From a virus (taxonomy: Duplodnaviria; Caudoviricetes), in IMG/VR virus record IMGVR_UViG_3300037851_000372, positions 1-62,105 of that record: 62,105 bases of DNA. The stretch is one strand, 5' to 3'. Positions 1-62,105 of the stretch are shown in pieces. Both the position numbers and the translations under genes were made by a program. Each line of letters begins with the position of its first letter. Position 1 is the stretch's first letter. The notes below the pieces were generated by a model that was given only the letters and a program-made list of their open reading frames with translations, did no database searches and was not told the origin of the DNA.

Positions 1-2
1 TC

Positions 3-500
3 CCCGGCTGCCGCCTTCGATCTGCGATTGACGGCATGGCTCCTGTGGTTGATGCTCAAGGCCGCGCCCGCGTCCCGCTCGACCAGGCCAAGGCCCTTGC
101 GTCGTTCCCCAAGACGCCTGGGATGCAGCTCCACGTCAATCCGGGTGCCTGCACCTACTCGATTGTGGACCCTCTGCATGGAAATACGAAGATGTTGAAC
201 GAGATCGCTACTCACTTTCGTGAGGCTGGCGACTTCTCGCAGAGCGGCAAGATGGACGGGGTTGAAAGGGTGGACGGTAAGCTCGACCAGCACAGAATGA
301 AATCGCTGTGTCGCGAACTGCTGTGCATCGTGCAGGCTGGCGACGGTGTGCTGCTCGAAGGCAAGTTGGAAGCGGCGGACATCGAAGACCTGCCCGGCCG
401 CTTCCTGCTCAACCCAGGCAGCACCGTGCCCAACACCCAGCCCATCTACGAAGACGACTTCCCCGCGTGGGTCGACAACCTTTCGCGAAGCGGAGGCTGA
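3..500 (+). CDS. Hypothetical protein upstream of the neck genes, probably truncated at the window start
   Basis: The frame of the 36..500 ORF is open back to position 3; it directly precedes the neck/tail genes. Confidence 0.55.
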   Translation, partial: PGCRLRSAIDGMAPVVDAQGRARVPLDQAKALASFPKTPGMQLHVNPGACTYSIVDPLHGNTKMLNEIATHFREAGDFSQSGKMDGVERVDGKLDQHRMKSLCRELLCIVQAGDGVLLEGKLEAADIEDLPGRFLLNPGSTVPNTQPIYEDDFPAWVDNLSRSGG

Positions 501-503
501 TGC

Positions 504-1025
504 ATGGCACGGGCAGGCTCACGTAGACCAACGAGTGCCGCCCGCCGTGCTGCGAGTGTTCAACGTGCCTACGGGCGGAGAGCAGATGCCTCCGCCCGTA
601 GGACCGTTCGCATTGACTGGTACATAGACCAAGTCAGTCTGTACATGAACCTGGGCCTGAAGCATCGCGTTCAGATTGCTACGGAGCACCTGCGCAACCG
701 CGTAGTCGAGAACATCAGTAAGCCTGTGACCAAGGCAGTGGGTCCGAATGGTGGGGTTCAGGTCACGCAAAGATCGAGACCCGGCGAGTTCCCGCGAGCG
801 GACACGACGCTACTGATGAAGACGATTTTTGGCGAGGTGATGGAGTCGAGGCCCAGAGTGTGGGAGGGGTACGTCGGGACGCCACTTGACTACGGACTGA
901 TCCTGGAAGTAAGCCCAAGGCTGGACAGGTCGTTTCTGCTCCGCACGTTTCGCGAGGAGTCCGAACGCATCCGCAAGATCCTCACCGCTCCATTCGAGGG
1001 GCACACTGTGGAGGTGATAACGTGA
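504..1025 (+). CDS. HK97 gp10-like neck/tail-completion protein
   Basis: Basic protein with RSRPGEFPRADTTLLMKTI and VGTPLDYGLILE motifs resembling this family; position before the tail terminator. Confidence 0.7.
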   Translation: MARAGSRRPTSAARRAASVQRAYGRRADASARRTVRIDWYIDQVSLYMNLGLKHRVQIATEHLRNRVVENISKPVTKAVGPNGGVQVTQRSRPGEFPRADTTLLMKTIFGEVMESRPRVWEGYVGTPLDYGLILEVSPRLDRSFLLRTFREESERIRKILTAPFEGHTVEVIT

Positions 1026-1492
1026 TCGCAAACCTTCATCGTGACATAGCCTCTGTTTGGATGACGTCGGGTCTCGACGGCAAGTTTCGTGACTACTGGC
1101 CGGAGACTGCGACGGAGTTCCTGACGCTCAACAACGAGGAAGCGTCCCCGGGCACCCCCTTCCCTTATTGCATCTTCTCTATTGAGCCCACCAGCATTCG
1201 GACACGGATGTCGGGCCTCACACCGACAAGCAAGAGGGAGCATAGGGAGATCGCTTGTCGCTTCCTGATCCACGCGCAGCAGACAGCGTCTCGAAGTGCA
1301 AAGGAAATGGCAGCCCTGATGGCGGACGAGGTAGCGTCCATCTTCGGAGGACACGCTACAATCGCACCGACGGAGATACCCAACGTCTTCCAGACCACGC
1401 TCACTTCCAATCAAGGCATCCGTACAGAGACGACGAACTACTCCTGGGTTCTCAACTACACTTTCGAGACCGACAACGTCGTCGCGTACTGA
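1022..1492 (+). CDS. Putative tail terminator protein
   Basis: 156 aa, PGTPFPYCIF motif, synteny between neck and tail tube genes. Confidence 0.6.
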   Translation: MIANLHRDIASVWMTSGLDGKFRDYWPETATEFLTLNNEEASPGTPFPYCIFSIEPTSIRTRMSGLTPTSKREHREIACRFLIHAQQTASRSAKEMAALMADEVASIFGGHATIAPTEIPNVFQTTLTSNQGIRTETTNYSWVLNYTFETDNVVAY

Positions 1493-1505
1493 ATAGGAAA
1501 GTCAC

Positions 1506-2102
1506 ATGGCACGATCACTCAGTAATCCGGTGATGTCTATCTCCATCACAGGTACAGTCAGGAACACACTGACAGAGCTTGGAAAAGTCGCCTCCGTTCC
1601 TGTCGGATTCTCTTTCGCCCCCACGGTGTCTTCGGGTACCGATGAAAACCAGGCAGATCGTGCGGTTGAATATGCTGTCACTATTCTTGAAGACGATACA
1701 CTGGTCATCGACTTGTCTTCATGGACAGGCATCGATTTTGGTGCGGGGGATGGTAACGATGGAACGGGACAGTCGCTCTACCCGCTCTACCAGATTGTGG
1801 CTATCGCTATCTCAAATGAAAACGGGGTCTCTGATGTTGGTATGCTGGAAGTGGTGCCAGATGTGACGGAAGGTTGGACACCCATTGGCGAGCACACTGT
1901 GGCCACTGGGGGCGCTCTTGCTGGTCAGAGTGTGCTCGTGAAAGCAAACCTCTCCGCGTCTGCATTTGAGATTGTAGAAGGCGTGTCCAGCCGCATTGCA
2001 CTCACCTCCGTCGGTGGAGATGTAGCGTTCCGAATTCTGATTTTCGCTAGGTCTGTGGCAGTGCCGAGCAGCTCTAGCTCTTCCTCTTCCTCTGGAGCTT
2101 GA
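1506..2102 (+). CDS. Virion structural protein with C-terminal poly-serine
   Basis: Beta-rich acidic 198 aa protein in the tail module, ends VPSSSSSSSSSGA. Confidence 0.6.
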   Translation: MARSLSNPVMSISITGTVRNTLTELGKVASVPVGFSFAPTVSSGTDENQADRAVEYAVTILEDDTLVIDLSSWTGIDFGAGDGNDGTGQSLYPLYQIVAIAISNENGVSDVGMLEVVPDVTEGWTPIGEHTVATGGALAGQSVLVKANLSASAFEIVEGVSSRIALTSVGGDVAFRILIFARSVAVPSSSSSSSSSGA

Positions 2103-2104
2103 TC

Positions 2105-2575
2105 ATGTCCTCAGAAAATACAGTCACAGGCCGTCACGGGAAATTCGTTGTCGAGGCTACGCTGGTCGCTCGGACGACCAAGTGGGGTGTCAAGGACACG
2201 CTCGCTTCCAAGTCGGAATGGGGCGACAGCGACTCAGCCGGGTACACGAACCGGGCAGCCGGTCGCAAAGATTCCACGTTCGACGCGGAGGGCAAGTTTG
2301 ACAGGCTTGCTCAAGTCCTCAACCTGTTCACTACTGGCGACACGGCTGAAGCTACGCTGTGGATGGACGGCGAGCAGCAGAACCCCGCCAACAACCTCTA
2401 CTATCACTACCCTCGTGCCCTCTGCATGGACTTCAACCTGACGGTTGACATGGACAGCGAAGAGGTCATTGGGTGGACGAGCTCCTGGGGAGCCGATGGC
2501 AAGTTTTGGAAGCCGGGTGAAGACGGCATTCCTGAGCAGACTCTGCCGACCGTTGGGTCTGCTGAAGGTCCGTGA
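2105..2575 (+). CDS. Putative major tail tube protein
   Basis: GRHGKFVV...W...GDSDSAGYTNRAAGRKDSTFDAEGKFD pattern resembles siphoviral tube proteins; precedes chaperone and tape measure. Confidence 0.7.
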   Translation: MSSENTVTGRHGKFVVEATLVARTTKWGVKDTLASKSEWGDSDSAGYTNRAAGRKDSTFDAEGKFDRLAQVLNLFTTGDTAEATLWMDGEQQNPANNLYYHYPRALCMDFNLTVDMDSEEVIGWTSSWGADGKFWKPGEDGIPEQTLPTVGSAEGP

Positions 2576-2608
2576 TCAGTCAGTTAGTGAAAGGAAAGAA
2601 GAACACCC

Positions 2609-3259
2609 ATGTCTGAAGACGTTGCAAGAGCTGTTGGCGCGGGCGGGCCGGAACCACTCATCATTGACGGTATTGAGTGCAAGGCCCGCCCGTTGTCCAT
2701 CAGAGAACTGGCAGAAGTGGAACGCGACTGCCTGTCCCGTTATCGCAAGTCCTACCTCTCCACGTTCTCCGAGAACCTGGAGATGCTTGGTGAGGCAGGA
2801 CCAAACCTGCTTCAGCAGAAGATGGAGGAGGCTGCCAAGTGGGACATTGGAGACCTGCCGTCCAAGTGGGCACACGACACGTCCACCATGCCCATCACCA
2901 CAAAGCTCGTTGATTGGCTGAAGGGGAGTTTCAGCTTCAGCGAAGCAGGTATCGCGAAGGAGAAGATCGAGACGCTGATCAGGCAGATGGTTGCCACGGC
3001 TCTCGATTCCGGAGTCCTGTCCGCTGCTCGTTACAAAGAGCTGGTAGGCCATGAAGTGGAGAAGGCCAAAGTCGGGTATGTGAACTGGTGGGTGACGGGA
3101 ACGTACGATGGTATGATCTCCATGGTGTGGATGTCCGTTCGTGACAACGGCGTCAGCCGGGACGCTGTTGCAAAGGCGATCGGGACCAACCCGCACCTCT
3201 TCATTCATGCATCGCGGGAGATTGAGAAACTAACGGCGCCCTCCGTGGGAAATGGGTAG
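2609..3259 (+). CDS. Tail assembly chaperone (gpG-like)
   Basis: Between tube and tape measure; ends in slippery heptamer G GGA AAT. Confidence 0.75.
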   Translation: MSEDVARAVGAGGPEPLIIDGIECKARPLSIRELAEVERDCLSRYRKSYLSTFSENLEMLGEAGPNLLQQKMEEAAKWDIGDLPSKWAHDTSTMPITTKLVDWLKGSFSFSEAGIAKEKIETLIRQMVATALDSGVLSAARYKELVGHEVEKAKVGYVNWWVTGTYDGMISMVWMSVRDNGVSRDAVAKAIGTNPHLFIHASREIEKLTAPSVGNG

Positions 3260-3654
3260 GACCGGATGCCAAGGGGACAGACATCCGGTCGCATGAGGTA
3301 GTCCCAGATCTGATGTGCGGGATCGGTCCTTTTCATATTCGAATCCTGTGCGACAACACGTTTGAAGGCGGCTTGGGTTTCACTCCATCGCAAGTAGGGG
3401 ACATGACCTTGGATCAGGTCTTCATGCTGCTGTGCGATAGAAAGGCGCTTCGCAAGTCCACGCGACGTCGTGTAGCCTGCGTCCCATCCGCAATCGCACC
3501 GAGATCAAGAGATGGGCAGGTGCGAGCAGTCGCTGACGATGGGTCGCACATACTTGCGACTGCTGTAGGTAAAAGCCTAGCTCAGCGTATCATGGAAGCG
3601 AAGAAGCTAGAGCAGAGCAAGAAGATCGCGACAGCACAGAAGAGAAAGAGGTGA
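3247..3654 (+). CDS. Tail assembly chaperone -1 frameshift extension (gpT-like)
   Basis: The -1 frame is open without a stop from GGGAAAT (3247-3253) through the 3313..3654 ORF. Confidence 0.75.
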   Translation, partial: GKWVGPDAKGTDIRSHEVVPDLMCGIGPFHIRILCDNTFEGGLGFTPSQVGDMTLDQVFMLLCDRKALRKSTRRRVACVPSAIAPRSRDGQVRAVADDGSHILATAVGKSLAQRIMEAKKLEQSKKIATAQKRKR

Positions 3655-3657
3655 CCC

Positions 3658-4938
3658 GTGGGACTTGAACTTGCGAAGGCATGGGTACGGGTTGCTGTCG
3701 ACAACTCGGGGCTTGCAGCGGGGTTGGAAGAGACGAGGCAGGCTGTTGAGGGATCCTTGCGATCCATAACGCCGCTGGTGGGCACGGTGCTCGCCGGGCT
3801 AGGCCTCAACAACCTGCTCTCCGATGCACGAGCCATGATGGGCGAGGCGCAGGCCCGTACCCAGGCAGAGCGACGGCTGGAGTCGGCGTGGATCGCTACG
3901 GGCAATGCGATTGGCATGTCCCTCAAGGAGCTTCATGCCTGGGGTGAAGAGTGGGAGCGTGTGACCAGCTTTGACGGTACCCAGATCATTGACGTCATGT
4001 CCTCACTCTTGACGTATACCGCACTGACGCGGAGCGAGATGCAGAAGGTGATGGACACTGCGATGGACATCACTGCCCAGTATGGTGGCGACCTGAAGAT
4101 GAACGTCCAGCAGATCGCCAAGATGCTCAGCAATCCGCTCGACAAGAACGTGGGGCTCGGCAAGCTCGGTCAGCAAGGCTACTACATCACGCCCGAGCAG
4201 CGAACGAAGATGAAGAGCTACCAGGAAAGCGGGAACGAGGAAGGAGCTCGCGGTGTGTTGATGGAGGTGCTGAGCGGACAGGAGGGGGCTGCCAGGCGCA
4301 TCGCCGGTCCATACACTGAGCTGAAGCGACTGAAGAACGAGTTAAAAGAGATCCGTATCACAGTCGGTCGGCAAGTGTCCGACGTATGGAAGAAGTGGGA
4401 GGAAGCCACGATTGCGTTGTCGTTTGCAAAGGCTCGGCTCGTCTCCTGGATCATGTGGCTGGCGGATGCGTTGCTGACCGTCAACTACGCGCTTGGCGAC
4501 GGACTTATCTTGTCGCTCGCAGCAGGTGCCGCAGGTGCCGTGGCGCTTGCCAACGCTCTGATGGGTGTGTGGAAGTCCTTGCTAATGATCTCCACACTTG
4601 TCAAAGTGAACCCATGGATGCTGGCACTGGGCTTGCTCGTAGGTGGCGGCATATGGCTCATGGGCTACTTGTCAAAGGGCCAGGCAGACGCAAAGAAGAA
4701 GGACAAGCCGGACGACAAGAAAGCCGAAGGGGCATCTGTCAAGGAGAAGCCCAAGTTCGAAATCAGACGCGAGGGCTTCTTGGAGTTCGGCAAGACGGTC
4801 CAGGCGTCGTTTCTCAAGGACGCGGACAAGGACATCCCGCGTCGCCAGCTAGACGCTCTGCACGAGAACACTACGGCCGTCGCGAAAGTGGAGACGGCTG
4901 TGAGAGAGCTTCGTATACCTCAACAAGGATTGGCGTGA
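3658..4938 (+). CDS. Tape measure protein (short, 426 aa)
   Basis: MGLELAKAWVRV start, helical Ala/Gln/Glu-rich body, hydrophobic segments near the C-terminus, position after the chaperones. Confidence 0.8.
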   Translation: MGLELAKAWVRVAVDNSGLAAGLEETRQAVEGSLRSITPLVGTVLAGLGLNNLLSDARAMMGEAQARTQAERRLESAWIATGNAIGMSLKELHAWGEEWERVTSFDGTQIIDVMSSLLTYTALTRSEMQKVMDTAMDITAQYGGDLKMNVQQIAKMLSNPLDKNVGLGKLGQQGYYITPEQRTKMKSYQESGNEEGARGVLMEVLSGQEGAARRIAGPYTELKRLKNELKEIRITVGRQVSDVWKKWEEATIALSFAKARLVSWIMWLADALLTVNYALGDGLILSLAAGAAGAVALANALMGVWKSLLMISTLVKVNPWMLALGLLVGGGIWLMGYLSKGQADAKKKDKPDDKKAEGASVKEKPKFEIRREGFLEFGKTVQASFLKDADKDIPRRQLDALHENTTAVAKVETAVRELRIPQQGLA

Positions 4939-5936
4939 TGCCTGACGACTCGTATCTTGACAACCCAGACAGCTGGCGTCTGGCAACGCCCATCAAGGGC
5001 GTACCGTATCGCTTCGTGAGTGCCGAAGCGGAGTACACCTACAACGAAGGCGAAGCTGTGTGGTCTGTGATCATACCACAAGACAGAATCTCTGACTTCC
5101 GTGACGAGATGTTTCCACCGCCGGATCCAGGCAAGGTGGAACAAGGATTTGTGGAGCTGCCTAGGCCAAAAGTGATGCCTGGCGACCCGTCAATGGTCGC
5201 TACCAAGATCAAGATCACGCCTCATGTTGAGGGCAAGCCATTTGATCTGTTCAGTCATGATGCCAACGCCGCATTTGAAACCTATCAGCCTCTTGCTGCT
5301 GTCGAGATTACATTCTCAACAAAGGAGGATATAGAATACCTTGAAATTAGAGGTGAAGGGAGTGGGGAGTTCATAACCATACCGCCAACTGAGAAGGCGG
5401 TGTATGACCTCGTGTCTGCTGGCGTGACGCAAGCGGAGATCGACGCCAACCCAGACTGGTATACGGACTATGTGATATCGAAGAAGCCGACGGCTATCAC
5501 CATCATGCTTCCACTGATCAACTGGTCAGTGACGTGGACTGGTGTTCCGTTCGAGTTCTTCACTGAGACGTTGGTACACAGACTTCGCGATGCGATGGGT
5601 AAGATCAACCACGCGCCGCTCGAGTTCCTGTTCGGCGCTCCTATGGACACGATCCTGTTCCTGAACTGGGACTATGCACAGACCAACACCTACCGTCTGT
5701 ATGAGGGCAAGCGAGCTAAGACGGTCAACGTGACGATGAACTTTGTCGAGAAGCGCATCCCGCTTCAGATATCCGACGATGAGACAGGTGATTCTGCCTA
5801 TGGTGGTCACAACCACCACTATGTTCCTGGGGTCGGTTGGGCTCACGTTGCGATTGGTGACGACCCAAAGCCTACCTACAAACAAACGGACCTCGCTATC
5901 CTCATTCAGTCGGTACCCATTCAGATTGGTGAGTGA
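4938..5936 (+). CDS. Minor tail (distal tail/hub-like) protein
   Basis: TGATG coupling to the tape measure stop gives start 4938 rather than 4386; synteny. Confidence 0.6.
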   Translation: MPDDSYLDNPDSWRLATPIKGVPYRFVSAEAEYTYNEGEAVWSVIIPQDRISDFRDEMFPPPDPGKVEQGFVELPRPKVMPGDPSMVATKIKITPHVEGKPFDLFSHDANAAFETYQPLAAVEITFSTKEDIEYLEIRGEGSGEFITIPPTEKAVYDLVSAGVTQAEIDANPDWYTDYVISKKPTAITIMLPLINWSVTWTGVPFEFFTETLVHRLRDAMGKINHAPLEFLFGAPMDTILFLNWDYAQTNTYRLYEGKRAKTVNVTMNFVEKRIPLQISDDETGDSAYGGHNHHYVPGVGWAHVAIGDDPKPTYKQTDLAILIQSVPIQIGE

Positions 5937-6688
5937 TGGCTCATTTTCCTGACAAGAGACGCGGGGACATGCTGTCACACCAGCATGTCAACTCCCTGAA
6001 TGCAGTCGCAAGGGAAGCCAACCGACTCAAAGTGGGCAGCGGTGTTCGTGGGTGGGGACATCACGTTGCCATGGAGCCCCCGTGGCTTCAGTGTGTGGCT
6101 ATTGTTGTCGACCCGGAATTAGAGTCGTCCTCGTCTGGGGAGACGGATGACATATTTTCTTGCGAGGGTATGGCAACAATCCGATTTCGATGGTTCGATC
6201 CAGAAGCGGAGACAGAGGAAGAAGGAATCTATGGTGCCTGGACAACCGATGATACAGCAGGTCGGTATGCCTGCCTCGATTACAAAGCCGTCGGATTAGA
6301 CGAAATTGCTATCGGTTCAATTTTGACTGTGTGGTGGGATGCGCAGCGAGGGGTATGGGTACCAGTCGTTGGTAGTCCTAGTTGCATTCGTGTTTCGTGG
6401 TCTGGTAGCTGGGAATATGCGAGCAACAAGACAGTATCGATCTTCGGTACATCAGATACTGTCAAAGCTCGGAACATGCTCATCGGAGTCGGCGCTGGTG
6501 AAGGGTGGATTGTATCAGCGGCAGAAGACGAGGATGATCCAGACGAAACACCAGCCAAATGGTTTCTCATCTCCTTCGACTACACAAAGCTCGCCAGCTA
6601 TGACGAGAATTTAGTGCAATTTCTTGGGCATACAAATACTGGAATCATGCAATGGTATGACGAGACTACTTGTGAGCCATTGGAATGA
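5936..6688 (+). CDS. Minor tail protein
   Basis: Coupled ORF in the tail module; contains an ESSSSGE tract. Confidence 0.55.
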   Translation: MAHFPDKRRGDMLSHQHVNSLNAVAREANRLKVGSGVRGWGHHVAMEPPWLQCVAIVVDPELESSSSGETDDIFSCEGMATIRFRWFDPEAETEEEGIYGAWTTDDTAGRYACLDYKAVGLDEIAIGSILTVWWDAQRGVWVPVVGSPSCIRVSWSGSWEYASNKTVSIFGTSDTVKARNMLIGVGAGEGWIVSAAEDEDDPDETPAKWFLISFDYTKLASYDENLVQFLGHTNTGIMQWYDETTCEPLE

Positions 6689-9600
6689 CAGACGTAAGAA
6701 AAGTCTTGACTCGTGACGGAAAAGTCGTCCGCAATACTGAATATGCAGATGGTAGCGGTTGGAAGAAGATCGTCACCAAGACACGTTGCCTGCCTGAAAC
6801 GCTTACCATCACTCTATCTGGATTTGCTGACGCGTATCCAGACCGTGCAGAAATACCGCTGGCGTTCTCATCCTGTTTTGGGTCTGGCGCAGCCGGGAAC
6901 GTAGGCGCTCCGCCATCAGGTTCGATTCCATCCGCCGTCTCCAGTCCCGTTCTTACGGCGGCAGGCAGCGGCTACGCCGTCTTGGGCCGAGTAGAGCCGA
7001 ACATGCGGCTTACTGTAGTCGGTACTGGCGAGGGAGCAGAACTGACCCCCGTGCTGGTCGAGGACGAGGACTCGTGCGGTCGTCCGATATGGGTGATCGA
7101 TTCGGTTACCGTCGATCACCCTGGGAACGACTACGACGAATACACATACATCGACGTGCAAATCGGAAACTTTCCCGACTACAAAGCTGTCTCCGATGAT
7201 GTGTCTGGAACCGACGCAAGAATTCGAGTGGCCTGGTATGACAATGAAGGCGAGTGGGAAGTCGATGACATATTCATCCTTGCTGCGGGTTCCGATTACG
7301 AAGTAGGCGATACGTTCACGGTTGATACAGGGCTGACGCTCACCGTGGCCACTGTCGGCGGTGGAGGAGAAATCCTCTCGCTGACACCAAACCAGACCGA
7401 GACTTACCCTGTGCTGGAATCATTTGGATCGCCGTATCTGGTACCAGACCTTGGCAGATTCGAGCCGACGCTGACTCTTGCCACATTGGGCGGTGGTGCT
7501 GAACTGACCGTGAACATGGACCCGCTTTCTGTCGATCCGCCGTTGACGTGGACGATAGCCAGCGTGACTGTGGTGGACGGCGGGGATGATGAAGTTTTCT
7601 TTGACAACGACGCGATCTTCGTCGAGGAGAATCCAAATAACATAGGCGAGAGTACCGAGACTCTTTCTGTCCGAACGAACAGATCAGAGCCGTCGTATGA
7701 TTTCTCTGGCGGGAACAGCGATGCCATTTTCGATACGACGTACACCGAAGATGGCACCCCTCCGGACCAGGCATGGTACCTGGCTGACGTTACAGTGACG
7801 GATGGCGGTACAGGGTACTACGATATGGAGTATCTGTCAGTTTCGCCTAGCGGCTACAGAGACATCGATCTATACACGCCTGTCCTCGTCGTGAGAACAG
7901 AAAGAGCCGAACCGAGCGTACACCTAGAGCCTAGTTCTGTTTCGGGCAGCAGCGCGAGCATATCACTCACTCTCACTGCTGGCACAGACTTTGAGGGTCG
8001 CGACTCATGGACTGTCACCGGAACATCGATCGATAACGGCGGCAGTGGATACGAGGTCGGCGACACGTTTGTGGTCGTGACTAGCGACGGTGTCGAAATG
8101 ACAGCCGGATATGTCGAAGTCACTACAGTTGACGATGGTGAAATCACCGCCGTGAGTATCACGGACGCTGGTGAATACTATCGAGACACCGGCATCATTG
8201 AAGAGGTCGTCATCGAAAATCCCGGCCTCGGCTACCACGATGATGGATCTATCCACAGCGTGGTTGTGAGCCAGGGTGGCGAGTTCTGGCAGCAGTCAGA
8301 AGATTTGTCGAGTGTGATAATCACCGATCCCGGTGAGTCATACACGGAAGACCCAGCCGAAGATCCGATACTTGCTGACGTGACGATCACAGTAGATGGT
8401 GGAGAAGGCACAGGCGCAACATTCACAGCCGAGATAAATGACGATGTTGAGAGTCCTCAGTTTGGGCAGCTATCTGGAATCACTCTTGACAACGGCGGCA
8501 GTGGGTATAACGCGACTGTCTGGATAAAGCCTTGCTGTTCCCAGCGGTTTGACAGTGAGACGATCGTGGTGAAGCGTGGGCAGGGTTGCCACGTCGATTG
8601 CAGGCAAGCCACGCAAGATTACCATGAAAAGACGAGCCAGTGTTATGCGACTCATCGATCGTGTGGTTTGTCTTACTTCGCGACGGTCTGGCCATATGAC
8701 CACCGAAGAAACAGAGCAACCGAATACAGGGTTGAGTATCGGGGTCCGGATCTTCCGCCGCTGGTCCGCATAGAGCAGTCGCAGAATTGTGCTTCGAGTT
8801 CTGATGAATTCAATTGGCTCCCTATTGGCGCGACCTGCATCACGACAATGGAGTCTACGACTCTTGTTGGTGTCGGCGACCCACTAGAGTTTACCGCAGT
8901 GTCGGCAGGCGGCGCAACCGCTGTCGTTACCGAGGGTGGCGAATACGATATCGAAGCTGGTATTGCTGATCGTGCGACGGGGGCCAGCTCTTTCTATGTC
9001 ACGGCCTCCTGTTGTCCGTGCTGCGGCGGCGCTGCGGCAATGCCTGACGAGATAACTTGCCGAGTTACAGGAGTGGACAATCTCGGGAAGGTGTTTCGTT
9101 TTCGAGAAGAAGACGGCGGCCCAGATTTCGGTGACGATTTTTGGGACGAGGTCGAAGAGCTTGATCCAATACCGCCAATTCCAGAATCAGATATCGTTTT
9201 GACTCGTGACGGATGCCGCTACTCTGGCGATGCTACGATTTCGCTCGGAGAGATAACGCCTTGGGGTGGCACGCTGTCCGCCAAGATCACGATCACTCTC
9301 TCTGCCGAGCCTTGTCAGGGCACATATGGACAGAGCATTCAAATCTACTCACCAACCAATTATGACATTTCTGGTGAGTACGTGCTGCCCGCGTCTTTCA
9401 GCATCGATCACGAGTATGTGACATGCAATGAATGCGTGAAAGACAGATGTCGTGTCGTGTGGAGTATTGATATTGAATTCATTGCAGAGGGGGACTGGGG
9501 CAATTTTGGTTTAGACGAGCCACTTCCGTGGAATGGTATCAATATCTATACGCTCCCAACAGACATCAGTCGCATTTATACTGGGTGGTTTGCGGACCCA

Positions 9601-9822
9601 GCCAAATTCATTCCACAGATAACGACGGACTGTCATGAGATTTGCAAAGAAGGGCCGATCTGTAATGGGGAGTCATGGGGTACACATACATTGCAAAGTG
9701 TATGCCTGAATTCGAGACTTGTCGAGATCGAAGACCCAGAAACATACGAGTATGAAGTGGCGCCGCAACTCGAATCTACATCGTACAAAGAAATCACTGT
9801 GGCCACATTCTCAATCGTATGA
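6685..9822 (+). CDS. Large acidic tail-tip/receptor-binding protein with GGxGY beta repeats
   Basis: 1045 aa; repeated V-x-V-x-D-G-G-x-G-Y units; Cys-rich flanks; last large tail gene. Confidence 0.65.
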   Translation: MTDVRKVLTRDGKVVRNTEYADGSGWKKIVTKTRCLPETLTITLSGFADAYPDRAEIPLAFSSCFGSGAAGNVGAPPSGSIPSAVSSPVLTAAGSGYAVLGRVEPNMRLTVVGTGEGAELTPVLVEDEDSCGRPIWVIDSVTVDHPGNDYDEYTYIDVQIGNFPDYKAVSDDVSGTDARIRVAWYDNEGEWEVDDIFILAAGSDYEVGDTFTVDTGLTLTVATVGGGGEILSLTPNQTETYPVLESFGSPYLVPDLGRFEPTLTLATLGGGAELTVNMDPLSVDPPLTWTIASVTVVDGGDDEVFFDNDAIFVEENPNNIGESTETLSVRTNRSEPSYDFSGGNSDAIFDTTYTEDGTPPDQAWYLADVTVTDGGTGYYDMEYLSVSPSGYRDIDLYTPVLVVRTERAEPSVHLEPSSVSGSSASISLTLTAGTDFEGRDSWTVTGTSIDNGGSGYEVGDTFVVVTSDGVEMTAGYVEVTTVDDGEITAVSITDAGEYYRDTGIIEEVVIENPGLGYHDDGSIHSVVVSQGGEFWQQSEDLSSVIITDPGESYTEDPAEDPILADVTITVDGGEGTGATFTAEINDDVESPQFGQLSGITLDNGGSGYNATVWIKPCCSQRFDSETIVVKRGQGCHVDCRQATQDYHEKTSQCYATHRSCGLSYFATVWPYDHRRNRATEYRVEYRGPDLPPLVRIEQSQNCASSSDEFNWLPIGATCITTMESTTLVGVGDPLEFTAVSAGGATAVVTEGGEYDIEAGIADRATGASSFYVTASCCPCCGGAAAMPDEITCRVTGVDNLGKVFRFREEDGGPDFGDDFWDEVEELDPIPPIPESDIVLTRDGCRYSGDATISLGEITPWGGTLSAKITITLSAEPCQGTYGQSIQIYSPTNYDISGEYVLPASFSIDHEYVTCNECVKDRCRVVWSIDIEFIAEGDWGNFGLDEPLPWNGINIYTLPTDISRIYTGWFADPAKFIPQITTDCHEICKEGPICNGESWGTHTLQSVCLNSRLVEIEDPETYEYEVAPQLESTSYKEITVATFSIV

Positions 9823-10223
9823 CCAACTGTGACTATGAACCATCGACTTTGACTTGTCGCGTGTGTGGGCATGTTGCAAAGCGGCTACCGACGTATCGCA
9901 AGTGTAAGCCTGTTCCGCCGCCCGCCTCGCGAACACCACCAAATGCAAATGGCCCTGGCTATTACGCCACGAAGCTGCTCTCATGGGTCGGCATTCGCTA
10001 TACGCCGGACTGTGAATGCGCATCTATGGCAGCCAGGATGGACTACATGGGCATTGATTGGTGCCTGTCTGATGTTGGCATGAGTGAGATTCTAGCGACT
10101 ATGAAGCGTGAGCATGAGAAGCGCAAGATGCTCATTCCGTGGTCAGATGCGGCTGCGATTGGATTGGTCAAGACGGCTTGTGAGCTTGCTGAGAGGGACG
10201 CTAAACGATGCAATTCCCATTGA
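9819..10223 (+). CDS. Cys-rich hypothetical protein (tail-associated)
   Basis: CRVCG and CECASMAARMD motifs; ATGA-coupled. Confidence 0.6.
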   Translation: MTNCDYEPSTLTCRVCGHVAKRLPTYRKCKPVPPPASRTPPNANGPGYYATKLLSWVGIRYTPDCECASMAARMDYMGIDWCLSDVGMSEILATMKREHEKRKMLIPWSDAAAIGLVKTACELAERDAKRCNSH

Positions 10224-10834
10224 CTCTGTTCTTCTCTTTTGCGGCAGTGCTCGTTTATGCCCAACCGACGCACGTTGTTCGCATTGTCGTCAGGCCTCCA
10301 GAAGGAAGCTCAGCATGGTCTATGGGTAGCGGCGTACTCGTAGACGAGCAAGTCGTCCTCACAAACTGGCATGTGGTACGCGACAACCCGTCGTCAGTAG
10401 AGGTTCGATTTGGCGGCAAGCGATCTGTAGTCGGCAAGTTTATCGCGGCTGATAACGACTGGGACGTCGCCATCATCGCCGTCGCGGCTGGGCATGGAGT
10501 GAAGCCAGTCCGCATTGCCAACCGCAATCCAGGCAGGGGCGACGGGCTCACGATTGCGGGCTACGGCCCAACGCGGACAGTCTACCGTGAGCAGTCCGGC
10601 CAGTTCATTCAGTACCTGTCACCTGCTGGACTCAGCACCTACGAACTCATAGAGCTGTCAGCAACCGCAAGGGATGGAGATAGTGGCGGACCCATCCTCA
10701 ACTCGAAAGGGGAGGTCGCAGGTATATTGTTCGGCACTGTGGACGGAACGACATCGGGTTGCGGTGCGACGCGGTTGCGGGAGATCCTGGGACGTCCTGC
10801 TGTGCGACTGAAGGGAATCAGATGCGACGAGTGA
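10208..10834 (+). CDS. Trypsin-like (S1) serine protease with signal peptide
   Basis: Catalytic motifs LTNWHV, DVA and GDSGGP; hydrophobic N-terminus. Confidence 0.9.
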   Translation: MQFPLTLFFSFAAVLVYAQPTHVVRIVVRPPEGSSAWSMGSGVLVDEQVVLTNWHVVRDNPSSVEVRFGGKRSVVGKFIAADNDWDVAIIAVAAGHGVKPVRIANRNPGRGDGLTIAGYGPTRTVYREQSGQFIQYLSPAGLSTYELIELSATARDGDSGGPILNSKGEVAGILFGTVDGTTSGCGATRLREILGRPAVRLKGIRCDE

Positions 10835-11859
10835 TACTGATGGGCTACCCAGGGGGCATGGGTGGGGCCAACACGGAGGCGTGGCATACTGTCAAGATGC
10901 TCCGCGCCAACGGTGTTGAAGTCCATGCGATGCCAACATGGGGCAAGAGCGACATCTGGAAGGCTCGTCTTGATTCGATCGGTGTTCCTACTCACCACGT
11001 TCGAGAAGCCGAGCTGGAACGGTTCGAGCTCATATGGGGCTCCATCGTACTGGGCATCTGCAACCAGAACGTCTACAAGAACTGGGGCAGGCTGAAGAAG
11101 ATGCGGTGCAAGACGGTCTGGATGAATTGCATGACGTTCATGTACGGACCCGAACGCTCTGCATTCGTCAGTAAGGGGATGCCCGACGCTATGATCTTCC
11201 AGTCCGAGTTCCAGCGATCGGAGATTGAGCGATCGCTGAGGCGAACGAAATACCGTCCGGAGACGGGGCACCTTGTACGGGGCGCCTTTGCGATCGACGA
11301 GTTCCCGTTCGCATACCAGCCCCGCAAGCCCGGTGACGACTTTGTGGTGGGTCGCATGGCAAGACCTGCCGCAGACAAGTGGTCGTCAAAGATGTGGGAC
11401 GTGTATGGGGCGATCACATACCCGACACGACGCGCTTTGGTGATGGGAGTGAACGAGGAGACAAGGAACCGCATCGGTCCGACTCCACAATGGGCCAAGA
11501 CGCTTGCCCCGCAAGAGCTGCCTGTCACCGAGTACCTGCGTCGCATTCACTGCCTCGTCACTCTCAACGGCACTGCTCGCGAGAACTGGCCGCGTGTTGG
11601 GCTGGAGGCGATGGCTTGTGGTGTGCCCATCGTTGCTCCGAACCGATGGGGCTGGAAGGAAATGGTTCGTCACGAGCAGACCGGTTTCCTTGCCGATACA
11701 GACGAGGAGCTGGCGACCTACGCTACAATGCTGGCCAAGGACGAAGAGCTCCGTAATCGCACGGCAGGGGCCGCAAGGGCGTGGGTAGAGGAGCTGACGG
11801 ATCCGAACGTGATATGGTCACAGTGGGAACGGATTCTCACGGAGCTGAGTCAAGGATGA
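10822..11859 (+). CDS. Glycosyltransferase family 4 (GT-B)
   Basis: GGMGGANTE N-terminus; ENWPRVGLEAMACGVPIVA E-x7-E motif; HEQTGFL. Confidence 0.9.
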   Translation: MRRVILMGYPGGMGGANTEAWHTVKMLRANGVEVHAMPTWGKSDIWKARLDSIGVPTHHVREAELERFELIWGSIVLGICNQNVYKNWGRLKKMRCKTVWMNCMTFMYGPERSAFVSKGMPDAMIFQSEFQRSEIERSLRRTKYRPETGHLVRGAFAIDEFPFAYQPRKPGDDFVVGRMARPAADKWSSKMWDVYGAITYPTRRALVMGVNEETRNRIGPTPQWAKTLAPQELPVTEYLRRIHCLVTLNGTARENWPRVGLEAMACGVPIVAPNRWGWKEMVRHEQTGFLADTDEELATYATMLAKDEELRNRTAGAARAWVEELTDPNVIWSQWERILTELSQG

Positions 11860-12506
11860 TAGAAGCCGTCGTCACCTGCGTCAATTACGCCGACTACCTG
11901 GTTCACACGTTGCCCCATCTCGCGAAGCAGGTAGACCGCGTTGTAGTGGTGACGTCGTTGTCGGACTCGGAGACGGTTGCGGTCTGCAAGTCCGTTCAAA
12001 AGGCGATCCTGGTCCAGACGGATGCGTTTTTTGAAAGCGGTGCTGTGTTCGCGAAGGGACGTGCCATCAACCAAGGTATGAACTACCTATCGCTGAGTGA
12101 CTGGGTGCTGTTCACAGATGCGGACATGCTGTTCCACTCCTTCACTACAACGCATCCCAGGATTCGTAGGTGCCTCTATACGATGCGGCGCAAGTCCATC
12201 ATCGGTGCGGATGCCCTTGCTCGCCACTTGAACGGCGAGGAGGTCGCAGGCGGAGAAATACCGATGATCTGGCATAAGGACAGTGTCGTTCCGTCTGGGT
12301 ACTGTCAGCTCTACCATTTCCCAACGTGTCCGCGATACTACCCAGCAACATCGCATGCCGCTGACAAGGACGACATGGCATTCTCTAAGACGTGGCCAGC
12401 TGAGCACCGAAAACTGATCCGCGGTCTGTATGCGTACCACTTGGAGATGCCGGACGCAACTAAGGCAGCCAACTGGCGGGGCAGGAAGACGGCGAGATTT
12501 GAATAG
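11856..12506 (+). CDS. Glycosyltransferase, GT-A fold
   Basis: VVTCVNYADYL, KGRAIN and WVLFTDAD (DxD) motifs. Confidence 0.8.
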   Translation: MIEAVVTCVNYADYLVHTLPHLAKQVDRVVVVTSLSDSETVAVCKSVQKAILVQTDAFFESGAVFAKGRAINQGMNYLSLSDWVLFTDADMLFHSFTTTHPRIRRCLYTMRRKSIIGADALARHLNGEEVAGGEIPMIWHKDSVVPSGYCQLYHFPTCPRYYPATSHAADKDDMAFSKTWPAEHRKLIRGLYAYHLEMPDATKAANWRGRKTARFE

Positions 12507-13303
12507 TGTTCACAGTCCTCATGCCCGCCGCCAATGACGACTACAGCCTTAGCCTGTCCGTTCCTGCGATCGCTCCTCATGTTGACGAGGTGATCGTATA
12601 CGTCGACGAGGCAGCCGATCGCACAGATCACATTCTGCAGGACCTGACGGATCGGTTCAAAAACGTGAGGTCGGTCGCTGCCAAGAGTTCCATTGGATGG
12701 TGCAACGCTCGCAACGAGCTCATGACGCTGACGGATGCGCAGCACCTGCTCTTCTTAGATGCTGACGACATCTTTTGTGAGTGGCAGCTCGACAAACTGT
12801 ATCAGCTTCCTCATCTGGCTAAGAAAGCAGATACGGGGTTTGTGACGTTGGGTCTGATGGAGGCGGTTGGAGATTTCAGGCATGGTACTGGAAGGGGATG
12901 GGTCCGCCCTCACTACGACAAGTGCCACGCCTATGTGAAACGCTCTGCCTGTCTGGACCTCGAGTGGCGTCACAAGGACACATTCACGTTCCCATACACC
13001 GCCGAGAAGCGAGTGCCTTGTGGGAGTGTGCTGTTCCTCCATGCCAAGGGAGTGAAGAGTGACAGGCGGCTCGTGTGGAGGAACACTGTTCGAGACAGGA
13101 TGCGGGGCAAGGTACGAGTCGCACCTCCGTCTACGGACATAGAGCACCAGCTGGCTCTGCAAGCGCTGCTCAAGAGCCCTCAGAACCCGCTCCTTCGCAA
13201 GCCCTCACACGTTCGTCTCCCCGAGGGCCTGACAAATAGATTCGAGATTCAGTACGTTGGAGGTGTGGCAGTGGACCGAGTGGACCATGGATGGCACATA
13301 TGA
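12506..13303 (+). CDS. Glycosyltransferase family 2
   Basis: VLMPAAND, DEVIVYVDE...DRT, ARNE and LLFLDADD motifs. Confidence 0.85.
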   Translation: MFTVLMPAANDDYSLSLSVPAIAPHVDEVIVYVDEAADRTDHILQDLTDRFKNVRSVAAKSSIGWCNARNELMTLTDAQHLLFLDADDIFCEWQLDKLYQLPHLAKKADTGFVTLGLMEAVGDFRHGTGRGWVRPHYDKCHAYVKRSACLDLEWRHKDTFTFPYTAEKRVPCGSVLFLHAKGVKSDRRLVWRNTVRDRMRGKVRVAPPSTDIEHQLALQALLKSPQNPLLRKPSHVRLPEGLTNRFEIQYVGGVAVDRVDHGWHI

Positions 13304-14052
13304 AGATCGCGGCGGTGTGTTGCACCTACAACAGACACAGACTGCTCGCTGAGGCGGTCGAGTCATTCCTACGTCAGACGCATCCTGACAAGGAGATGGT
13401 CATACTTGACGACGCGGGGCTATACGAGCCCGGGGCGGCGGACCACTTGCCTGGTGTCAAGTTGATCACGACCAGGCATCGCTTTCGGACGCTTGGAGAG
13501 AAGCGAAACGCGACCGTCGCTCTTGCGTCGCCAGACGTGGATGTGTTCTGCGTATGGGATGACGACGACATCTACTTGCCACACCACATGGCAGCCGCAG
13601 CGGCAACGCTCCAGTCCAATGGTGGGCAGGATGTGTTCGAGTGCTATGCCATCCCGTCAACCATCTACATTGACCACCCGGACCACTTGCAACGCAAGGA
13701 GTCGAACGGGCTCTTCCATCCATCATGGTCGTTCACGCGGGAGGCCTTCGTTGCTGTTGATGGGTACCCACCAATGCAGTCCGGTCAGGACCAGGCACTG
13801 CGACGTAGGTGGGCCATGAAGCATGTAGCCCGCCGCAATCCCATCACGTTCGACTCACGACCCAGTTTCGTTTACAGATGGGCCACAACGGGGGACAAGC
13901 ATCTGTCAGCGATGGGCGAAGGTGGGTACGAGCGGCTGGGCAGCGTCAAGCATCCGTACCGCAAGATCAGCCGAATAGAGCCCAAGTGGTCGAAGAACTG
14001 GACGCGGCTGGCAGAGCTTGAGCAGGCAAGTACCACAGGGGGTCAGAAATGA
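13300..14052 (+). CDS. Glycosyltransferase family 2
   Basis: CCTYNR...AVESFLRQT, ILDD, LGEKRN and WDDDD motifs. Confidence 0.9.
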   Translation: MKIAAVCCTYNRHRLLAEAVESFLRQTHPDKEMVILDDAGLYEPGAADHLPGVKLITTRHRFRTLGEKRNATVALASPDVDVFCVWDDDDIYLPHHMAAAAATLQSNGGQDVFECYAIPSTIYIDHPDHLQRKESNGLFHPSWSFTREAFVAVDGYPPMQSGQDQALRRRWAMKHVARRNPITFDSRPSFVYRWATTGDKHLSAMGEGGYERLGSVKHPYRKISRIEPKWSKNWTRLAELEQASTTGGQK

Positions 14053-14288
14053 TCGTTGTCTACGCGATACGGAACGGCGTCGTTGAGCAGATGAAACACT
14101 CCAAGCTCCTGGTCACAGTGAGCGACTATGCTGAGAAGCTCGTCAAGGAACTTGCCAGCGACCAAGAGTGGAAGAGCCTCTCGTCCATGCGGACGAGCCA
14201 TTTCCTCCGTCCCGGGGAGTGTGTCAAGCTCCGCTGTGGGGTGACGGTAGGGGTCGAGCGATCTGTCACGCTCAAAAAAAGCCGCTAG
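14049..14288 (+). CDS. Hypothetical protein
   Basis: ATGA-coupled 79 aa ORF. Confidence 0.5.
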   Translation: MIVVYAIRNGVVEQMKHSKLLVTVSDYAEKLVKELASDQEWKSLSSMRTSHFLRPGECVKLRCGVTVGVERSVTLKKSR

Positions 14289-14307
14289 TTTCCGGAAGAA
14301 ATCGGGG

Positions 14308-14355
14308 TTGCAACGTGTAGCCCAGAGGCTATACTACATATGTGACGTGTGTCAC
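14308..14355 (+). promoter_or_regulatory. Sigma70-like early promoter with downstream GTGAC-N4-GTCAC inverted repeat
   Basis: TTGCAA-16-TATACT, then GTGACgtgtGTCAC, then an AGGAGG RBS; near-identical copy at 16765. Confidence 0.75.
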
Positions 14356-14377
14356 GCCCACCAAGGAGGACCGAGAG

Positions 14378-14782
14378 ATGAAAGCGGAAATCAAGCTCGA
14401 GCTCGCCCAGAACAACTATCGATTCGCCGAGATGGAGGAGGCCAACCTCAAGGCTCTCTATGAGGCTGCCAGCCGTAAGCGATTCGAGGCCAAGCGAGCA
14501 GTGGACGCCGCTCAGGCGGAGGTCGCAAAGGCTGCGGTAATGGCAGCCGGTGAAGCGGCTCTCAAGGATATCGACTGGAGCAAGGCTAAGCGGTCCTACT
14601 CCGGGATGGCTGGACGTTGCTGCTGCGGGTGCTCTGGAAACTATTCCGAGTCCAAGCAAGGTATCTCCGGTCAGATCAGCCGCCTCAAGAAGCTGGCCGG
14701 GCAAGGTGTCAAGCTCGACATCCAGGACAGCTACGTGGCGGCCGAGAACGGTGGCCGACTCTACATCGTGTACTTCAACTGA
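14378..14782 (+). CDS. Hypothetical early protein (YSG...CCCGCSG motif)
   Basis: Strong RBS AAGGAGG; coiled-coil N-terminus and Cys cluster. Confidence 0.7.
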   Translation: MKAEIKLELAQNNYRFAEMEEANLKALYEAASRKRFEAKRAVDAAQAEVAKAAVMAAGEAALKDIDWSKAKRSYSGMAGRCCCGCSGNYSESKQGISGQISRLKKLAGQGVKLDIQDSYVAAENGGRLYIVYFN

Positions 14783-14815
14783 GCCTTCCCAACCACAACG
14801 ACAGGAGACCAGCAA

Positions 14816-15160
14816 GTGAACGCCACCAAGCTCATAGAAGCGATCCGCCGCAAAGCGCATCCCGTGCTCAACGAGGAGATGGAACACCAGGTGGAGGTGT
14901 GCCTCGAAAGTGACGACCCGCCAGATGTGCTGACGGACGTCATTCGTGCGGACCTGTTCGTCAGCATCCTGTTCATTGCAGAGGACAACCGGGACCAGGC
15001 TCTGGTTCGTGTGTGCAACGACGTTCTGATTGACGCCGGGTACCTTGTGCCCCGCCCAAAGGATGCGCAGGTCACTGTCATGGGACGGGACAAGGCGGTC
15101 GTCCGCAAAGGCATCAAGTACGACTGTGTCGGTGGACTCGAAAGCTGGATTCGTGAGTGA
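14816..15160 (+). CDS. Hypothetical protein
   Basis: RBS AGGAG, GTG start. Confidence 0.6.
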   Translation: MNATKLIEAIRRKAHPVLNEEMEHQVEVCLESDDPPDVLTDVIRADLFVSILFIAEDNRDQALVRVCNDVLIDAGYLVPRPKDAQVTVMGRDKAVVRKGIKYDCVGGLESWIRE

Positions 15161-15182
15161 TCAACCCAAGGAGAACGCGATC

Positions 15183-15498
15183 ATGAGCAAGGGAAACAGA
15201 ATGGCAGGGGCAAGTCATATCCGGCTCCCGCTGACGTTCTACGTCGACCATATGGAGCGGGCCTTGCCTACTCCAGAGGATGTGAGCAACGCCAAGTCTG
15301 TCTGACGACCCAGCACTTGCTGAGTTGCTCAACGATGCGGAGTATTATGCGGACCCCTTCGGACCGGCCGGCGAGCCGTACTTGCAAGGACTGAAGGCTT
15401 CCGCGAGAGCGACTGTGCGAGCCATCCGTGACGTGATCGGATGGAACGATGCAAGTGATGTGGTCATGTCCCTCAAGAAGAACGGAGCAAGACGATGA
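15183..15498 (+). pseudogene. Frameshifted hypothetical gene
   Basis: ORF from 15183 stops at 15305; the +1 frame continues (SDDPALAELLNDAEYY...) to a stop overlapping the next ATG. Confidence 0.55.
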
Positions 15499-15803
15499 CG
15501 AAGCGAGCAAGCAAACCAAAGCCCCTGCCCGGGCCCTATGCAGTGGGCCGCATGTTGTCCAACGTGCAAGCCAGCGGAGTGCAGATCACTGCTGGCGGTA
15601 CAACGATCGCCATGGTAATGGCAGGCACGGGCAAAGCGGAAGGCACTGCAAACTTGATGGCCGCTGCCCCGGACCTGCTGAAGGAGCTCAAGTACCTCGT
15701 AGACAGGTTTGAGGAGGCGGTCGACTACATTCCAGAATACGTGGCAATGGCGGACGACGCGAAGGCTGCCATTGCCAGAGCAGAAGGGAGGGGAGCCACA
15801 TGA
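15495..15803 (+). CDS. Phage hypothetical protein (PGPY...ANLMAAAPDLL family)
   Basis: Resembles the widespread phage TPGPW...AAAPDLL motif. Confidence 0.75.
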   Translation: MTKRASKPKPLPGPYAVGRMLSNVQASGVQITAGGTTIAMVMAGTGKAEGTANLMAAAPDLLKELKYLVDRFEEAVDYIPEYVAMADDAKAAIARAEGRGAT

Positions 15804-16267
15804 CGCAACACACACTCGCTTCTGCGCGTGCCCTTGCAAGACGTCGCCTTCACCCTCATGCCCAGATCCGCGTCAACAAGACCGTTCCAGATCGGGAAGG
15901 ACGGGAGGAGGCGCTGTTGCGAATCCGAACCATCCGCCTTCGCTGTGCAGACATCGAGAACGAGCTGTCCGCAACACGGGACGCCGTGACACGTCTTGCA
16001 GCCGCCGCTCGCTTCGTCGCGGATGTCAACGGGGACCCACCTTCTATTGACCAGCTACGCGAGGCGGTGGAGGCGGTGGAGGTTCGGGAGGCGCTGAGGG
16101 ACGAACTGACACGACTACGGGTCTCTATCAAGGAGCAGCACACCTACCGTCGTCGATACGAATGCGTCTACCGTGCGGGGCTTGGGAACTGTGTTCTTGG
16201 AGGCGATACGCTTGAGGAGCTGGTACAACGTATCGAAGGCGAGCGGCTTGCGAGTGGTCGGGAGTAG
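15800..16267 (+). CDS. Hypothetical coiled-coil protein
   Basis: ATGA-coupled, RBS GGAGGGG. Confidence 0.6.
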   Translation: MTQHTLASARALARRRLHPHAQIRVNKTVPDREGREEALLRIRTIRLRCADIENELSATRDAVTRLAAAARFVADVNGDPPSIDQLREAVEAVEVREALRDELTRLRVSIKEQHTYRRRYECVYRAGLGNCVLGGDTLEELVQRIEGERLASGRE

Positions 16268-16366
16268 CGGCTGTGGCGAAAGTGATGGCATGGATGCACT
16301 GGTGGTGGCAACGCAGGCACCTGCGTCATATGGAGCTTGCACGACGTTCCATCTTGTGGGCCGATC

Positions 16367-16735
16367 ATGAGTAGACACCCGCCAGTCACGTCGCCAGCTG
16401 AGCTGTTCGCTGCAATCAACGAGCTGGTTGAGCTGGGGTTCGTGTTCGGGCTCTTCGCAAGCCCAGCCACCATTGACTATGGCGACGGTCCAGTACAACG
16501 ACAAGTGATCTACTGGCAGTCCCCGTCGTCGTCCTTGTGGTCGCCCATCTCCGTAGTGGCCAATGAGCTGTTCGACAACCCGCAAGGGGATATCTGGCTG
16601 CCTGTCGAGATGGCGGCTGCCCACATAGGCTTGCCGAAAGAGGTGATGGAAGAGGTTGAGCTTGCACGGACGGAGCACCCAGAGCACCTGCCCCGGCTGA
16701 GGGCAAGGCTGTTGCAAGCCTGCGGGCTGCAATAA
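16367..16735 (+). CDS. Hypothetical protein
   Basis: ATG at 16367 within the 16337 ORF; ends just before the second promoter. Confidence 0.55.
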   Translation: MSRHPPVTSPAELFAAINELVELGFVFGLFASPATIDYGDGPVQRQVIYWQSPSSSLWSPISVVANELFDNPQGDIWLPVEMAAAHIGLPKEVMEEVELARTEHPEHLPRLRARLLQACGLQ

Positions 16736-16764
16736 ACCAGCAGAAAACCCGGAAGAAACCGGGA

Positions 16765-16812
16765 TTGTAACGCCCAGCCGTGTCGCTATACTACATATGT
16801 GACGCCTGTCAC
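16765..16812 (+). promoter_or_regulatory. Sigma70-like early promoter, copy 2
   Basis: TTGTAA-16-TATACT ACATAT GTGACgcctGTCAC; shares the CCGGAAGAAA upstream element with the 14308 copy. Confidence 0.75.
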
Positions 16813-16828
16813 CAGAAAGGAGGCCGAG

Positions 16829-17032
16829 ATGGCCAAGCGAGTCGTGTTCGAGGAGAAGAAGAGCAAGGGCAAGGCGACCGTCTTCAACGTCGGCGTCGTG
16901 TCCGAGGGCAGCCCTCGAGTCGAAATGAGCCAGTGGTTCTACGGCGTGAAGAGCAAGCCGAAGGCGATCGAGTACGCGAAGTGGCTGGAGAAGATCCTCG
17001 CGATCGAAGCGTCCGCGAAAGGGGGTGCCTGA
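16829..17032 (+). CDS. Small basic hypothetical protein
   Basis: RBS AAAGGAGG. Confidence 0.65.
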   Translation: MAKRVVFEEKKSKGKATVFNVGVVSEGSPRVEMSQWFYGVKSKPKAIEYAKWLEKILAIEASAKGGA

Positions 17033-17112
17033 TGAAAGCGATCGAGATTCACTACTGCTCGATGGAACTTACCCGCCGCCAGAAAGCGGCTCAACTGAAG
17101 AAGGGGGTGTGA
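17032..17112 (+). CDS. 26-aa small protein (MKAIEIHYCSMELTRRQKAAQLKKGV)
   Basis: TGATG-coupled with an AAGGGGG RBS; fills the gap to the next gene. Confidence 0.45.
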   Translation: MKAIEIHYCSMELTRRQKAAQLKKGV

Positions 17113-17114
17113 CG

Positions 17115-17426
17115 ATGGCCTACTACGCCAAGCTGAGTAGAGAGGTGACCGACAAGATGTCCACCGCAGAGCTGATGAGCGAAGCGGAGCGACGTGCCCG
17201 TGGCACTGCGGTCACCCTGTTTGAGAGCATCGGTGACAAGGTCGTGTCAATGACCGAAGCGACTGTCGGCATCTGGGGTCACAGCGGCAGGGGTGCTCCG
17301 CGAGCCGTTCGGATCATCGAAATCCTGGCCGAGTACGGGTACGTTGAGATCGCCGGTCGCAAGCAACGCAAGGTCCGTGTGACCGACAAGGCACGGGCAG
17401 CCTCAGCCGCAGCGAATGCGGGGTAA
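17115..17426 (+). CDS. Hypothetical protein, possible winged helix
   Basis: RBS AAGGGGG; ILAEYGYVEI...VRVTDKAR resembles a wHTH wing. Confidence 0.55.
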   Translation: MAYYAKLSREVTDKMSTAELMSEAERRARGTAVTLFESIGDKVVSMTEATVGIWGHSGRGAPRAVRIIEILAEYGYVEIAGRKQRKVRVTDKARAASAAANAG

Positions 17427-17438
17427 GTGGAATCGGGA

Positions 17439-17489
17439 TTGCCGGAGTCGATTGTGGTCAGTATGTTCAGTGCCGTCACGTTGGTGACG
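17439..17489 (+). promoter_or_regulatory. Third related promoter with arm-swapped hairpin
   Basis: AATCGGGA-TTGCCG-17-TATGTT then cGTCACgttgGTGACg. Confidence 0.55.
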
Positions 17490-17512
17490 ACTTTCACAAG
17501 GAGGACACGAAG

Positions 17513-18043
17513 ATGGCGAATTCGGAAACACCGGTCATGGAGACCTACCAGGATGTCGAGAACCTGCTGTACCACATCTCGAACCGTTTCCAACGGCGGC
17601 ATGGCGGGGACATCGAAGAGCTGGAAGGCGAAGCCAAAGTGGCGTTCATGCGGGCATACCGCACGTTCGATCCCAGCCACGGAGCTCAGTTCCCAACCTA
17701 CCTCTACCACGTCGTGTGGAACCACTTCGTGTCCACCTTCTGCAAGGGGCGTCTCAAAGTCGTCTCCCTTGACCAGATGACGGAGGACACCAACTACCAG
17801 GCTCCCGACAAGGCCAGCCCGTCGTTCCGCATATGGGAACTGCTGGAGGGCATGTCTGAGGACGCTGCTGTGGTGGTCAATCTTGTGTTCCAAAGCCCAG
17901 CTGAGCTGGCCGAGGCGGCTGCGGGCAAGGGGAACCAGCCACGCAACTGGCGGTCGAGCCTTCGCACCTACCTCAAGTCCATGGGGTGGAAGGAGACTCG
18001 CATCACCACGATCTTCAACGAGATTGCAATCGCAGTCGGGTAG
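17513..18043 (+). CDS. Sigma70-family region 2 protein (phage sigma-like factor)
   Basis: EELEGEAKVAFMRAYRTFDPSHGAQFPTYLYHVVWN matches sigma region 2.2-2.4. Confidence 0.75.
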   Translation: MANSETPVMETYQDVENLLYHISNRFQRRHGGDIEELEGEAKVAFMRAYRTFDPSHGAQFPTYLYHVVWNHFVSTFCKGRLKVVSLDQMTEDTNYQAPDKASPSFRIWELLEGMSEDAAVVVNLVFQSPAELAEAAAGKGNQPRNWRSSLRTYLKSMGWKETRITTIFNEIAIAVG

Positions 18044-18074
18044 AATGCTCATCCGAACTCAGGAACCTGATGAG

Positions 18075-19463
18075 ATGAGCAGTAAGATCAAGCCGTTCGC
18101 GTACCAGAAGGAAGGGGTCCGGCTCATAGAACAGTTCGGCGGCCGTGTGCTGCTGGCTGATGAGCCGGGCCTCGGCAAGACGTTACAGGTGCTCTGGTCG
18201 CTCAAGCGAAACCCCGAGTGGATGCCCGCGTTGGTGGTATGCCCCGCGTCGCTCAAGTTCAACTGGCAGTGGGAGGCGAGGCACAATGCTGACCTGGCAG
18301 CGTCCATCTGCGAGTCGAAGAAGCCCCCGGTTCACAACGGGCGGGACTTCACTACGATGGCTCCCATCACCATCATCAACTACGACATCCTCAAGAGCTG
18401 GCTGCCCTACCTCAGGAAGCTCAAGTTCAAGACAGTGGTGTTCGACGAGTGCCACTACATGGCTAACGTCCGCACACGGCGAACCAAAGCTGGTAGGGAC
18501 CTTGCAACGTCTATCGAGCGAGTGATCGCAGTCAGTGGCACTCCCATCCTGAACAGGCCTTCTGAGCTGTGGCCCGTGCTCAACATGCTGTGGCCTGAGC
18601 AGTACCCATCGTTCTGGTCCTACGCTCAGTCCTACTGCCAGCCCCGGCTCACTCCATGGGGCTGGGATTACACGGGCTCGTCCAACCTGGACCAGCTCAA
18701 CCGCGAGCTACTCGTCAACGGCATGATCCGTCGCCGCAAGGTGGACGTGCTCAAGGACTTGCCGCCCAAGGTTCACCGTATCGTTCCGTGCGAGCTCAGC
18801 AACCGAGCGGAGTACGACCACGCCACGCGGGACTTCCTGGGCTGGCTGAAGAAGACAGCCGCCCACAAGGTGTCCCGTGTCAAGCGAGCGGAGGCGATGG
18901 CCAAGTACGGCTACCTCTTGCGGCTGACGGGGCGTGGCAAGATGCGTGAGGTCGTTGCGTGGGCCAATCGCTTTCTGGAGGAGACAGGGGAGAAGCTGGT
19001 GTTGATGGCGACCCACAAGAAGGCAATCGACTGCCTGCAACGTCGCATCAAGACCAAGTCGGTTGTGGTGGACGGGTCTACGTCACTGCGGATGCGTCAC
19101 CTTAGCGTGGAGGCGTTTCAGAAGGACGAAGAGACGAGGCTGTTCATCGGCAACATCCAAGCGGCTGGCGTGGGCATTACGCTCACAGCCGCGTCTGAGA
19201 TGGGACTTGTCGAGTGGGCACACAGGCCTGGCGACATCAAACAGGCAGCGGATCGCATTCACCGCATCTCGCAAGACCGCCCAGTTTTCATCAACTACTT
19301 TGCGGCTGGCGGTACAATTGAAGTGGAGATGTGCAAGCGACTCGTCCGCAAGCAGAAGAGCATGGGAGAGGCGCTTGACGGAGGCGTGGTAGAGGAAGAC
19401 TTCGATTTCTATGCGGAACTGATCGACATCCTGGAGAAGCGAAATGGCCGGTTCGACTGCTAA
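18075..19463 (+). CDS. SNF2-family (HARP-like) helicase
   Basis: LLADEPGLGKT, DECH, SGTPILNRPSEL, GVGITLT and QAADRIHRI motifs. Confidence 0.93.
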   Translation: MSSKIKPFAYQKEGVRLIEQFGGRVLLADEPGLGKTLQVLWSLKRNPEWMPALVVCPASLKFNWQWEARHNADLAASICESKKPPVHNGRDFTTMAPITIINYDILKSWLPYLRKLKFKTVVFDECHYMANVRTRRTKAGRDLATSIERVIAVSGTPILNRPSELWPVLNMLWPEQYPSFWSYAQSYCQPRLTPWGWDYTGSSNLDQLNRELLVNGMIRRRKVDVLKDLPPKVHRIVPCELSNRAEYDHATRDFLGWLKKTAAHKVSRVKRAEAMAKYGYLLRLTGRGKMREVVAWANRFLEETGEKLVLMATHKKAIDCLQRRIKTKSVVVDGSTSLRMRHLSVEAFQKDEETRLFIGNIQAAGVGITLTAASEMGLVEWAHRPGDIKQAADRIHRISQDRPVFINYFAAGGTIEVEMCKRLVRKQKSMGEALDGGVVEEDFDFYAELIDILEKRNGRFDC

Positions 19464-19665
19464 GGAGACGGTAGAGGAGCGGGGTAACGTGGACCTCAAC
19501 ATTCGGGGCATGAGTCCGGAGTTGCGTCAGCAATTCAAGGTCCTCTGTGCCCAGAAGTCAGTCACCATGACTGAGGGTGTGCTGTCACTCATCGAAGGTG
19601 CTGTTGCTGGCAAGATCCCCGTCCCGTTTGACGGTCGCCCGTTGTTGACAGGCTCCCGTTCCTGA
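19444..19665 (+). CDS. Ribbon-helix-helix DNA-binding protein
   Basis: LNIRGMSPELRQQFKVLCAQKSVTM pattern. Confidence 0.7.
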   Translation: MAGSTAKETVEERGNVDLNIRGMSPELRQQFKVLCAQKSVTMTEGVLSLIEGAVAGKIPVPFDGRPLLTGSRS

Positions 19666-19668
19666 CAC

Positions 19669-20571
19669 ATGAACAACCTGATTCGACTACTGGAGCGTCA
19701 CCACGTTCAGTATCGGCAGGCAGGACAGGACAAGCATGTCACCAAGCAAGGCTGGCTCGGAGTCCCGTGCCCTTGGTGCGGGGGCTCTGCGTTCCACTTG
19801 GGCTTGCCCCCTGGGTCCATGCGAGCCAACTGCTGGAAGTGTGGCGGGAGGAACGCCGCCGCAGCCATCGCCCTGCTGTGCCGTGTAAGCGAGCGGGAGG
19901 CTGCGGCGGCTATTGGGTCGGGTCGACGTGTAATCGAGCCACAGAGCGAGGCTGTGGGCGTGTTGCGTCGGCCAACTGGTGTGGCGGAACTGTTGCCCCC
20001 GCACCGTCGCTATCTGGAGGGGCGTGGATTCGATCCAGACGTCATCGCTTCAACATGGGGCGTCCAGGGGCTTGGGCCGCAGGCGAAGCTGAAGTGGCGG
20101 CTCTACATTCCCATCTTCGACCGCAACGGAAGGGAGGTGTCGTGGACCACGCGCTCTATCTCAACGTCCGCTGAGCGACGGTATCGCAGTGCAAGTGAAG
20201 ACGAGGAGGCAGTTCCCCACAAGAGCCTGCTGTACGGCGCTCACCTTGCGGGGCGAGCGATCGTCATTGTGGAGGGGCCCATAGACGCTTGGGCCATAGG
20301 ACCCGGTGCTGTGGCAACGTGCGGGCTGAGCTACTCGCCAGCCCAGTTCGCAGCGATGTGCGAGTACCCGGTTCGTGTTGTCTGCTTCGACTCGACGCCG
20401 GATGCACAGGAACGGGCTGATAAACTGTGCTCGCGTCTGTCTGTGCTGGCTGGGCAGACGGAGAACGTCATGCTTGAAACTGGAGACGATGCGGCTGATG
20501 CGGACGCTGACGAGGTAGAAGAGCTGCGGCGGCGGTACCTTTGCAATGATGCTATTGGCGAATGCCGGTGA
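19669..20571 (+). CDS. DNA primase (Zn finger + TOPRIM)
   Basis: CPWC...CWKCG zinc finger; IVEGPIDAW and CFD TOPRIM motifs. Confidence 0.88.
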   Translation: MNNLIRLLERHHVQYRQAGQDKHVTKQGWLGVPCPWCGGSAFHLGLPPGSMRANCWKCGGRNAAAAIALLCRVSEREAAAAIGSGRRVIEPQSEAVGVLRRPTGVAELLPPHRRYLEGRGFDPDVIASTWGVQGLGPQAKLKWRLYIPIFDRNGREVSWTTRSISTSAERRYRSASEDEEAVPHKSLLYGAHLAGRAIVIVEGPIDAWAIGPGAVATCGLSYSPAQFAAMCEYPVRVVCFDSTPDAQERADKLCSRLSVLAGQTENVMLETGDDAADADADEVEELRRRYLCNDAIGECR

Positions 20572-20583
20572 GCGACGTACACT
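20555..20583 (+). promoter_or_regulatory. Putative promoter of the initiator leader
   Basis: TTGGCG-17-TACACT, placing the start site near 20590 where the structured leader begins. Confidence 0.5.
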
Positions 20584-20590
20584 GCGGTCA

Positions 20591-20720
20591 TTGCCACAGT
20601 TGACGTAACGGTTCGCCGAACAGGGTCCAAGGTGCTCTACACCTTGTTGATCCGGCCGGTGGGTGCCGTTGCGTTGACTGTGGCAAGTCTTCTACACACC
20701 CACCGGCCCTTTTCATTTTC
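20591..20720 (+). ncRNA. Structured 5' leader (attenuator/switch-like) upstream of the initiator gene
   Basis: 21-bp helix 20591-20611/20666-20686 with three G-U pairs; 12-bp helix 20654-20665/20697-20708 followed by a T-rich tract. Confidence 0.6.
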
Positions 20721-20730
20721 AGGAGCACAC

Positions 20731-21840
20731 ATGGCGGACGAGTATGACGACGAGCTAGATCCAAAGGACGCGGAGACGGAAGTCGTCGAGCAAGGTGCCC
20801 GTACCAACTTCACAATGATGCCGAATTGCATCTGGTCAATGGCATCCCTATCCAACTCAGCAGCGCGTCTCTACATGGTCTACAAAGGAGTCTGTGGCGA
20901 CGGGGGTGGAGTGTGTTGGGCAAGCGACGCGACCATATCACAGATCGTTGGTGCCCTGTCACCCAACACGATCATCAAGGCTCGCAAGGAGCTAGTCGAC
21001 TTGGGACTGGTCAAGGTCAAGCGCATCGCTCGCTCTGGAGGAGGGCATCGTCTGCGGGTCACCATCATAGACATCTGGTCCCATAACGGCATTCAGGAGT
21101 CACCACTCAAGACGAAGAAGCCCACACCACCACCGCAAAAATTGCGTGACGAACCGACCCGCAAAAATTGCGGTTCGACCGACGCAAAAATTGTGGTTAG
21201 CCCGACGCAAAAATTGCGGACAACTAATACTACAGTGAATAAAACTACAGCAAAAATACTGTCTCCTGGCGGAGACGGTGCGATGATGGGAGAGGGATTC
21301 CTCAAGGAGAAGGCGGCTGGTCCAGACGACGCAATGATCGCCGCAAGGCGTCTCTACGATGGGCTTGCCGCTAAGAGAAAGATCATGCGGCCACCAAATA
21401 TGACAGCATGGGCGGCCGCCATTCGCAAGTTTCTAAAGACAAGTGGTCTGTCGCCAGTCGAGTTCATTGCCGTCATGAACTGGTACATTGACAACCTGAC
21501 GAGACCGTTTGTCCCGCTCGCTTTCAGTGCAAGTGCCTTTGTCGACAAGTACGTTCAGATCGAGACCGCGATGAGCCGTTTGCAACATGCTGAGCAGGCA
21601 GGTCTGTTGTCCGTAGATGAGACGCTTGCTCTCATTGCTCAGCGGGGCAATGGGGCACCTGCCAAGCCCCGCAAGAAGGAAGAAGAGAAGGTCTGGCGGG
21701 TAGAGATGTCCGCAGGCGAACTGGCTGCTTGGGAAGCGAACCAAGCAGAGGAGGACCGCATCAAGGCTGAGGAGGATGCCGAGTACCGACGTCAGGAGCG
21801 AGCGAAGCGACAGAAGAAGAAGGAGGCCAGTCGTGGCTGA
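20731..21840 (+). CDS. Replication initiator (lambda O-like, N-terminal wHTH)
   Basis: NFTMMPN...LSNSAARLY...CWASDATI...TIIKARKELVDLGLV wHTH; internal iterons; followed by loader-like and helicase genes. Confidence 0.8.
   Translation: MADEYDDELDPKDAETEVVEQGARTNFTMMPNCIWSMASLSNSAARLYMVYKGVCGDGGGVCWASDATISQIVGALSPNTIIKARKELVDLGLVKVKRIARSGGGHRLRVTIIDIWSHNGIQESPLKTKKPTPPPQKLRDEPTRKNCGSTDAKIVVSPTQKLRTTNTTVNKTTAKILSPGGDGAMMGEGFLKEKAAGPDDAMIAARRLYDGLAAKRKIMRPPNMTAWAAAIRKFLKTSGLSPVEFIAVMNWYIDNLTRPFVPLAFSASAFVDKYVQIETAMSRLQHAEQAGLLSVDETLALIAQRGNGAPAKPRKKEEEKVWRVEMSAGELAAWEANQAEEDRIKAEEDAEYRRQERAKRQKKKEASRG
21134..21260. repeat. Putative replication origin: four iterons plus AT-rich tract
   Basis: CGCAAAAATTGCG at 21134, 21160, 21183 (one mismatch) and 21206, then AT-rich 21221-21260. 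Confidence 0.8.
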
Positions 21841-22135
21841 CAGAGTGGCTCTGCTGATCGCCATTGCTGATGCGATGGGACGTCGATTGAGCCAGTCCGC
21901 AGCTCAGCTCATGGTGGAGTCGATTCCTGATGTTGACGACGACGTGCTGATGGCTGCTGGCAAGCGTATGATCAAGGAGAGCGACCGCTTCTCATTTCCG
22001 CTCTTCTTGCAATTGATAGACGAGACCGTTGCCACAAAGCCGTTCGAGGCAGCTCCAAGCAACGATCCCGATGGCGTCATGTCCCGCATCCGACGACAAC
22101 TAGACATTCCAGATGCGGAGGAAGACGAAGAATGA
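21833..22135 (+). CDS. Putative helicase loader/inhibitor-like protein
   Basis: Small helical protein between initiator and helicase; RBS AAGGAGG, GTG start. Confidence 0.5.
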   Translation: MADRVALLIAIADAMGRRLSQSAAQLMVESIPDVDDDVLMAAGKRMIKESDRFSFPLFLQLIDETVATKPFEAAPSNDPDGVMSRIRRQLDIPDAEEDEE

Positions 22136-23505
22136 AGACGAGGAAGTACGACGGGTCCGACTTGCGCCGTGTGCTGGCTGCAATGGTCACCAACGACGTT
22201 GTCTGTGCTCGTATTGCATCGCAGTGGACAGACGATGGGCTGTTCAACGTGCCGTGGGCTGACTTGGTTGGCGGGATGGTGGTGCGCCACTATCGCAAGT
22301 ACCAGAAGCCTCCAGGCGATAAGATGGTCGCCATCTTTGAGCGTTGGTCTGACACCACTGCCTCTGATGACAAGACGGTTGCGTCGGTTGAGAAGTTCCT
22401 GTTCGACCTCTCCGATATGTCGGATGAGGTGAAGGATGCGGAGCCCCAGTATCTGCTGGACACGTCCGCCACTGTGTTCAATCGAGCAAGGGTGGAGCGG
22501 GAGCTAGAGGCAGCCAAGTTGGAGCTGGAGCGGGGTGATACAGACGCTGCTGTGGCACGACTTGCCACACCCGCTGTCAACTTGGGTATCGGGTCGTATG
22601 CGGACCTTGCTGACGACGTGTCTGTGTGGGAGCAGTCGTTCAACCCCAACCGCTCAAAGGCACTGGTGAGGTATCGTGGAGCTCTTGGCAAGTTCGTCGG
22701 CGAGGCGTTCACTCGGGGCAGTTTCTACTCGTTCATGGCGAGCGAGAAGGTGGGCAAGACGACGTTCCTGCTGGACCTGCTGTACCGATCAGCCCGCGCC
22801 CGTTGTCGTGTGGCCTTCTTCGATTGCGGCGACTCCATCCAGGACGAGCTGGTTGAGCGGATCGCGTTGCGAGCATCGGGCTTGCCCCGGTACCCAGGGA
22901 CGTACAAGGTGCCCGTCGAATGGAAGAAGGGGGAGGACCTGCCTACGTTCGCGGAGGTGAACATGCCTGGGGTGGAGTCGATTGAGGCCTTCCGAGCCTT
23001 CCGTCGCGTCTGCCGCAATAGGAATCACGTCAGGTTGTCATGCCACCCGAGCGGTACGCTCGGGGTGTCCGATATCGAAGGCCAGCTCACTTCGTGGGCA
23101 CGGGAAGGCTGGCAGGCGGACGTGGTGCTGGTCGACTACGCTGACATCCTTGCCCCTCCCAAGGGAGTGAAGGACAAGATGGACCAGATTGACGAAACGT
23201 GGCTTGCCCTTCGCCGCCTGTCACAGCGGTTCAGTGTGTTCCTCTGCACTGCCACTCAGGTTTCTGCACTGGCCTACGGCACGGACGGGGCACTGATGTC
23301 GCAGAAGCATTTCCAGGGTAGGCGTACCAAGTTCGCTCATGTCAACGGCATTCTCGGCATCAACGTGTCAAGCGATGAGAAGCGAATGGGTATGGCTCGC
23401 ATCAACTGGATCGTCCGCCGAGGGGCTCAGTACAACGTGAAGGACTTTGTCCGGGTCGTCGGCTGCCCGTTTCTCGGGTCGCCGATCATCTACAGCCAGC
23501 GGTGA
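22132..23505 (+). CDS. DnaB-like replicative helicase
   Basis: Walker A ASEKVGKT, VLVDYADIL and ATQ motifs. Confidence 0.88.
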   Translation: MKTRKYDGSDLRRVLAAMVTNDVVCARIASQWTDDGLFNVPWADLVGGMVVRHYRKYQKPPGDKMVAIFERWSDTTASDDKTVASVEKFLFDLSDMSDEVKDAEPQYLLDTSATVFNRARVERELEAAKLELERGDTDAAVARLATPAVNLGIGSYADLADDVSVWEQSFNPNRSKALVRYRGALGKFVGEAFTRGSFYSFMASEKVGKTTFLLDLLYRSARARCRVAFFDCGDSIQDELVERIALRASGLPRYPGTYKVPVEWKKGEDLPTFAEVNMPGVESIEAFRAFRRVCRNRNHVRLSCHPSGTLGVSDIEGQLTSWAREGWQADVVLVDYADILAPPKGVKDKMDQIDETWLALRRLSQRFSVFLCTATQVSALAYGTDGALMSQKHFQGRRTKFAHVNGILGINVSSDEKRMGMARINWIVRRGAQYNVKDFVRVVGCPFLGSPIIYSQR

Positions 23506-23580
23506 ATTTTCTTTCCAAGTTGGGTATAAAGATCTTGACGGTATTGCAGTCACACCAACAGAAGAACGGAGAGTCAAGCG

Positions 23581-24366
23581 ATGGCTGACACGATGACGAT
23601 TGACCGGGACGAGGCACTGGCTCTGATCTGCCACGCGGGGTGGAAGAACGGGGCGAAGTGGGACAACACGCGACTGGCTTCCAAGCTGGCGCAGCTCCCA
23701 GACGTGCTGATGGCAGGAGCCGACGAACCGGAAGACAAGGATGTCGCCAAGTCTCTTGCCGCTGTGCTCAAGCATGTGAGCGGTGGCGGGACGATGGAGG
23801 TTGTTGATGCGGAGAAGTCGGAAGACGCTTCGGAAGCGGTTGCCCCTTCGAAGCCGGCCAAGGCACCCGCAACGAGTAAGGCTAAGAAGGAGAAGGCCAA
23901 GCCTGCAACGGACGAGTCGGTGGAGCCCGAAGCTGACTTGGAGCCTGCCCCAAAGCCCTCCGCCAAGAAGTCAAAGCCCGCTGCCAAGCCGGCCAAGACT
24001 CCGCGAGCGGAGAAGGTGACTCGATGGGCGTTCGCTGCCATGCTGCTGAAGAAGCATGGGCTGGACGTGGAGATCAACGAAGCTCTTGTGAGCAAGTTGG
24101 ACTCGGCGTACGGTAAGGTCAACCCGCGTGAGTCCAAGGTCTGCTTGGCAGGAGCTCAGAAGATCCTGCGGAGCTACGTTGGAGGTGATGTGGATGCGAA
24201 GAGCCTTCACTCCATCTGTGGTGCGGTGTGCAAGCGATTCGGCAGCAAGGCCAATACGGAGAAGGGACACGCCTACTTCGAAAAGCTGAGGGGCGAGGCG
24301 GCTTCTTGCATGGCCGAGTATATTGGGTTCGCCTTGCTGGTCACGGCCGCGTACGACAAGGAATGA
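23581..24366 (+). CDS. Hypothetical protein with Pro/Ala/Lys-rich linker
   Basis: 261 aa, two globular parts joined by PAK repeats. Confidence 0.65.
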   Translation: MADTMTIDRDEALALICHAGWKNGAKWDNTRLASKLAQLPDVLMAGADEPEDKDVAKSLAAVLKHVSGGGTMEVVDAEKSEDASEAVAPSKPAKAPATSKAKKEKAKPATDESVEPEADLEPAPKPSAKKSKPAAKPAKTPRAEKVTRWAFAAMLLKKHGLDVEINEALVSKLDSAYGKVNPRESKVCLAGAQKILRSYVGGDVDAKSLHSICGAVCKRFGSKANTEKGHAYFEKLRGEAASCMAEYIGFALLVTAAYDKE

Positions 24367-24389
24367 TTCCAAGCCCAGTCTCCTGAGGA

Positions 24390-24851
24390 ATGACGATGCA
24401 GATCACACGCCGACTCGAGTTTGATTACGGACACCGTGTACTGAACCATGAAGGCAAGTGTAGGCACCTACACGGGCATCGCGGGGTGGTGGAGGTGGTT
24501 GCTGCCTCCCCGGACTTGGACTCGATCGGTCGTGTGATCGATTTCTCTGAAGTGAAGCGGATCGTCGGCGGTTGGATTGACGAGGAGCTTGATCACAACA
24601 TGCTGCTCCACCCCGACGACCCGCTTGCCACGCGCCACTCCGCTGTGGAGCTGGTTGGAAGGCTCCCGTTCATTATGCCCCGTCACTTGTCCAATCCGAC
24701 AGCCGAGAACCTTGCTCAGCTGGTGTACGAGAAGGCGAACGAACTGCTCGCCAGCCGTGGAATCAAAGTCGTTCGGGTACGTTTCTATGAGACTCCAAAC
24801 GGCTGGTCGGACTACCCCGGCCTTCCCTTGACTCGAAGTGAGGTTTCCTGA
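24390..24851 (+). CDS. queD: 6-carboxytetrahydropterin synthase
   Basis: FDYGHR, CRHLHGH, DFSEVK, LDH, PTAENLA and YETP motifs. Confidence 0.95.
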   Translation: MTMQITRRLEFDYGHRVLNHEGKCRHLHGHRGVVEVVAASPDLDSIGRVIDFSEVKRIVGGWIDEELDHNMLLHPDDPLATRHSAVELVGRLPFIMPRHLSNPTAENLAQLVYEKANELLASRGIKVVRVRFYETPNGWSDYPGLPLTRSEVS

Positions 24852-26251
24852 TGTGTGGACTTGCTGGTGGGTACGTGACTCCATTGCTGTCCATGGACTT
24901 GCTGGTGGACGTGTTGCAAGCCACGGAGAACCGGGGTCAGGACAGTTTCGGATTCTACTGGACCAACATCGACAGGACGAAGACGCAGGTCACACGCTCG
25001 CTCACGCCGCCGTGGCAACGGACGAGTGACTTTGCAACCATGCTGCCGTACGACGAGCCGTTTTTGTTCATTGCTCATGCACGGGCGGAGCCAACGACGG
25101 AGCGGGTGGACAAGAAGAGGATCCAGGACATACAACCGTTCGAGTACGGCGGGTGGATGGTCGGCCACAACGGGACGATCGCAAACGACAAAGCGCTCTG
25201 TCAGCAGCACGGTTGGCATCCGGACACGAACATCGATAGCGTCGTACTGCCGTACCTGTTCTCTGAGCTTGGCGACGTGGGCGGGTTTGACCAGATCACT
25301 GGCTCCTATGCGTTGCTGGCAATAGGTCCAGGACGCGGGGTGCTGCAATTCGCAGTCAACTATCGACCGCTCTACTATGTGAGGCATCTGCCGTCTGGTT
25401 CCATCTTCATTGTCAGCGACCCGACTCCGTTCGTTGGGCATGGTGTGGGTCGCATGGGTGAGTGGCAAGTGGAAGCGATACCGGCATACCACAAAGGATT
25501 CGTCCAGCCCGGCCTCAGCCCGCCCGTGTCGCTGACGCCCATCGGCACGTTCAAGGGTCAGCAGTCTAATGAGGCGCTGGTCGTGTGTAGCGGTGGACTT
25601 GATTCGGTGGTCGTGGCGGCCGAGATGGCGAAGGATGGTCATGACGTTACGCTGCTCCACTACGAGTACGGGTGCCGTGCTACTGCTCGCGAGAAGAGAG
25701 CCATCCGCGACATCTGTGCTCGCATGGGGTGGAAGTCGATCGTGGTTCCGCTTGGAGACCTCTTCACTACCATCATCGGGGCAAGCCCGTTGGTGGGGGC
25801 GGGCACAGTCAACCTGGAGGGTGATGGGGAGGCAGGCGCAGAGTTTGCTCACGAGTGGGTCCCAGCTCGGAACCTTGTCATGCTGTCCATCGCTGTTGCG
25901 ATTGCGGAGGCGAAGGGCATCCCGAAGCTGGCCTTGGGCATCAACATCGAAGAGGCAGGGGCGTACCCGGACAACGAAGCCGAGTTTGTAAGACGCCTCA
26001 ACCGGGTGCTCCCGTTCGCAGTGAAGGCTGACCGTAGCGTCGAGATACTGATGCCGGTGGCCAACAAAGTGAAACACGAGATCGTTCTTATGGGGCTGAT
26101 GAATGGAGCTCCCTTGGACCTCACTTGGTCCTGCTACGAAGGTGGCGACAAGCATTGCGGCAAGTGTGGGCCCTGCTACATGCGCCGCGTCGCGTTCTCG
26201 ATGAACGGTGTGAGTGACCCTTGCTTTGAACCCGGGAGTGAAGAGGAATGA
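24851..26251 (+). CDS. gat-queC: Class II glutamine amidotransferase-QueC fusion (Gat-QueC)
   Basis: N-terminal MCG, RGQD, HARA and HNGTIAN GAT motifs; QueC SGGLDS, VPARN, YPD and SCY..HCGKCGPC motifs. Confidence 0.93.
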   Translation: MCGLAGGYVTPLLSMDLLVDVLQATENRGQDSFGFYWTNIDRTKTQVTRSLTPPWQRTSDFATMLPYDEPFLFIAHARAEPTTERVDKKRIQDIQPFEYGGWMVGHNGTIANDKALCQQHGWHPDTNIDSVVLPYLFSELGDVGGFDQITGSYALLAIGPGRGVLQFAVNYRPLYYVRHLPSGSIFIVSDPTPFVGHGVGRMGEWQVEAIPAYHKGFVQPGLSPPVSLTPIGTFKGQQSNEALVVCSGGLDSVVVAAEMAKDGHDVTLLHYEYGCRATAREKRAIRDICARMGWKSIVVPLGDLFTTIIGASPLVGAGTVNLEGDGEAGAEFAHEWVPARNLVMLSIAVAIAEAKGIPKLALGINIEEAGAYPDNEAEFVRRLNRVLPFAVKADRSVEILMPVANKVKHEIVLMGLMNGAPLDLTWSCYEGGDKHCGKCGPCYMRRVAFSMNGVSDPCFEPGSEEE

Positions 26252-26943
26252 CAGGGATCGTCAACGTCCAGCCGCAAGAAGGCCTGGACCAGCGGGATGA
26301 TGGAGCGGTGGAGGTCCATTCGATATGGGACACGATGCAAGGGGAGGGGCCGTACGCTGGCACTCCAGCCACCTTCGTTCGACTGACGGGGTGCAACCTA
26401 GCCTGCCGTCTGTGCGACACGGAGTACACGGGCACTCGCGATCTGCTCATTCCGAACAAGGTGCTGGAGCGTGTCAACCAGCTGCCCCGTCGCAAGCTGG
26501 TGGTGATTACAGGAGGCGAGCCGTTTCGCCAGAACATCATCCCGCTCGTAGCGTGTCTGCTTCGCTCTGGTCGTGACGTTCAGATAGAGACCAACGGAAC
26601 TGTCTTCCTGTCCATGTCGGATGTGATGTCTGCGGTGGTAGTGTGCTCACCCAAGACTCCAAGAATCAACGACCAGATGTGGAGGAACATCAGCTGCCTG
26701 AAGTATGTTGTCCAGGACGGGCAAGTGGATCCCGAGGACGGGTTGCCACTGTCGTCTGTTGGTCCACAGTACGGGAGGCCAGCAAGGCCGCCTGCAAACT
26801 GGAAGGGCGAGATCTATGTTCAGCCGCTTGATGAGCAGGATGCGGAACGCAACGAAGCTCACCTCAAGCAGGCAGTGGCATCGTGTATGAAGTTCGGATA
26901 CCGTCTGTGTCTACAGACCCATAAGATGGTGGGGTTGCCTTGA
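26248..26943 (+). CDS. queE: 7-carboxy-7-deazaguanine synthase (radical SAM)
   Basis: [28 protein letters not shown] and QTHK motifs. Confidence 0.95.
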
Positions 26944-27521
26944 GCGATATCACTTTGAAGACGAGGGAGAACTACGCGAAGGGCGCGGTTCGTGAGCTGC
27001 TGAAGTTCATTGGAGAGGACCCGGATCGGGAAGGCTTGCTTGAGACGCCCCATCGCGTCGTCAAGAGCTATGCTGACCTCTTTTCCGGCTATCAGTACGA
27101 CACGGACGACAAGATCGCTGCTGTGCTGAAGGTGTTCGAAGACGGCGCGTGTGACGAGATGGTCCTGCTCAAGGACATCGAGTTTGTTTCGTTCTGCGAG
27201 CATCACCTCCTTCCGTTCATTGGCAAGGCACACATCGCCTACCTGCCAAACGGGAAGGTAGTGGGCATCTCGAAGCTCGCTCGGATCCTGGATGTGTACG
27301 CCCGCCGCTTGCAGATCCAGGAGCGACTCACTCAGCAAGTGACGTCTGCCCTGGACAAGTACCTCAACCCGCTCGGGTCCGCTTGCGTGGTTGAAGCTCA
27401 CCACCAGTGTATGAGCTGCCGTGGAGTCATGAAGCAGAACTCAGTGATGGTGACGTCGTCACTCACCGGCCAGTTCCGCGAGCCCGAAGTGCGGTCCGAG
27501 TTCTTCCACCTGATTCGGTAA
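26940..27521 (+). CDS. folE: GTP cyclohydrolase I
   Basis: [30 protein letters not shown] and HQCMSCRG motifs. Confidence 0.97.
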
Positions 27522-27527
27522 TCGCTC

Positions 27528-28559
27528 ATGACCAAGATCATGCTCGACTCGGGCGCCTTCACGGTGTGGACTAAGGGTGCTCGTATAGACCTGGACTCGT
27601 ATATCGAGTTCTGCCTGGCTCACCCCCAGGTGGACGTCTACATCAACTTGGACGTCATACCAGGCAGCCCGAAGGTGAGCAAGCCGCCCACGCCCCAGGA
27701 GGTGGACGACTGTGCGAAGGAGACGTGGAAGAACTACCTCAAGATGATACGACGCTTGCCCATCGAGAAAGTGATGGGGGTGTACCACCAAGGCGAGTCC
27801 ATGAAGTGGCTTGAGCGGTACCTTGATTTCAAGGCGCCGTATGTGGGGCTAGGCAACGTGGCGATGGCAATGGAAGAGAACAGGCTTGCCTGGTTTCGCA
27901 GCGTCCGCTCCATGCTGATGGGGAGCGACGGCAAGGCAGTCACCAAGCTACATGGGCTCGGGGTGACGTCGTTTCGCAGTATGAAAGCGATGCCCTGGTA
28001 CTCTGTTGACAGCGCCTCTTGGATTCGTTCAGCAAGCTACGGCACTGTCTACGTCCCGATGATGCGGAAGGGCGAGCCTCAATACGATGTCTCCCCGTTC
28101 CTGCTCAACGTGAGTCCCAAGTCGCCAAGTGTGGACGACTGGGGCAAGCATATCACCACGCTCTCCCCTACCCTTCGCAAGCAGGTTCTCGACTACTTTG
28201 CCACGCTCAAGATGCCCCTTGGATCGTTTGAGGAGGTGGCAGTGCCGAAGGGGTACAAGAGGCAGAGCGGGGAGTATTGGACGGACAAGACGAAGACGAA
28301 GATCTACCGCACAGTCGTCATGGGCTTGTCAACCGATCACCACCGCCGCTTCTGGACGAACGCTCGCTTCATCCGACGTGCGAATGAGGTGCTGCCCATC
28401 GTTGACATCTACTTCGCAGGTGCTCCAGGGTCGACGACGGTAAAGGTGGAGGACAGTTTGGGTAGGCGGCTGTTCTCCTACCACGACGTCTCCAAGGAGT
28501 CGACGAAGTCGTATCGCACGTTCTGTCGCCACATTGAACTGAAGGGAGTCGCAGCATGA
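27528..28559 (+). CDS. dpdA: DpdA-like deazaguanine DNA transglycosylase (TGT fold)
   Basis: LDSGAF, LDVI, VYHQG, LHGLG and SVDSASW TGT-like motifs at the end of the que cluster. Confidence 0.8.
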   Translation: MTKIMLDSGAFTVWTKGARIDLDSYIEFCLAHPQVDVYINLDVIPGSPKVSKPPTPQEVDDCAKETWKNYLKMIRRLPIEKVMGVYHQGESMKWLERYLDFKAPYVGLGNVAMAMEENRLAWFRSVRSMLMGSDGKAVTKLHGLGVTSFRSMKAMPWYSVDSASWIRSASYGTVYVPMMRKGEPQYDVSPFLLNVSPKSPSVDDWGKHITTLSPTLRKQVLDYFATLKMPLGSFEEVAVPKGYKRQSGEYWTDKTKTKIYRTVVMGLSTDHHRRFWTNARFIRRANEVLPIVDIYFAGAPGSTTVKVEDSLGRRLFSYHDVSKESTKSYRTFCRHIELKGVAA

Positions 28560-28954
28560 TCACCGCAGAGGTTGAGATCGATGCCCTGTTTCAAATGGTG
28601 CTCCCATGTACTTGTCAAGACGAGTACGACAGGGCACTGGTTCGGTGGAGTGAGCTGTTTGATAGGGGTCACACGCAGAAGCTGAAGATGGCTGAGCAGG
28701 TGCTGCGGCGTCGTGTGCTGCGACGGACCGATTATGTGCCCAACTCGGACATGAGGGAGAACCGTGAGGGGTACCCATGGACGTGGGCTGAGGATCGTAT
28801 TCTCGACATCGCATTCGAGTCGCAGAATGCCGAGAGCAAGGAGCCAGTGACGGTTGAGTACGTTGCGACCATTCTCAATAGACCCCCGAAGGAGGTCGCT
28901 GATCACATGGAGTACAGACGGACGGTCAAACTTGGAATGAAAGGGTTCTTCTGA
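28556..28954 (+). CDS. Hypothetical protein with Myb/HTH-like segment
   Basis: PWTWAEDRIL...VATILNRPPKEV; ends KGFF. Confidence 0.55.
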   Translation: MITAEVEIDALFQMVLPCTCQDEYDRALVRWSELFDRGHTQKLKMAEQVLRRRVLRRTDYVPNSDMRENREGYPWTWAEDRILDIAFESQNAESKEPVTVEYVATILNRPPKEVADHMEYRRTVKLGMKGFF

Positions 28955-30000
28955 TGGCAACAATTCGAGTCGGGCGGGAGGCGTTGTTGAAGGTGCTGGA
29001 GTCGGTCAGCCCTGGGCTGTCAACGCGGGAGCTCCTTGAGCAATCGTCATGCTACGTCTTCACCGGCGGGCAAGTGTTCACGTTCAACGACGAAGTGGCC
29101 TGCTACCGCAAGTCGCCACTCGCCATTGAAGGAGCTGTCAAAGCGAAGCCGCTGGTTGACTTGCTCTCCAAGATGGTGGAGGACGACGTGGAGATTGAGC
29201 AGGCTGAAGGTGAGCTGATCGTCAGCGGCAAGCGCCGCAAGGCGGGCATCCGCATGGAAGAGGAGGTTCGTCTCAACATCGAGGTTCTCGAGGAGCCGGA
29301 GACGTGGAGAAAGCTCCCGAAGGATTTCAGCGATGCCATTGCCATCGTTCACTCGTGTGCCAGCAGCGAAGCCAGTCAGTTCGTGCTCACCTGCGTTCAC
29401 ATCCATCCGGACTACGTCGAAGCCTGCGACCGATTTCAGATCGCTCGCTACCCGTTGGACACGGGAGTTGAAGAGGAGGTGCTGGTGCGAGCAGACTCTA
29501 TCAAGAAGATCTGTGGCTTCGACATGACGGAGGTCAGCGAGACTGGGTCGTGGATTCACTTCCGCAACCCAGCGGGGCTGACGATCGCTTGTCGTCGGTA
29601 TGTGGACGAGTACCACAACCTGGATGCTTACATTACGCCCAAGGGAACAACGGCTGTGAGTTTGCCCGGTGGGCTTGACGAGGTGGTGGCTAAGGCCGAG
29701 ATCTTCAGTGGGGAGAACGCTGCGGGCAATCTGATCCGAGTCGACTTGAGAAGCGACCGCATCGTGATCACAGGCGAAGGGGCGTCCGGGTGGTTCAAGG
29801 AGATGAAGAAGGTCAATTACAAGGGCAGCCCCATCCAGTTCCTCATCTCGCCCAAGTTGCTGCTGGAGGTGACGAGCAAGTCGGAGCAGTGCGGCGTGAG
29901 CCGTGAGCGTCTGTTCATCGACTCCGGGAAGTTCGTGTACGCCTCATGCACGGTGGCGGACGAGCCCGTTGTGGCAGTGGCGGCAAGCGAGGAGGACTGA
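28954..30000 (+). CDS. DNA sliding clamp (Pol III beta-like)
   Basis: 348 aa; QFVLTCVHI...VEACDRFQIA resembles the beta-clamp LxGV...ATDGxRLA motif; next to polymerase and clamp loader. Confidence 0.75.
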   Translation: MATIRVGREALLKVLESVSPGLSTRELLEQSSCYVFTGGQVFTFNDEVACYRKSPLAIEGAVKAKPLVDLLSKMVEDDVEIEQAEGELIVSGKRRKAGIRMEEEVRLNIEVLEEPETWRKLPKDFSDAIAIVHSCASSEASQFVLTCVHIHPDYVEACDRFQIARYPLDTGVEEEVLVRADSIKKICGFDMTEVSETGSWIHFRNPAGLTIACRRYVDEYHNLDAYITPKGTTAVSLPGGLDEVVAKAEIFSGENAAGNLIRVDLRSDRIVITGEGASGWFKEMKKVNYKGSPIQFLISPKLLLEVTSKSEQCGVSRERLFIDSGKFVYASCTVADEPVVAVAASEED

Positions 30001-31199
30001 TGGGGTTCTTCGAGGCCTCTAGGACGGTATCGAAGGGTCCCCCTCCGTCTCTGTTGCCACAATGCGGGGCCTGCGGTCTCTACAAGACATGCCAGTCGCC
30101 CAAGCTACCCGTGAGCGGGGCTGGACGTCGCGGTATACTGGTGATTGACACTTGCCCGAGTGTAGAGGGCGACCATCGCGGGGATCACTTTGTAGGCGAG
30201 GCTGCCGACTTGCTGCGAGCGACCCTTCGCAAGGTGGACGTGGACCTGGATGTCGACTGCTGGAAGACGTCAGCCCTCATCTGCAAGCCCGATGCAACGC
30301 CGACGACTGAGCAGATCGACTACTGCCGACCGAACCTTGTGCGGACGCTCAAGGAGCTGGGGCCTACGACGATCATCCCGCTGGGACCCGCTGCTGTGTC
30401 GTCGTTGCTCAGCCCGCTGTGGAAGGAGAGCATTGGATCCATCACTCAGTGGGCAGGTTGGCGAATTCCTCTCCAGCGGTGGAATGCGTGGGTGTGCCCC
30501 GTGTTCCACCCAACGGCTGTGATCGAGTCCGCGGAGAAGAGGGAAGCGAAGGTCGTCAAGTTGTGGTTTGAGCGGCACCTTGCACAGGCTGTGGAGCTAG
30601 AGGGACGTCCGTGGGAAACGGTTCCGGACTACCGCAAGGACATCCGTGTGGTGATGGACCCGCGTGAGGCGGCTGCGCAGATACGTGAGTGGGTTGCTGA
30701 TGGCGGACCCACCGCTTTCGACTACGAGACCAATCGACTACGTCCGGACGACGCCAACGCCGAGATCGTGTGCGCCTCCGTCTGTTGGAGAGGCAAGGAC
30801 ACAATCGCGTTTCCGTGGACGGGTGAGGCAGTGGTTGCGATGAGCGAGTACCTGCAATCCGACGTCCCGAAGATTGGCGCCAACAACAAATTCGAGGAGA
30901 GGTGGACACGTCGCATCCTGGGGCATGGCGTTACCAATTGGGTTTGGGACACCATGCTGTCTGCCCACCACTTGGACTGCCGCAACGGCATCACGTCCGT
31001 CAAGTTCCAGGCCTTCGTTCGGTTGGGTCTTGAGGAGTGGAGTTGGGCCATTCGTCCGTACTTGCAAGCGGAGGACGCGACAGGGGTGAACAGGATCCGT
31101 GAGGCGGATCTGAGGACGCTGTTGGTATATTGCGGCATCGATTCGTTGGTCGAGTACCTGATTGCCGGGCAGCAGAAACGGGAGATGATGGGCAAGTGA
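30000..31199 (+). CDS. Uracil-DNA-glycosylase-like domain fused to a 3'-5' exonuclease (N-terminal half of a split PolA)
   Basis: CGACGL...C, FVG...LL, C..C and FHP family 4 UDG pattern; ExoI FDYET, ExoII NKFE, DTML, ExoIII YCGID. Confidence 0.85.
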   Translation: MGFFEASRTVSKGPPPSLLPQCGACGLYKTCQSPKLPVSGAGRRGILVIDTCPSVEGDHRGDHFVGEAADLLRATLRKVDVDLDVDCWKTSALICKPDATPTTEQIDYCRPNLVRTLKELGPTTIIPLGPAAVSSLLSPLWKESIGSITQWAGWRIPLQRWNAWVCPVFHPTAVIESAEKREAKVVKLWFERHLAQAVELEGRPWETVPDYRKDIRVVMDPREAAAQIREWVADGGPTAFDYETNRLRPDDANAEIVCASVCWRGKDTIAFPWTGEAVVAMSEYLQSDVPKIGANNKFEERWTRRILGHGVTNWVWDTMLSAHHLDCRNGITSVKFQAFVRLGLEEWSWAIRPYLQAEDATGVNRIREADLRTLLVYCGIDSLVEYLIAGQQKREMMGK

Positions 31200-32578
31200 A
31201 GTTCAGGCCGTCCACACCCGCCGCGTTTCGATTGCTGATGGAGGGCTCGGCAGCCTTTGCGGACATCGAGGAAGCTGGCATCCGCGTGGACGTGCCGTAC
31301 CTTGATCGCACCATGCAGCAGACAGGTGACAAGATCAAGCAGATTGAGCAGGAGCTGAGGCAAGACGAGGTCTATGCAACGTGGCGGCGGGTGTTTGGCG
31401 ACAAGGCTTCGCTGGGCAGCCGCGATCAGCTTGCCAAGATCGTGTTCGGTCACTTGGGAGTGAAGAGCACGGTCACCACCAGCACGGGCAAGCCCAAGGT
31501 AGACGCGAATGCGTTGGACGAGATAGACCTGCCGTTCGTCCGTCGTTGGGGTGTGATGGAGAAGCTGAAGAAGGTTCGCAACACTTTCCTCAAGGGCACG
31601 CGCCAGGCTGCTGTTCAGCGGGGTGATGAATGGTACATCCACCCGTCGTTCAACCTGCACCTCGTCTGGACGTTCCGATCCTCTGGGTCCGAGCCGAACT
31701 TTCAGAACCAACCAATCAGGGACAAGCGACAGGCGAAGCTCATTCGCCGTTCGTACATCCCCCGTGACGGGCATCGCATTGTCGAGATTGACTACTCCGC
31801 ACTCGAGTTCCGTGGGGCGGCCAATTTCTGGAAGGACCCTGCGATGGTGGCGTATGCGAGCGACCCGACGCTCGACATCCACCGCGATATGGCGGCTGAG
31901 TGTTTCATGCTGCCAACAGACGACGTGAGCAAGGACTGCCGCTCGTTTGCCAAAAACCAGTTCGTGTTCCCGGAGCTCTACGGGTCGTATTACGTCAGCA
32001 TGGCAGCGGGTTTGTGGTCTGCCATTTCCAAAGCCAACCTGAAGACGAAGGCAGGCGTGGGCATCTTCGATCACCTTCGCACCAAGGGTATCGACTCGCA
32101 GAAGGCATACGAAGGCCACATCAAGCGAGTGGAGCAGAACTTTGCTGAGCGGTTCCCACACTGGGCATCCGAGAAGGACAAGTGGTGGAATAAGTACCTG
32201 GAGAGAGGGTGGTTCCCGCTGTCTACTGGGTTCGTGTGCCCTGGTGTGTTCTCCTACAACAATCTCATGAACACGCCCATCCAAGGGCCATCGTTCCACT
32301 GCCTGCTATGGTCGCTCATCCAAGTCAACAAGTGGCTGAAGAAGAACCGGATGCGGACGCGCATCATTGGGCAGATCCACGACTCCATGCTCGCAGACGT
32401 GTATGAGCCGGAGCTTCAGGATTACCTTCACTACGTGAAAGATGTCATGACCGTTCGCGTCCGCAAGGAGTGGGACTGGATAGTCACGCCGCTTGAGGTT
32501 GAGGTGGAGACGTCGGACCGCAGTTGGTTTGACAAGGCGGCGTGGAAGGAACAAGACGGGCAGTGGGTGCCCGCATAA
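31196..32578 (+). CDS. polA: Family A DNA polymerase, polymerase domain
   Basis: RSSGSEPNFQN, motif A DYSALEFR, motif B RSFAKNQFVFPELYG, NTPIQG, motif C QIHDS; GTGA overlap. Confidence 0.93.
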   Translation: MKFRPSTPAAFRLLMEGSAAFADIEEAGIRVDVPYLDRTMQQTGDKIKQIEQELRQDEVYATWRRVFGDKASLGSRDQLAKIVFGHLGVKSTVTTSTGKPKVDANALDEIDLPFVRRWGVMEKLKKVRNTFLKGTRQAAVQRGDEWYIHPSFNLHLVWTFRSSGSEPNFQNQPIRDKRQAKLIRRSYIPRDGHRIVEIDYSALEFRGAANFWKDPAMVAYASDPTLDIHRDMAAECFMLPTDDVSKDCRSFAKNQFVFPELYGSYYVSMAAGLWSAISKANLKTKAGVGIFDHLRTKGIDSQKAYEGHIKRVEQNFAERFPHWASEKDKWWNKYLERGWFPLSTGFVCPGVFSYNNLMNTPIQGPSFHCLLWSLIQVNKWLKKNRMRTRIIGQIHDSMLADVYEPELQDYLHYVKDVMTVRVRKEWDWIVTPLEVEVETSDRSWFDKAAWKEQDGQWVPA

Positions 32579-32592
32579 CGAAGGGGAACAGA

Positions 32593-33513
32593 ATGGCTGA
32601 AGGAAACGAGCTTTACAAACGGTATCGCCCAACCACGTTCAAGGATGTGGTGGGACAGGCGTCAGCGGTCAAGTCGCTTGTCGACATGGGCAAGCGGAAC
32701 GAGATACCGCACGCGCTGCTCTTCACTGGTCCGAGTGGTTGTGGCAAGACCACACTGGCTCGCATCCTGCGAGCGAAACTCAAGTGTTCGGACCACGACT
32801 TCCAAGAGATCAATGCTGCTGACTTTCGAGGCATCGACTCCATCCGTGTCATCCGTCAGCAGATGGGGGCAGCTCCGTTGATGGGAACGTCGCGAGTGTG
32901 GCTACTTGACGAAGCTCACAACCTGTCTGGCGATGCCCAAACGGCTCTCCTGAAGATTCTTGAGGACACGCCCGGTCACGTCTATTTCATGCTGGCGACA
33001 ACAGACCCGCAGAAGCTCAAGAAGACGATCATCACGCGATGCACGGAAGTCAGGTGCAAGGAGATCACGAAGAAGGAGCTGTCTGACCTTGCTCTTCGCA
33101 TCGCCGCTGCTGAGAACGTGACTATCAGCGGGGCAGTAGCCGAGAAGCTGGCTGATGTGGCAGAGGGGTCTGCTCGCAAGGTGCTGGTCCTGCTACACGC
33201 GGTCATCGGACTCAAGGACGAGGAAGACCAGCTCGCTGCAATCGAGGCGGGGGACGTCAAAGGACAGGCAATCGAGATCGCCCGTGCCCTCCTCAACCAG
33301 CGTACGACGTGGAACACGATGAAGGGCTTGCTGAAGGCGGTGGAGGAGGAGCCGGAGTCCATTCGTCACCTCGTGCTCAGCTATTGCACGTCCGTTCTGC
33401 TCAACTCGGAGAATCCACGCGCCGCACTGGTGATAGAAGAGTTCCGAGACCCGTATTATGACACCAAGAAGGCAGGGCTGGTCCTGTCGTGCTGGAATGT
33501 GATCAAGGGATAG
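32593..33513 (+). CDS. Clamp loader AAA+ ATPase (DnaX-like)
   Basis: YKRYRPTTFKDVVGQ, GPSGCGKTT, LDEAH and TIITRC motifs. Confidence 0.92.
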   Translation: MAEGNELYKRYRPTTFKDVVGQASAVKSLVDMGKRNEIPHALLFTGPSGCGKTTLARILRAKLKCSDHDFQEINAADFRGIDSIRVIRQQMGAAPLMGTSRVWLLDEAHNLSGDAQTALLKILEDTPGHVYFMLATTDPQKLKKTIITRCTEVRCKEITKKELSDLALRIAAAENVTISGAVAEKLADVAEGSARKVLVLLHAVIGLKDEEDQLAAIEAGDVKGQAIEIARALLNQRTTWNTMKGLLKAVEEEPESIRHLVLSYCTSVLLNSENPRAALVIEEFRDPYYDTKKAGLVLSCWNVIKG

Positions 33514-33517
33514 TGAC

Positions 33518-34024
33518 ATGCCTAAAGAGCTCCGTCTCTCCATCGACAAGACAGCCCTTGAGCAGGAATGGGTTGAGCAGCCCGCCCTCTACTTTGAGTG
33601 GGCGAAGGAGGCTGCTGACTGCCAGTCAGTTCTGGATCGCGAGAAGTCCAGACTGGACGTAGTCAAGGCGGAGCTTGAGCAATCCATTCGCGACAACCCA
33701 GGGCAGTACAACGTCGCGAAGGTGACGGAGGCGTCCGTAGCCGCCGCTATTCTGACTCAGCCTGAATATCAGGCCGCTGTTCGCAAGGTGAATGACGCGA
33801 GGCACGCGCACGGAGTCGCCAACGCTGCTGTGAATGCACTGGAGCACCGCAAACGGTCCTTGTCGATGCTTGTGGAGCTGTGGGTGCGGGAATACTACAC
33901 CGCAGACTCGTCGCCACGTGCTCGCAGCCCCAAGGGCGAGGAGTTTGACAAGGCAGCCGTTCGCGGACGCGGTCGGAAACGACTACAGGATCAAGAAAGG
34001 GAGGGCGACGACTCCGATGGTTGA
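33518..34024 (+). CDS. Coiled-coil protein, possibly a UvsY-like recombination mediator
   Basis: All-helical; precedes SSB and RecA genes. Confidence 0.5.
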   Translation: MPKELRLSIDKTALEQEWVEQPALYFEWAKEAADCQSVLDREKSRLDVVKAELEQSIRDNPGQYNVAKVTEASVAAAILTQPEYQAAVRKVNDARHAHGVANAAVNALEHRKRSLSMLVELWVREYYTADSSPRARSPKGEEFDKAAVRGRGRKRLQDQEREGDDSDG

Positions 34025-34199
34025 GATGTTGTACCAACTGTGGGTGGCTGTCTGCATCCTGTTTCTCCTCGGCGTGGTGCTGCCCGCTGTGGTGTATATC
34101 GTCATGAAGGTCGGCACGTTCGCCGTCCTGATGGGTCGGAAGAGTTTCTACGAGTACCTGATCAAGAAAGAAGAGGAGAGGCATGGCGACACGCGATAG
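34017..34199 (+). CDS. Small membrane protein
   Basis: RBS GGAGGG; long hydrophobic segment; overlaps both neighbours. Confidence 0.55.
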   Translation: MVEMLYQLWVAVCILFLLGVVLPAVVYIVMKVGTFAVLMGRKSFYEYLIKKEEERHGDTR

Positions 34200-35496
34200 G
34201 CGGGAGAAGCGGCAGTCTGCGGCTCGGCGAAGGGCTGAGCAGCATGTTGCCGGGTACGAGACGACGACGCTGAAGATGCCTGAGGGCTTGAGCTTCTACG
34301 AGCTCAAGCCGGGCATCCACAGACTCGCCATCGTTCCGTACAAGGCGGGCAAGGGGAACCCCTATGCTGAGGAAGGGGAGATCTACTATGAGCGGACGTT
34401 CTACACCTACCGCCGCATCGGTCTTGACGAGCGTGACTACATCTGCCCGAGCAAGACGTTCGGCAAGCCGGATCCGATTCAGGAAATCCGGCAGAAGATG
34501 AGCAAGGACCCCAACGCGGATCCTGAGGCTGTGAAGGCGCTCAACCCGAAGGAGCGACAGTTGTTCCTCGTGTACGGGGGCAAGCGCAACGACGAGCCGA
34601 AGATGTACCTGCTGGAGTCCAGCTATCACCTCTTCGGCAAGCTCCTGGACACCCGCATCAAGAACTCGGATGAGGAGCAGGGCTGGGACTTCTTTTACCT
34701 GCCAGACGAGGAGGGGCTGACGTTGGAGCTGACGGTGGAGGAGGTATCCACTGGCGGCTACACGTTCAACGAGGTGAAGGCGATCGACTTCTTGCCGCGG
34801 AAGAAGTCGCTGCCCGAAGCGATTGTCAACCACGGGATCTGCTTGGACGACTTGCTCATTGAGGTGGGCTACGACCAGCTGAAGAAGATCTACCTCGGAA
34901 TGTCCGAAGCGTCTGCGAGCAGCGATGTCGATGAAGAGGACGAGGACGGGGATGACGACGCTCCACTTGCCAAGCCTGCAACGCGGGGCAAGCCCGCAAC
35001 AAAGGCAGCGAAGCCGGTTGACGACGAGGACGACGACGAGGATGAGGACGAGGACGACACGCCTCCACCAGCAGCCAAGAAGGCCGCGGTCAAGGCGTCG
35101 AAGCCCAAGCCCGCTGTCGATGAGGATGACGACGAGGATGAGGATGACGACGAGGACACGGAGCTCGACTCCAATGCCCCGCCGGCTAAGTCCAAGGCCA
35201 AGTCCAGTCCAGCCTTCAAGAAGGGTGACGAGGTCATCTACAAGAAGAAGACCTGCACCGTGTTCAAGGTCAGTCCTGACGGGTCTTCCCTCACGCTGAT
35301 GGACGATGACGAGAACATCCTCAAGGGCATCGACCCAGACGATGTCGAGGCTGCGGAGGACGAGGACGACGACGCTCCTGCGGCTAAGCCGGTGGCTAAG
35401 AAGGCTGCGGCCGAGTCCACCAAGCCCGCCGCCAAGCCCGCTAAGGGCGACAGTGACGACGACGATGACTGGGACAAGGACTGGGACGAGGAATAA
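34183..35496 (+). CDS. Single-stranded DNA-binding protein (gp32-like) with long acidic/basic tail
   Basis: ICPSKTFGKPDPI core; acidic C-terminus DDDWDKDWDEE; replication context. Confidence 0.75.
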   Translation: MATRDRREKRQSAARRRAEQHVAGYETTTLKMPEGLSFYELKPGIHRLAIVPYKAGKGNPYAEEGEIYYERTFYTYRRIGLDERDYICPSKTFGKPDPIQEIRQKMSKDPNADPEAVKALNPKERQLFLVYGGKRNDEPKMYLLESSYHLFGKLLDTRIKNSDEEQGWDFFYLPDEEGLTLELTVEEVSTGGYTFNEVKAIDFLPRKKSLPEAIVNHGICLDDLLIEVGYDQLKKIYLGMSEASASSDVDEEDEDGDDDAPLAKPATRGKPATKAAKPVDDEDDDEDEDEDDTPPPAAKKAAVKASKPKPAVDEDDDEDEDDDEDTELDSNAPPAKSKAKSSPAFKKGDEVIYKKKTCTVFKVSPDGSSLTLMDDDENILKGIDPDDVEAAEDEDDDAPAAKPVAKKAAAESTKPAAKPAKGDSDDDDDWDKDWDEE

Positions 35497-35503
35497 GAAG
35501 AAC

Positions 35504-35558
35504 GCGCTGTCGGTCGGGGCTCCACTTCCGCCTAGTGGACAACCCCGGCCGGCGGCGT
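35504..35558 (+). other. Intergenic RNA hairpin between ssb and recA
   Basis: 15-bp stem 35505-35519/35543-35557 with three G-U pairs plus inner TCCACT/AGTGGA stem. Confidence 0.55.
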
Positions 35559-35580
35559 CATTTACCCGAGGGCACGTTGC

Positions 35581-36714
35581 ATGGCTAAGAGCACGGCTAA
35601 GCGAACTGACAACATCAAAAAGGCTCTGCTCGCAGGTGACGAGTGGGAGCAGAGGTTCATGGACAGAGCGTCCGCTGTGTCCACAGGCTCCACGTTGCTG
35701 AACCTTGCACTGACTGGGTATCCCGACCGAGGGCTGTTCAAGGGCAGATACTACTGGTTCGTTGGCGACTCATCGTCAGGCAAGACGTTCTGGACGCTGA
35801 CCATGCTTGCGGAAGCGTCCATCAACCCGAACTTCAACGACTACGACCTTGTCTTTGACAACGCTGAGGACGGGGCACTCATGGACGTGAAGAAGTTCTT
35901 CGGTCCCAAGCTCGCCAAGCGGCTGCGATCGCCGCGTGTTGCTACTGACGGTACACCGCAGAACTCTGAGGACATCGAGGACTTCTACTTTGCACTGGAT
36001 GAGCGTTTGACGGCCGTTGAGCAGGGCAAGGCAAAGCCGTTCATTTGGGTCACCGACTCCATGGATGCGTTGTCGAGCAAGTACGAGAAGAAGAAGTTTG
36101 TCGAGAACCGCAAGGCGTCCAGGGCAGGCAAGGAAGCAACTGGCGACTACGGCGATGGCAAGGCGAAGATCAACTCACGTTGGATGCGTAGCGTGGTGTC
36201 CCGTATCGGTCGTCTCGGTTGCATCCTTGTCGTTATCAGCCAGACACGCGACAACATCAAGTCAGGTCCTATGGACTTTGGACCGGAGTTTGTTGTCAGC
36301 GGGGGCAGGGCACTCAAGTTCTACGCCTGCTGCCAGATCTGGACGAGCGTGGGTCGCGAGATGGTGAAGGAGGTCAACGGACGTAAGAGGTCCGTTGGAG
36401 CCGTTGTGAAGGCCGCGACGAAGAAGAACCGCCTGTCTGGCAAGAACTGGTCTGTTGAGGTGCCGTTGTACTGGTCGCATGGGCTTGACGACATTGGGTC
36501 GTGTGTGGACTTCCTTGTCAACGAGAAGCATTGGCCTGCTACGGAGGGCAGGATCAATGCGACGGACTTCGATGCCAACATATCAAGGGAAGCCCTCATC
36601 CGCAAGATCGAGAAGGAGGAGCTGGAGCTGGACCTGCGTTCGCTCGTTGCTGATGTGTGGAAGAGCATCGAGGAGACATGCACCGTCAAGCGGAAGAACC
36701 GATACCAGGAGTGA
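35581..36714 (+). CDS. recA: RecA/UvsX-like recombinase
   Basis: STGSTLLNLAL, GDSSSGKT, DSMDAL, SQTR and GGRALKFYA motifs. Confidence 0.92.
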   Translation: MAKSTAKRTDNIKKALLAGDEWEQRFMDRASAVSTGSTLLNLALTGYPDRGLFKGRYYWFVGDSSSGKTFWTLTMLAEASINPNFNDYDLVFDNAEDGALMDVKKFFGPKLAKRLRSPRVATDGTPQNSEDIEDFYFALDERLTAVEQGKAKPFIWVTDSMDALSSKYEKKKFVENRKASRAGKEATGDYGDGKAKINSRWMRSVVSRIGRLGCILVVISQTRDNIKSGPMDFGPEFVVSGGRALKFYACCQIWTSVGREMVKEVNGRKRSVGAVVKAATKKNRLSGKNWSVEVPLYWSHGLDDIGSCVDFLVNEKHWPATEGRINATDFDANISREALIRKIEKEELELDLRSLVADVWKSIEETCTVKRKNRYQE

Positions 36715-36717
36715 GCG

Positions 36718-37563
36718 ATGAGCGTCACGCTGTTCATTGACGGGAACTTCTTGGGTCACAGAGCTCGTCATACGACCGGCGGCCTCCAGTACGAAGGGAT
36801 GCCTACAGGTGTCCTGTTCGCGTTCGTTCGCGACCTCGCAATGATGACGGACTTGCACCAAGCCACCCGCGTCGTGATAGCCTTCGACACTGCGGGCAGC
36901 CTTCGCAAGAAGGCCAATACCCACTACAAGAGCTCGCGGGTGTATACCGAAGAGCAGGAAGAGGAAATGCATCGGTTCTTCGAAGAGATGAAGCGACTGC
37001 GGAAAGAGATCCTGCCGGAGCTAGGCTACCGCAACATCTGGAGGGAGCGTGGGTACGAAGCGGACGACCTCATTGCGGCGGGCTGTGCTGCTCTCGAGCC
37101 CCCAAATGAGGGAGTGATCGTCACTGCGGACAACGACCTGTGGCAGTGTGTACGCCCGAACGTGAGGTGGTGGAACCCGATCACCAAGCGTACTGTCACC
37201 TACGAGTCGTTCCTGCAAGAGTGGGGAATCGAGCCATGGCAGTGGGCTATCGTGAAGGCCATTGCTGGTTGCAAGGGGGACGACGTTGTAGGCGTGAGCG
37301 GGGTAGGCGAGAAGACTGCCGCACAGTGGGTACGACGAGACCTCAATCCGGACTCCGTCAAGTACAAGGCCATTGAGTCCGCTCGTGAGCTGGCACGTTC
37401 CAACATGAAGCTGGTGCGGTTGCCCTTTGAAGGCCTCGAGGTGCCCAGTATCCTTGAGGACGAGGTGACGGAGTCGAAGCGCCGTCGCGTCATGGAGATG
37501 CTGGGTATACGACCGACCCGTCGTTCCTTGCCTCCAGGACGGATGCCTAAGGGGTTCATCTGA
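36718..37563 (+). CDS. 5'-3' exonuclease/flap endonuclease
   Basis: IDGN, FD, YKSSR, EADD, DNDLWQ and GVSGVGEKTA motifs. Confidence 0.92.
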   Translation: MSVTLFIDGNFLGHRARHTTGGLQYEGMPTGVLFAFVRDLAMMTDLHQATRVVIAFDTAGSLRKKANTHYKSSRVYTEEQEEEMHRFFEEMKRLRKEILPELGYRNIWRERGYEADDLIAAGCAALEPPNEGVIVTADNDLWQCVRPNVRWWNPITKRTVTYESFLQEWGIEPWQWAIVKAIAGCKGDDVVGVSGVGEKTAAQWVRRDLNPDSVKYKAIESARELARSNMKLVRLPFEGLEVPSILEDEVTESKRRRVMEMLGIRPTRRSLPPGRMPKGFI

Positions 37564-37577
37564 CTGAGGAGGACGTT

Positions 37578-38051
37578 ATGGCCAAGGCTGGCCGCTTGAA
37601 GATACTGGCTCTTGATCCAGCGACGAGGTGTGGGTGGGCCCATAGTGACGGTCCTTGCGGAACGTGGGACCTAAGCGTCAAGAGGGAGGAGTCGTCGGGA
37701 ATGCGACTCATCCGTCTACGCATGAAGCTCGAGGAACTGCTCAAGTCGCACTCCGTTGACTTGGTTGCCTATGAAGCCCCTGCCGCCATGCAGAGTATGC
37801 AAGCCGCCAAGGTTGTCTACGAGCTGGTGGGGCAGATCAAAGTGTGGTGCCACGATCACGGGTTTCAGTTCGTGTCCTACATGCCCCCTCAGCTCAAGAA
37901 GTTCGCAACGGGCAAGGGCAACGCGAAAAAGGAGGCCATGGTTGATGCGTTCGAGAGTATAGTGAAGCGACCCGTAGAGGACAGCGAACACGACATGGTT
38001 GATGCGTGGTGGCTGTTGCGGCTGGTGCAGAGCGAGTACGACAATGGTTGA
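37578..38051 (+). CDS. ruvC: RuvC-like Holliday junction resolvase
   Basis: ILALDP, YE, KKFATGKGNAKKEAM and DMVDA motifs. Confidence 0.9.
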   Translation: MAKAGRLKILALDPATRCGWAHSDGPCGTWDLSVKREESSGMRLIRLRMKLEELLKSHSVDLVAYEAPAAMQSMQAAKVVYELVGQIKVWCHDHGFQFVSYMPPQLKKFATGKGNAKKEAMVDAFESIVKRPVEDSEHDMVDAWWLLRLVQSEYDNG

Positions 38052-39069
38052 GCTGATACGGCTTGCGAACTTCCAACGCCACTCACGACTTGAGCTGCCG
38101 CTTGATCCCAAGATCACAACCATCGCAGGCCCATCGGACGTAGGCAAGTCGTCCATCCTCCGCGCTCTGCGATGGGTCGCACTCAACAACCCACAAGGCG
38201 ACTCGTTTGTACGCGAGGGCTCCAAGGGGACCACTGTACAGGTTCGCGTGGATGGGCACACGGTGACACGGAAGCGGGGCGGGTCGCTCAACTCCTACGA
38301 GGTTGAAGGTGATGAGTACAAGGCGTTCGGGACGTCCGTGCCCGACCGCGTTGCATCGCTGCTCAACTTATCAGAGACCAACTTCCAGGACCAGCACGAC
38401 GCCGCGTACTGGTTGTCCTTGTCGTCTGCAGAGGTGTCGCGACAGCTGAACGCGATTGTTGACTTGGGCGTCATTGACTCCGCCTTTGCGAGCATCGGAG
38501 CTCGGGTGCGGTCGCTCCAACAGAAGTCCGGTTTGCTGCTGGAGCGGGTTCGTGTTGCGAAGCAGACCAAGGAGAGTCTGGATTGGGTGACTGAGGCGGC
38601 GGAGCAGTTTGCAGAGGTCGAGTCAGCACAAACGAAAAGAACGAAGCTGACAGACCGCGTAGACTGTCTCCGCCGCATCGTTGCCCAGGTTGCGAAGCTG
38701 AGGGACGTCATACGTGAAGAGCAAGAGCGGTACGATGACTTGGTGGTGGTCGGCAAGTCGTATAAGGCGGCTGTTGATCTTCAGGCAACTCGTTCGAAGC
38801 TCGCGGAGGTCGTCGCTACCGCGTCCAGAGCTAGATGCGCAGCGAAGCAGACTGTTCCTGACCATGCAGAGCTCGACAAAGCCATTGAGCAGTGGCAGCA
38901 AGCGAAGAAGCGACTAGCGAGCTTGCGGACGTTGGTGGTGACGGTGCGGGACTGCGAAGGCAAGCTCGACAAGCGTCGCAAGGCGTACAAGGCAGCCGAG
39001 TCGTCTGTGCGGGAGGTGGGAGGGGTAGTGTGTCCGACGTGCAACCAACCAGTGGAGACAGGGGCGTGA
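38044..39069 (+). CDS. SbcC/Rad50-like ATPase, N-terminal half
   Basis: NFQRH, Walker A GPSDVGKS, Q-loop QDQHD, coiled coil ending in CPTC. Confidence 0.88.
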   Translation: MVELIRLANFQRHSRLELPLDPKITTIAGPSDVGKSSILRALRWVALNNPQGDSFVREGSKGTTVQVRVDGHTVTRKRGGSLNSYEVEGDEYKAFGTSVPDRVASLLNLSETNFQDQHDAAYWLSLSSAEVSRQLNAIVDLGVIDSAFASIGARVRSLQQKSGLLLERVRVAKQTKESLDWVTEAAEQFAEVESAQTKRTKLTDRVDCLRRIVAQVAKLRDVIREEQERYDDLVVVGKSYKAAVDLQATRSKLAEVVATASRARCAAKQTVPDHAELDKAIEQWQQAKKRLASLRTLVVTVRDCEGKLDKRRKAYKAAESSVREVGGVVCPTCNQPVETGA

Positions 39070-39557
39070 GACTGTACTACGATCATCAGCAGCGAGTTGA
39101 GCAGTTCATGAAGCTGGCGGGGCAGGACGTGCCCGCCGAGCCCACGATGCCAGATGGTCCGACGCGGCTGTTGCGAGCCAAGCTCATTCTGGAGGAGGCA
39201 ATCGAGACGGTCCATGCGCTTGGATTCAGCTTTTACATCGAGAACGACAGTAGGGCGGGTGTCCGCCCTGAGCATGGTGACATCGTGTTCCTCGAGAAGG
39301 GTGAGCCTGACCTTGTGGCCATTGCTGACGGGTGCGCGGACATCTCCGTCGTCACTGTTGGTACGTTGTCTGCTTGCGGCATCTTGGCAGACCGTTTGCT
39401 TGAAGTGGTGGACGAGTCTAACCTCGCCAAGTTCCGTGGCGATGCACACAGACGTGAGGACGGCAAGTGGGTCAAGCCGAGCGACTGGCAGCCTCCAGAC
39501 ATCCAAGGGGTGCTAGACGAGCAGCGTCAGTCGCTGAAGAGGAGGCAGGATGGCTGA
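39066..39557 (+). CDS. MazG-like NTP pyrophosphohydrolase
   Basis: LILEEAIE, ADGCAD, VDESNLAK and DGKWVKPSDWQPPD motifs. Confidence 0.85.
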   Translation: MRLYYDHQQRVEQFMKLAGQDVPAEPTMPDGPTRLLRAKLILEEAIETVHALGFSFYIENDSRAGVRPEHGDIVFLEKGEPDLVAIADGCADISVVTVGTLSACGILADRLLEVVDESNLAKFRGDAHRREDGKWVKPSDWQPPDIQGVLDEQRQSLKRRQDG

Positions 39558-40488
39558 CGTCGTAGCGGTGCTGTGTTCCGACATCCACCGCAGCCATACG
39601 CCTCCCGTGTTCCGGGCAGCAGAGCCGGATTGGTACGCGGCGATGGACAGACCGCTCCTACAGGTAGTCGATGAGGCAAACCGCTATCACGTGCCCCTCG
39701 TGATTGCTGGCGACATCTTCGACCGCTGGCAGATGCCTCCAGAAACCGTCAACGCGACGATCAAGGTACTGAAGCGGCTGGAGAGCGGGTGCTACGCGGT
39801 GCCCGGGCAGCACGACCTACCGAACCACTCGTACGACGACATCCACCGCTCAGCCTACTGGACGCTGGTAGAGGCAGATGTGCTCAAGAACCTGGAGCCT
39901 GGGCAAGTAGAGTCCGTTCACGTTCACGAGCTCAACGGCTACCTTCAGCTCTACGGGTTTCCATGGGGCCACCCGCTCACCCCACGTGAGGGGGCTGTGG
40001 ACCCGTCGGACGTTCACCTCGCCGTCGTCCATGCCTATGTCTGGATGAGCACGAGCACGAGCTACCCGGGCGCGCCTGATGAGGGCAAGCTATCGGGGTT
40101 CAAGAAGTCGCTGACGGGTTACGATGCTGCTGTGTTTGGCGACAACCACATTGGCTTTCACACGCGGGTAGACGGGACTGACGTGCTCAACTGTGGTGGG
40201 TTCCAGATTCGTAAGAGCGACGAGGTCGCGTACAGGCCGCAGTATGGACTCCTCTATAGTGACGGTACCATACAGACGCGACCGCTTGACGTGAGCGAGG
40301 ATGTGTACTCAGAGGTGGACAAGGAAACGGCCAGCCGCATCAATCCAATGGTCAGTCGGGCACTGGCACGTGAGATAGACGCCCTGGGTGCCGACTCGCT
40401 AGACTTCCGTGATGCACTGGACCGATTCATGGACCTGTCAGGAACCGAGAAGGCTGTGAGGTCGTTGGTGTACGACTCGATCGGCTGA
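39550..40488 (+). CDS. SbcD/Mre11-like metallophosphoesterase
   Basis: SDIH, GDIFD, GQHD and GDNH motifs. Confidence 0.9.
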   Translation: MADVVAVLCSDIHRSHTPPVFRAAEPDWYAAMDRPLLQVVDEANRYHVPLVIAGDIFDRWQMPPETVNATIKVLKRLESGCYAVPGQHDLPNHSYDDIHRSAYWTLVEADVLKNLEPGQVESVHVHELNGYLQLYGFPWGHPLTPREGAVDPSDVHLAVVHAYVWMSTSTSYPGAPDEGKLSGFKKSLTGYDAAVFGDNHIGFHTRVDGTDVLNCGGFQIRKSDEVAYRPQYGLLYSDGTIQTRPLDVSEDVYSEVDKETASRINPMVSRALAREIDALGADSLDFRDALDRFMDLSGTEKAVRSLVYDSIG

Positions 40489-40501
40489 AAAGGATTTCGC
40501 C

Positions 40502-40747
40502 GTGGAACAAGCCTACCGTCCTCGCGACGATGCGGAACTGTGGGCACGCGCTGAAGCGATGCAGTGGCTCACCATTATGGAGTGGCCAGAAGAGGTGATC
40601 GCGTCGATCATGCGGGACGGGAACCCGTGCATAGAAACGCTCCGCAGGATGGTATATCGTGTTGGCCCTGACGCCGCATTGCAAGTGATCATCCAGTTCA
40701 CGTTCGACGGGGAGCTTCCGAATGGCAATCAATCTCACGGCCTATAA
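40502..40747 (+). CDS. Hypothetical protein
   Basis: RBS AAAGGA, GTG start. Confidence 0.5.
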   Translation: MEQAYRPRDDAELWARAEAMQWLTIMEWPEEVIASIMRDGNPCIETLRRMVYRVGPDAALQVIIQFTFDGELPNGNQSHGL

Positions 40748-40973
40748 TGGTCTCAAAGAGCAAGCTCGAGCAGCCAAGGACGCGGTGTCGCGGGCTGAGG
40801 GTGCGCTTGAGGAGCACATGAAGACGCTGTTGGACGACTACGGATGCAAGACGGTGGAGCAAGCTGAGTCCATGCTGGACGACATGCAAGACGAGCTTGA
40901 CGAGCTCGAAGCGAAAGCTGAGACGTTGATGAGTGAGTTCGAAGGCAAGTGGAAGGAGCGACTGGCTCAGTGA
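40722..40973 (+). CDS. Small coiled-coil protein
   Basis: Heptad-rich; RBS GGGGAG. Confidence 0.65.
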   Translation: MAINLTAYNGLKEQARAAKDAVSRAEGALEEHMKTLLDDYGCKTVEQAESMLDDMQDELDELEAKAETLMSEFEGKWKERLAQ

Positions 40974-41206
40974 CAGTCAAGCAGATCAACGGCGAGTGGT
41001 GGATCGTGGACAAGGTGTACGGGATACCGGATCACGGTCCGTACAAGACCAAGCAGGCGGCAGAGGAAGGCTGTGCTGGGCTCAATCGCACAATCAAGTC
41101 GCACCCAACCATCTTCAAGTGTGTTGAGTGTGCGGGGACGCAAGAGGAGGAGTACCTGCCAGGCAAGTTTCGTCTCTGTCGTGTGTGCAAGGGAGAGCGG
41201 AAATGA
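40970..41206 (+). CDS. Hypothetical protein with CxxC...CxxC
   Basis: GTGA-coupled; CVECAG and CRVCKG. Confidence 0.55.
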   Translation: MTVKQINGEWWIVDKVYGIPDHGPYKTKQAAEEGCAGLNRTIKSHPTIFKCVECAGTQEEEYLPGKFRLCRVCKGERK

Positions 41207-41778
41207 ACTACCGCAGTAGGCTCGATTCCCTTGCGGCTGACCTACGCTCAGCGACGAAGGCGGTGCGGACGGAGCAAGCTGAGCTGACGGCTTGTGATGA
41301 CGAGCTTGCCAACGCGGAAGAGGCAAGGGAGATCATACAGACCGTCGCTCAGACCATGCAGCAAGAGATTCATGGCCGCGTCTCCATGCTGGTGAGCAGG
41401 TGCCTGGAGTCCGTGTTCGACGACCCCTATGAGTTCGAGATTCGCTTTGAGCGGAAGCGGGGCCGTACGGAGGCCCTGCTGGTGTTCAAGCGTCGTGGGC
41501 TGGTGCTGACGGATCCGTTGCGGGAGGTGGGCGGGGGCGTGATTGACGTGGCCTCCTTCGCGTTGCGGCTTGCCAGCATACTGCTGACACGTCCCGCCGC
41601 CAGACGCTTGCTGGTGCTGGATGAGCCGTTTCAGCGGATCCGCGGTGTGGACAACCGGAAGCGAGTACGCGACCTGCTCGTGTCGTTGGCAGACGACTTT
41701 GGGTTCCAGATTGTGCTCAACATCGACATCGACGCTTACCCCGAATTCGCGTTGGGCAAGCTGGTGGAACTTTCTTGA
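41203..41778 (+). CDS. SbcC/Rad50-like ATPase, C-terminal half
   Basis: Coiled coil then signature-like VGGG and Walker B LLVLDEPF. Confidence 0.85.
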   Translation: MNYRSRLDSLAADLRSATKAVRTEQAELTACDDELANAEEAREIIQTVAQTMQQEIHGRVSMLVSRCLESVFDDPYEFEIRFERKRGRTEALLVFKRRGLVLTDPLREVGGGVIDVASFALRLASILLTRPAARRLLVLDEPFQRIRGVDNRKRVRDLLVSLADDFGFQIVLNIDIDAYPEFALGKLVELS

Positions 41779-41804
41779 CTTCGTATATTGAGGTCGGAGA
41801 GCAC

Positions 41805-42143
41805 ATGATGAGCAACGCGCAGCACAATCTGAAGGTCGGCGACCGCTTGGCCTTCCACACGAACAATTCGATGACGGGACACCACTGGCAGATCTATCCG
41901 ATCACCAAGATCACTCCGTCGGGACGCATCAAGTGTGGGTCATACGAGCTCAACCCCGACCTCACCATTCGAACTCAGGACATATGGCTGCGAACGACGT
42001 GCCACTTGCTGACGGACAACATTCGCAGGGAGTGGCGAAGGGAGAGGCTGGTGAGTAGGATGCGGACGACAAAGTGGGCTGAGCTAACTGATGATCAGCT
42101 GTTTCGTGTGTCTGCGATTGTCAATGAGCCGAAAGGCGAGTAG
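41805..42143 (+). CDS. Hypothetical protein
   Basis: RBS GGAG; LKVGD...ITKITPSG beta-barrel-like start. Confidence 0.6.
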   Translation: MMSNAQHNLKVGDRLAFHTNNSMTGHHWQIYPITKITPSGRIKCGSYELNPDLTIRTQDIWLRTTCHLLTDNIRREWRRERLVSRMRTTKWAELTDDQLFRVSAIVNEPKGE

Positions 42144-42144
42144 C

Positions 42145-42687
42145 ATGGTAAATGGCACGTACGAGATCATCCTCTGCGACCCACCATGGGACTATAAAGG
42201 CCAGACTCAACACGCTGGCGCAAAATCCTCTTCGACGGGTGGTGCTGCTGTTCATTATCCGACGATGACAGTGGCCGATATGATCAAGACGATCGATGTT
42301 CTTTCTTTTGCCGCTGATGACTGTCTCTTGTTCATGTGGGCGACGTGGCCACATCTCGACCAGGCTATCACACTTGGGCATGGCTGGGGATTCAGATATG
42401 TCCATACGCCGTTTGTGTGGGACAAGGTTCGACTGAATCCTGGCTACTACACCATGACGCAGACAGAGCCAGTTTTGTGTTTCAAGCGAGGAAAGATCCC
42501 AAGGCCACGGGGCGCTCGCAATGTCAAGCAACTGGTGAGGCGACCACGGGAGAAACACAGTCAGAAGCCAGTAGAAGTGAATCGACGGATTGAATTGATG
42601 TTCCCGACTCAGAGGAAGCTGGAGATGTTCGCTCGTCGTCGCGTCGAAGGTTGGGATGCGTGGGGTAATGAGATTGAAGTTCAGTGA
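42145..42687 (+). CDS. MT-A70-family N6-adenine methyltransferase
   Basis: DPPW, HYPTM, LFMWAT, HSQKP, LEMFAR and WGNE motifs. Confidence 0.92.
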   Translation: MVNGTYEIILCDPPWDYKGQTQHAGAKSSSTGGAAVHYPTMTVADMIKTIDVLSFAADDCLLFMWATWPHLDQAITLGHGWGFRYVHTPFVWDKVRLNPGYYTMTQTEPVLCFKRGKIPRPRGARNVKQLVRRPREKHSQKPVEVNRRIELMFPTQRKLEMFARRRVEGWDAWGNEIEVQ

Positions 42688-42694
42688 GGCGTGC

Positions 42695-43135
42695 ATGATA
42701 GACAACACGATCACTATTCCTCGCGACCTCGCAGAACGTGTCCTCGCGCACTTGAATGGCACGCGAGACATGGGCCAGCCGGGGGAGGACTGGAAGAGCC
42801 CGGAGATCTGCGGCGACATCGCGGCTCTTGAGACACTATTGAATCAAAAGGGATACTGCCGGATCGTTTGCGTCGATGACAGCGGGAGCGGAGGCGCTGG
42901 AGGCACGGCCTCACCGCCGCTGATCTTGGGCGAGTCGGCGTGGAATCCTACCAGCGAGACTCCAGAACCGTATGTCGATGTGATCGGATGGGATGCGGAA
43001 CGCGGATCGACGTCGTGGTTTTGGTCTGCATCGATGGCAAGATGGTGCCTGACCGGTGACGAGCGTGCGCCGGGGGACGGACCGGCGTTGCCGCCGTCGC
43101 TTTGGAGGCGATTCCCGGAGCCATCGTGCCCGTGA
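42695..43135 (+). CDS. Hypothetical two-domain protein
   Basis: RBS GAGG; Gly-rich linker; C-terminal W..P-rich domain. Confidence 0.55.
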   Translation: MIDNTITIPRDLAERVLAHLNGTRDMGQPGEDWKSPEICGDIAALETLLNQKGYCRIVCVDDSGSGGAGGTASPPLILGESAWNPTSETPEPYVDVIGWDAERGSTSWFWSASMARWCLTGDERAPGDGPALPPSLWRRFPEPSCP

Positions 43136-43149
43136 TGTCTTCCCTGTCG

Positions 43150-43236
43150 GAGAACGGCTGCCTTCAGCAGATCGCAGCCAAAGGACGTACCATATGAGTG
43201 AGCGTCGTCGCGATTCTGCTGCAAGGCTTTGTTCTC
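43150..43236 (-). mobile_element. Integron attC-like recombination site, copy 1
   Basis: Minus strand reads GAGAAC-AAAGCCTTGCAGCAGAATCGC...GCGATCTGCTGAAGGCAGCC-GTTCTC: AAC/GTT cores, unpaired spacer, two extrahelical bases. Confidence 0.75.
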
Positions 43237-43257
43237 TCTATTCTTTGAGGTTTTGAC

Positions 43258-43530
43258 ATGCACTACCCGTCGGGTTCACTATCGGCGACAACTCCAGGAT
43301 TTTCCCGAAAGGGCCGAGACTCTTCGGACTTCGGGATGTACGTTTCAAACTGGAACGGAGAGCCCGTAGAGGTGTGGGAAGACGCGGACGGGGACGTTGG
43401 GGTCATGGATTCTCGTGGGTACTCCATCGTCATTCACCGAAAATCAGCTCACGTACTCATGGAGTGGCTTGCGAAGCACGAAAGGCGTAGAGTCAACGAG
43501 GAAATCAGGCGAGTCAGGAAACATGACTAG
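43258..43530 (+). CDS. Cassette-borne hypothetical protein
   Basis: RBS GAGG; 90 aa ORF between the two attC-like sites. Confidence 0.55.
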   Translation: MHYPSGSLSATTPGFSRKGRDSSDFGMYVSNWNGEPVEVWEDADGDVGVMDSRGYSIVIHRKSAHVLMEWLAKHERRRVNEEIRRVRKHD

Positions 43531-43701
43531 GCTGCTGGCCACTAACGCCACTGCTGAGGCCGTATCAATTCGGCGTCATCACTGCCAGGACTCGCTTGTG
43601 GGGATGCGACGTGAGGCCCGACTCGTAACCCGCGAGAGAGGCGACACCGTGGCGGCTATACGGCCACGCCGGACTCCGGTAACCGGCTTTTCATTCCGTG
43701 A

Positions 43702-43789
43702 GAGAACGGCTGCCTTCAGCAGATCGCAGCCAAAGGACTCTGCTATGAGAAAAGACGACGACGCGATTCTGCTGCAAGGCTTTGTTCTC
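43702..43789 (-). mobile_element. Integron attC-like recombination site, copy 2
   Basis: Arms identical to copy 1, different central loop, 552 bp downstream. Confidence 0.75.
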
Positions 43790-43896
43790 CGTCTTTTTTT
43801 GAGAGGCACACATGACTGACTCGCCACGGCAGAACATCTACATGGACTCCGGCCCGGACGTGGAGGGGGGGCGCGGGACTCCTGCCCCGTGACATC

Positions 43897-44217
43897 GTGA
43901 GCGACCGCGACCCAAGAATCTTCTCGCCGCATGAGCGGGAACGCAAGGCAGACGAAGCCAACGGGGTACAGGTTGGTGGCAACCACTACAAACTCAAGAA
44001 GATCGAGCCGTGGGACTACATCGTCGCCAATGGTATTGGGTTTCTTGACGGGAATGCTATCAAGTACCTGACCCGCTGGAGGAACAAAGGAGGTGTCGAG
44101 GACCTCAAGAAAGCGATTCACTACATCGAGAAGCTGATTGAGGTGGAGACCCAGTGGCATGACAAGGAGGGCGGGAATGCGAGCGCAAGGCAAGGCACGG
44201 TGGATGATCCAGGCTGA
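43897..44217 (+). CDS. DUF3310-like protein
   Basis: QVGGNHY..IEPWDYI..GNAIKYLTRW..KGGVEDLKKA motif; the true start may be 43812 across a G7 tract. Confidence 0.8.
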   Translation: MSDRDPRIFSPHERERKADEANGVQVGGNHYKLKKIEPWDYIVANGIGFLDGNAIKYLTRWRNKGGVEDLKKAIHYIEKLIEVETQWHDKEGGNASARQGTVDDPG

Positions 44218-44653
44218 CATCGACTCGGTGCTAGAGATCGACCGCGTGTGTCATGTGGATCCGTGGACCAAGAAAACGCTCAAGGAACACCTGCGACGTC
44301 GCGAGTGCATTGGCATGGTCTTTGAGAGTGAGGACGAGCAGATACTGGGCTATGCGGTCTACGAGACCGCGAAGACCAGTATCACAGTCCTCCGTCTTGC
44401 TGTGCGGTGGTCCATGCACAGGAGGGGAGTGGGCACTGCAATCGTCAACCACATCGTGTCCCGCCTCACGCAGAGAACACGTTCACGCATCTCCATTACG
44501 GTGCCGGAGACCAACTTGGAGTGCCAGCTCTTTTTGAGGTCGCTTGACTTCAAGGCAGTCCGCGTGGTCAGGAACGTGTATGACAGCCATGTGGGACCGG
44601 ACGCTTACGAGTTCTTGTATGTGTTGCCGAAGACAGCGGACGTGAACGGGTAG
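44177..44653 (+). CDS. RimI-like GNAT acetyltransferase
   Basis: RWMIQADIDSVLEID, CIGMV, RRGVG, ETN..CQLF and DAY motifs. Confidence 0.85.
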   Translation: MRAQGKARWMIQADIDSVLEIDRVCHVDPWTKKTLKEHLRRRECIGMVFESEDEQILGYAVYETAKTSITVLRLAVRWSMHRRGVGTAIVNHIVSRLTQRTRSRISITVPETNLECQLFLRSLDFKAVRVVRNVYDSHVGPDAYEFLYVLPKTADVNG

Positions 44654-44654
44654 T

Positions 44655-44810
44655 ATGTCCGGACACACCGTATGTCCAGTGTGTGGGGCAGCCTGCGTAG
44701 ACATCCGTGCGAAGCTGGTTTGCCCACGTTGCCACACTGTTGTTGAGTCGTGTTGCGAGGGCGGTTGCACTGTCAAAGAGGTGAGCGATGATCGCAGTCA
44801 AGAACGCTGA
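44655..44810 (+). CDS. 51-aa CPxCG zinc-finger microprotein
   Basis: Manual translation MSGHTVCPVCGAACVDIRAKLVCPRCHTVVESCCEGG...; absent from the ORF track. Confidence 0.65.
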   Translation: MSGHTVCPVCGAACVDIRAKLVCPRCHTVVESCCEGGCTVKEVSDDRSQER

Positions 44811-45057
44811 AGCCCCGAAGCGATTCACTCAGCGAGTGGCTGAGTGGTTTGCGAAGGCGGTGCTGTGGGCTGAGGTTGACATGGACTCGCTTGCCAACCT
44901 GATACAGGAGCGGGACGCCCTTCGCAAACAGAACGAGGTACTGACAGAGGACAACGCAAGGCTCCGGACACGATTGGCAAGAGAGGTGCGACGCGGGGAC
45001 GAGTTCGCCCGCCGCCTCATGCGGGCACGTGATGCCCTAGATGGGAAGGTAGCATGA
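44788..45057 (+). CDS. Hypothetical coiled-coil protein
   Basis: RBS GAGGTG. Confidence 0.6.
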   Translation: MIAVKNAEAPKRFTQRVAEWFAKAVLWAEVDMDSLANLIQERDALRKQNEVLTEDNARLRTRLAREVRRGDEFARRLMRARDALDGKVA

Positions 45058-45740
45058 CAGAGAGGGCACAGATCGCGGCACAGGCCTTGGCGGGGTGGCT
45101 GGCGTCATATCCTTCGGAGAGCGTCTTTACGCCGGCTATAGCCGAGGCAGTGGCCTGCAACGCGGTGGCGTTCGCCGATGCTCTCTTGGTAGAGCTGGCT
45201 AGGCCGAAGGTTCCTGGGGCTGCGGGCGACGTAGTAGCGGATGCTGCGACTGCCCGTGCGGGGGTGCAAGCTACCGGGTGTGGGTACTGTGGCGAGCAGC
45301 ATGGGAAATATTGCCCGACGAAGATCCATCACGACATCCTGATGATGATGAATGAGCTCGACAAGGAGATCTGTCTGCCCGACCACAACGACGGGGGACG
45401 GGGCATCAGCCACCACTTGCAAGCCGTATGGCGGTTTCGAGATCGGGTGAACACCTACTTCCAGCATGGGCCTGTGATGGTAGGGAATGCGAAGGTTGAC
45501 GACGACGGTATCACAGCCTCCGTCAATGCGAAGGGCAAGATAGACGTGGTGCATGTCACAATGGCGGAGGGCGGTGCGATCATCAGCAACGCTGGCAAGT
45601 CGTATGAGGTTCACTCTGTTGCGGAGTCAATCAGCAGGTGCTGCGGTGTACCCGAGTCCGCGCTGGACGAGTACGTTGATCCGGAGATGGTGGACGCCGC
45701 TAGGATGGAGAAGCTCGCTCGCGGGAGCAAACAAGCGTGA
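45054..45740 (+). CDS. Hypothetical protein
   Basis: ATGA-coupled; AAQALAG..A..AV..ADALL phage motif at the N-terminus. Confidence 0.6.
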   Translation: MTERAQIAAQALAGWLASYPSESVFTPAIAEAVACNAVAFADALLVELARPKVPGAAGDVVADAATARAGVQATGCGYCGEQHGKYCPTKIHHDILMMMNELDKEICLPDHNDGGRGISHHLQAVWRFRDRVNTYFQHGPVMVGNAKVDDDGITASVNAKGKIDVVHVTMAEGGAIISNAGKSYEVHSVAESISRCCGVPESALDEYVDPEMVDAARMEKLARGSKQA

Positions 45741-46469
45741 TCTACGTCAACGGAGTGGTGCTGACGGAGCAGCAGAAGGTCCGACTCCACCGCAAGATGC
45801 GGAAAGGCGACATGGAGGCCAAGGACATGCTGGCCCGCTCTGTGCTGCCCTGGGCGATCAAGTGTGCAACGCGACGACGTGTCAACGGCCTTGATATGTC
45901 GGACCTTATAGAGCTGGCGTTCATGGCTACAGCTCAAGCTCTGAATAGGTGGGATCCGAAACGTGGTAAGTTGACTACAACGGTGGCATGGGCTGTCAAG
46001 TCGGAGATACATGAGGCACGTTGTAGTCTCTCATTCGTTGCAAAGGTACCGCGTCGAAAAGAGTCTGGTGATACAAGAAACGACGAAAGTCTTCTCAAGC
46101 TCTTGAACCCGTACAGCATCCATGGACACGGCAGCCATGTTCATGAACATGGCTGCCGTGTCCATGGATGCAGCACAGCAAGAGATGGAGGCAAGTGATG
46201 TTTGGGTACGCGAGCACCGTTGGAAGCTTCGGTGGGTACTGGATCAGATGAAGCCCAGGACGCGAAGCATACTCGAGCGACGTTACGCCGGTAGGACCCT
46301 TCAAGAAATCGCAGACGAGGAAGGGCTGTCCAAAGAACGTGTTCGCCAGCTACAGGTCAAGGCAGAGAAAGAGATGGAGGCGCTGCTGCCCATGGTTCCA
46401 GAGTGGCCAGACGCAGAGAAGGATCGCACACCAGGTAGAATTCGTGGGTCGTGGAGTGAGGCAGAGTAG
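45737..46469 (+). pseudogene. Sigma70-family factor split into two frames
   Basis: Regions 1.2/2 (GDMEAKDML, DLIELA, WDPKRGKLTT) in 45737..46198; region 4 (RTLQEIADEEGLSKERVRQ) in 46122..46469; break at the palindrome. Confidence 0.75.
46116..46171. repeat. 56-bp perfect palindrome
   Basis: GCATCCATGGACACGGCAGCCATGTTCA|TGAACATGGCTGCCGTGTCCATGGATGC, no loop and no mismatch. Confidence 0.95.
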
Positions 46470-46540
46470 ACGTGCAAGCCCCTCAGCATGTAGCATCATT
46501 GCACAGAATCTAAGAAGTCCCCGGCATAGAGATCTTGAGC

Positions 46541-47323
46541 ATGGCTAAGCGTAGACAGCCCCGACGTGACGGGAACAAACCCAACAATGTGGACCGCGTA
46601 GAGCGGGAGCGATACCTGAACAGGCTCGAGCACAAGATGCTCCGTGGCGTCACTAGCAGGCATGACCTGGCAGCCGCGTTCGGGAAGAGCATAGCCACGA
46701 TAGAAGACGACATGGCGATCGTGAGGCGGAGGTGGCTGCGAAACTCCCCTACGGATGTGGAGGCCGCCAAGATCGCTCGCATCCGCCAGTTTGAGAACTT
46801 GGCCATGCTGGCCATTGAGTCCTACCAACGCTCCCGCCAGGATGCAGAAGAGGTTACGGTGACAGAGCGTCCGTGTCTGCCGTGTAGTGCAACGGGCAAG
46901 GTCAAGAAGAAAGGGGCGGACGGGAAGGAGGAGATGGCGACGTGTCTTGAGTGCGGTGGCAAGGGGGCCACAGTGGTAGAGACACGTCGCATGAAGGGGC
47001 AGGCGGGGGATGCGGGCTTTCTGCGGACGGCGAGAGACTGTTTCGTGGAGGCCGCTAAGATCGAAGGCGTGATCGTGAGCTCTTCCCTCACCATGCGGAA
47101 CCTCACACAGACGATCAACGGGCTGCCCGACGGGCAGGTCAAGATGGAGGCACAGGAGCTGACGCTGGAGGCTCCGATTGATGTGCTGCTCCGCTCCATG
47201 GCGGTGCTGGAAGAGATACGCGAGGGCCACAAGTCGGGCAAGATCAAGATGCTTGAAGGCAAGGGCAAGCCCGACCCACAGATCATAGACCACGTGGAGG
47301 ACGAGGATGCAGATGATGAGTGA
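46541..47323 (+). CDS. Putative terminase small subunit with a DnaJ-type zinc-finger insert
   Basis: N-terminal HTH (LAAAFGKSIATIEDD); CLPCSATG and CLECGGKG; GDAGFL motif; upstream of TerL. Confidence 0.55.
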   Translation: MAKRRQPRRDGNKPNNVDRVERERYLNRLEHKMLRGVTSRHDLAAAFGKSIATIEDDMAIVRRRWLRNSPTDVEAAKIARIRQFENLAMLAIESYQRSRQDAEEVTVTERPCLPCSATGKVKKKGADGKEEMATCLECGGKGATVVETRRMKGQAGDAGFLRTARDCFVEAAKIEGVIVSSSLTMRNLTQTINGLPDGQVKMEAQELTLEAPIDVLLRSMAVLEEIREGHKSGKIKMLEGKGKPDPQIIDHVEDEDADDE

Positions 47324-48113
47324 GCTGGTGGACATCATACCGCCTACCTACACGACTATAGATCCAGAGTTTGCGAGCATGATTCCGCCGCTGTCTGTTG
47401 CGGAGAGGCGGGAGCTTGAGGCGAGCATTGTGGAGTATGGCGGAGCGCGTGATCCACTCATAGCGTGGTATCGCGGCAGGGACACGTCGCCCATTCTCCT
47501 GGACGGGCATAACAGGATGGAGATCTGCAAGCGACTCTGTCTTCCCTACCACGTCAAGGGGATGGAGTTTGCTGACCGCGAGGCAGCCATACGCTGGATC
47601 CACCGCAATCAGCTCGGACGGAGAAATCTGTCACGTCAGGACTTCGTGATCATGCTGGGTCGTCTCTACAACCAGTCTAAGCGTCCGCTCGACCGCAGCA
47701 AGAAGAACCCCCGCATCCCTACCGCTGCCAAGCTGGCGACGGTTTACAGAGTGGACCCACGAACGGTGACCAGGGCAGGTAGTTTCCAAGCCGCTGCTCA
47801 GAAGCTCGGGATAGAAGAGGACATCGCGTCCGGCAGGCTTCAGGTGCCTGCGGGCAGGCTAGTGCGAGCAGCAAGGTCGGTACCGGAAAACCCGACCAAG
47901 GAGCAAGTTGACGAGGCGCTGAAGAAAGCGATGGATTTGCCCATGGCCCCGCATCGCGACAATGGGCAGAGCCGTTTCTTGGTTGCGGCAAGCCCGAGCG
48001 ACTGCCTCAAGGCCGTCAAGTTCTACGCGATGTCGTTCGTTCAGCAGTCTCCCGAGTCTGCGGATGTGCTGGTTGAGCATCTCACAAGCATTGTGGAGTC
48101 CGTGCGAAGGTAG
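47316..48113 (+). CDS. ParB/Srx-like N-terminal domain protein
   Basis: LEASI...DPL...ILLDGHNR..IC and NQLGRRNLS motifs. Confidence 0.8.
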   Translation: MSELVDIIPPTYTTIDPEFASMIPPLSVAERRELEASIVEYGGARDPLIAWYRGRDTSPILLDGHNRMEICKRLCLPYHVKGMEFADREAAIRWIHRNQLGRRNLSRQDFVIMLGRLYNQSKRPLDRSKKNPRIPTAAKLATVYRVDPRTVTRAGSFQAAAQKLGIEEDIASGRLQVPAGRLVRAARSVPENPTKEQVDEALKKAMDLPMAPHRDNGQSRFLVAASPSDCLKAVKFYAMSFVQQSPESADVLVEHLTSIVESVRR

Positions 48114-48155
48114 TTTCTACTCGGTTCTGGTACATTGCACAGCAAGGAGACGCCC

Positions 48156-48527
48156 ATGGTGGCACTGGCAAGACCGAGACTGAACGGGATGGACGAGCCG
48201 GATCTCCGCAAGTTGGCCCTCGCCATTGTGAACCACGAGGTGTTTGGTACGTGGTGCATTCCCGAAGACAAGATGCGGGACTGCCTGGCTCACGTGTTCA
48301 TGCCTGTCGCGTACCTGTCGCTCCAGAGCTTTCCTGACAACGTCGGTCATCTCTACGAGTACACCGCTGCCGCTATTGGTACCACCGTTCATGGGTACCC
48401 GAAGTTCGTGAGCATGAGGCTGATGACGGATGAGGATGCCGATCACCTTCATCCGCTCGTGCAAGAGTTGGTCGCCAAGCGTGAGCAGTTTCACAAGGAC
48501 ATGATGGAGTTCCTGAACCGTGCATGA
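48156..48527 (+). CDS. Hypothetical protein
   Basis: RBS AAGGAG. Confidence 0.65.
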   Translation: MVALARPRLNGMDEPDLRKLALAIVNHEVFGTWCIPEDKMRDCLAHVFMPVAYLSLQSFPDNVGHLYEYTAAAIGTTVHGYPKFVSMRLMTDEDADHLHPLVQELVAKREQFHKDMMEFLNRA

Positions 48528-48708
48528 TGCCCCTACCCTATACGGGTTCTCCAAGGTCTACAGAGGGACGATTGGTCCTTACACGTCAAACGACCTGAGC
48601 GAGTCTGACGTAGGCACTCATGAAAGTGGGTGGAGCAGCGGGTGTACGCGGAGCTCCTGATTGAACTGCCCCATCCCAGCAAGCCCGACTCGTCCAGGTG
48701 AGGGAGCA

Positions 48709-48924
48709 ATGGCCAAGAAAACTCAGCCAGCCAGCCTTGAGGGGATGGAGCGTCAGTTCTTCTGCAATTGTTGCAATGCGCAGAAGCCGAGTACCGCATA
48801 CTGTGAGCAGTGTGGATGCCCTGAGTTTCGGGTCGTGTATGTCCCTGCGACGGATGCGAAGAAGGTGGAGGTGGCAGTGCCGACCATGGCAAGCAAGACG
48901 CCGCTCAAGATGGGTTTCTTCTGA
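48709..48924 (+). CDS. Small zinc-ribbon protein ending MGFF
   Basis: CNCC...CEQCGCPEF; RBS GAGGGAG. Confidence 0.6.
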   Translation: MAKKTQPASLEGMERQFFCNCCNAQKPSTAYCEQCGCPEFRVVYVPATDAKKVEVAVPTMASKTPLKMGFF

Positions 48925-48942
48925 CGCCGGGTATGTTGTCGC

Positions 48943-49098
48943 ATGAACCAGTTCGCTTTGCAGTATGACACGGACTACGGGATAGACCGTTGCACGGGTT
49001 GGACAGTGGTGATTGACGGTAGGGTCGTGGTTCAGCTTCAGAGGTGGCTAGTGGTGGCACTGGTAAAGGCGTGGTGGAAGTGGATGCGAGGAGCGTAG
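48943..49098 (+). CDS. 51-aa hypothetical protein
   Basis: Manual translation MNQFALQYDTDYGIDRCTGW...; fills the gap. Confidence 0.45.
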   Translation: MNQFALQYDTDYGIDRCTGWTVVIDGRVVVQLQRWLVVALVKAWWKWMRGA

Positions 49099-49100
49099 GT

Positions 49101-49370
49101 ATGCCAGAATGCAGCCGGGAGCTGATGCGCCAGGGCAAGCCCTACCCGCGGACGTGTGCGGTGCATGGGCTCTTCGGGTGTGTGCCTCCGCAAGTAGACA
49201 GGACGCAAGATCAGTCTGCACGGGCGATGGTTGACCACCTGATTGAGCAAGGGTGCATCGGGCAACGGCTGACGGATCAATTGTGGTGTGTGCTGTTGTC
49301 GTGCGGCGCCAAACTCACGCCGACGCATCTGCGATCGATTGCTGACGAGTTGGACCGGAGGAACGGATAG
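49101..49370 (+). CDS. Hypothetical protein
   Basis: RBS GAGGAG before ATG 49101; GKPYPRTC motif. Confidence 0.55.
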   Translation: MPECSRELMRQGKPYPRTCAVHGLFGCVPPQVDRTQDQSARAMVDHLIEQGCIGQRLTDQLWCVLLSCGAKLTPTHLRSIADELDRRNG

Positions 49371-49372
49371 CG

Positions 49373-49600
49373 ATGAATAGACCGGACTGGACCGACGTGA
49401 TCTTCGCTGCCGTTGCTTTCGGGACAATTGGTTTCGGACTCGGTTGCATGATCTGCGGTGTGTCGGTACATGGTTTGCGTGTCGAGGCAGTGAAGGTCGG
49501 ACATGCTGAGTGGCATGTCAACGACGAAGGTGATCGGACATTCAAGTGGAAGGGTAGTGGAGTGAGCGATGAGCGTACACGATCTGAGAGTGCTGATTGA
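49373..49600 (+). CDS. Small membrane protein
   Basis: RBS GGAGG; one TM segment. Confidence 0.55.
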   Translation: MNRPDWTDVIFAAVAFGTIGFGLGCMICGVSVHGLRVEAVKVGHAEWHVNDEGDRTFKWKGSGVSDERTRSESAD

Positions 49601-49700
49601 GACAGCGATCCCCGCGTGGGTGCCCATTGTGGTCGTCCTGCTGTTGCTGGCAGTGATCGCGGGTGTGTCCGGGTGGCTGAAAGACGACGAGGAGAAGTAA
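49569..49700 (+). CDS. 43-aa membrane microprotein
   Basis: Manual translation MSVHDLRVLIETAIPAWVPIVVVLLLLAVIAGVSGWLKDDEEK; TAATG-coupled to the next gene. Confidence 0.5.
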   Translation: MSVHDLRVLIETAIPAWVPIVVVLLLLAVIAGVSGWLKDDEEK

Positions 49701-49918
49701 TGCAGCTCAAGGTATTGGATGTGGTGGTCACACTGACCAACGGCGACGACGTGGTAGAGGTTCACACTGATCTTCCGTTGCCGCTACATGCGGTGGCAGG
49801 CGAAGAAGCGACTGCGGCCCCGCTGGTCCTGCGGTTCCACGCTCCAAGGGACACGGGTCTTGAGTATGTGGAGACATACTTTGACGTGATCCCCCGCACA
49901 GTGAGCAAGAGGTACTGA
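49700..49918 (+). CDS. Hypothetical protein
   Basis: RBS GAGGAG; coupled at both ends. Confidence 0.55.
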   Translation: MQLKVLDVVVTLTNGDDVVEVHTDLPLPLHAVAGEEATAAPLVLRFHAPRDTGLEYVETYFDVIPRTVSKRY

Positions 49919-50208
49919 TGAACACTGACAGACCAATGACAACCAGCGTGACCCAATCGCACATCGATGCCATTGACGCTGCCTATGACCAAGCGATCCA
50001 GGCCGCACTGGCACTGGGTAGGGGCGACTCGGTTATACGTCCGAGGGGTTTGGGCAAGCGGACTCACATCTGCGGCATGGACAACGGGAAGAGCAAGCTC
50101 TTGACGCTGCCTCGCAACGCGCCTTGCCCATGCGGCAGCGGTAGGAAGGCGAAACGGTGTTGCGTCCACATCAAGAGGGAGGGGAGTGGCGATGGGCAAC
50201 CAGGATGA
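49918..50208 (+). CDS. SEC-C motif protein
   Basis: PRNAPCPCGSGRKAKRCC. Confidence 0.8.
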   Translation: MNTDRPMTTSVTQSHIDAIDAAYDQAIQAALALGRGDSVIRPRGLGKRTHICGMDNGKSKLLTLPRNAPCPCGSGRKAKRCCVHIKREGSGDGQPG

Positions 50209-50908
50209 ACAAGAGTTCGGGATGTGGTTTGGGGATGCCCTTGCGGAGTGCATCGCGACCTACTTCAACCAGCTACTGAAGGTGGACAAGCCCGCCGTCG
50301 CTGCCATGTTCGCCAACCGCGTTCCATGCAACAAGGCAATGGCCGATCATCCGACTGTGCAAGTCACCGCTCAGCATGGTGGGTACCACGTGGGGTTGAT
50401 CGGAATCCTGAACGGGCTCTGCGGTGTGAGGGATGACGGCATGGGTCGTCTGTGCCTGGTGTGGAAAGAGGTGGATGCGGGAGAGGAGCCGGAGCTGGTG
50501 GGGCTTGCACTGACGCCCAAGGTCGCCGTCCCTGCCCCTTGCGATGTGCCTATTGCGGTCAGCAAAGAGACTGAGGAAGACGCCGTTGGTGTGGATGCGA
50601 TTGGGCAAGCTCTGATGAGTGAACAGAATCGGGTCTTCACGCTGCCAGTTGTGAGCGGGGACATCCAGTATGTCACGGACCCGCCCAGACTGCGGCCTAT
50701 GAGCACAGCTCCGAGGGATGGGAGTTGGGTGCTCGTGTTCTGGGCAGACGGCGAGGGCAGGCCGCTTCATTGTGATGCGTTGCGGTTTCGCAAGGCCACG
50801 AATCGGGTGTACCCTTCCGCTTGGGTCAACAGGCATAGCCTTGCCGTGTTTACGGATGGAAATCCGGAAATGCTTGGGTGGCTGTCGCAGCCGACAATCG
50901 ATCAATGA
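50192..50908 (+). CDS. Hypothetical protein
   Basis: RVPCN..ADHPTVQV...GLIGILNG N-domain; PMSTAPRDGSWVLV C-domain. Confidence 0.65.
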   Translation: MGNQDEQEFGMWFGDALAECIATYFNQLLKVDKPAVAAMFANRVPCNKAMADHPTVQVTAQHGGYHVGLIGILNGLCGVRDDGMGRLCLVWKEVDAGEEPELVGLALTPKVAVPAPCDVPIAVSKETEEDAVGVDAIGQALMSEQNRVFTLPVVSGDIQYVTDPPRLRPMSTAPRDGSWVLVFWADGEGRPLHCDALRFRKATNRVYPSAWVNRHSLAVFTDGNPEMLGWLSQPTIDQ

Positions 50909-51159
50909 ACAAGGACTGGCGCGTCTACTTGCTACAGTGTCTGGATGGCTCGCTGTACTGCGGAGCCACGAAGGACGTGCCACGCAGAATGCTCGCACAC
51001 ATGAACGGGACCGGGTCTCGCTACGTGAGGGCAAGGGGCTACGGCAAGCTCTACAAGGTGTCCCCGCCTATGACCAAGTCCAAGGCATTGAGGTTAGAAG
51101 CTCGAGTCAAGAAAATGGCACGGGAGAAGAAGGCGGCGGCTGTTTCTCAAGGAGGGTAG
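50905..51159 (+). CDS. Small GIY-YIG nuclease (YhbQ-like)
   Basis: VYLLQCLDGSLYCG.T.D..RR...H..G.GSRY...ALRLE. Confidence 0.85.
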   Translation: MNKDWRVYLLQCLDGSLYCGATKDVPRRMLAHMNGTGSRYVRARGYGKLYKVSPPMTKSKALRLEARVKKMAREKKAAAVSQGG

Positions 51160-51161
51160 GG

Positions 51162-52826
51162 ATGGCCAAGAAGAAGACCAAGATCGCTGGGCTGAACCTT
51201 GAGGAGCTGCCGGGTCAGTACGGGCGGGTCACTACGTCCGTGGTCGACTCGTTGTTCGGCAAGGAGCAACAGATCCAGCTCGCGTATAGGAGGCTGGCCG
51301 CAAAGAGCTTCATGGATTTCACGCGGGGCTTGCGCATCGCCTCCGTGTTTGGTCCGCGGCTGTTCGACCGTTGTATGGCCCAGTTCCAGATGGACCTCTT
51401 TGAGGACATCGCTCCGTCTCTCCACCAGTTGAGGGAGGGAGACATGCCAAGCAAAAGGCGTTGGTGGCTTGAGCGGACGAAGAAGGCCAGCAAGGACGCC
51501 GACCTTGCCGTCATCATGACGTGGCTGCTGGCTTACCCCGTCAGGCCGTTCTACATGCAGGTCGCGGCTGCAAACAAGGAACAGGCAGCAATCGTCAAGG
51601 AACGAATGACGCATCTGCTTCATTACAACTCGTGGCTGACTGAGCACATCGAGATCATCCAGTCCACAGCACGGTCGAAGAAGCTCAATGCGGCGGGACA
51701 GCCTCTCGCAACGCTCCACATCATGTCAAGCGACTCGGAAGGGGCTCACGGGGGTACGCCAGACCTGCTAGTGCTCAACGAGCTGAGCCACGTCAAGAAT
51801 TTTGAGTTCGCAGAGACGTTGCTTGACAACGCAGACGGCGTGGCGCAGGGTATGGTGGTCATCGCTACCAATGCAGGGTTCACGAACACCCCTGCCTACC
51901 GTTGGAAACTCAACGCGATCCAGTCCCCTGACTGGGAAGTGCATCAGCTGTCCAAGCCCGCACCGTGGCACAGCAAGAAGACCTTGGACGATGCCAGGCA
52001 ACGCAACTCGCCGTCACGATTCCTTCGGTTGTGGCAGGGCAAGTGGGTATCCACAGCGGGCGACAAGATCAGCGAAGAGGCAATCGCCGCAGCCTTCTGC
52101 CTCAAAGGTCCGCTGTTTGAGCGAGAGAGCGGGTGGGACTACATAGGCGGCCTGGACTTGGGTGTGTCTAACGACCACTCGGGCTTCGTGGTGCTGGCCG
52201 TGAACTACAAACTCCAGAAGGTCAAGCTCGTCCACATGAAGCGATGGGTCCCTCCAACGGGTGGCGACATATACCTGCCAGACGTTGAAGAGGAGTGCCT
52301 GAAGATGGCAAAGCTATTCGGCCTGCGTTACCTGTTCTACGACCCCCACCAAGCCGTCCTGATGGCACAGAGGCTATCCAAGGCAGGGGTGATCATGCGA
52401 CCGATGACGTTCTCCTCTCCCCGTAACCTCACGCTCATGGCCACCAGCTACATGCAACTCCTGGAGGCAAGAAAGATCCAGCTCTACGATGACGAGGAAG
52501 GCACGTTGCGAGCGGACTTCGATAAGCTGAAGGTGGTTGATCGTGCGAGCGGCTACAAACTGGAGGCGGTGTCGGATGAGTCGGGACATGCGGATCTTGG
52601 TACTGCTCTTGTGATCGCATTGCCAGCAGTGATGGACCTGCTTGGGCTTGGCAACCAGTTCTTGAGCCCCGAGGACACCATTGCTGGCACTCAGGATGTT
52701 GAGCTGACGGAGGAGGAGCTCGAAGCCATGCCGCAGGAGCTGAGGGAGATCTGCGATATGGAAGACCAGATGGTCATTGAGGCAAGGCTTGAGGAGCAGG
52801 CCGACGCCTTTGCTGACATCTCCTAG
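51162..52826 (+). CDS. terL: Terminase large subunit
   Basis: AQFQ, AANKEQA, coupling motif ATNAG, RLWQGKW, RNase H GLDLG, YDP and HAD motifs. Confidence 0.85.
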   Translation: MAKKKTKIAGLNLEELPGQYGRVTTSVVDSLFGKEQQIQLAYRRLAAKSFMDFTRGLRIASVFGPRLFDRCMAQFQMDLFEDIAPSLHQLREGDMPSKRRWWLERTKKASKDADLAVIMTWLLAYPVRPFYMQVAAANKEQAAIVKERMTHLLHYNSWLTEHIEIIQSTARSKKLNAAGQPLATLHIMSSDSEGAHGGTPDLLVLNELSHVKNFEFAETLLDNADGVAQGMVVIATNAGFTNTPAYRWKLNAIQSPDWEVHQLSKPAPWHSKKTLDDARQRNSPSRFLRLWQGKWVSTAGDKISEEAIAAAFCLKGPLFERESGWDYIGGLDLGVSNDHSGFVVLAVNYKLQKVKLVHMKRWVPPTGGDIYLPDVEEECLKMAKLFGLRYLFYDPHQAVLMAQRLSKAGVIMRPMTFSSPRNLTLMATSYMQLLEARKIQLYDDEEGTLRADFDKLKVVDRASGYKLEAVSDESGHADLGTALVIALPAVMDLLGLGNQFLSPEDTIAGTQDVELTEEELEAMPQELREICDMEDQMVIEARLEEQADAFADIS

Positions 52827-52898
52827 CCTATTGGCGGTAGTGGGTAGCGGTGCTATGCTCCAGGCACCGCGTTGCACCGCCTATCTAGGAGCTTTACC

Positions 52899-53207
52899 AT
52901 GTCAGCTGAGCTTGCCCTCGCCGTGGAGAACCAGGTCACTGCCCTCTACGAGTCTCTCCGTGCAAAGTTCGCGGACAGCAAGCTGACGGCGATGGAAGGC
53001 TACATGCTGGCCATGGAGCTGGTGGGTGGCATCACGCAGATCCATGCGAAGATGGTTGCCGAGGGCAAGCCTGTTGACGCCATCCGTGTTGCTTGCCACG
53101 CGACCATTGACCGATGGGTCGTACCACTTCTCCATCAGCAATTCGACAAGGCCTACGATCACTTTATCGCAGGCAAGAACAAGGCTGAAGAGATTCTTCA
53201 GGAGTGA
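52899..53207 (+). CDS. Hypothetical protein
   Basis: RBS AGGAG. Confidence 0.6.
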   Translation: MSAELALAVENQVTALYESLRAKFADSKLTAMEGYMLAMELVGGITQIHAKMVAEGKPVDAIRVACHATIDRWVVPLLHQQFDKAYDHFIAGKNKAEEILQE

Positions 53208-53212
53208 CTTCG

Positions 53213-53539
53213 ATGTCGACGATCAACTGGCCTACTGTAGTGGGTGTGGTGGTAGTGGTGGGAGCACTGTTCTCCGAGTCCGTTCTCAAGTTCTTCGCCA
53301 AGCGACGAGCGGCATGGGCTGCGAAGAAGGACGCAGGTACTGGCACAGCCCCCGTCACAAGCGATGCGAAGGACGCGGAGCCGTATGCTGGCTCGCGAGC
53401 AGCGGCAAGTGTCCTTGTGACCGCACTGCTGGCAGACAAGCAATTTGCCCTCGCCACGCAGGCAACCCAGCTCGCATCGCAGATCGGGCAAGGCGAGCAG
53501 AGTCCCGCCAAGCCTCCAGTGTACACCGGAACCAAGTGA
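53213..53539 (+). CDS. Membrane-anchored hypothetical protein
   Basis: N-terminal TM VVGVVVVVGALF. Confidence 0.6.
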   Translation: MSTINWPTVVGVVVVVGALFSESVLKFFAKRRAAWAAKKDAGTGTAPVTSDAKDAEPYAGSRAAASVLVTALLADKQFALATQATQLASQIGQGEQSPAKPPVYTGTK

Positions 53540-53546
53540 GGGTGAC

Positions 53547-53942
53547 GTGACACCGCGAAGCATTGTCATCAGCTCAACGCTGGCATTCCTGTTCTGGTAC
53601 AACGGTCTCTTCGGAGACCTTGTTGTATTGAAAACGGCTCCGTTTGAGGCTGACGGGTTGTCCGTGCTGGTAGTGGAGTCGACAGAGGACAGCACGAAGA
53701 TGAGCGGCGACCAGATCGTTGCTCTGGGTACGCTTCGCAAGCTGGTTGAGGAGAAGGGTGGTGAGTACAGGCAGCTCGACAACGAAGTTGACCTGTCGAA
53801 TTACCATCCATGGGTGAAGCGAGCTATGGACGTGCCCCGCGAGGGCTTGCCCTGGGCAGTGGGGTCTGATGGGAGCAAGGGGTTCAGCAACCCCGCACCC
53901 AAGACGGAGTCAGAAGCCAAGAAATTGATGGAGGTCTTCTGA
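53547..53942 (+). CDS. Exported protein, possible thioredoxin-like fold
   Basis: Hydrophobic N-terminus; VLVVES...YRQLD...GLPW; coupled to the peptidase. Confidence 0.5.
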   Translation: MTPRSIVISSTLAFLFWYNGLFGDLVVLKTAPFEADGLSVLVVESTEDSTKMSGDQIVALGTLRKLVEEKGGEYRQLDNEVDLSNYHPWVKRAMDVPREGLPWAVGSDGSKGFSNPAPKTESEAKKLMEVF

Positions 53943-54715
53943 TGAGCTTCGTCTCCGAGATCGGTCCCATGGAGTTCGTCATCGGTGAGGGCAACGCCGA
54001 TGCGATGGCACGTCTCAACCCCTTCCGCTCGACGTGGGTTGCCCGTCCTGAAGGAGAAGAGGGGTTTGGGTCCGCGTTCTCTGGAGACATCATTCCTCGC
54101 AGTGAGTGGGACGACCGAATTGCACTGCTGGAGAAGAACAAGATGCGGCTGAGCGATCTGGTGCGGGCCAAGGGCCGCGTCAGTCGTAATCAGTCACGAA
54201 CGAATTATTGCTGGGTCTTCGGTGCGGTGGCAGCGGTAGAGGCGAAGATGTTGGTTCAGGGACATGACTACATCTCTTTCTCGCCAGCGTCCGTAGGTGC
54301 CCCGCTTGTCAACTACCAGAATCGGGGCTTCTGGTCCACACCTGCCATCCGCTACCTTGCTGAACACGGTATGGTTCCAACGTCTATGTGGCCGGACACT
54401 GCGATTGATCGCAGGTATGACAACGCGGAGACGCGGGAGATCCGCAAGTTCTTCAAGGTCACTGAGTGGTGGGAGCTGCGAAAGAGGGACTTCGACCAGC
54501 TTGCGTCGTGCCTGCTATCGCTCCAGCCTGTGGCTGTAGGGTTCAATTGGTGGGGTCATGCTGTGTGTGCCTTGGACCTTGTCAAGACTGGCAGCAACCG
54601 ATACGGCATCCGTATCGCCAACTCCCATAACGATCGCGATTTCATCATCCTGAAGGACGGGAAAGAGATTCCTGACGACGCTGTCTGCCCTCGTGTGATC
54701 CAGACTAAGGCCTGA
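53942..54715 (+). CDS. Papain-like (C1) cysteine peptidase
   Basis: Q-x4-CW (NQSRTNYCWVFG), GHAV and IANS catalytic motifs. Confidence 0.85.
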   Translation: MSFVSEIGPMEFVIGEGNADAMARLNPFRSTWVARPEGEEGFGSAFSGDIIPRSEWDDRIALLEKNKMRLSDLVRAKGRVSRNQSRTNYCWVFGAVAAVEAKMLVQGHDYISFSPASVGAPLVNYQNRGFWSTPAIRYLAEHGMVPTSMWPDTAIDRRYDNAETREIRKFFKVTEWWELRKRDFDQLASCLLSLQPVAVGFNWWGHAVCALDLVKTGSNRYGIRIANSHNDRDFIILKDGKEIPDDAVCPRVIQTKA

Positions 54716-54727
54716 GGAGACGCTGGG

Positions 54728-55132
54728 ATGAAATCAATGCAGGTAGCAATTGCCTTCGCTGGCGGTTTGCTCGCAGTGGCGGGCTCCGTAACTCAGAACA
54801 CGAAACCGATCATGGAGGGGCCGAGGGTGGTGGAGGGTGCGTCGGAGACAATCCCTCCACCACCAACGGGGTTTGAAGAGCCCGTTGTAGAAGAGAGCAA
54901 GACGGTCATAGAGCTTGGGCCTGCTCTGACACGGACCCAGATTTGGAGACTGCCTGATGGTACTCTTGTGGAGGGTCCTACGCTTGAGGATCCTGGGTAC
55001 AACCAGTGGGCCAAGGTGTATGTCCAGCCGCTACAGAAATCGATGTCCAGCCAGTGTAATCGTGCCGATGGTTCGTGTCCGAAGATACAAAGTCCTGTCA
55101 CCACGAATAGGAGAACGCTACGTGTCCGCTGA
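54728..55132 (+). CDS. Exported hypothetical protein
   Basis: Signal peptide; C-terminal CNRADGSCP and Arg-rich end. Confidence 0.6.
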   Translation: MKSMQVAIAFAGGLLAVAGSVTQNTKPIMEGPRVVEGASETIPPPPTGFEEPVVEESKTVIELGPALTRTQIWRLPDGTLVEGPTLEDPGYNQWAKVYVQPLQKSMSSQCNRADGSCPKIQSPVTTNRRTLRVR

Positions 55133-55487
55133 AATGAGGATGGTGAATCGGAATTTCTCTTTTGGAATTCCACTGATCCTAGGCGCTCTCTTGGTGCTGC
55201 TACTGATCAGTATGGCGCTACCGATGATCAATACACCAGCTAATTTGCATTCGCATTTCTCAAAGGAATACGAAAACACGCATTCCGTTCTGGCTTCCCA
55301 TGGGGAGGAAGAGAGTGAGCCGACGTTCGTGGACAAGTGTTCGCGGTGCGGGCTGTACTTTGATTCGCCTGAGCAAGCGCACGAGCATTTGAAACACTGC
55401 CTATCTCCAACGGCTTGCGATGGGGAGAAGGAAGGTGGCTGGCCCCCACGCGGAACGCGACCCCTTGAAAACGAATTGCTGCCGTGA
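55122..55487 (+). CDS. Membrane protein with C2H2-like motif
   Basis: TM segment; CSRCG...HEHLKHC. Confidence 0.5.
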   Translation: MSAEMRMVNRNFSFGIPLILGALLVLLLISMALPMINTPANLHSHFSKEYENTHSVLASHGEEESEPTFVDKCSRCGLYFDSPEQAHEHLKHCLSPTACDGEKEGGWPPRGTRPLENELLP

Positions 55488-55723
55488 CTACTAACGATCC
55501 TACCTACCACGAACCGCTTGGCGCTCCTCGTGAGGGCTGGTCTGGCAACCTTGTTGATGGAGCAATCCAACGATGGACGGGACTGAATCAAGACGAGACG
55601 AAGAAGCTGGTGACCGACGCGAAAGTGTTGATGGACAAGGCGAAGAGCGACTTGGACACGGTGCATTGGCTGCTGACGCCGATCCGACTTCTCCGTTCTT
55701 TTTTCGTCACGACAAAACCATGA
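55484..55723 (+). CDS. Hypothetical protein
   Basis: GTGA-coupled. Confidence 0.5.
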   Translation: MTTNDPTYHEPLGAPREGWSGNLVDGAIQRWTGLNQDETKKLVTDAKVLMDKAKSDLDTVHWLLTPIRLLRSFFVTTKP

Positions 55724-56061
55724 CGTTCGCAGCACAAGAAAACGTGGCATCGCTTGTGAGCCGACTACGGGCGTCCGTGCCACGCCGCACCACCCGAGCC
55801 CGCCGCCTTGCCGCGGCTGAGAATGGTTTCTTAGAGCGGGTTGTCGTCTGTGGTAGCCGGGTCGTGCGGGATGGGATGGACCTCACAATCGCACAGGAAT
55901 CGGTTGAGAGTGAGTACCAAAAGACGTACGGTATGATCACCCCGGTAGGCATGATCATCATCCGCATTGTGGTTGAGATCATTCTCTATTGGTTCAAGAC
56001 CGGAAATGAAGAAGCCCGCGAGTTGATCAGGATGGCTAGTACCTACAGGGAAGTTCAATGA
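55720..56061 (+). CDS. Hypothetical protein with hydrophobic C-terminal helix
   Basis: ATGA-coupled; YG..PVGMIIIRIVVEIILYW. Confidence 0.55.
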   Translation: MTFAAQENVASLVSRLRASVPRRTTRARRLAAAENGFLERVVVCGSRVVRDGMDLTIAQESVESEYQKTYGMITPVGMIIIRIVVEIILYWFKTGNEEARELIRMASTYREVQ

Positions 56062-56468
56062 TGTCGTTTCTTGCTCAGGTTGATACGAGTCTCAAACACA
56101 TCGACGAGACTGCAAATCTCATTCAGTCACATGGATGGGGGCTGACCGCGATCGCATTGATTGTGACGCTCATGCTGGTGTTATTCGCCATCAACATGAT
56201 TGACGCCCGCCGACGTGAGCAGAGGTACGTCGAGGAGAATCTGGCTCGCGAAAAGGACATGAAGGAACGCATTCGGTCGATGGAAGATCGGCAGTATGCG
56301 GAAATGAAGGGTATCGTGACTGGTTACCATCAGGCGCTCACTGAGCAGACTACCGTATGCCGTGAACTGAGTGTGGTGCTGAACGATACGAAAGATGAGC
56401 TTGCCGTCTTTCGGCAATTGCGGGAGCAGACCACATGCAAGCCGCCGTCTAAGAGAGAGCAGACGTGA
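56058..56468 (+). CDS. Holin-like protein (single TM plus coiled coil)
   Basis: GWGLTAIALIVTLMLVLF followed by RRREQR coiled coil. Confidence 0.55.
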   Translation: MMSFLAQVDTSLKHIDETANLIQSHGWGLTAIALIVTLMLVLFAINMIDARRREQRYVEENLAREKDMKERIRSMEDRQYAEMKGIVTGYHQALTEQTTVCRELSVVLNDTKDELAVFRQLREQTTCKPPSKREQT

Positions 56469-59400
56469 GCATTGAAGGGCTCATCAAACGTGGCAGTTTG
56501 AATCGACCGATCACAGCGGTTGAGCATGATGCCAATTTGGCCTTGATCGAAGCCGCGTTTGAAACCATCGAAGAGACGATTGCTGGTTTGGTCTTAGAAG
56601 GACCTGTGGTGAGCGTGGCCGGAAAGACGGGCGTTGTTCTCTTGGTGGCAGCGGACATTACGGACTTCACCGAGGCTGTTGAGGCTATTGTCGGCGAAGG
56701 TATTTCACTCCCGATTGAGATATCGGATGTGAACGGACTTGAGGATGCGCTGGAATCATCGGGTGCGGTATCGTCTGTTGCCGGTCGTACTGGGGATATA
56801 ATTCTTGTCGTTACGGATGTGTCTGGCGCTGTCGCCGATGACGACACTCGGCTGTCGGACGCGAGAACACCTACGTCGCATGTCCACGGCAATCTGACGA
56901 ACGACGGGAAGATTGGTTCTACTTCCGGGCTTCCTCTGAAAACTGGAATTGCTGGTGTGGTTGAGGTTGGTTCTTTCGGCACCGGCGCCACCGACTTCTG
57001 CGTCGGTAATGATTCCCGATTGTCAGATGCGAGAACACCGACAAGCCACGTTCACTCCGCCGACGATATCACGTCTGGTACACTTGGCATCGCTAGGATT
57101 CCGACTGGCACATCGTCGTCAACAGTGTGTATTGGCAATGATGCTCGGTTATCGGATGCCAGAACACCGACGAGCCACACTCACGGTAATCTGACTGATG
57201 TGGGTGCGATTGGTTCCACAGCGGGTCAGATTGTAGTCACGACCGCGTCCGGTGTGTTGACGACATCTGCTACGATTTCTGCATCGACGCAGGTATCTGG
57301 TTTGGCCGCATCTGCAATTACGGATACCACGAATGCAGCGAACATCACATCTGGAACGATTAGCACTGCACGTCTCGGCAGCGGCACAGCAAACTCATCG
57401 ACGTTTTTGCGTGGCGATCAGACGTGGGTGTCAAATCCAGGTGGCGATGCGTTGACCACCAATCCACTGAGTCAGTTTGCTTCCACGACGTCTGCTCAGT
57501 TGGCGGGTGTGATTTCCGACGAGACTGGTACGGGGGCTTTGGTGTTTGCCAACTCCCCAACGCTTGTGACTCCCACGGTGGGAACCGCGAGCGCCAACGA
57601 CAACTCGACTCGTGCGGCATCAACAGCATACGTTGACTCTGCCGTCGCTACTGCCGTTTCTGGGTTGCTTGATTTCAAGGGCAACCTAGATGCGAGCGAA
57701 GAGCCAAACTATCCCACAGCATCCCGTGGTGACACCTACTACATTTCAGTCGCTGGGAGGGTCGGTGGCGCATCCGGTAAGACGGTAGCGGTCGGCGATG
57801 CCCTCATTGCCAAGAACGACAACGCTGGCGGTACGGAAGCTTCAGTCGGTACTGATTGGTTTGTTCTCGAAAAGAATCTTGAAGGTGCCTTGCTTGCGGG
57901 AAATAATCTCAGTGATTTGACAAGCGCCGCTACCGCAAGGACAAATCTCGGGCTCGGATCGCTTGCAACTCAGTCTGGCACGTTTTCGGGAACGTCAAGC
58001 GGCACGAATACGGGTGACCAGACGATCACGCTGACGGGGGATGTCACAGGTAGTGGCACAGGATCGTTTGCCGCGACTCTAGCCAGTACCGCTGTGACTC
58101 CCGGTTCTTACGGCTCGGCTTCTGCGGTCGCCACGTTCACGGTAGATGCAAAAGGAAGATTGACGGCAGCGTCTACGACGAGCATCGCTATTTCTGCTGG
58201 GGCCGTGAGCGGGCTGGCAGCTATTGCAACGTCGGGGTCCGCAAGCGACCTGACTACAGGGACGGTCGGAATCGCGCGTATTCCAACAGGCACGTCGAAT
58301 ACTACAGTTTGCATTGGTGACGACTCTCGACTGAGCGACGCCCGAACACCTACATCGCACACCCACGGCAATATCACAAACGCCGGTGCGATCGGCAGTA
58401 CCGCGAACCTACCCATCATCACGATGACATCCGGTGTGTTGACCACCGGCTCATTCGGTACCTCTGCCAGCACTTTCTGCGAGGGAAATGATTCTCGGCT
58501 GTCAGATGCACGGACACCAACCAGTCACACCCACGGGAACATCACCAATGTTGGGGCGATTGGCGATCAGTCTAATCGGTTTGTCCGCACAGACACAGAC
58601 GGTGTGTTAGTCGCTGACGAGACGCTAGAGACGGACGGACTTGGCGTCTATACGCCATGGACATCAGGAGATGACCGGTATTTGCAAGCCGCTGGCACGC
58701 TGCGGCTATTTGATGGGACGTACACTACGACACTGTCACATAGTCCGACAGCGAATCGGCTGATTTGGCTACCGGATGCAGACGGTACTGTGGTGTTGGA
58801 TGTCGATGCCACTGCTACCCCAACGGCAGACGCGATTGTTCGTTACGACGGAAGTGGCAATTTGGTCACGGGCGGCATCCTCTATTTAGGCAGTGGTGGA
58901 GGATTAGGCCATGCCTCTACTGTGCCTCGTACATGGACGTTGCCGGATGCGACCGGAACTTTGATGCTCACGACAGATGCCCCAGCCAGCCACGTCCACG
59001 GAAACATTACCAATGCAGGTGCGATCGGCTCGACTAGCGGTCTGCCAATCAAGACTGGTACGAGCGGCGTGCTGGAAGCCGGGGCATTTGGTACTGGCTC
59101 CGGCCAGTTCTGCGAAGGTAATGATGCAAGACTGAGTGACGCCCGTACACCTACCAGCCACACCCACGGAAACATCACCAATGCTGGTGCCATCGGCAGT
59201 ACCGCGAATCTCCCTGTCATCACCACTACTTCGGGTGTTCTGACTGTTGGTGCATTTGGAACAGGTGCTACTGATTTCTGTGTCGGCAACGATTCCCGTC
59301 TGTCCGACTCCCGTGAATGGACGGCCGACACGGTAGACCAGTCCGAAGCCGAGACAGGCACAGCCACCACACGACGTGCATGGACTGCTCAAAGAGTACG

Positions 59401-59704
59401 GCAGGCCGCCGCCTCCGCATCATCACAGACATTCATCAATGCCACGGAGCCGACTGGAGACGACGGTGACTCGTGGCTCGATTCGGACACAGGCAAGCTC
59501 TACAAACTTTACGAAGGCGTGTGGATCGAGGTTGGGGCTGCTGGCGGTGGTGGTGGCGGCGGAGCCGTTTCAAGTGTGGCCGGTCGCACGGGTGACGTCG
59601 TATTAGCAGCGGAAGATATCGTCAGCGGAACGCTTGATGATGCTCGTCTATCGCAATCTGTAATCAATGCAACCAATCTCACCCTCTGGAGCATGTTTCA
59701 ATAA
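56465..59704 (+). CDS. Long fibre protein with RLSDARTPTSH repeats
   Basis: 1079 aa, Ser/Thr/Gly-rich; SVAGRTG, HTH and ARTNLGLG fibre motifs. Confidence 0.8.
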   Translation: MSIEGLIKRGSLNRPITAVEHDANLALIEAAFETIEETIAGLVLEGPVVSVAGKTGVVLLVAADITDFTEAVEAIVGEGISLPIEISDVNGLEDALESSGAVSSVAGRTGDIILVVTDVSGAVADDDTRLSDARTPTSHVHGNLTNDGKIGSTSGLPLKTGIAGVVEVGSFGTGATDFCVGNDSRLSDARTPTSHVHSADDITSGTLGIARIPTGTSSSTVCIGNDARLSDARTPTSHTHGNLTDVGAIGSTAGQIVVTTASGVLTTSATISASTQVSGLAASAITDTTNAANITSGTISTARLGSGTANSSTFLRGDQTWVSNPGGDALTTNPLSQFASTTSAQLAGVISDETGTGALVFANSPTLVTPTVGTASANDNSTRAASTAYVDSAVATAVSGLLDFKGNLDASEEPNYPTASRGDTYYISVAGRVGGASGKTVAVGDALIAKNDNAGGTEASVGTDWFVLEKNLEGALLAGNNLSDLTSAATARTNLGLGSLATQSGTFSGTSSGTNTGDQTITLTGDVTGSGTGSFAATLASTAVTPGSYGSASAVATFTVDAKGRLTAASTTSIAISAGAVSGLAAIATSGSASDLTTGTVGIARIPTGTSNTTVCIGDDSRLSDARTPTSHTHGNITNAGAIGSTANLPIITMTSGVLTTGSFGTSASTFCEGNDSRLSDARTPTSHTHGNITNVGAIGDQSNRFVRTDTDGVLVADETLETDGLGVYTPWTSGDDRYLQAAGTLRLFDGTYTTTLSHSPTANRLIWLPDADGTVVLDVDATATPTADAIVRYDGSGNLVTGGILYLGSGGGLGHASTVPRTWTLPDATGTLMLTTDAPASHVHGNITNAGAIGSTSGLPIKTGTSGVLEAGAFGTGSGQFCEGNDARLSDARTPTSHTHGNITNAGAIGSTANLPVITTTSGVLTVGAFGTGATDFCVGNDSRLSDSREWTADTVDQSEAETGTATTRRAWTAQRVRQAAASASSQTFINATEPTGDDGDSWLDSDTGKLYKLYEGVWIEVGAAGGGGGGGAVSSVAGRTGDVVLAAEDIVSGTLDDARLSQSVINATNLTLWSMFQ

Positions 59705-60084
59705 TGGCCTCGTCACCAGAATTTGCTGTTGTGCCTCGTATCGGTGTGGCGAATGTAGCCACTGCCGATTCCTCGTATACCGCGCCGTCAAGTGTCGGCA
59801 CTGTGCTGACGGCTGGAGCAAGCGGAACTCGAATCGAGGAGATTGTTGTCAAATGTGCGGCAACCTCGGCCGCCGCTCGCGTTCGGATATTTTTGTACGA
59901 CGGTTCCACGTATCACCTATTTGACGAGTATGCGGTCACGGCGGCGACGGCTTCCTCGACGGTATCGACATTCCGGCTGGCGACCGCGTACGCCAACCTC
60001 GTGCTCCCGTCGGGCTGGTCGTTACGCGCCACCACGTCCGTTTCACAATCGACGAACGTAATCGCGATCGGAGCCGATTTGTGA
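59704..60084 (+). CDS. Fibre-associated structural protein
   Basis: TAATG-coupled, beta-rich, ends IGADL. Confidence 0.6.
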   Translation: MASSPEFAVVPRIGVANVATADSSYTAPSSVGTVLTAGASGTRIEEIVVKCAATSAAARVRIFLYDGSTYHLFDEYAVTAATASSTVSTFRLATAYANLVLPSGWSLRATTSVSQSTNVIAIGADL

Positions 60085-60992
60085 ACCGCGGAATCTACCC
60101 ACTACCGGCCCGAGCATTGGGTTCCTGCCCTCGCGGCCGGCAGGGGGTATCTACCGCGCGACGGCTTGGTAAAGAGGTGTACCACGAGGAGGCGGTCGGC
60201 TGGGCGGATCGCATTCGGTCCGCAGGCGGCATGGCGTTACCCGATCGAGTTGTCAAGGTCGTGTCGGCATTGTGCCGCCGTATGGATGCGACAGGGCTGC
60301 GCCAGTATTTTTATCGCCTCAATCTCCTGATCGGCCTTGATCTCGTGTCATCCCTGACACCGCTATACCTCGGCCCGGTCTACGGTGGCACGACCTACGG
60401 CGGCGCGACCGATACCAACGTGGCGTCCAACTTCACGGCTGCTGATTTTTCGCTGGCGGCTGGCGGCAAAGGGAACGGCACAAGCAAATCCCTGAAGACA
60501 GAATTGCCAACGAACGTAAGTGGAATCGGTGATGCACAGTATTTGCATTTTGGGACTGGTGTGCTCGCGACAGACACGAGAACCCCTGGTTTGTATGCCT
60601 CGCTCGGAACATATCGCGGGGGGTGGCACGATCTGACGCTGTGCTTATGCCGAACAGGCGCGCGACCGCATGTCTCATTCGGCGAGTCCGATACGACGAC
60701 CGCCGCAGGTGTAATGGCCGACACCGTGGCGATCCGGGCCGGCAACCATATGTGCGCGTGGCCACATGCTTATTACAATGGTGTCCAGTATGGCGTTTCC
60801 GCCACGTTAGGAGACAGTCTGGCGTCAGGTGATTCATTTTTCGTATTTTCAACGGCGATCAATAACAGTCCTAGTTCATGGACTGACGCGAGGCTTGGTT
60901 GGTATAGCATCGGCCTGACGATGCCAGCCTCTGCTGTCTACGAGTTTGAGCGCATTATTCGAGCGTTCTATTTTGCGATTGGGAGAGCCTGA
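60081..60992 (+). CDS. Fibre-associated protein, possible lectin-like domain
   Basis: RLNL...L.P, GNGTSKSLKT and YSIG motifs; located between fibre genes. Confidence 0.55.
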   Translation: MNRGIYPLPARALGSCPRGRQGVSTARRLGKEVYHEEAVGWADRIRSAGGMALPDRVVKVVSALCRRMDATGLRQYFYRLNLLIGLDLVSSLTPLYLGPVYGGTTYGGATDTNVASNFTAADFSLAAGGKGNGTSKSLKTELPTNVSGIGDAQYLHFGTGVLATDTRTPGLYASLGTYRGGWHDLTLCLCRTGARPHVSFGESDTTTAAGVMADTVAIRAGNHMCAWPHAYYNGVQYGVSATLGDSLASGDSFFVFSTAINNSPSSWTDARLGWYSIGLTMPASAVYEFERIIRAFYFAIGRA

Positions 60993-60994
60993 CA

Positions 60995-62104
60995 ATGCCG
61001 CTGACATTCCCAGAATATCCAGAAATCGACGATGAGGTAACGACAGGGGGGAGAACGTATGTTTGGACCGGCGAGGCATGGGATCTGGTGCCGCCCGACG
61101 TCGTAACCAGTGTTGCCGGTCGCACGGGTGCAGTGGTGTTGGCCGTATCGGACGTGGCGGATGCTGTCGCCGATGATGACGCAAGGCTAAGTGACGCCAG
61201 GACGCCGACATCGCACGTCCACGGGAATCTGACTAATGACGGAAAGATTGGATCGACTGCTGGTCTGCCGCTGAAAACTGGCACAGCCGGTGTCGTCGAG
61301 TCAGGTGCATTTGGTACTGGCTCTGGCCAGTTCTGCGAGGGTAATGATTCGCGCCTAAGTGATAGCAGAACGCCGACATCGCACGTCCACGGAAACATCA
61401 CCAATGCTGGTGCGATTGGATCGACTGCGAATCTTCCCGTTATCACCACGACAAGCGGAGTTCTCACCACGGGGGCATTCGGTACAGGTGCTACTGATTT
61501 TTGTGTTGGAAATGATTCTCGATTGTCAGACGCCCGAACGCCGACATCTCATGTTCACGGGAACATCACCAATGCCGGGGCTATCGGCTCGACTACGAAT
61601 CTTCCTGTAATCACGACGACATCTGGCGTGCTGACAACGGGCTCGTTTGGCACGGCCGCCAATACGTTCTGTGAGGGCGACGACGAGCGACTGACGAATC
61701 CTCGGTGCGAGGTTTACGATTTTGAGTATTCGTCTGCCCCGTCTGGTGCAACTGGCGGAAGTGGCTCGTGGACGTGGACACTGCCGAGTGGTGTCCAGGC
61801 GGTCACGGTCATCGCGAGGGCTGGTGGTGGCGGTGCCGGCAGTGGTCGGCGAGGCGCAGCCGGAAGCAATCGGTACGGCGGACGTGCTGGTGGTGGCGGA
61901 TCAACCGCGATCGCGACGGTAGGCATCGATCAAATCACAAACACCACGTTGACTGTAGTGGTGGGCGCAGGGGGGACTGGCGGCGCGGCGGTAACGACGG
62001 ACGACACAAACGGCAATGCTGGGACAACCGGCGGAACCAGCTATGCGTCGGGCGGGATAATAATTGCTCGCGCGAGAAACGGTGGAGCAGCAGGAGCGGG
62101 CGGG
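60995..62104 (+). CDS. Second fibre protein, truncated at the window end
   Basis: Manual translation MPLTFPEYPEIDDEVTTGGRTYVWTGEAW...RLSDARTPTSHVHGN repeats, then a Gly-rich domain; no stop before the end. Confidence 0.8.
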   Translation, partial: MPLTFPEYPEIDDEVTTGGRTYVWTGEAWDLVPPDVVTSVAGRTGAVVLAVSDVADAVADDDARLSDARTPTSHVHGNLTNDGKIGSTAGLPLKTGTAGVVESGAFGTGSGQFCEGNDSRLSDSRTPTSHVHGNITNAGAIGSTANLPVITTTSGVLTTGAFGTGATDFCVGNDSRLSDARTPTSHVHGNITNAGAIGSTTNLPVITTTSGVLTTGSFGTAANTFCEGDDERLTNPRCEVYDFEYSSAPSGATGGSGSWTWTLPSGVQAVTVIARAGGGGAGSGRRGAAGSNRYGGRAGGGGSTAIATVGIDQITNTTLTVVVGAGGTGGAAVTTDDTNGNAGTTGGTSYASGGIIIARARNGGAAGAGG

Positions 62105-62105
62105 T

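Follow-up and report, generated by a model that had tools for sequence, protein, structure and literature searches.

A pair of hairpin-forming elements in the window, by which we mean the whole 62,105-bp stretch of phage DNA analyzed here, are probably genuine attC sites of the sedentary chromosomal integron family of Pirellulales that bound one mobile 552-bp cassette, exchanged by the integron integrase (IntI) of the host. A CALIN is a cluster of attC sites without an integron integrase, and the locus corresponds to a small CALIN carried by a phage, with two attC sites 552 bp apart and no intI in the record; the same lack of intI separates it from a complete integron. The window derives from a real phage, as terminase, tape measure, tail, and replication genes flank the cassette on both sides. 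CheckV estimates the completeness of the record at ∼71%, and the absent ∼29% of the phage genome could hold an intI. ARAGORN detected no tRNA, and no GenBank phage gave a megablast match to positions 41000-46000. The source is a tailed phage, in our view likely one of freshwater planctomycetes, with Pirellulales (Planctomycetota) as the likely hosts, an assignment made solely from the attC family.

Table 1. Features of the cassette locus, in positions of the window
Feature	Position	Strand	Remarks
Putative attC site c1, as bottom strand	43149..43237	+	CM R1 97 bits, E 2.5e-25; DNA fold
c1 R' box GGAGAAC	43149-43155	+	predicted cut between A43154 and C43155
c1 R'' box GTTCTCT	43231-43237	+	
c1 bulged bases	C43222 and T43214 or T43215	+	bulge rule PMC5027507
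Leader ORF, 20 codons, starts in c1 loop	43194..43256	+	AGGA 43182-43185, 8 nt before ATG
Cassette gene, 90 aa, no known family	43258..43530	+	
Structured, probably noncoding 3' part of cassette	43531..43700	+	90% identical to G003
Putative attC site c2, as bottom strand	43701..43790	+	CM R1 99.3 bits, E 5.1e-26; DNA fold
c2 R' box AGAGAAC	43701-43707	+	predicted cut between A43706 and C43707
c2 R'' box GTTCTCC	43784-43790	+	
c2 bulged bases	C43775 and T43767 or T43768	+	
Leader ORF, 24 codons, starts in c2 loop	43745..43819	+	
Backbone gene served by c2, DUF3310 protein	43812..44217	+	Pfam PF11753, E 3.2e-11
Cassette as predicted to be excised by IntI, 552 bp	43155..43706	-	c1 body, cargo, and first six bases of c2 left box

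The two elements, c1 and c2 (Table 1), have identical arms and different loops, just as had been noticed from the letters of the sequence. The left arms agree at 37/37 bases (43150-43186 and 43702-43738, 552 bp from start to start) and the right arms over 27 bases (43210-43236 and 43763-43789, 553 bp from start to start). Each arm occurs exactly twice in the window, with no match in 100 dinucleotide-preserving shuffles. A search of the window with CM R1, a covariance model built on the window element, reveals no third copy even among matches with E values of up to 10, only reverse-strand echoes of c1 and c2. A long imperfect hairpin is predicted for both elements on both strands; folded as DNA, the + strand gives -21.8 kcal/mol (z -4.1) for c1 and -17.9 kcal/mol (z -2.2) for c2.

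The anatomy of both hairpins is that of attC sites. The AAC triplet is the only part conserved among all attC sites (PMC5027507), and both window sites have inverted R boxes with AAC/GTT triplets (GGAGAAC...GTTCTCT and AGAGAAC...GTTCTCC). In the same register, AAC is present in all 13 viral and 37 bacterial sites and GTT in all but one, which has ATT. When set against RYYYAAC/GTTRRRY, the window boxes GGAGAAC and AGAGAAC deviate at YYY; family members such as GCCTAAC/GTTAGGC conform, and the deviating box GGAGAAC also occurs in arrays adjoining intI (L061, L064, and L065). The spacer between R and L places GGCT on the 5' arm opposite TTT on the 3' arm, of which the DNA fold leaves 3 and 2 bases unpaired; the unpaired spacer is 3-4 nt, compared with the usual 5-6, and an L box is present. 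On the + strand the 3' arm reads GCGAT[T]CTGCTG[C]AAGGC TTT GTTCTCT, where brackets mark the bulged C at position 16 and the bulged T at position 23, counted from the R'' end. These two bases lie on the arm opposite AAC and are 6 bp apart (or 7, as either of two adjacent Ts can bulge). Bottom strands of known attC sites place their extrahelical bases on that same arm, around positions 16 and 23/24, and a 6-bp stem separates the first from the last (PMC5027507). The base at position 16 is C in the window sites, where G is usual. In divergent bacterial members the arms differ in sequence, with both pairing and bulges preserved, and in L026 the inner stem is altered on both sides with the bulged T kept. 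Across alignment A1 the loops vary while the arms pair, and RNAalifold reports no double changes because A1 was gathered by exact arms.

Because the bulged bases occupy the arm opposite AAC, the window + strand is the attC bottom strand, and the phage genes are antisense to the usual cassette orientation. The original prediction had taken the minus strand as the attC top strand, with crossover at the left box and a cassette spanning 43155-43706. Four lines of evidence agree with it, namely the bulge-bearing arm, the position of arrays relative to intI, the strand of ORFs in bacterial cassettes, which likewise bears out the predicted reversal of the phage genes, and the linkage of loop and right box to downstream DNA. 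With the minus strand as top, intI is upstream of and co-directional with the arrays in 4/5 Pirellulales loci examined. We also considered the + strand as the attC top strand and rejected it; the rule of box complementarity described below is orientation-neutral, and the bulges, the intI position, the ORF strand, and the linkage are all contrary. The loop and the right box travel together with the downstream DNA. Of the 15 pairs with nothing but downstream DNA in common, all 15 agree in the right box, 10 have identical loops, and 2 agree in the left box; of the five with nothing but upstream DNA in common, none has an identical loop and none agrees in the right box. These natural comparisons fit a crossover at or near the left box, a placement coarser than single bases. 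The ends of the cassette so defined, GTTCTCT and AGAGAA|C, are complementary.

The flanks of the two sites, read directly, are CGGAGAAC...GTTCTCTC for c1 and GAGAGAAC...GTTCTCCG for c2. Their cross-complementarity, noted in the original prediction, is real as pairing. It is nevertheless weak within the window alone, because only two bases per pair lie beyond the shared GAGAAC/GTTCTC, and the shuffle chance of a full match there is roughly 0.08 to 0.2. The observation is strong only through arrays found elsewhere. We scored the four variable bases of the 7-bp boxes and required full complementarity. Neighboring right and left boxes are fully complementary in 8/9 phage pairs and 22/30 bacterial pairs, as opposed to none of the sites' own two boxes (0/13 phage, 0/37 bacterial), and the observed count is not attained in any of 10,000 shuffles. 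Among sites of an independent metagenome set, 46/68 adjacent pairs are complementary versus 18/174 own pairs (shuffles: mean 5.1, maximum 14). Exceptions to the rule are one of the nine phage pairs and 4/10 metagenome pairs in which both loops are of the type with a Shine-Dalgarno-like (SD) motif and ATG. This chimeric-box pattern is the signature of IntI-type cassette recombination. What had been called a recombination scar in the window is the chimeric R box that every cassette array normally has. A perfectly self-complementary site results when the left flank is joined straight to c2. Entry of the window cassette into a solo site is plausible, with a chance of about 0.1-0.2 for the match of the outer boxes.

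The family to which c1 and c2 belong extends over viruses and bacteria. An exact 20-mer of the left arm recurs in six other IMG/VR viral contigs, in arrays of up to 4 copies, and the two-arm pattern recurs in nine bacterial contigs, seven of them labeled Pirellulales, Pirellula, or Bythopirellula. CM R1 detects arrays of 2-10 full-length related sites adjoining Pirellulales integrase genes, and in G005, G008, and G009 the arrays adjoin matches to the integron integrase model TIGR02249 of 403-466 bits; it is these arrays next to intI that establish family membership, and they carry more weight than a match to an attC model would. The attC identity claimed in the original prediction, which had also pointed to a search for hosts with intI and matching attC sites, gains in this way both a family and candidate hosts among the Pirellulales. 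The searches for phage copies required exact arms, so the seeming invariance of arms in phages is partly a selection effect, and CM matches include phage-type sites with differing arms. One phage-type loop is located within a bacterial array (L068:4522-4610), so that a phage cassette pool, if there is one, would touch the bacterial one. These distributions also bear on the notion of a MITE-like element that landed twice in intergenic DNA. Terminal inverted repeats, small size, and intergenic positions would suit such an element, but there are no target-site duplications, no transposase was detected among the window ORFs scanned, and complementarity of boxes across neighbors and arrays adjoining intI are not properties of MITEs; we regard this origin as scarcely credible.

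Matches to TIGR02249 are above the cut-off in 4/5 bacterial genomes tested (full-length, 388-466 bits) versus 0/5 viral records. The predicted absence of IntI from the window is upheld: the 62,105-bp record encodes no tyrosine recombinase and has no PF00589, TIGR02249, or phrog_1 match, and tblastn identified IntI at only 1/169 phage and metagenome loci. No recombinase is common to the attC-bearing phages. Two phage-encoded candidates for the enzyme were set aside: PF00589 gave only a 135-aa fragment, in G001, and the integrase of G004 is a non-IntI protein without similarity to IntI. We infer that the enzyme acting in the phage is the host IntI, and that exchange of cassettes may be ongoing.

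Evidence for movement comes from comparisons with related contigs. Positions 43411-43786 of the window, in the 3' part of the cassette, are 90% identical to a piece in G003 and G004, the backbones of which otherwise have only two distant proteins in common with the window. A single 526-bp cassette distinguishes G001 from G004, the flanks of which are 100% identical. Eight homologous cassette pairs with different neighbors were found, roughly five of them independent. In G003 a truncated left arm is fused to the middle of the window's cassette gene, and L029 and L032 retain only a right arm and the leader ATG; these remnants, located in related contigs rather than in the window, are decay products. 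For the window locus itself, neither an empty-site allele nor a circle was found in IMG/VR or metagenome contigs. The upstream 159-aa protein has no relative in either collection, a 22-mer from the downstream junction is matched exactly nowhere in IMG/VR, and DUF3310 is too widespread to trace relatives of the locus.

We note that the G004 site has a loop unlike both G001 site loops despite the identical flanks, and some loop exchange must therefore proceed by a route that does not involve cutting at AAC, the simplest being homologous recombination or gene conversion between identical arms. An alternative builds on this observation and proposes that the attC-derived sites are now portable homology linkers, with phage recombinases swapping DNA between identical 37- and 27-nt arms during co-infection, independently of IntI. 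The recombinases in question would be UvsX-like in the window, which encodes such a protein along with exonucleases, and Erf-, RecE-, or exonuclease VIII-like in other phages; Erf-like and RecE-like proteins are indeed present in G002 and G004. Phages that are otherwise unrelated share identical arms, the linkage pattern expected of a cut at AAC would equally follow from crossover at any point in the left arm, and the cut at AAC alone cannot replace a loop between 100% identical flanks. Homology, on the other hand, supplies no reason for a right box to stay complementary to the next left box ∼500 bp away. Arrays that are viral or contain SD+ATG loops have 10 different complementary box pairs, and 6/10 of the left boxes (AGAG, TGCT, TGAG, CCCT, TCCT, and AGCT) are absent from the 17 distinct left boxes of the 37 sampled bacterial sites. 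The arm invariance, moreover, is partly forced by the exact-match searches, and CM matches with other arms exist. As a full account we consider homology linkers unlikely, although homologous exchange and the IntI mechanism are not mutually exclusive.

The cargo of the cassette consists of a gene and a structured tail. The 90-aa gene, whose ATG follows 1 nt after the end of the c1 leader ORF, is a real coding sequence, and 14/17 substitutions relative to its G003 homologue are at third codon positions. Pfam assigns the protein to no family at E up to 0.01, and its only database match is a shorter form of the window's own protein. Compared with G003, the segment downstream of the gene has a 1-nt indel and two compensatory pairs, with a consensus fold of -65.9 kcal/mol; its only relatives in IMG/VR are G003 and G004, and Rfam gave no match near any gathering score. 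An ORF at 43523-43819 was ruled out as a real gene by this indel and the compensatory stem changes. Past c2, the stop codon of the leader (TGA, 43817-43819) overlaps the DUF3310 ORF, which starts at ATG 43812. The frame of the DUF3310 gene is broken in the assembly at a run of seven Gs (43865-43871) and is open back to that run, of which +G and +GG variants occur in run X1, the single sequencing run containing the stretch.

The same run allows the assembly to be assessed. In X1 the stretch is present as short Logan contigs broken inside the repeat arms, with no joints visible, and a foreign cassette could have been threaded in via the repeated arms, the true genome having the single self-complementary site that is obtained by joining the left flank to c2. 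Arm depth is ∼230 versus ∼11.5 for the flanks, so many other arm copies must be present in the sample. The depth of the cassette (12.7), however, matches that of the left flank (11.5) and is near that of the right flank (8.8), and because the loops differ, the path is resolved by any read that exceeds the 37-nt arm in length. An artifact of this kind is very improbable, with odds that we place just under those of the RNA-level reading discussed below.

The loops of the phage copies are of their own kind. An SD-like motif and an ATG are present in the loop of 14/17 viral elements versus 1/39 bacterial elements. Among 33 distinct elements with both signals, the ATG opens an ORF of 78-269 aa in 6 and a leader ORF of 13-37 aa in 24; for 15/24 of the latter, by plain count, an ORF of at least 50 aa starts between -10 and +40 nt from the leader stop. 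The leader ORF may aid expression of the gene that follows. A search of the literature, judged by titles and the starts of abstracts, returned no description of a start signal inside an attC loop.

Such loops, with leader ORFs that end at or near the next start codon, might instead suggest that the hairpins are primarily RNA-level expression elements, for example, a translation-start module, a processing site, or a terminator before accessory genes, and that they resemble attC only incidentally. The + strand, when folded as RNA, gives -42 and -35 kcal/mol, and a T-rich stretch is present 3' of the c2 hairpin. Against this, related elements form integron arrays adjoining intI, where the SD+ATG loop occurs in only 1/39 elements. 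An RNA element would also keep the base of its own stem paired, yet the own boxes of the viral sites are never fully complementary. A simple terminator scan flagged neither site, and Rfam, which has no attC family, matched nothing in the whole window at gathering thresholds and nothing meaningful in 43100-43900 at E up to 10. We judge a primary RNA role highly improbable; the expression role is better read as a function added to attC sites, and as such it is part of the integron interpretation.

In the integron interpretation, single-stranded + strand DNA would fold into the attC hairpin during infection, and the host IntI would cut between A and C of the left-box AAC. The cut strand would then be swapped with a second folded attC, carried by an excised circular cassette or by a co-infecting phage, and whole cassettes would be gained or lost. 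Because the phage coding strand is the attC bottom strand, cassettes are antisense relative to those of bacteria, and the attC precedes the gene. The unpaired loop in phage copies has been adapted to hold an SD-like motif and an ATG, so that each cassette would bring its own translation start, either for a short leader ORF that stops where the following start codon lies or for the first 14-15 codons of the cassette protein itself. Transcription would be by read-through from co-directional phage genes.

CALINs in temperate and virulent phages have been reported by Qi, Rajabal, Ghaly, Tetu, and Gillings (Front Microbiol 2023, PMC9892861), who used IntegronFinder to identify the sites, in GenBank phages that infect other hosts, and assayed them with IntI1. 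As in their account, the window has at least two attC sites with a cassette in a phage and no intI, and methyltransferases are common in or beside cassettes: here an MT-A70 gene is upstream of the window cassette, and cassettes in G001 and G003 contain N6_N4 and other methyltransferases. Both accounts also propose that phages make use of the integron system. In the present case, the attC family of the window sites is that of the chromosomal integrons in the putative hosts, the cargo runs antisense to the site, and the loops contain an SD motif and an ATG; the abstract and section 3.4 of that study report neither a matching host attC family nor a start signal in the loop. Planctomycetes are listed among the phyla with integrons by Cury et al. 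2016 (PMC4889954), who also describe inverted-integrase integrons in a Treponema group. The intI-array arrangement of the Pirellulales loci described above resembles these, as a trait of the putative hosts and not of the phage.

Like sedentary chromosomal integrons (e.g., the Vibrio cholerae repeats), the elements form one attC family with conserved arms, chimeric R boxes, and cassettes of ∼350-1600 bp, and the bacterial arrays carry HicA/HicB-like toxin-antitoxin cargo, named by eye; unlike them, the window lacks intI and attI, has one cassette only, and is in a virus. The G003 fusion to a truncated arm and the right-arm-only L029 and L032 resemble fused or fixed cassettes with partial attC loss (PMC4670013). 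Integrons are usually viewed as devices of bacteria; attC clusters were reported from phages only recently, on the basis of few genomes. The short ORF of attI1 (ORF-11) and the effect of the attC hairpin on translation are translation aids in integrons. The phage loops resemble these in that a short upstream ORF or upstream translation would help cassettes without good signals of their own, and differ in that the start signal is inside the attC loop and moves with the cassette. Cassette translation is known to shape downstream expression (Carvalho et al. 2024, PMC11511950).

The present results add to this picture a phage-host link, in the form of one attC family found both in a phage and beside the intI of candidate hosts; sequence evidence for the movement of cassettes, by the integron rule, among phage genomes that are otherwise unrelated; and a phage-specific re-use of a recombination site as a translation start. 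If the host IntI acts on infecting phage DNA, phage mosaicism would have a site-specific route open to it, methyltransferases and other accessory genes would be movable between viruses, and attC families would be usable for host prediction of uncultured phages. A broader reading, which we put forward tentatively and at somewhat less than even odds, is that Pirellulales phages keep their own pool of antisense cassettes, in which the attC loop serves as a portable ribosome binding site, start codon, and leader that allows immediate translation in any co-directional phage genome, and that unrelated lytic-type and temperate phages trade these cassettes via the host IntI during infection. If this reading is true, the integron would be a gene-exchange network for viruses in addition to a device of bacterial adaptation.

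The arms of the two attC sites c1 and c2 are identical, and their loops differ over the central 23-24 bases. Each arm has exactly two copies in the 62,105 bases and none in any of 100 shuffled versions, and folding predicts a long imperfect hairpin for both sites on the plus as well as the minus strand. The cross-complementarity of the flanks that had been claimed in the original prediction is borne out: c1 pairs through its right box with the left box of c2 and through its left box with that site's right box, with one more base paired per side. The reading of the 552-bp stretch between the crossover points as a real attC-bounded cassette in a phage is supported by the analyses below. The record is a linear IMG/VR entry, ∼71% complete, with positive GC skew all along and every large ORF among those scanned on the plus strand. 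It matches PHROGs families for the large terminase, tape measure, tail proteins, DNA polymerase, helicases, primase, clamp loader, a UvsX-like recombinase, exonucleases, and queuosine-type genes, and such phage genes flank the cassette on both sides; the window is a phage. The immediate neighbors of the cassette encode an MT-A70 methyltransferase, a 159-aa orphan, a DUF3310 protein, a GNAT acetyltransferase, and a sigma-70 region-2 protein. The QueC-like/amidotransferase and queuine tRNA-ribosyltransferase-like genes suggest 7-deazaguanine modification of the phage DNA, alongside the MT-A70 methyltransferase.

Features of the window and of related loci, with their coordinates
Feature	Record	Position	Remarks
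c1	window	43149-43237	boxes GGAGAAC...GTTCTCT (7-bp reading)
c2	window	43701-43790	boxes AGAGAAC...GTTCTCC (7-bp reading)
Left arms	window	43150-43186; 43702-43738	37/37 bases identical
Right arms	window	43210-43236; 43763-43789	identical over 27 bases
Cassette	window	43155-43706	552 bp
Shared 3' part of cassette	window	43411-43786	90% identical to G003/G004
Structured segment	window	43531-43700	170 bases
c1 leader ORF	window	43194-43256	stops one base short of cassette-gene ATG
c2 leader ORF	window	43745-43819	TGA overlaps ORF beginning 43812
DUF3310 gene	window	43812-44217	follows c2; run of 7 G at 43865-43871
MT-A70 methyltransferase gene	window	42091-42687	
QueC-like/amidotransferase and queuine tRNA-ribosyltransferase-like genes	window	24851-28559	
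Genes for proteins common to G002, G003, G004	window	10208-10834; 60081-60992	29-37% identity
Variable cassette region	G001 (L070)	9180-10010	
Variable cassette region	G004 (L074)	7700-8000	
Tyrosine integrase	G004 (L074)	6430-7353	487 nt upstream of attC array
Tyrosine integrase fragment	G001 (L016)	1378-1785	135 aa, C-terminal; same place as in G004
Alternating cassettes	G005:C6 (L062)	8087-10594	sites 8087, 9650, 10077 alike; 9224, 10504 alike
Phage-like attC	G008 (L061)	10971-11059	
SD+ATG loop site	G009:C141 (L068)	4522-4610	GGAG then ATG, leader frame

Short contigs from X1, the sole sequencing run with the phage, break inside the repeat arms and show neither an empty site nor an excised circle, and the depth of the cassette piece (12.7) equals that of the flanks (11.5 and 8.8). 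The summed contig depth over the left arm (43147-43223) is ∼230 compared with ∼11.5 in the flanks, so the same freshwater sample holds many more copies of this attC family.

The strand on which the sites act was assigned from four lines of evidence. As described in passages of PMC5027507, cleavage of the attC bottom strand falls between A and C of the AAC in R', and the extrahelical bases of this strand are found in the arm facing AAC; the L'' base occupies position 16, the last one 23 or 24, and a 6-bp stem separates the first from the last. A DNA fold of the window's plus strand gives the 3' arm GCGAT[T]CTGCTG[C]AAGGC-TTT-GTTCTCT, in which a C at 16 and a T at 23, counted from the R'' end, bulge out across from the AAC arm with 6 bp between them; the same two bulges are kept in divergent bacterial members. 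With the minus strand taken as top, intI is upstream of and co-directional with the array in four bacterial loci, which is the published "inverted integrase" layout (PMC4889954, in the part available), and L065 shows the classical divergent layout; with the plus strand as top, none of the five bacterial loci fits any known intI layout. Relative to the window's genes, the longest ORF runs on the opposite strand in 23 of 31 bacterial cassettes and on the same strand in 8 of 9 cassettes of the viral arrays. Finally, element pairs with only downstream DNA in common (n = 15) have the same right box in all 15 cases, an identical loop in 10, and the same left box in 2, and pairs with only upstream DNA in common (n = 5) have the same left box in 3 and never the same right box or loop. 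The loop and right box therefore move with the downstream DNA, which places the crossover at the left box or close to it. Taken together, these observations make the window's minus strand the attC top strand and overturn our initial reading of the plus strand as top, which came from a symmetrical box rule. They also confirm two points of the original prediction, namely the cassette extent and the antisense orientation of the window's genes relative to usual cassettes.

The attC sites of an integron array are chimeric, the last six bases of the recombined box deriving from the neighboring cassette, and the ends of a cassette thus bear complementary boxes, while the two boxes of one site need not match. 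To score this rule, we compared the four bases that vary within the 7-bp boxes. Adjacent pairs are fully complementary in 8/9 cases in viral arrays (own pairs 0/13) and in 22/30 cases in bacterial arrays (own pairs 0/37), and none of 10,000 shuffles reaches either observed value. In an independent metagenome set, where elements were detected by nhmmer and 23 of 235 matches were left out (edge or out of register), the counts are 46/68 for adjacent and 18/174 for own pairs, with a shuffle mean of 5.1 and a maximum of 14/68; 6 of the 10 pairs with phage-type loops on both sites obey the rule. The rule spans positions ∼500 bp apart and many different box sequences, and it is mainly on this basis that we call the elements IntI-type cassettes rather than mere repeats.

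The DNA that the window shares with other viral arrays is limited to the sites and the 3' part of the cassette. Beyond this piece, the window and the attC-bearing phage contigs G003 and G004 have the same left box and flank and different loops and right boxes. The window's terminase has no match in G003/G004, and the backbones have only two distant proteins in common. These are also the sole proteins common to the window and the otherwise unrelated attC phages G002, G003, and G004, which may reflect a common host; homologues of the 10208-10834 product match the "protease" family phrog_9683.

G001 and G004 are near-identical temperate-type phage contigs with 100% identity on either side of a site; the difference between them is one 526-bp cassette, and they constitute an occupied-versus-unoccupied pair within the same system. 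In eight pairs of homologous cassettes (identity 92-100%; about five of the pairs independent), the two members have different neighbors. The one site of G004 has a loop unlike both G001 loops even though the flanks are identical. Loop exchange between the conserved arms therefore takes place as well, and homologous recombination or gene conversion would be its simplest route. The main rival explanation extends such exchange to the whole system, with DNA passing via the conserved arms without IntI, and the G004 loop replacement does cut against a pure IntI picture. Homology alone, however, leaves unexplained 10 different complementary box pairs in arrays that are viral or carry loops with a Shine-Dalgarno-like (SD) motif and ATG, and the 37 bacterial sites sampled, with 17 distinct left boxes among them, lack 6 of those 10 left boxes. 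Returning to IntI-type insertion at the window's locus, no relatives of the locus were found in the IMG/VR or metagenome contigs searched. The outer boxes (c1 left, c2 right) match at 4/4 bases plus one more, which among the four viral arrays is seen in the window only and has a chance of ∼0.08-0.2 for the full match; the proposed insertion into a former solo site in the phage is plausible.

An exact search with a left-arm 20-mer finds six other IMG/VR contigs, with arrays of up to 4 copies spaced roughly 470-1600 bp, and a right-arm 18-mer adds variants and half sites with the right arm only. Two such half sites (L029, L032, near position 301) keep the right arm and a leader-type ATG next to unrelated sequence in place of the left arm, and look like cassettes fixed through loss of half the attC. 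The two-arm pattern occurs in nine bacterial contigs, seven labeled Pirellulales, Pirellula, or Bythopirellula, one labeled "bacterium," and one a short contig in a Cyanobium bin. Four of five genomes tested encode a full-length integron integrase at 388-466 bits, above the TIGR02249 cut-off (265 bits). A covariance model, R1, built from 15 viral and 9 bacterial copies, reveals arrays of related, more divergent sites adjoining the integron-integrase genes in bacterial loci: 12 matches after intI in L064 (10 used in the box counts), 10 preceding a partial intI in L062 (9 of them on the array's strand), 3 before intI in L065, 4 each in L061 and L063, and 8 in L068. At least 130 further loci with the element came from a metagenome scan. 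The two cassettes that alternate in the L062 array are a tandem duplication. In L061, the cassette of the phage-like attC carries, ∼300-830 nt from its R'' box and on the usual cassette strand, a HicA/HicB-like toxin-antitoxin pair, identified by eye.

The 90-aa ORF of the window's cassette is a real coding sequence, as 14 of its 17 substitutions relative to G003 fall at third codon positions. We found no Pfam family for the protein, and a search among proteins of 49-158 residues yields a single match, a shorter version of the same window protein. The structured segment shows a 1-nt indel and two compensatory pairs relative to its G003 homologue, with which it has a consensus fold of -65.9 kcal/mol. 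This suggests that the segment is not coding and instead forms a structure at the RNA or DNA level; it has no match in Rfam, and its relatives in IMG/VR are in G003/G004 only. The DUF3310 gene carries a frameshift in its run of 7 G, back to which the DUF3310 frame is open. In run X1, a minority of the depth (4.5 of 44) comes from +G and +GG variants; +GG gives a single ORF from the ATG at 43812; the frameshift is either an assembly/sequencing error or real homopolymer length variation.

Most bacterial loops belong to a single conserved type that lacks start signals. Of the viral sites, 14 of 17 have a loop in which an SD-like 4-mer precedes an ATG by 3-11 nt, compared with 1 of 39 in bacterial loci, and the sole bacterial case, in a Pirellulales array (L068), hints that cassettes pass between the phage and bacterial pools. 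Among 33 distinct SD+ATG elements, 3 run off the locus, and the loop ATG starts an ORF of 78-269 aa in 6 (for example, an N6_N4-type methyltransferase in G001 and, by eye, a DUF4326-like ORF in G003) and a leader ORF of 13-37 codons in 24. An ORF of at least 50 aa begins -10 to +40 nt from the leader stop in 15 of these 24, and within -8 to +2 in 9 of the 15, both being raw counts, uncorrected for chance. Conservation of the leader peptide is uninformative because its sequence is dictated by the conserved right arm. Earlier work on integrons had noted a short ORF at attI1 and the hindrance of ribosomes by attC hairpins. The attC loop may provide a translation start that moves along with the cassette, and ribosomes initiating in the loop would unfold the hairpin's 3' arm, so that the start downstream becomes accessible. 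Cassette translation is described as governing downstream expression in integrons (Carvalho et al. 2024, PMC11511950, in the sections available).

As originally stated, there is no IntI in the window, which lacks matches to PF00589, TIGR02249, and phrog_1. None of the five viral records has IntI above the cut-off, and tblastn against 169 phage and metagenome loci finds it in one. The tyrosine integrase of G004 (phrog_1, 52.9 bits), of which G001 retains just a fragment, has no NCBIfam match and no similarity to IntI; the G004 array may adjoin attP, or this integrase may act on the sites. Comparison of the attC-bearing phages found no recombinase common to them.

Clusters of attC sites in phages are a known kind: Qi et al. 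2023 (PMC9892861), in the portion available, report 17 without integrase, virulent phages included, and recombination of 5 of 6 tested sites with IntI1. In a literature search that included this portion, we found no description of phage sites matching the chromosomal integron family of putative hosts, of the box rule in phage arrays, or of an attC loop as translation start. Bottom-strand folding and recombination are favored on the lagging-strand template (PMC5371416, in the part available), which would be the plus strand if the positive GC skew mirrors replication direction. Given that the viral records have no IntI and the phages no common recombinase, the simplest source of activity would be a host IntI acting in trans on the phage attC sites.
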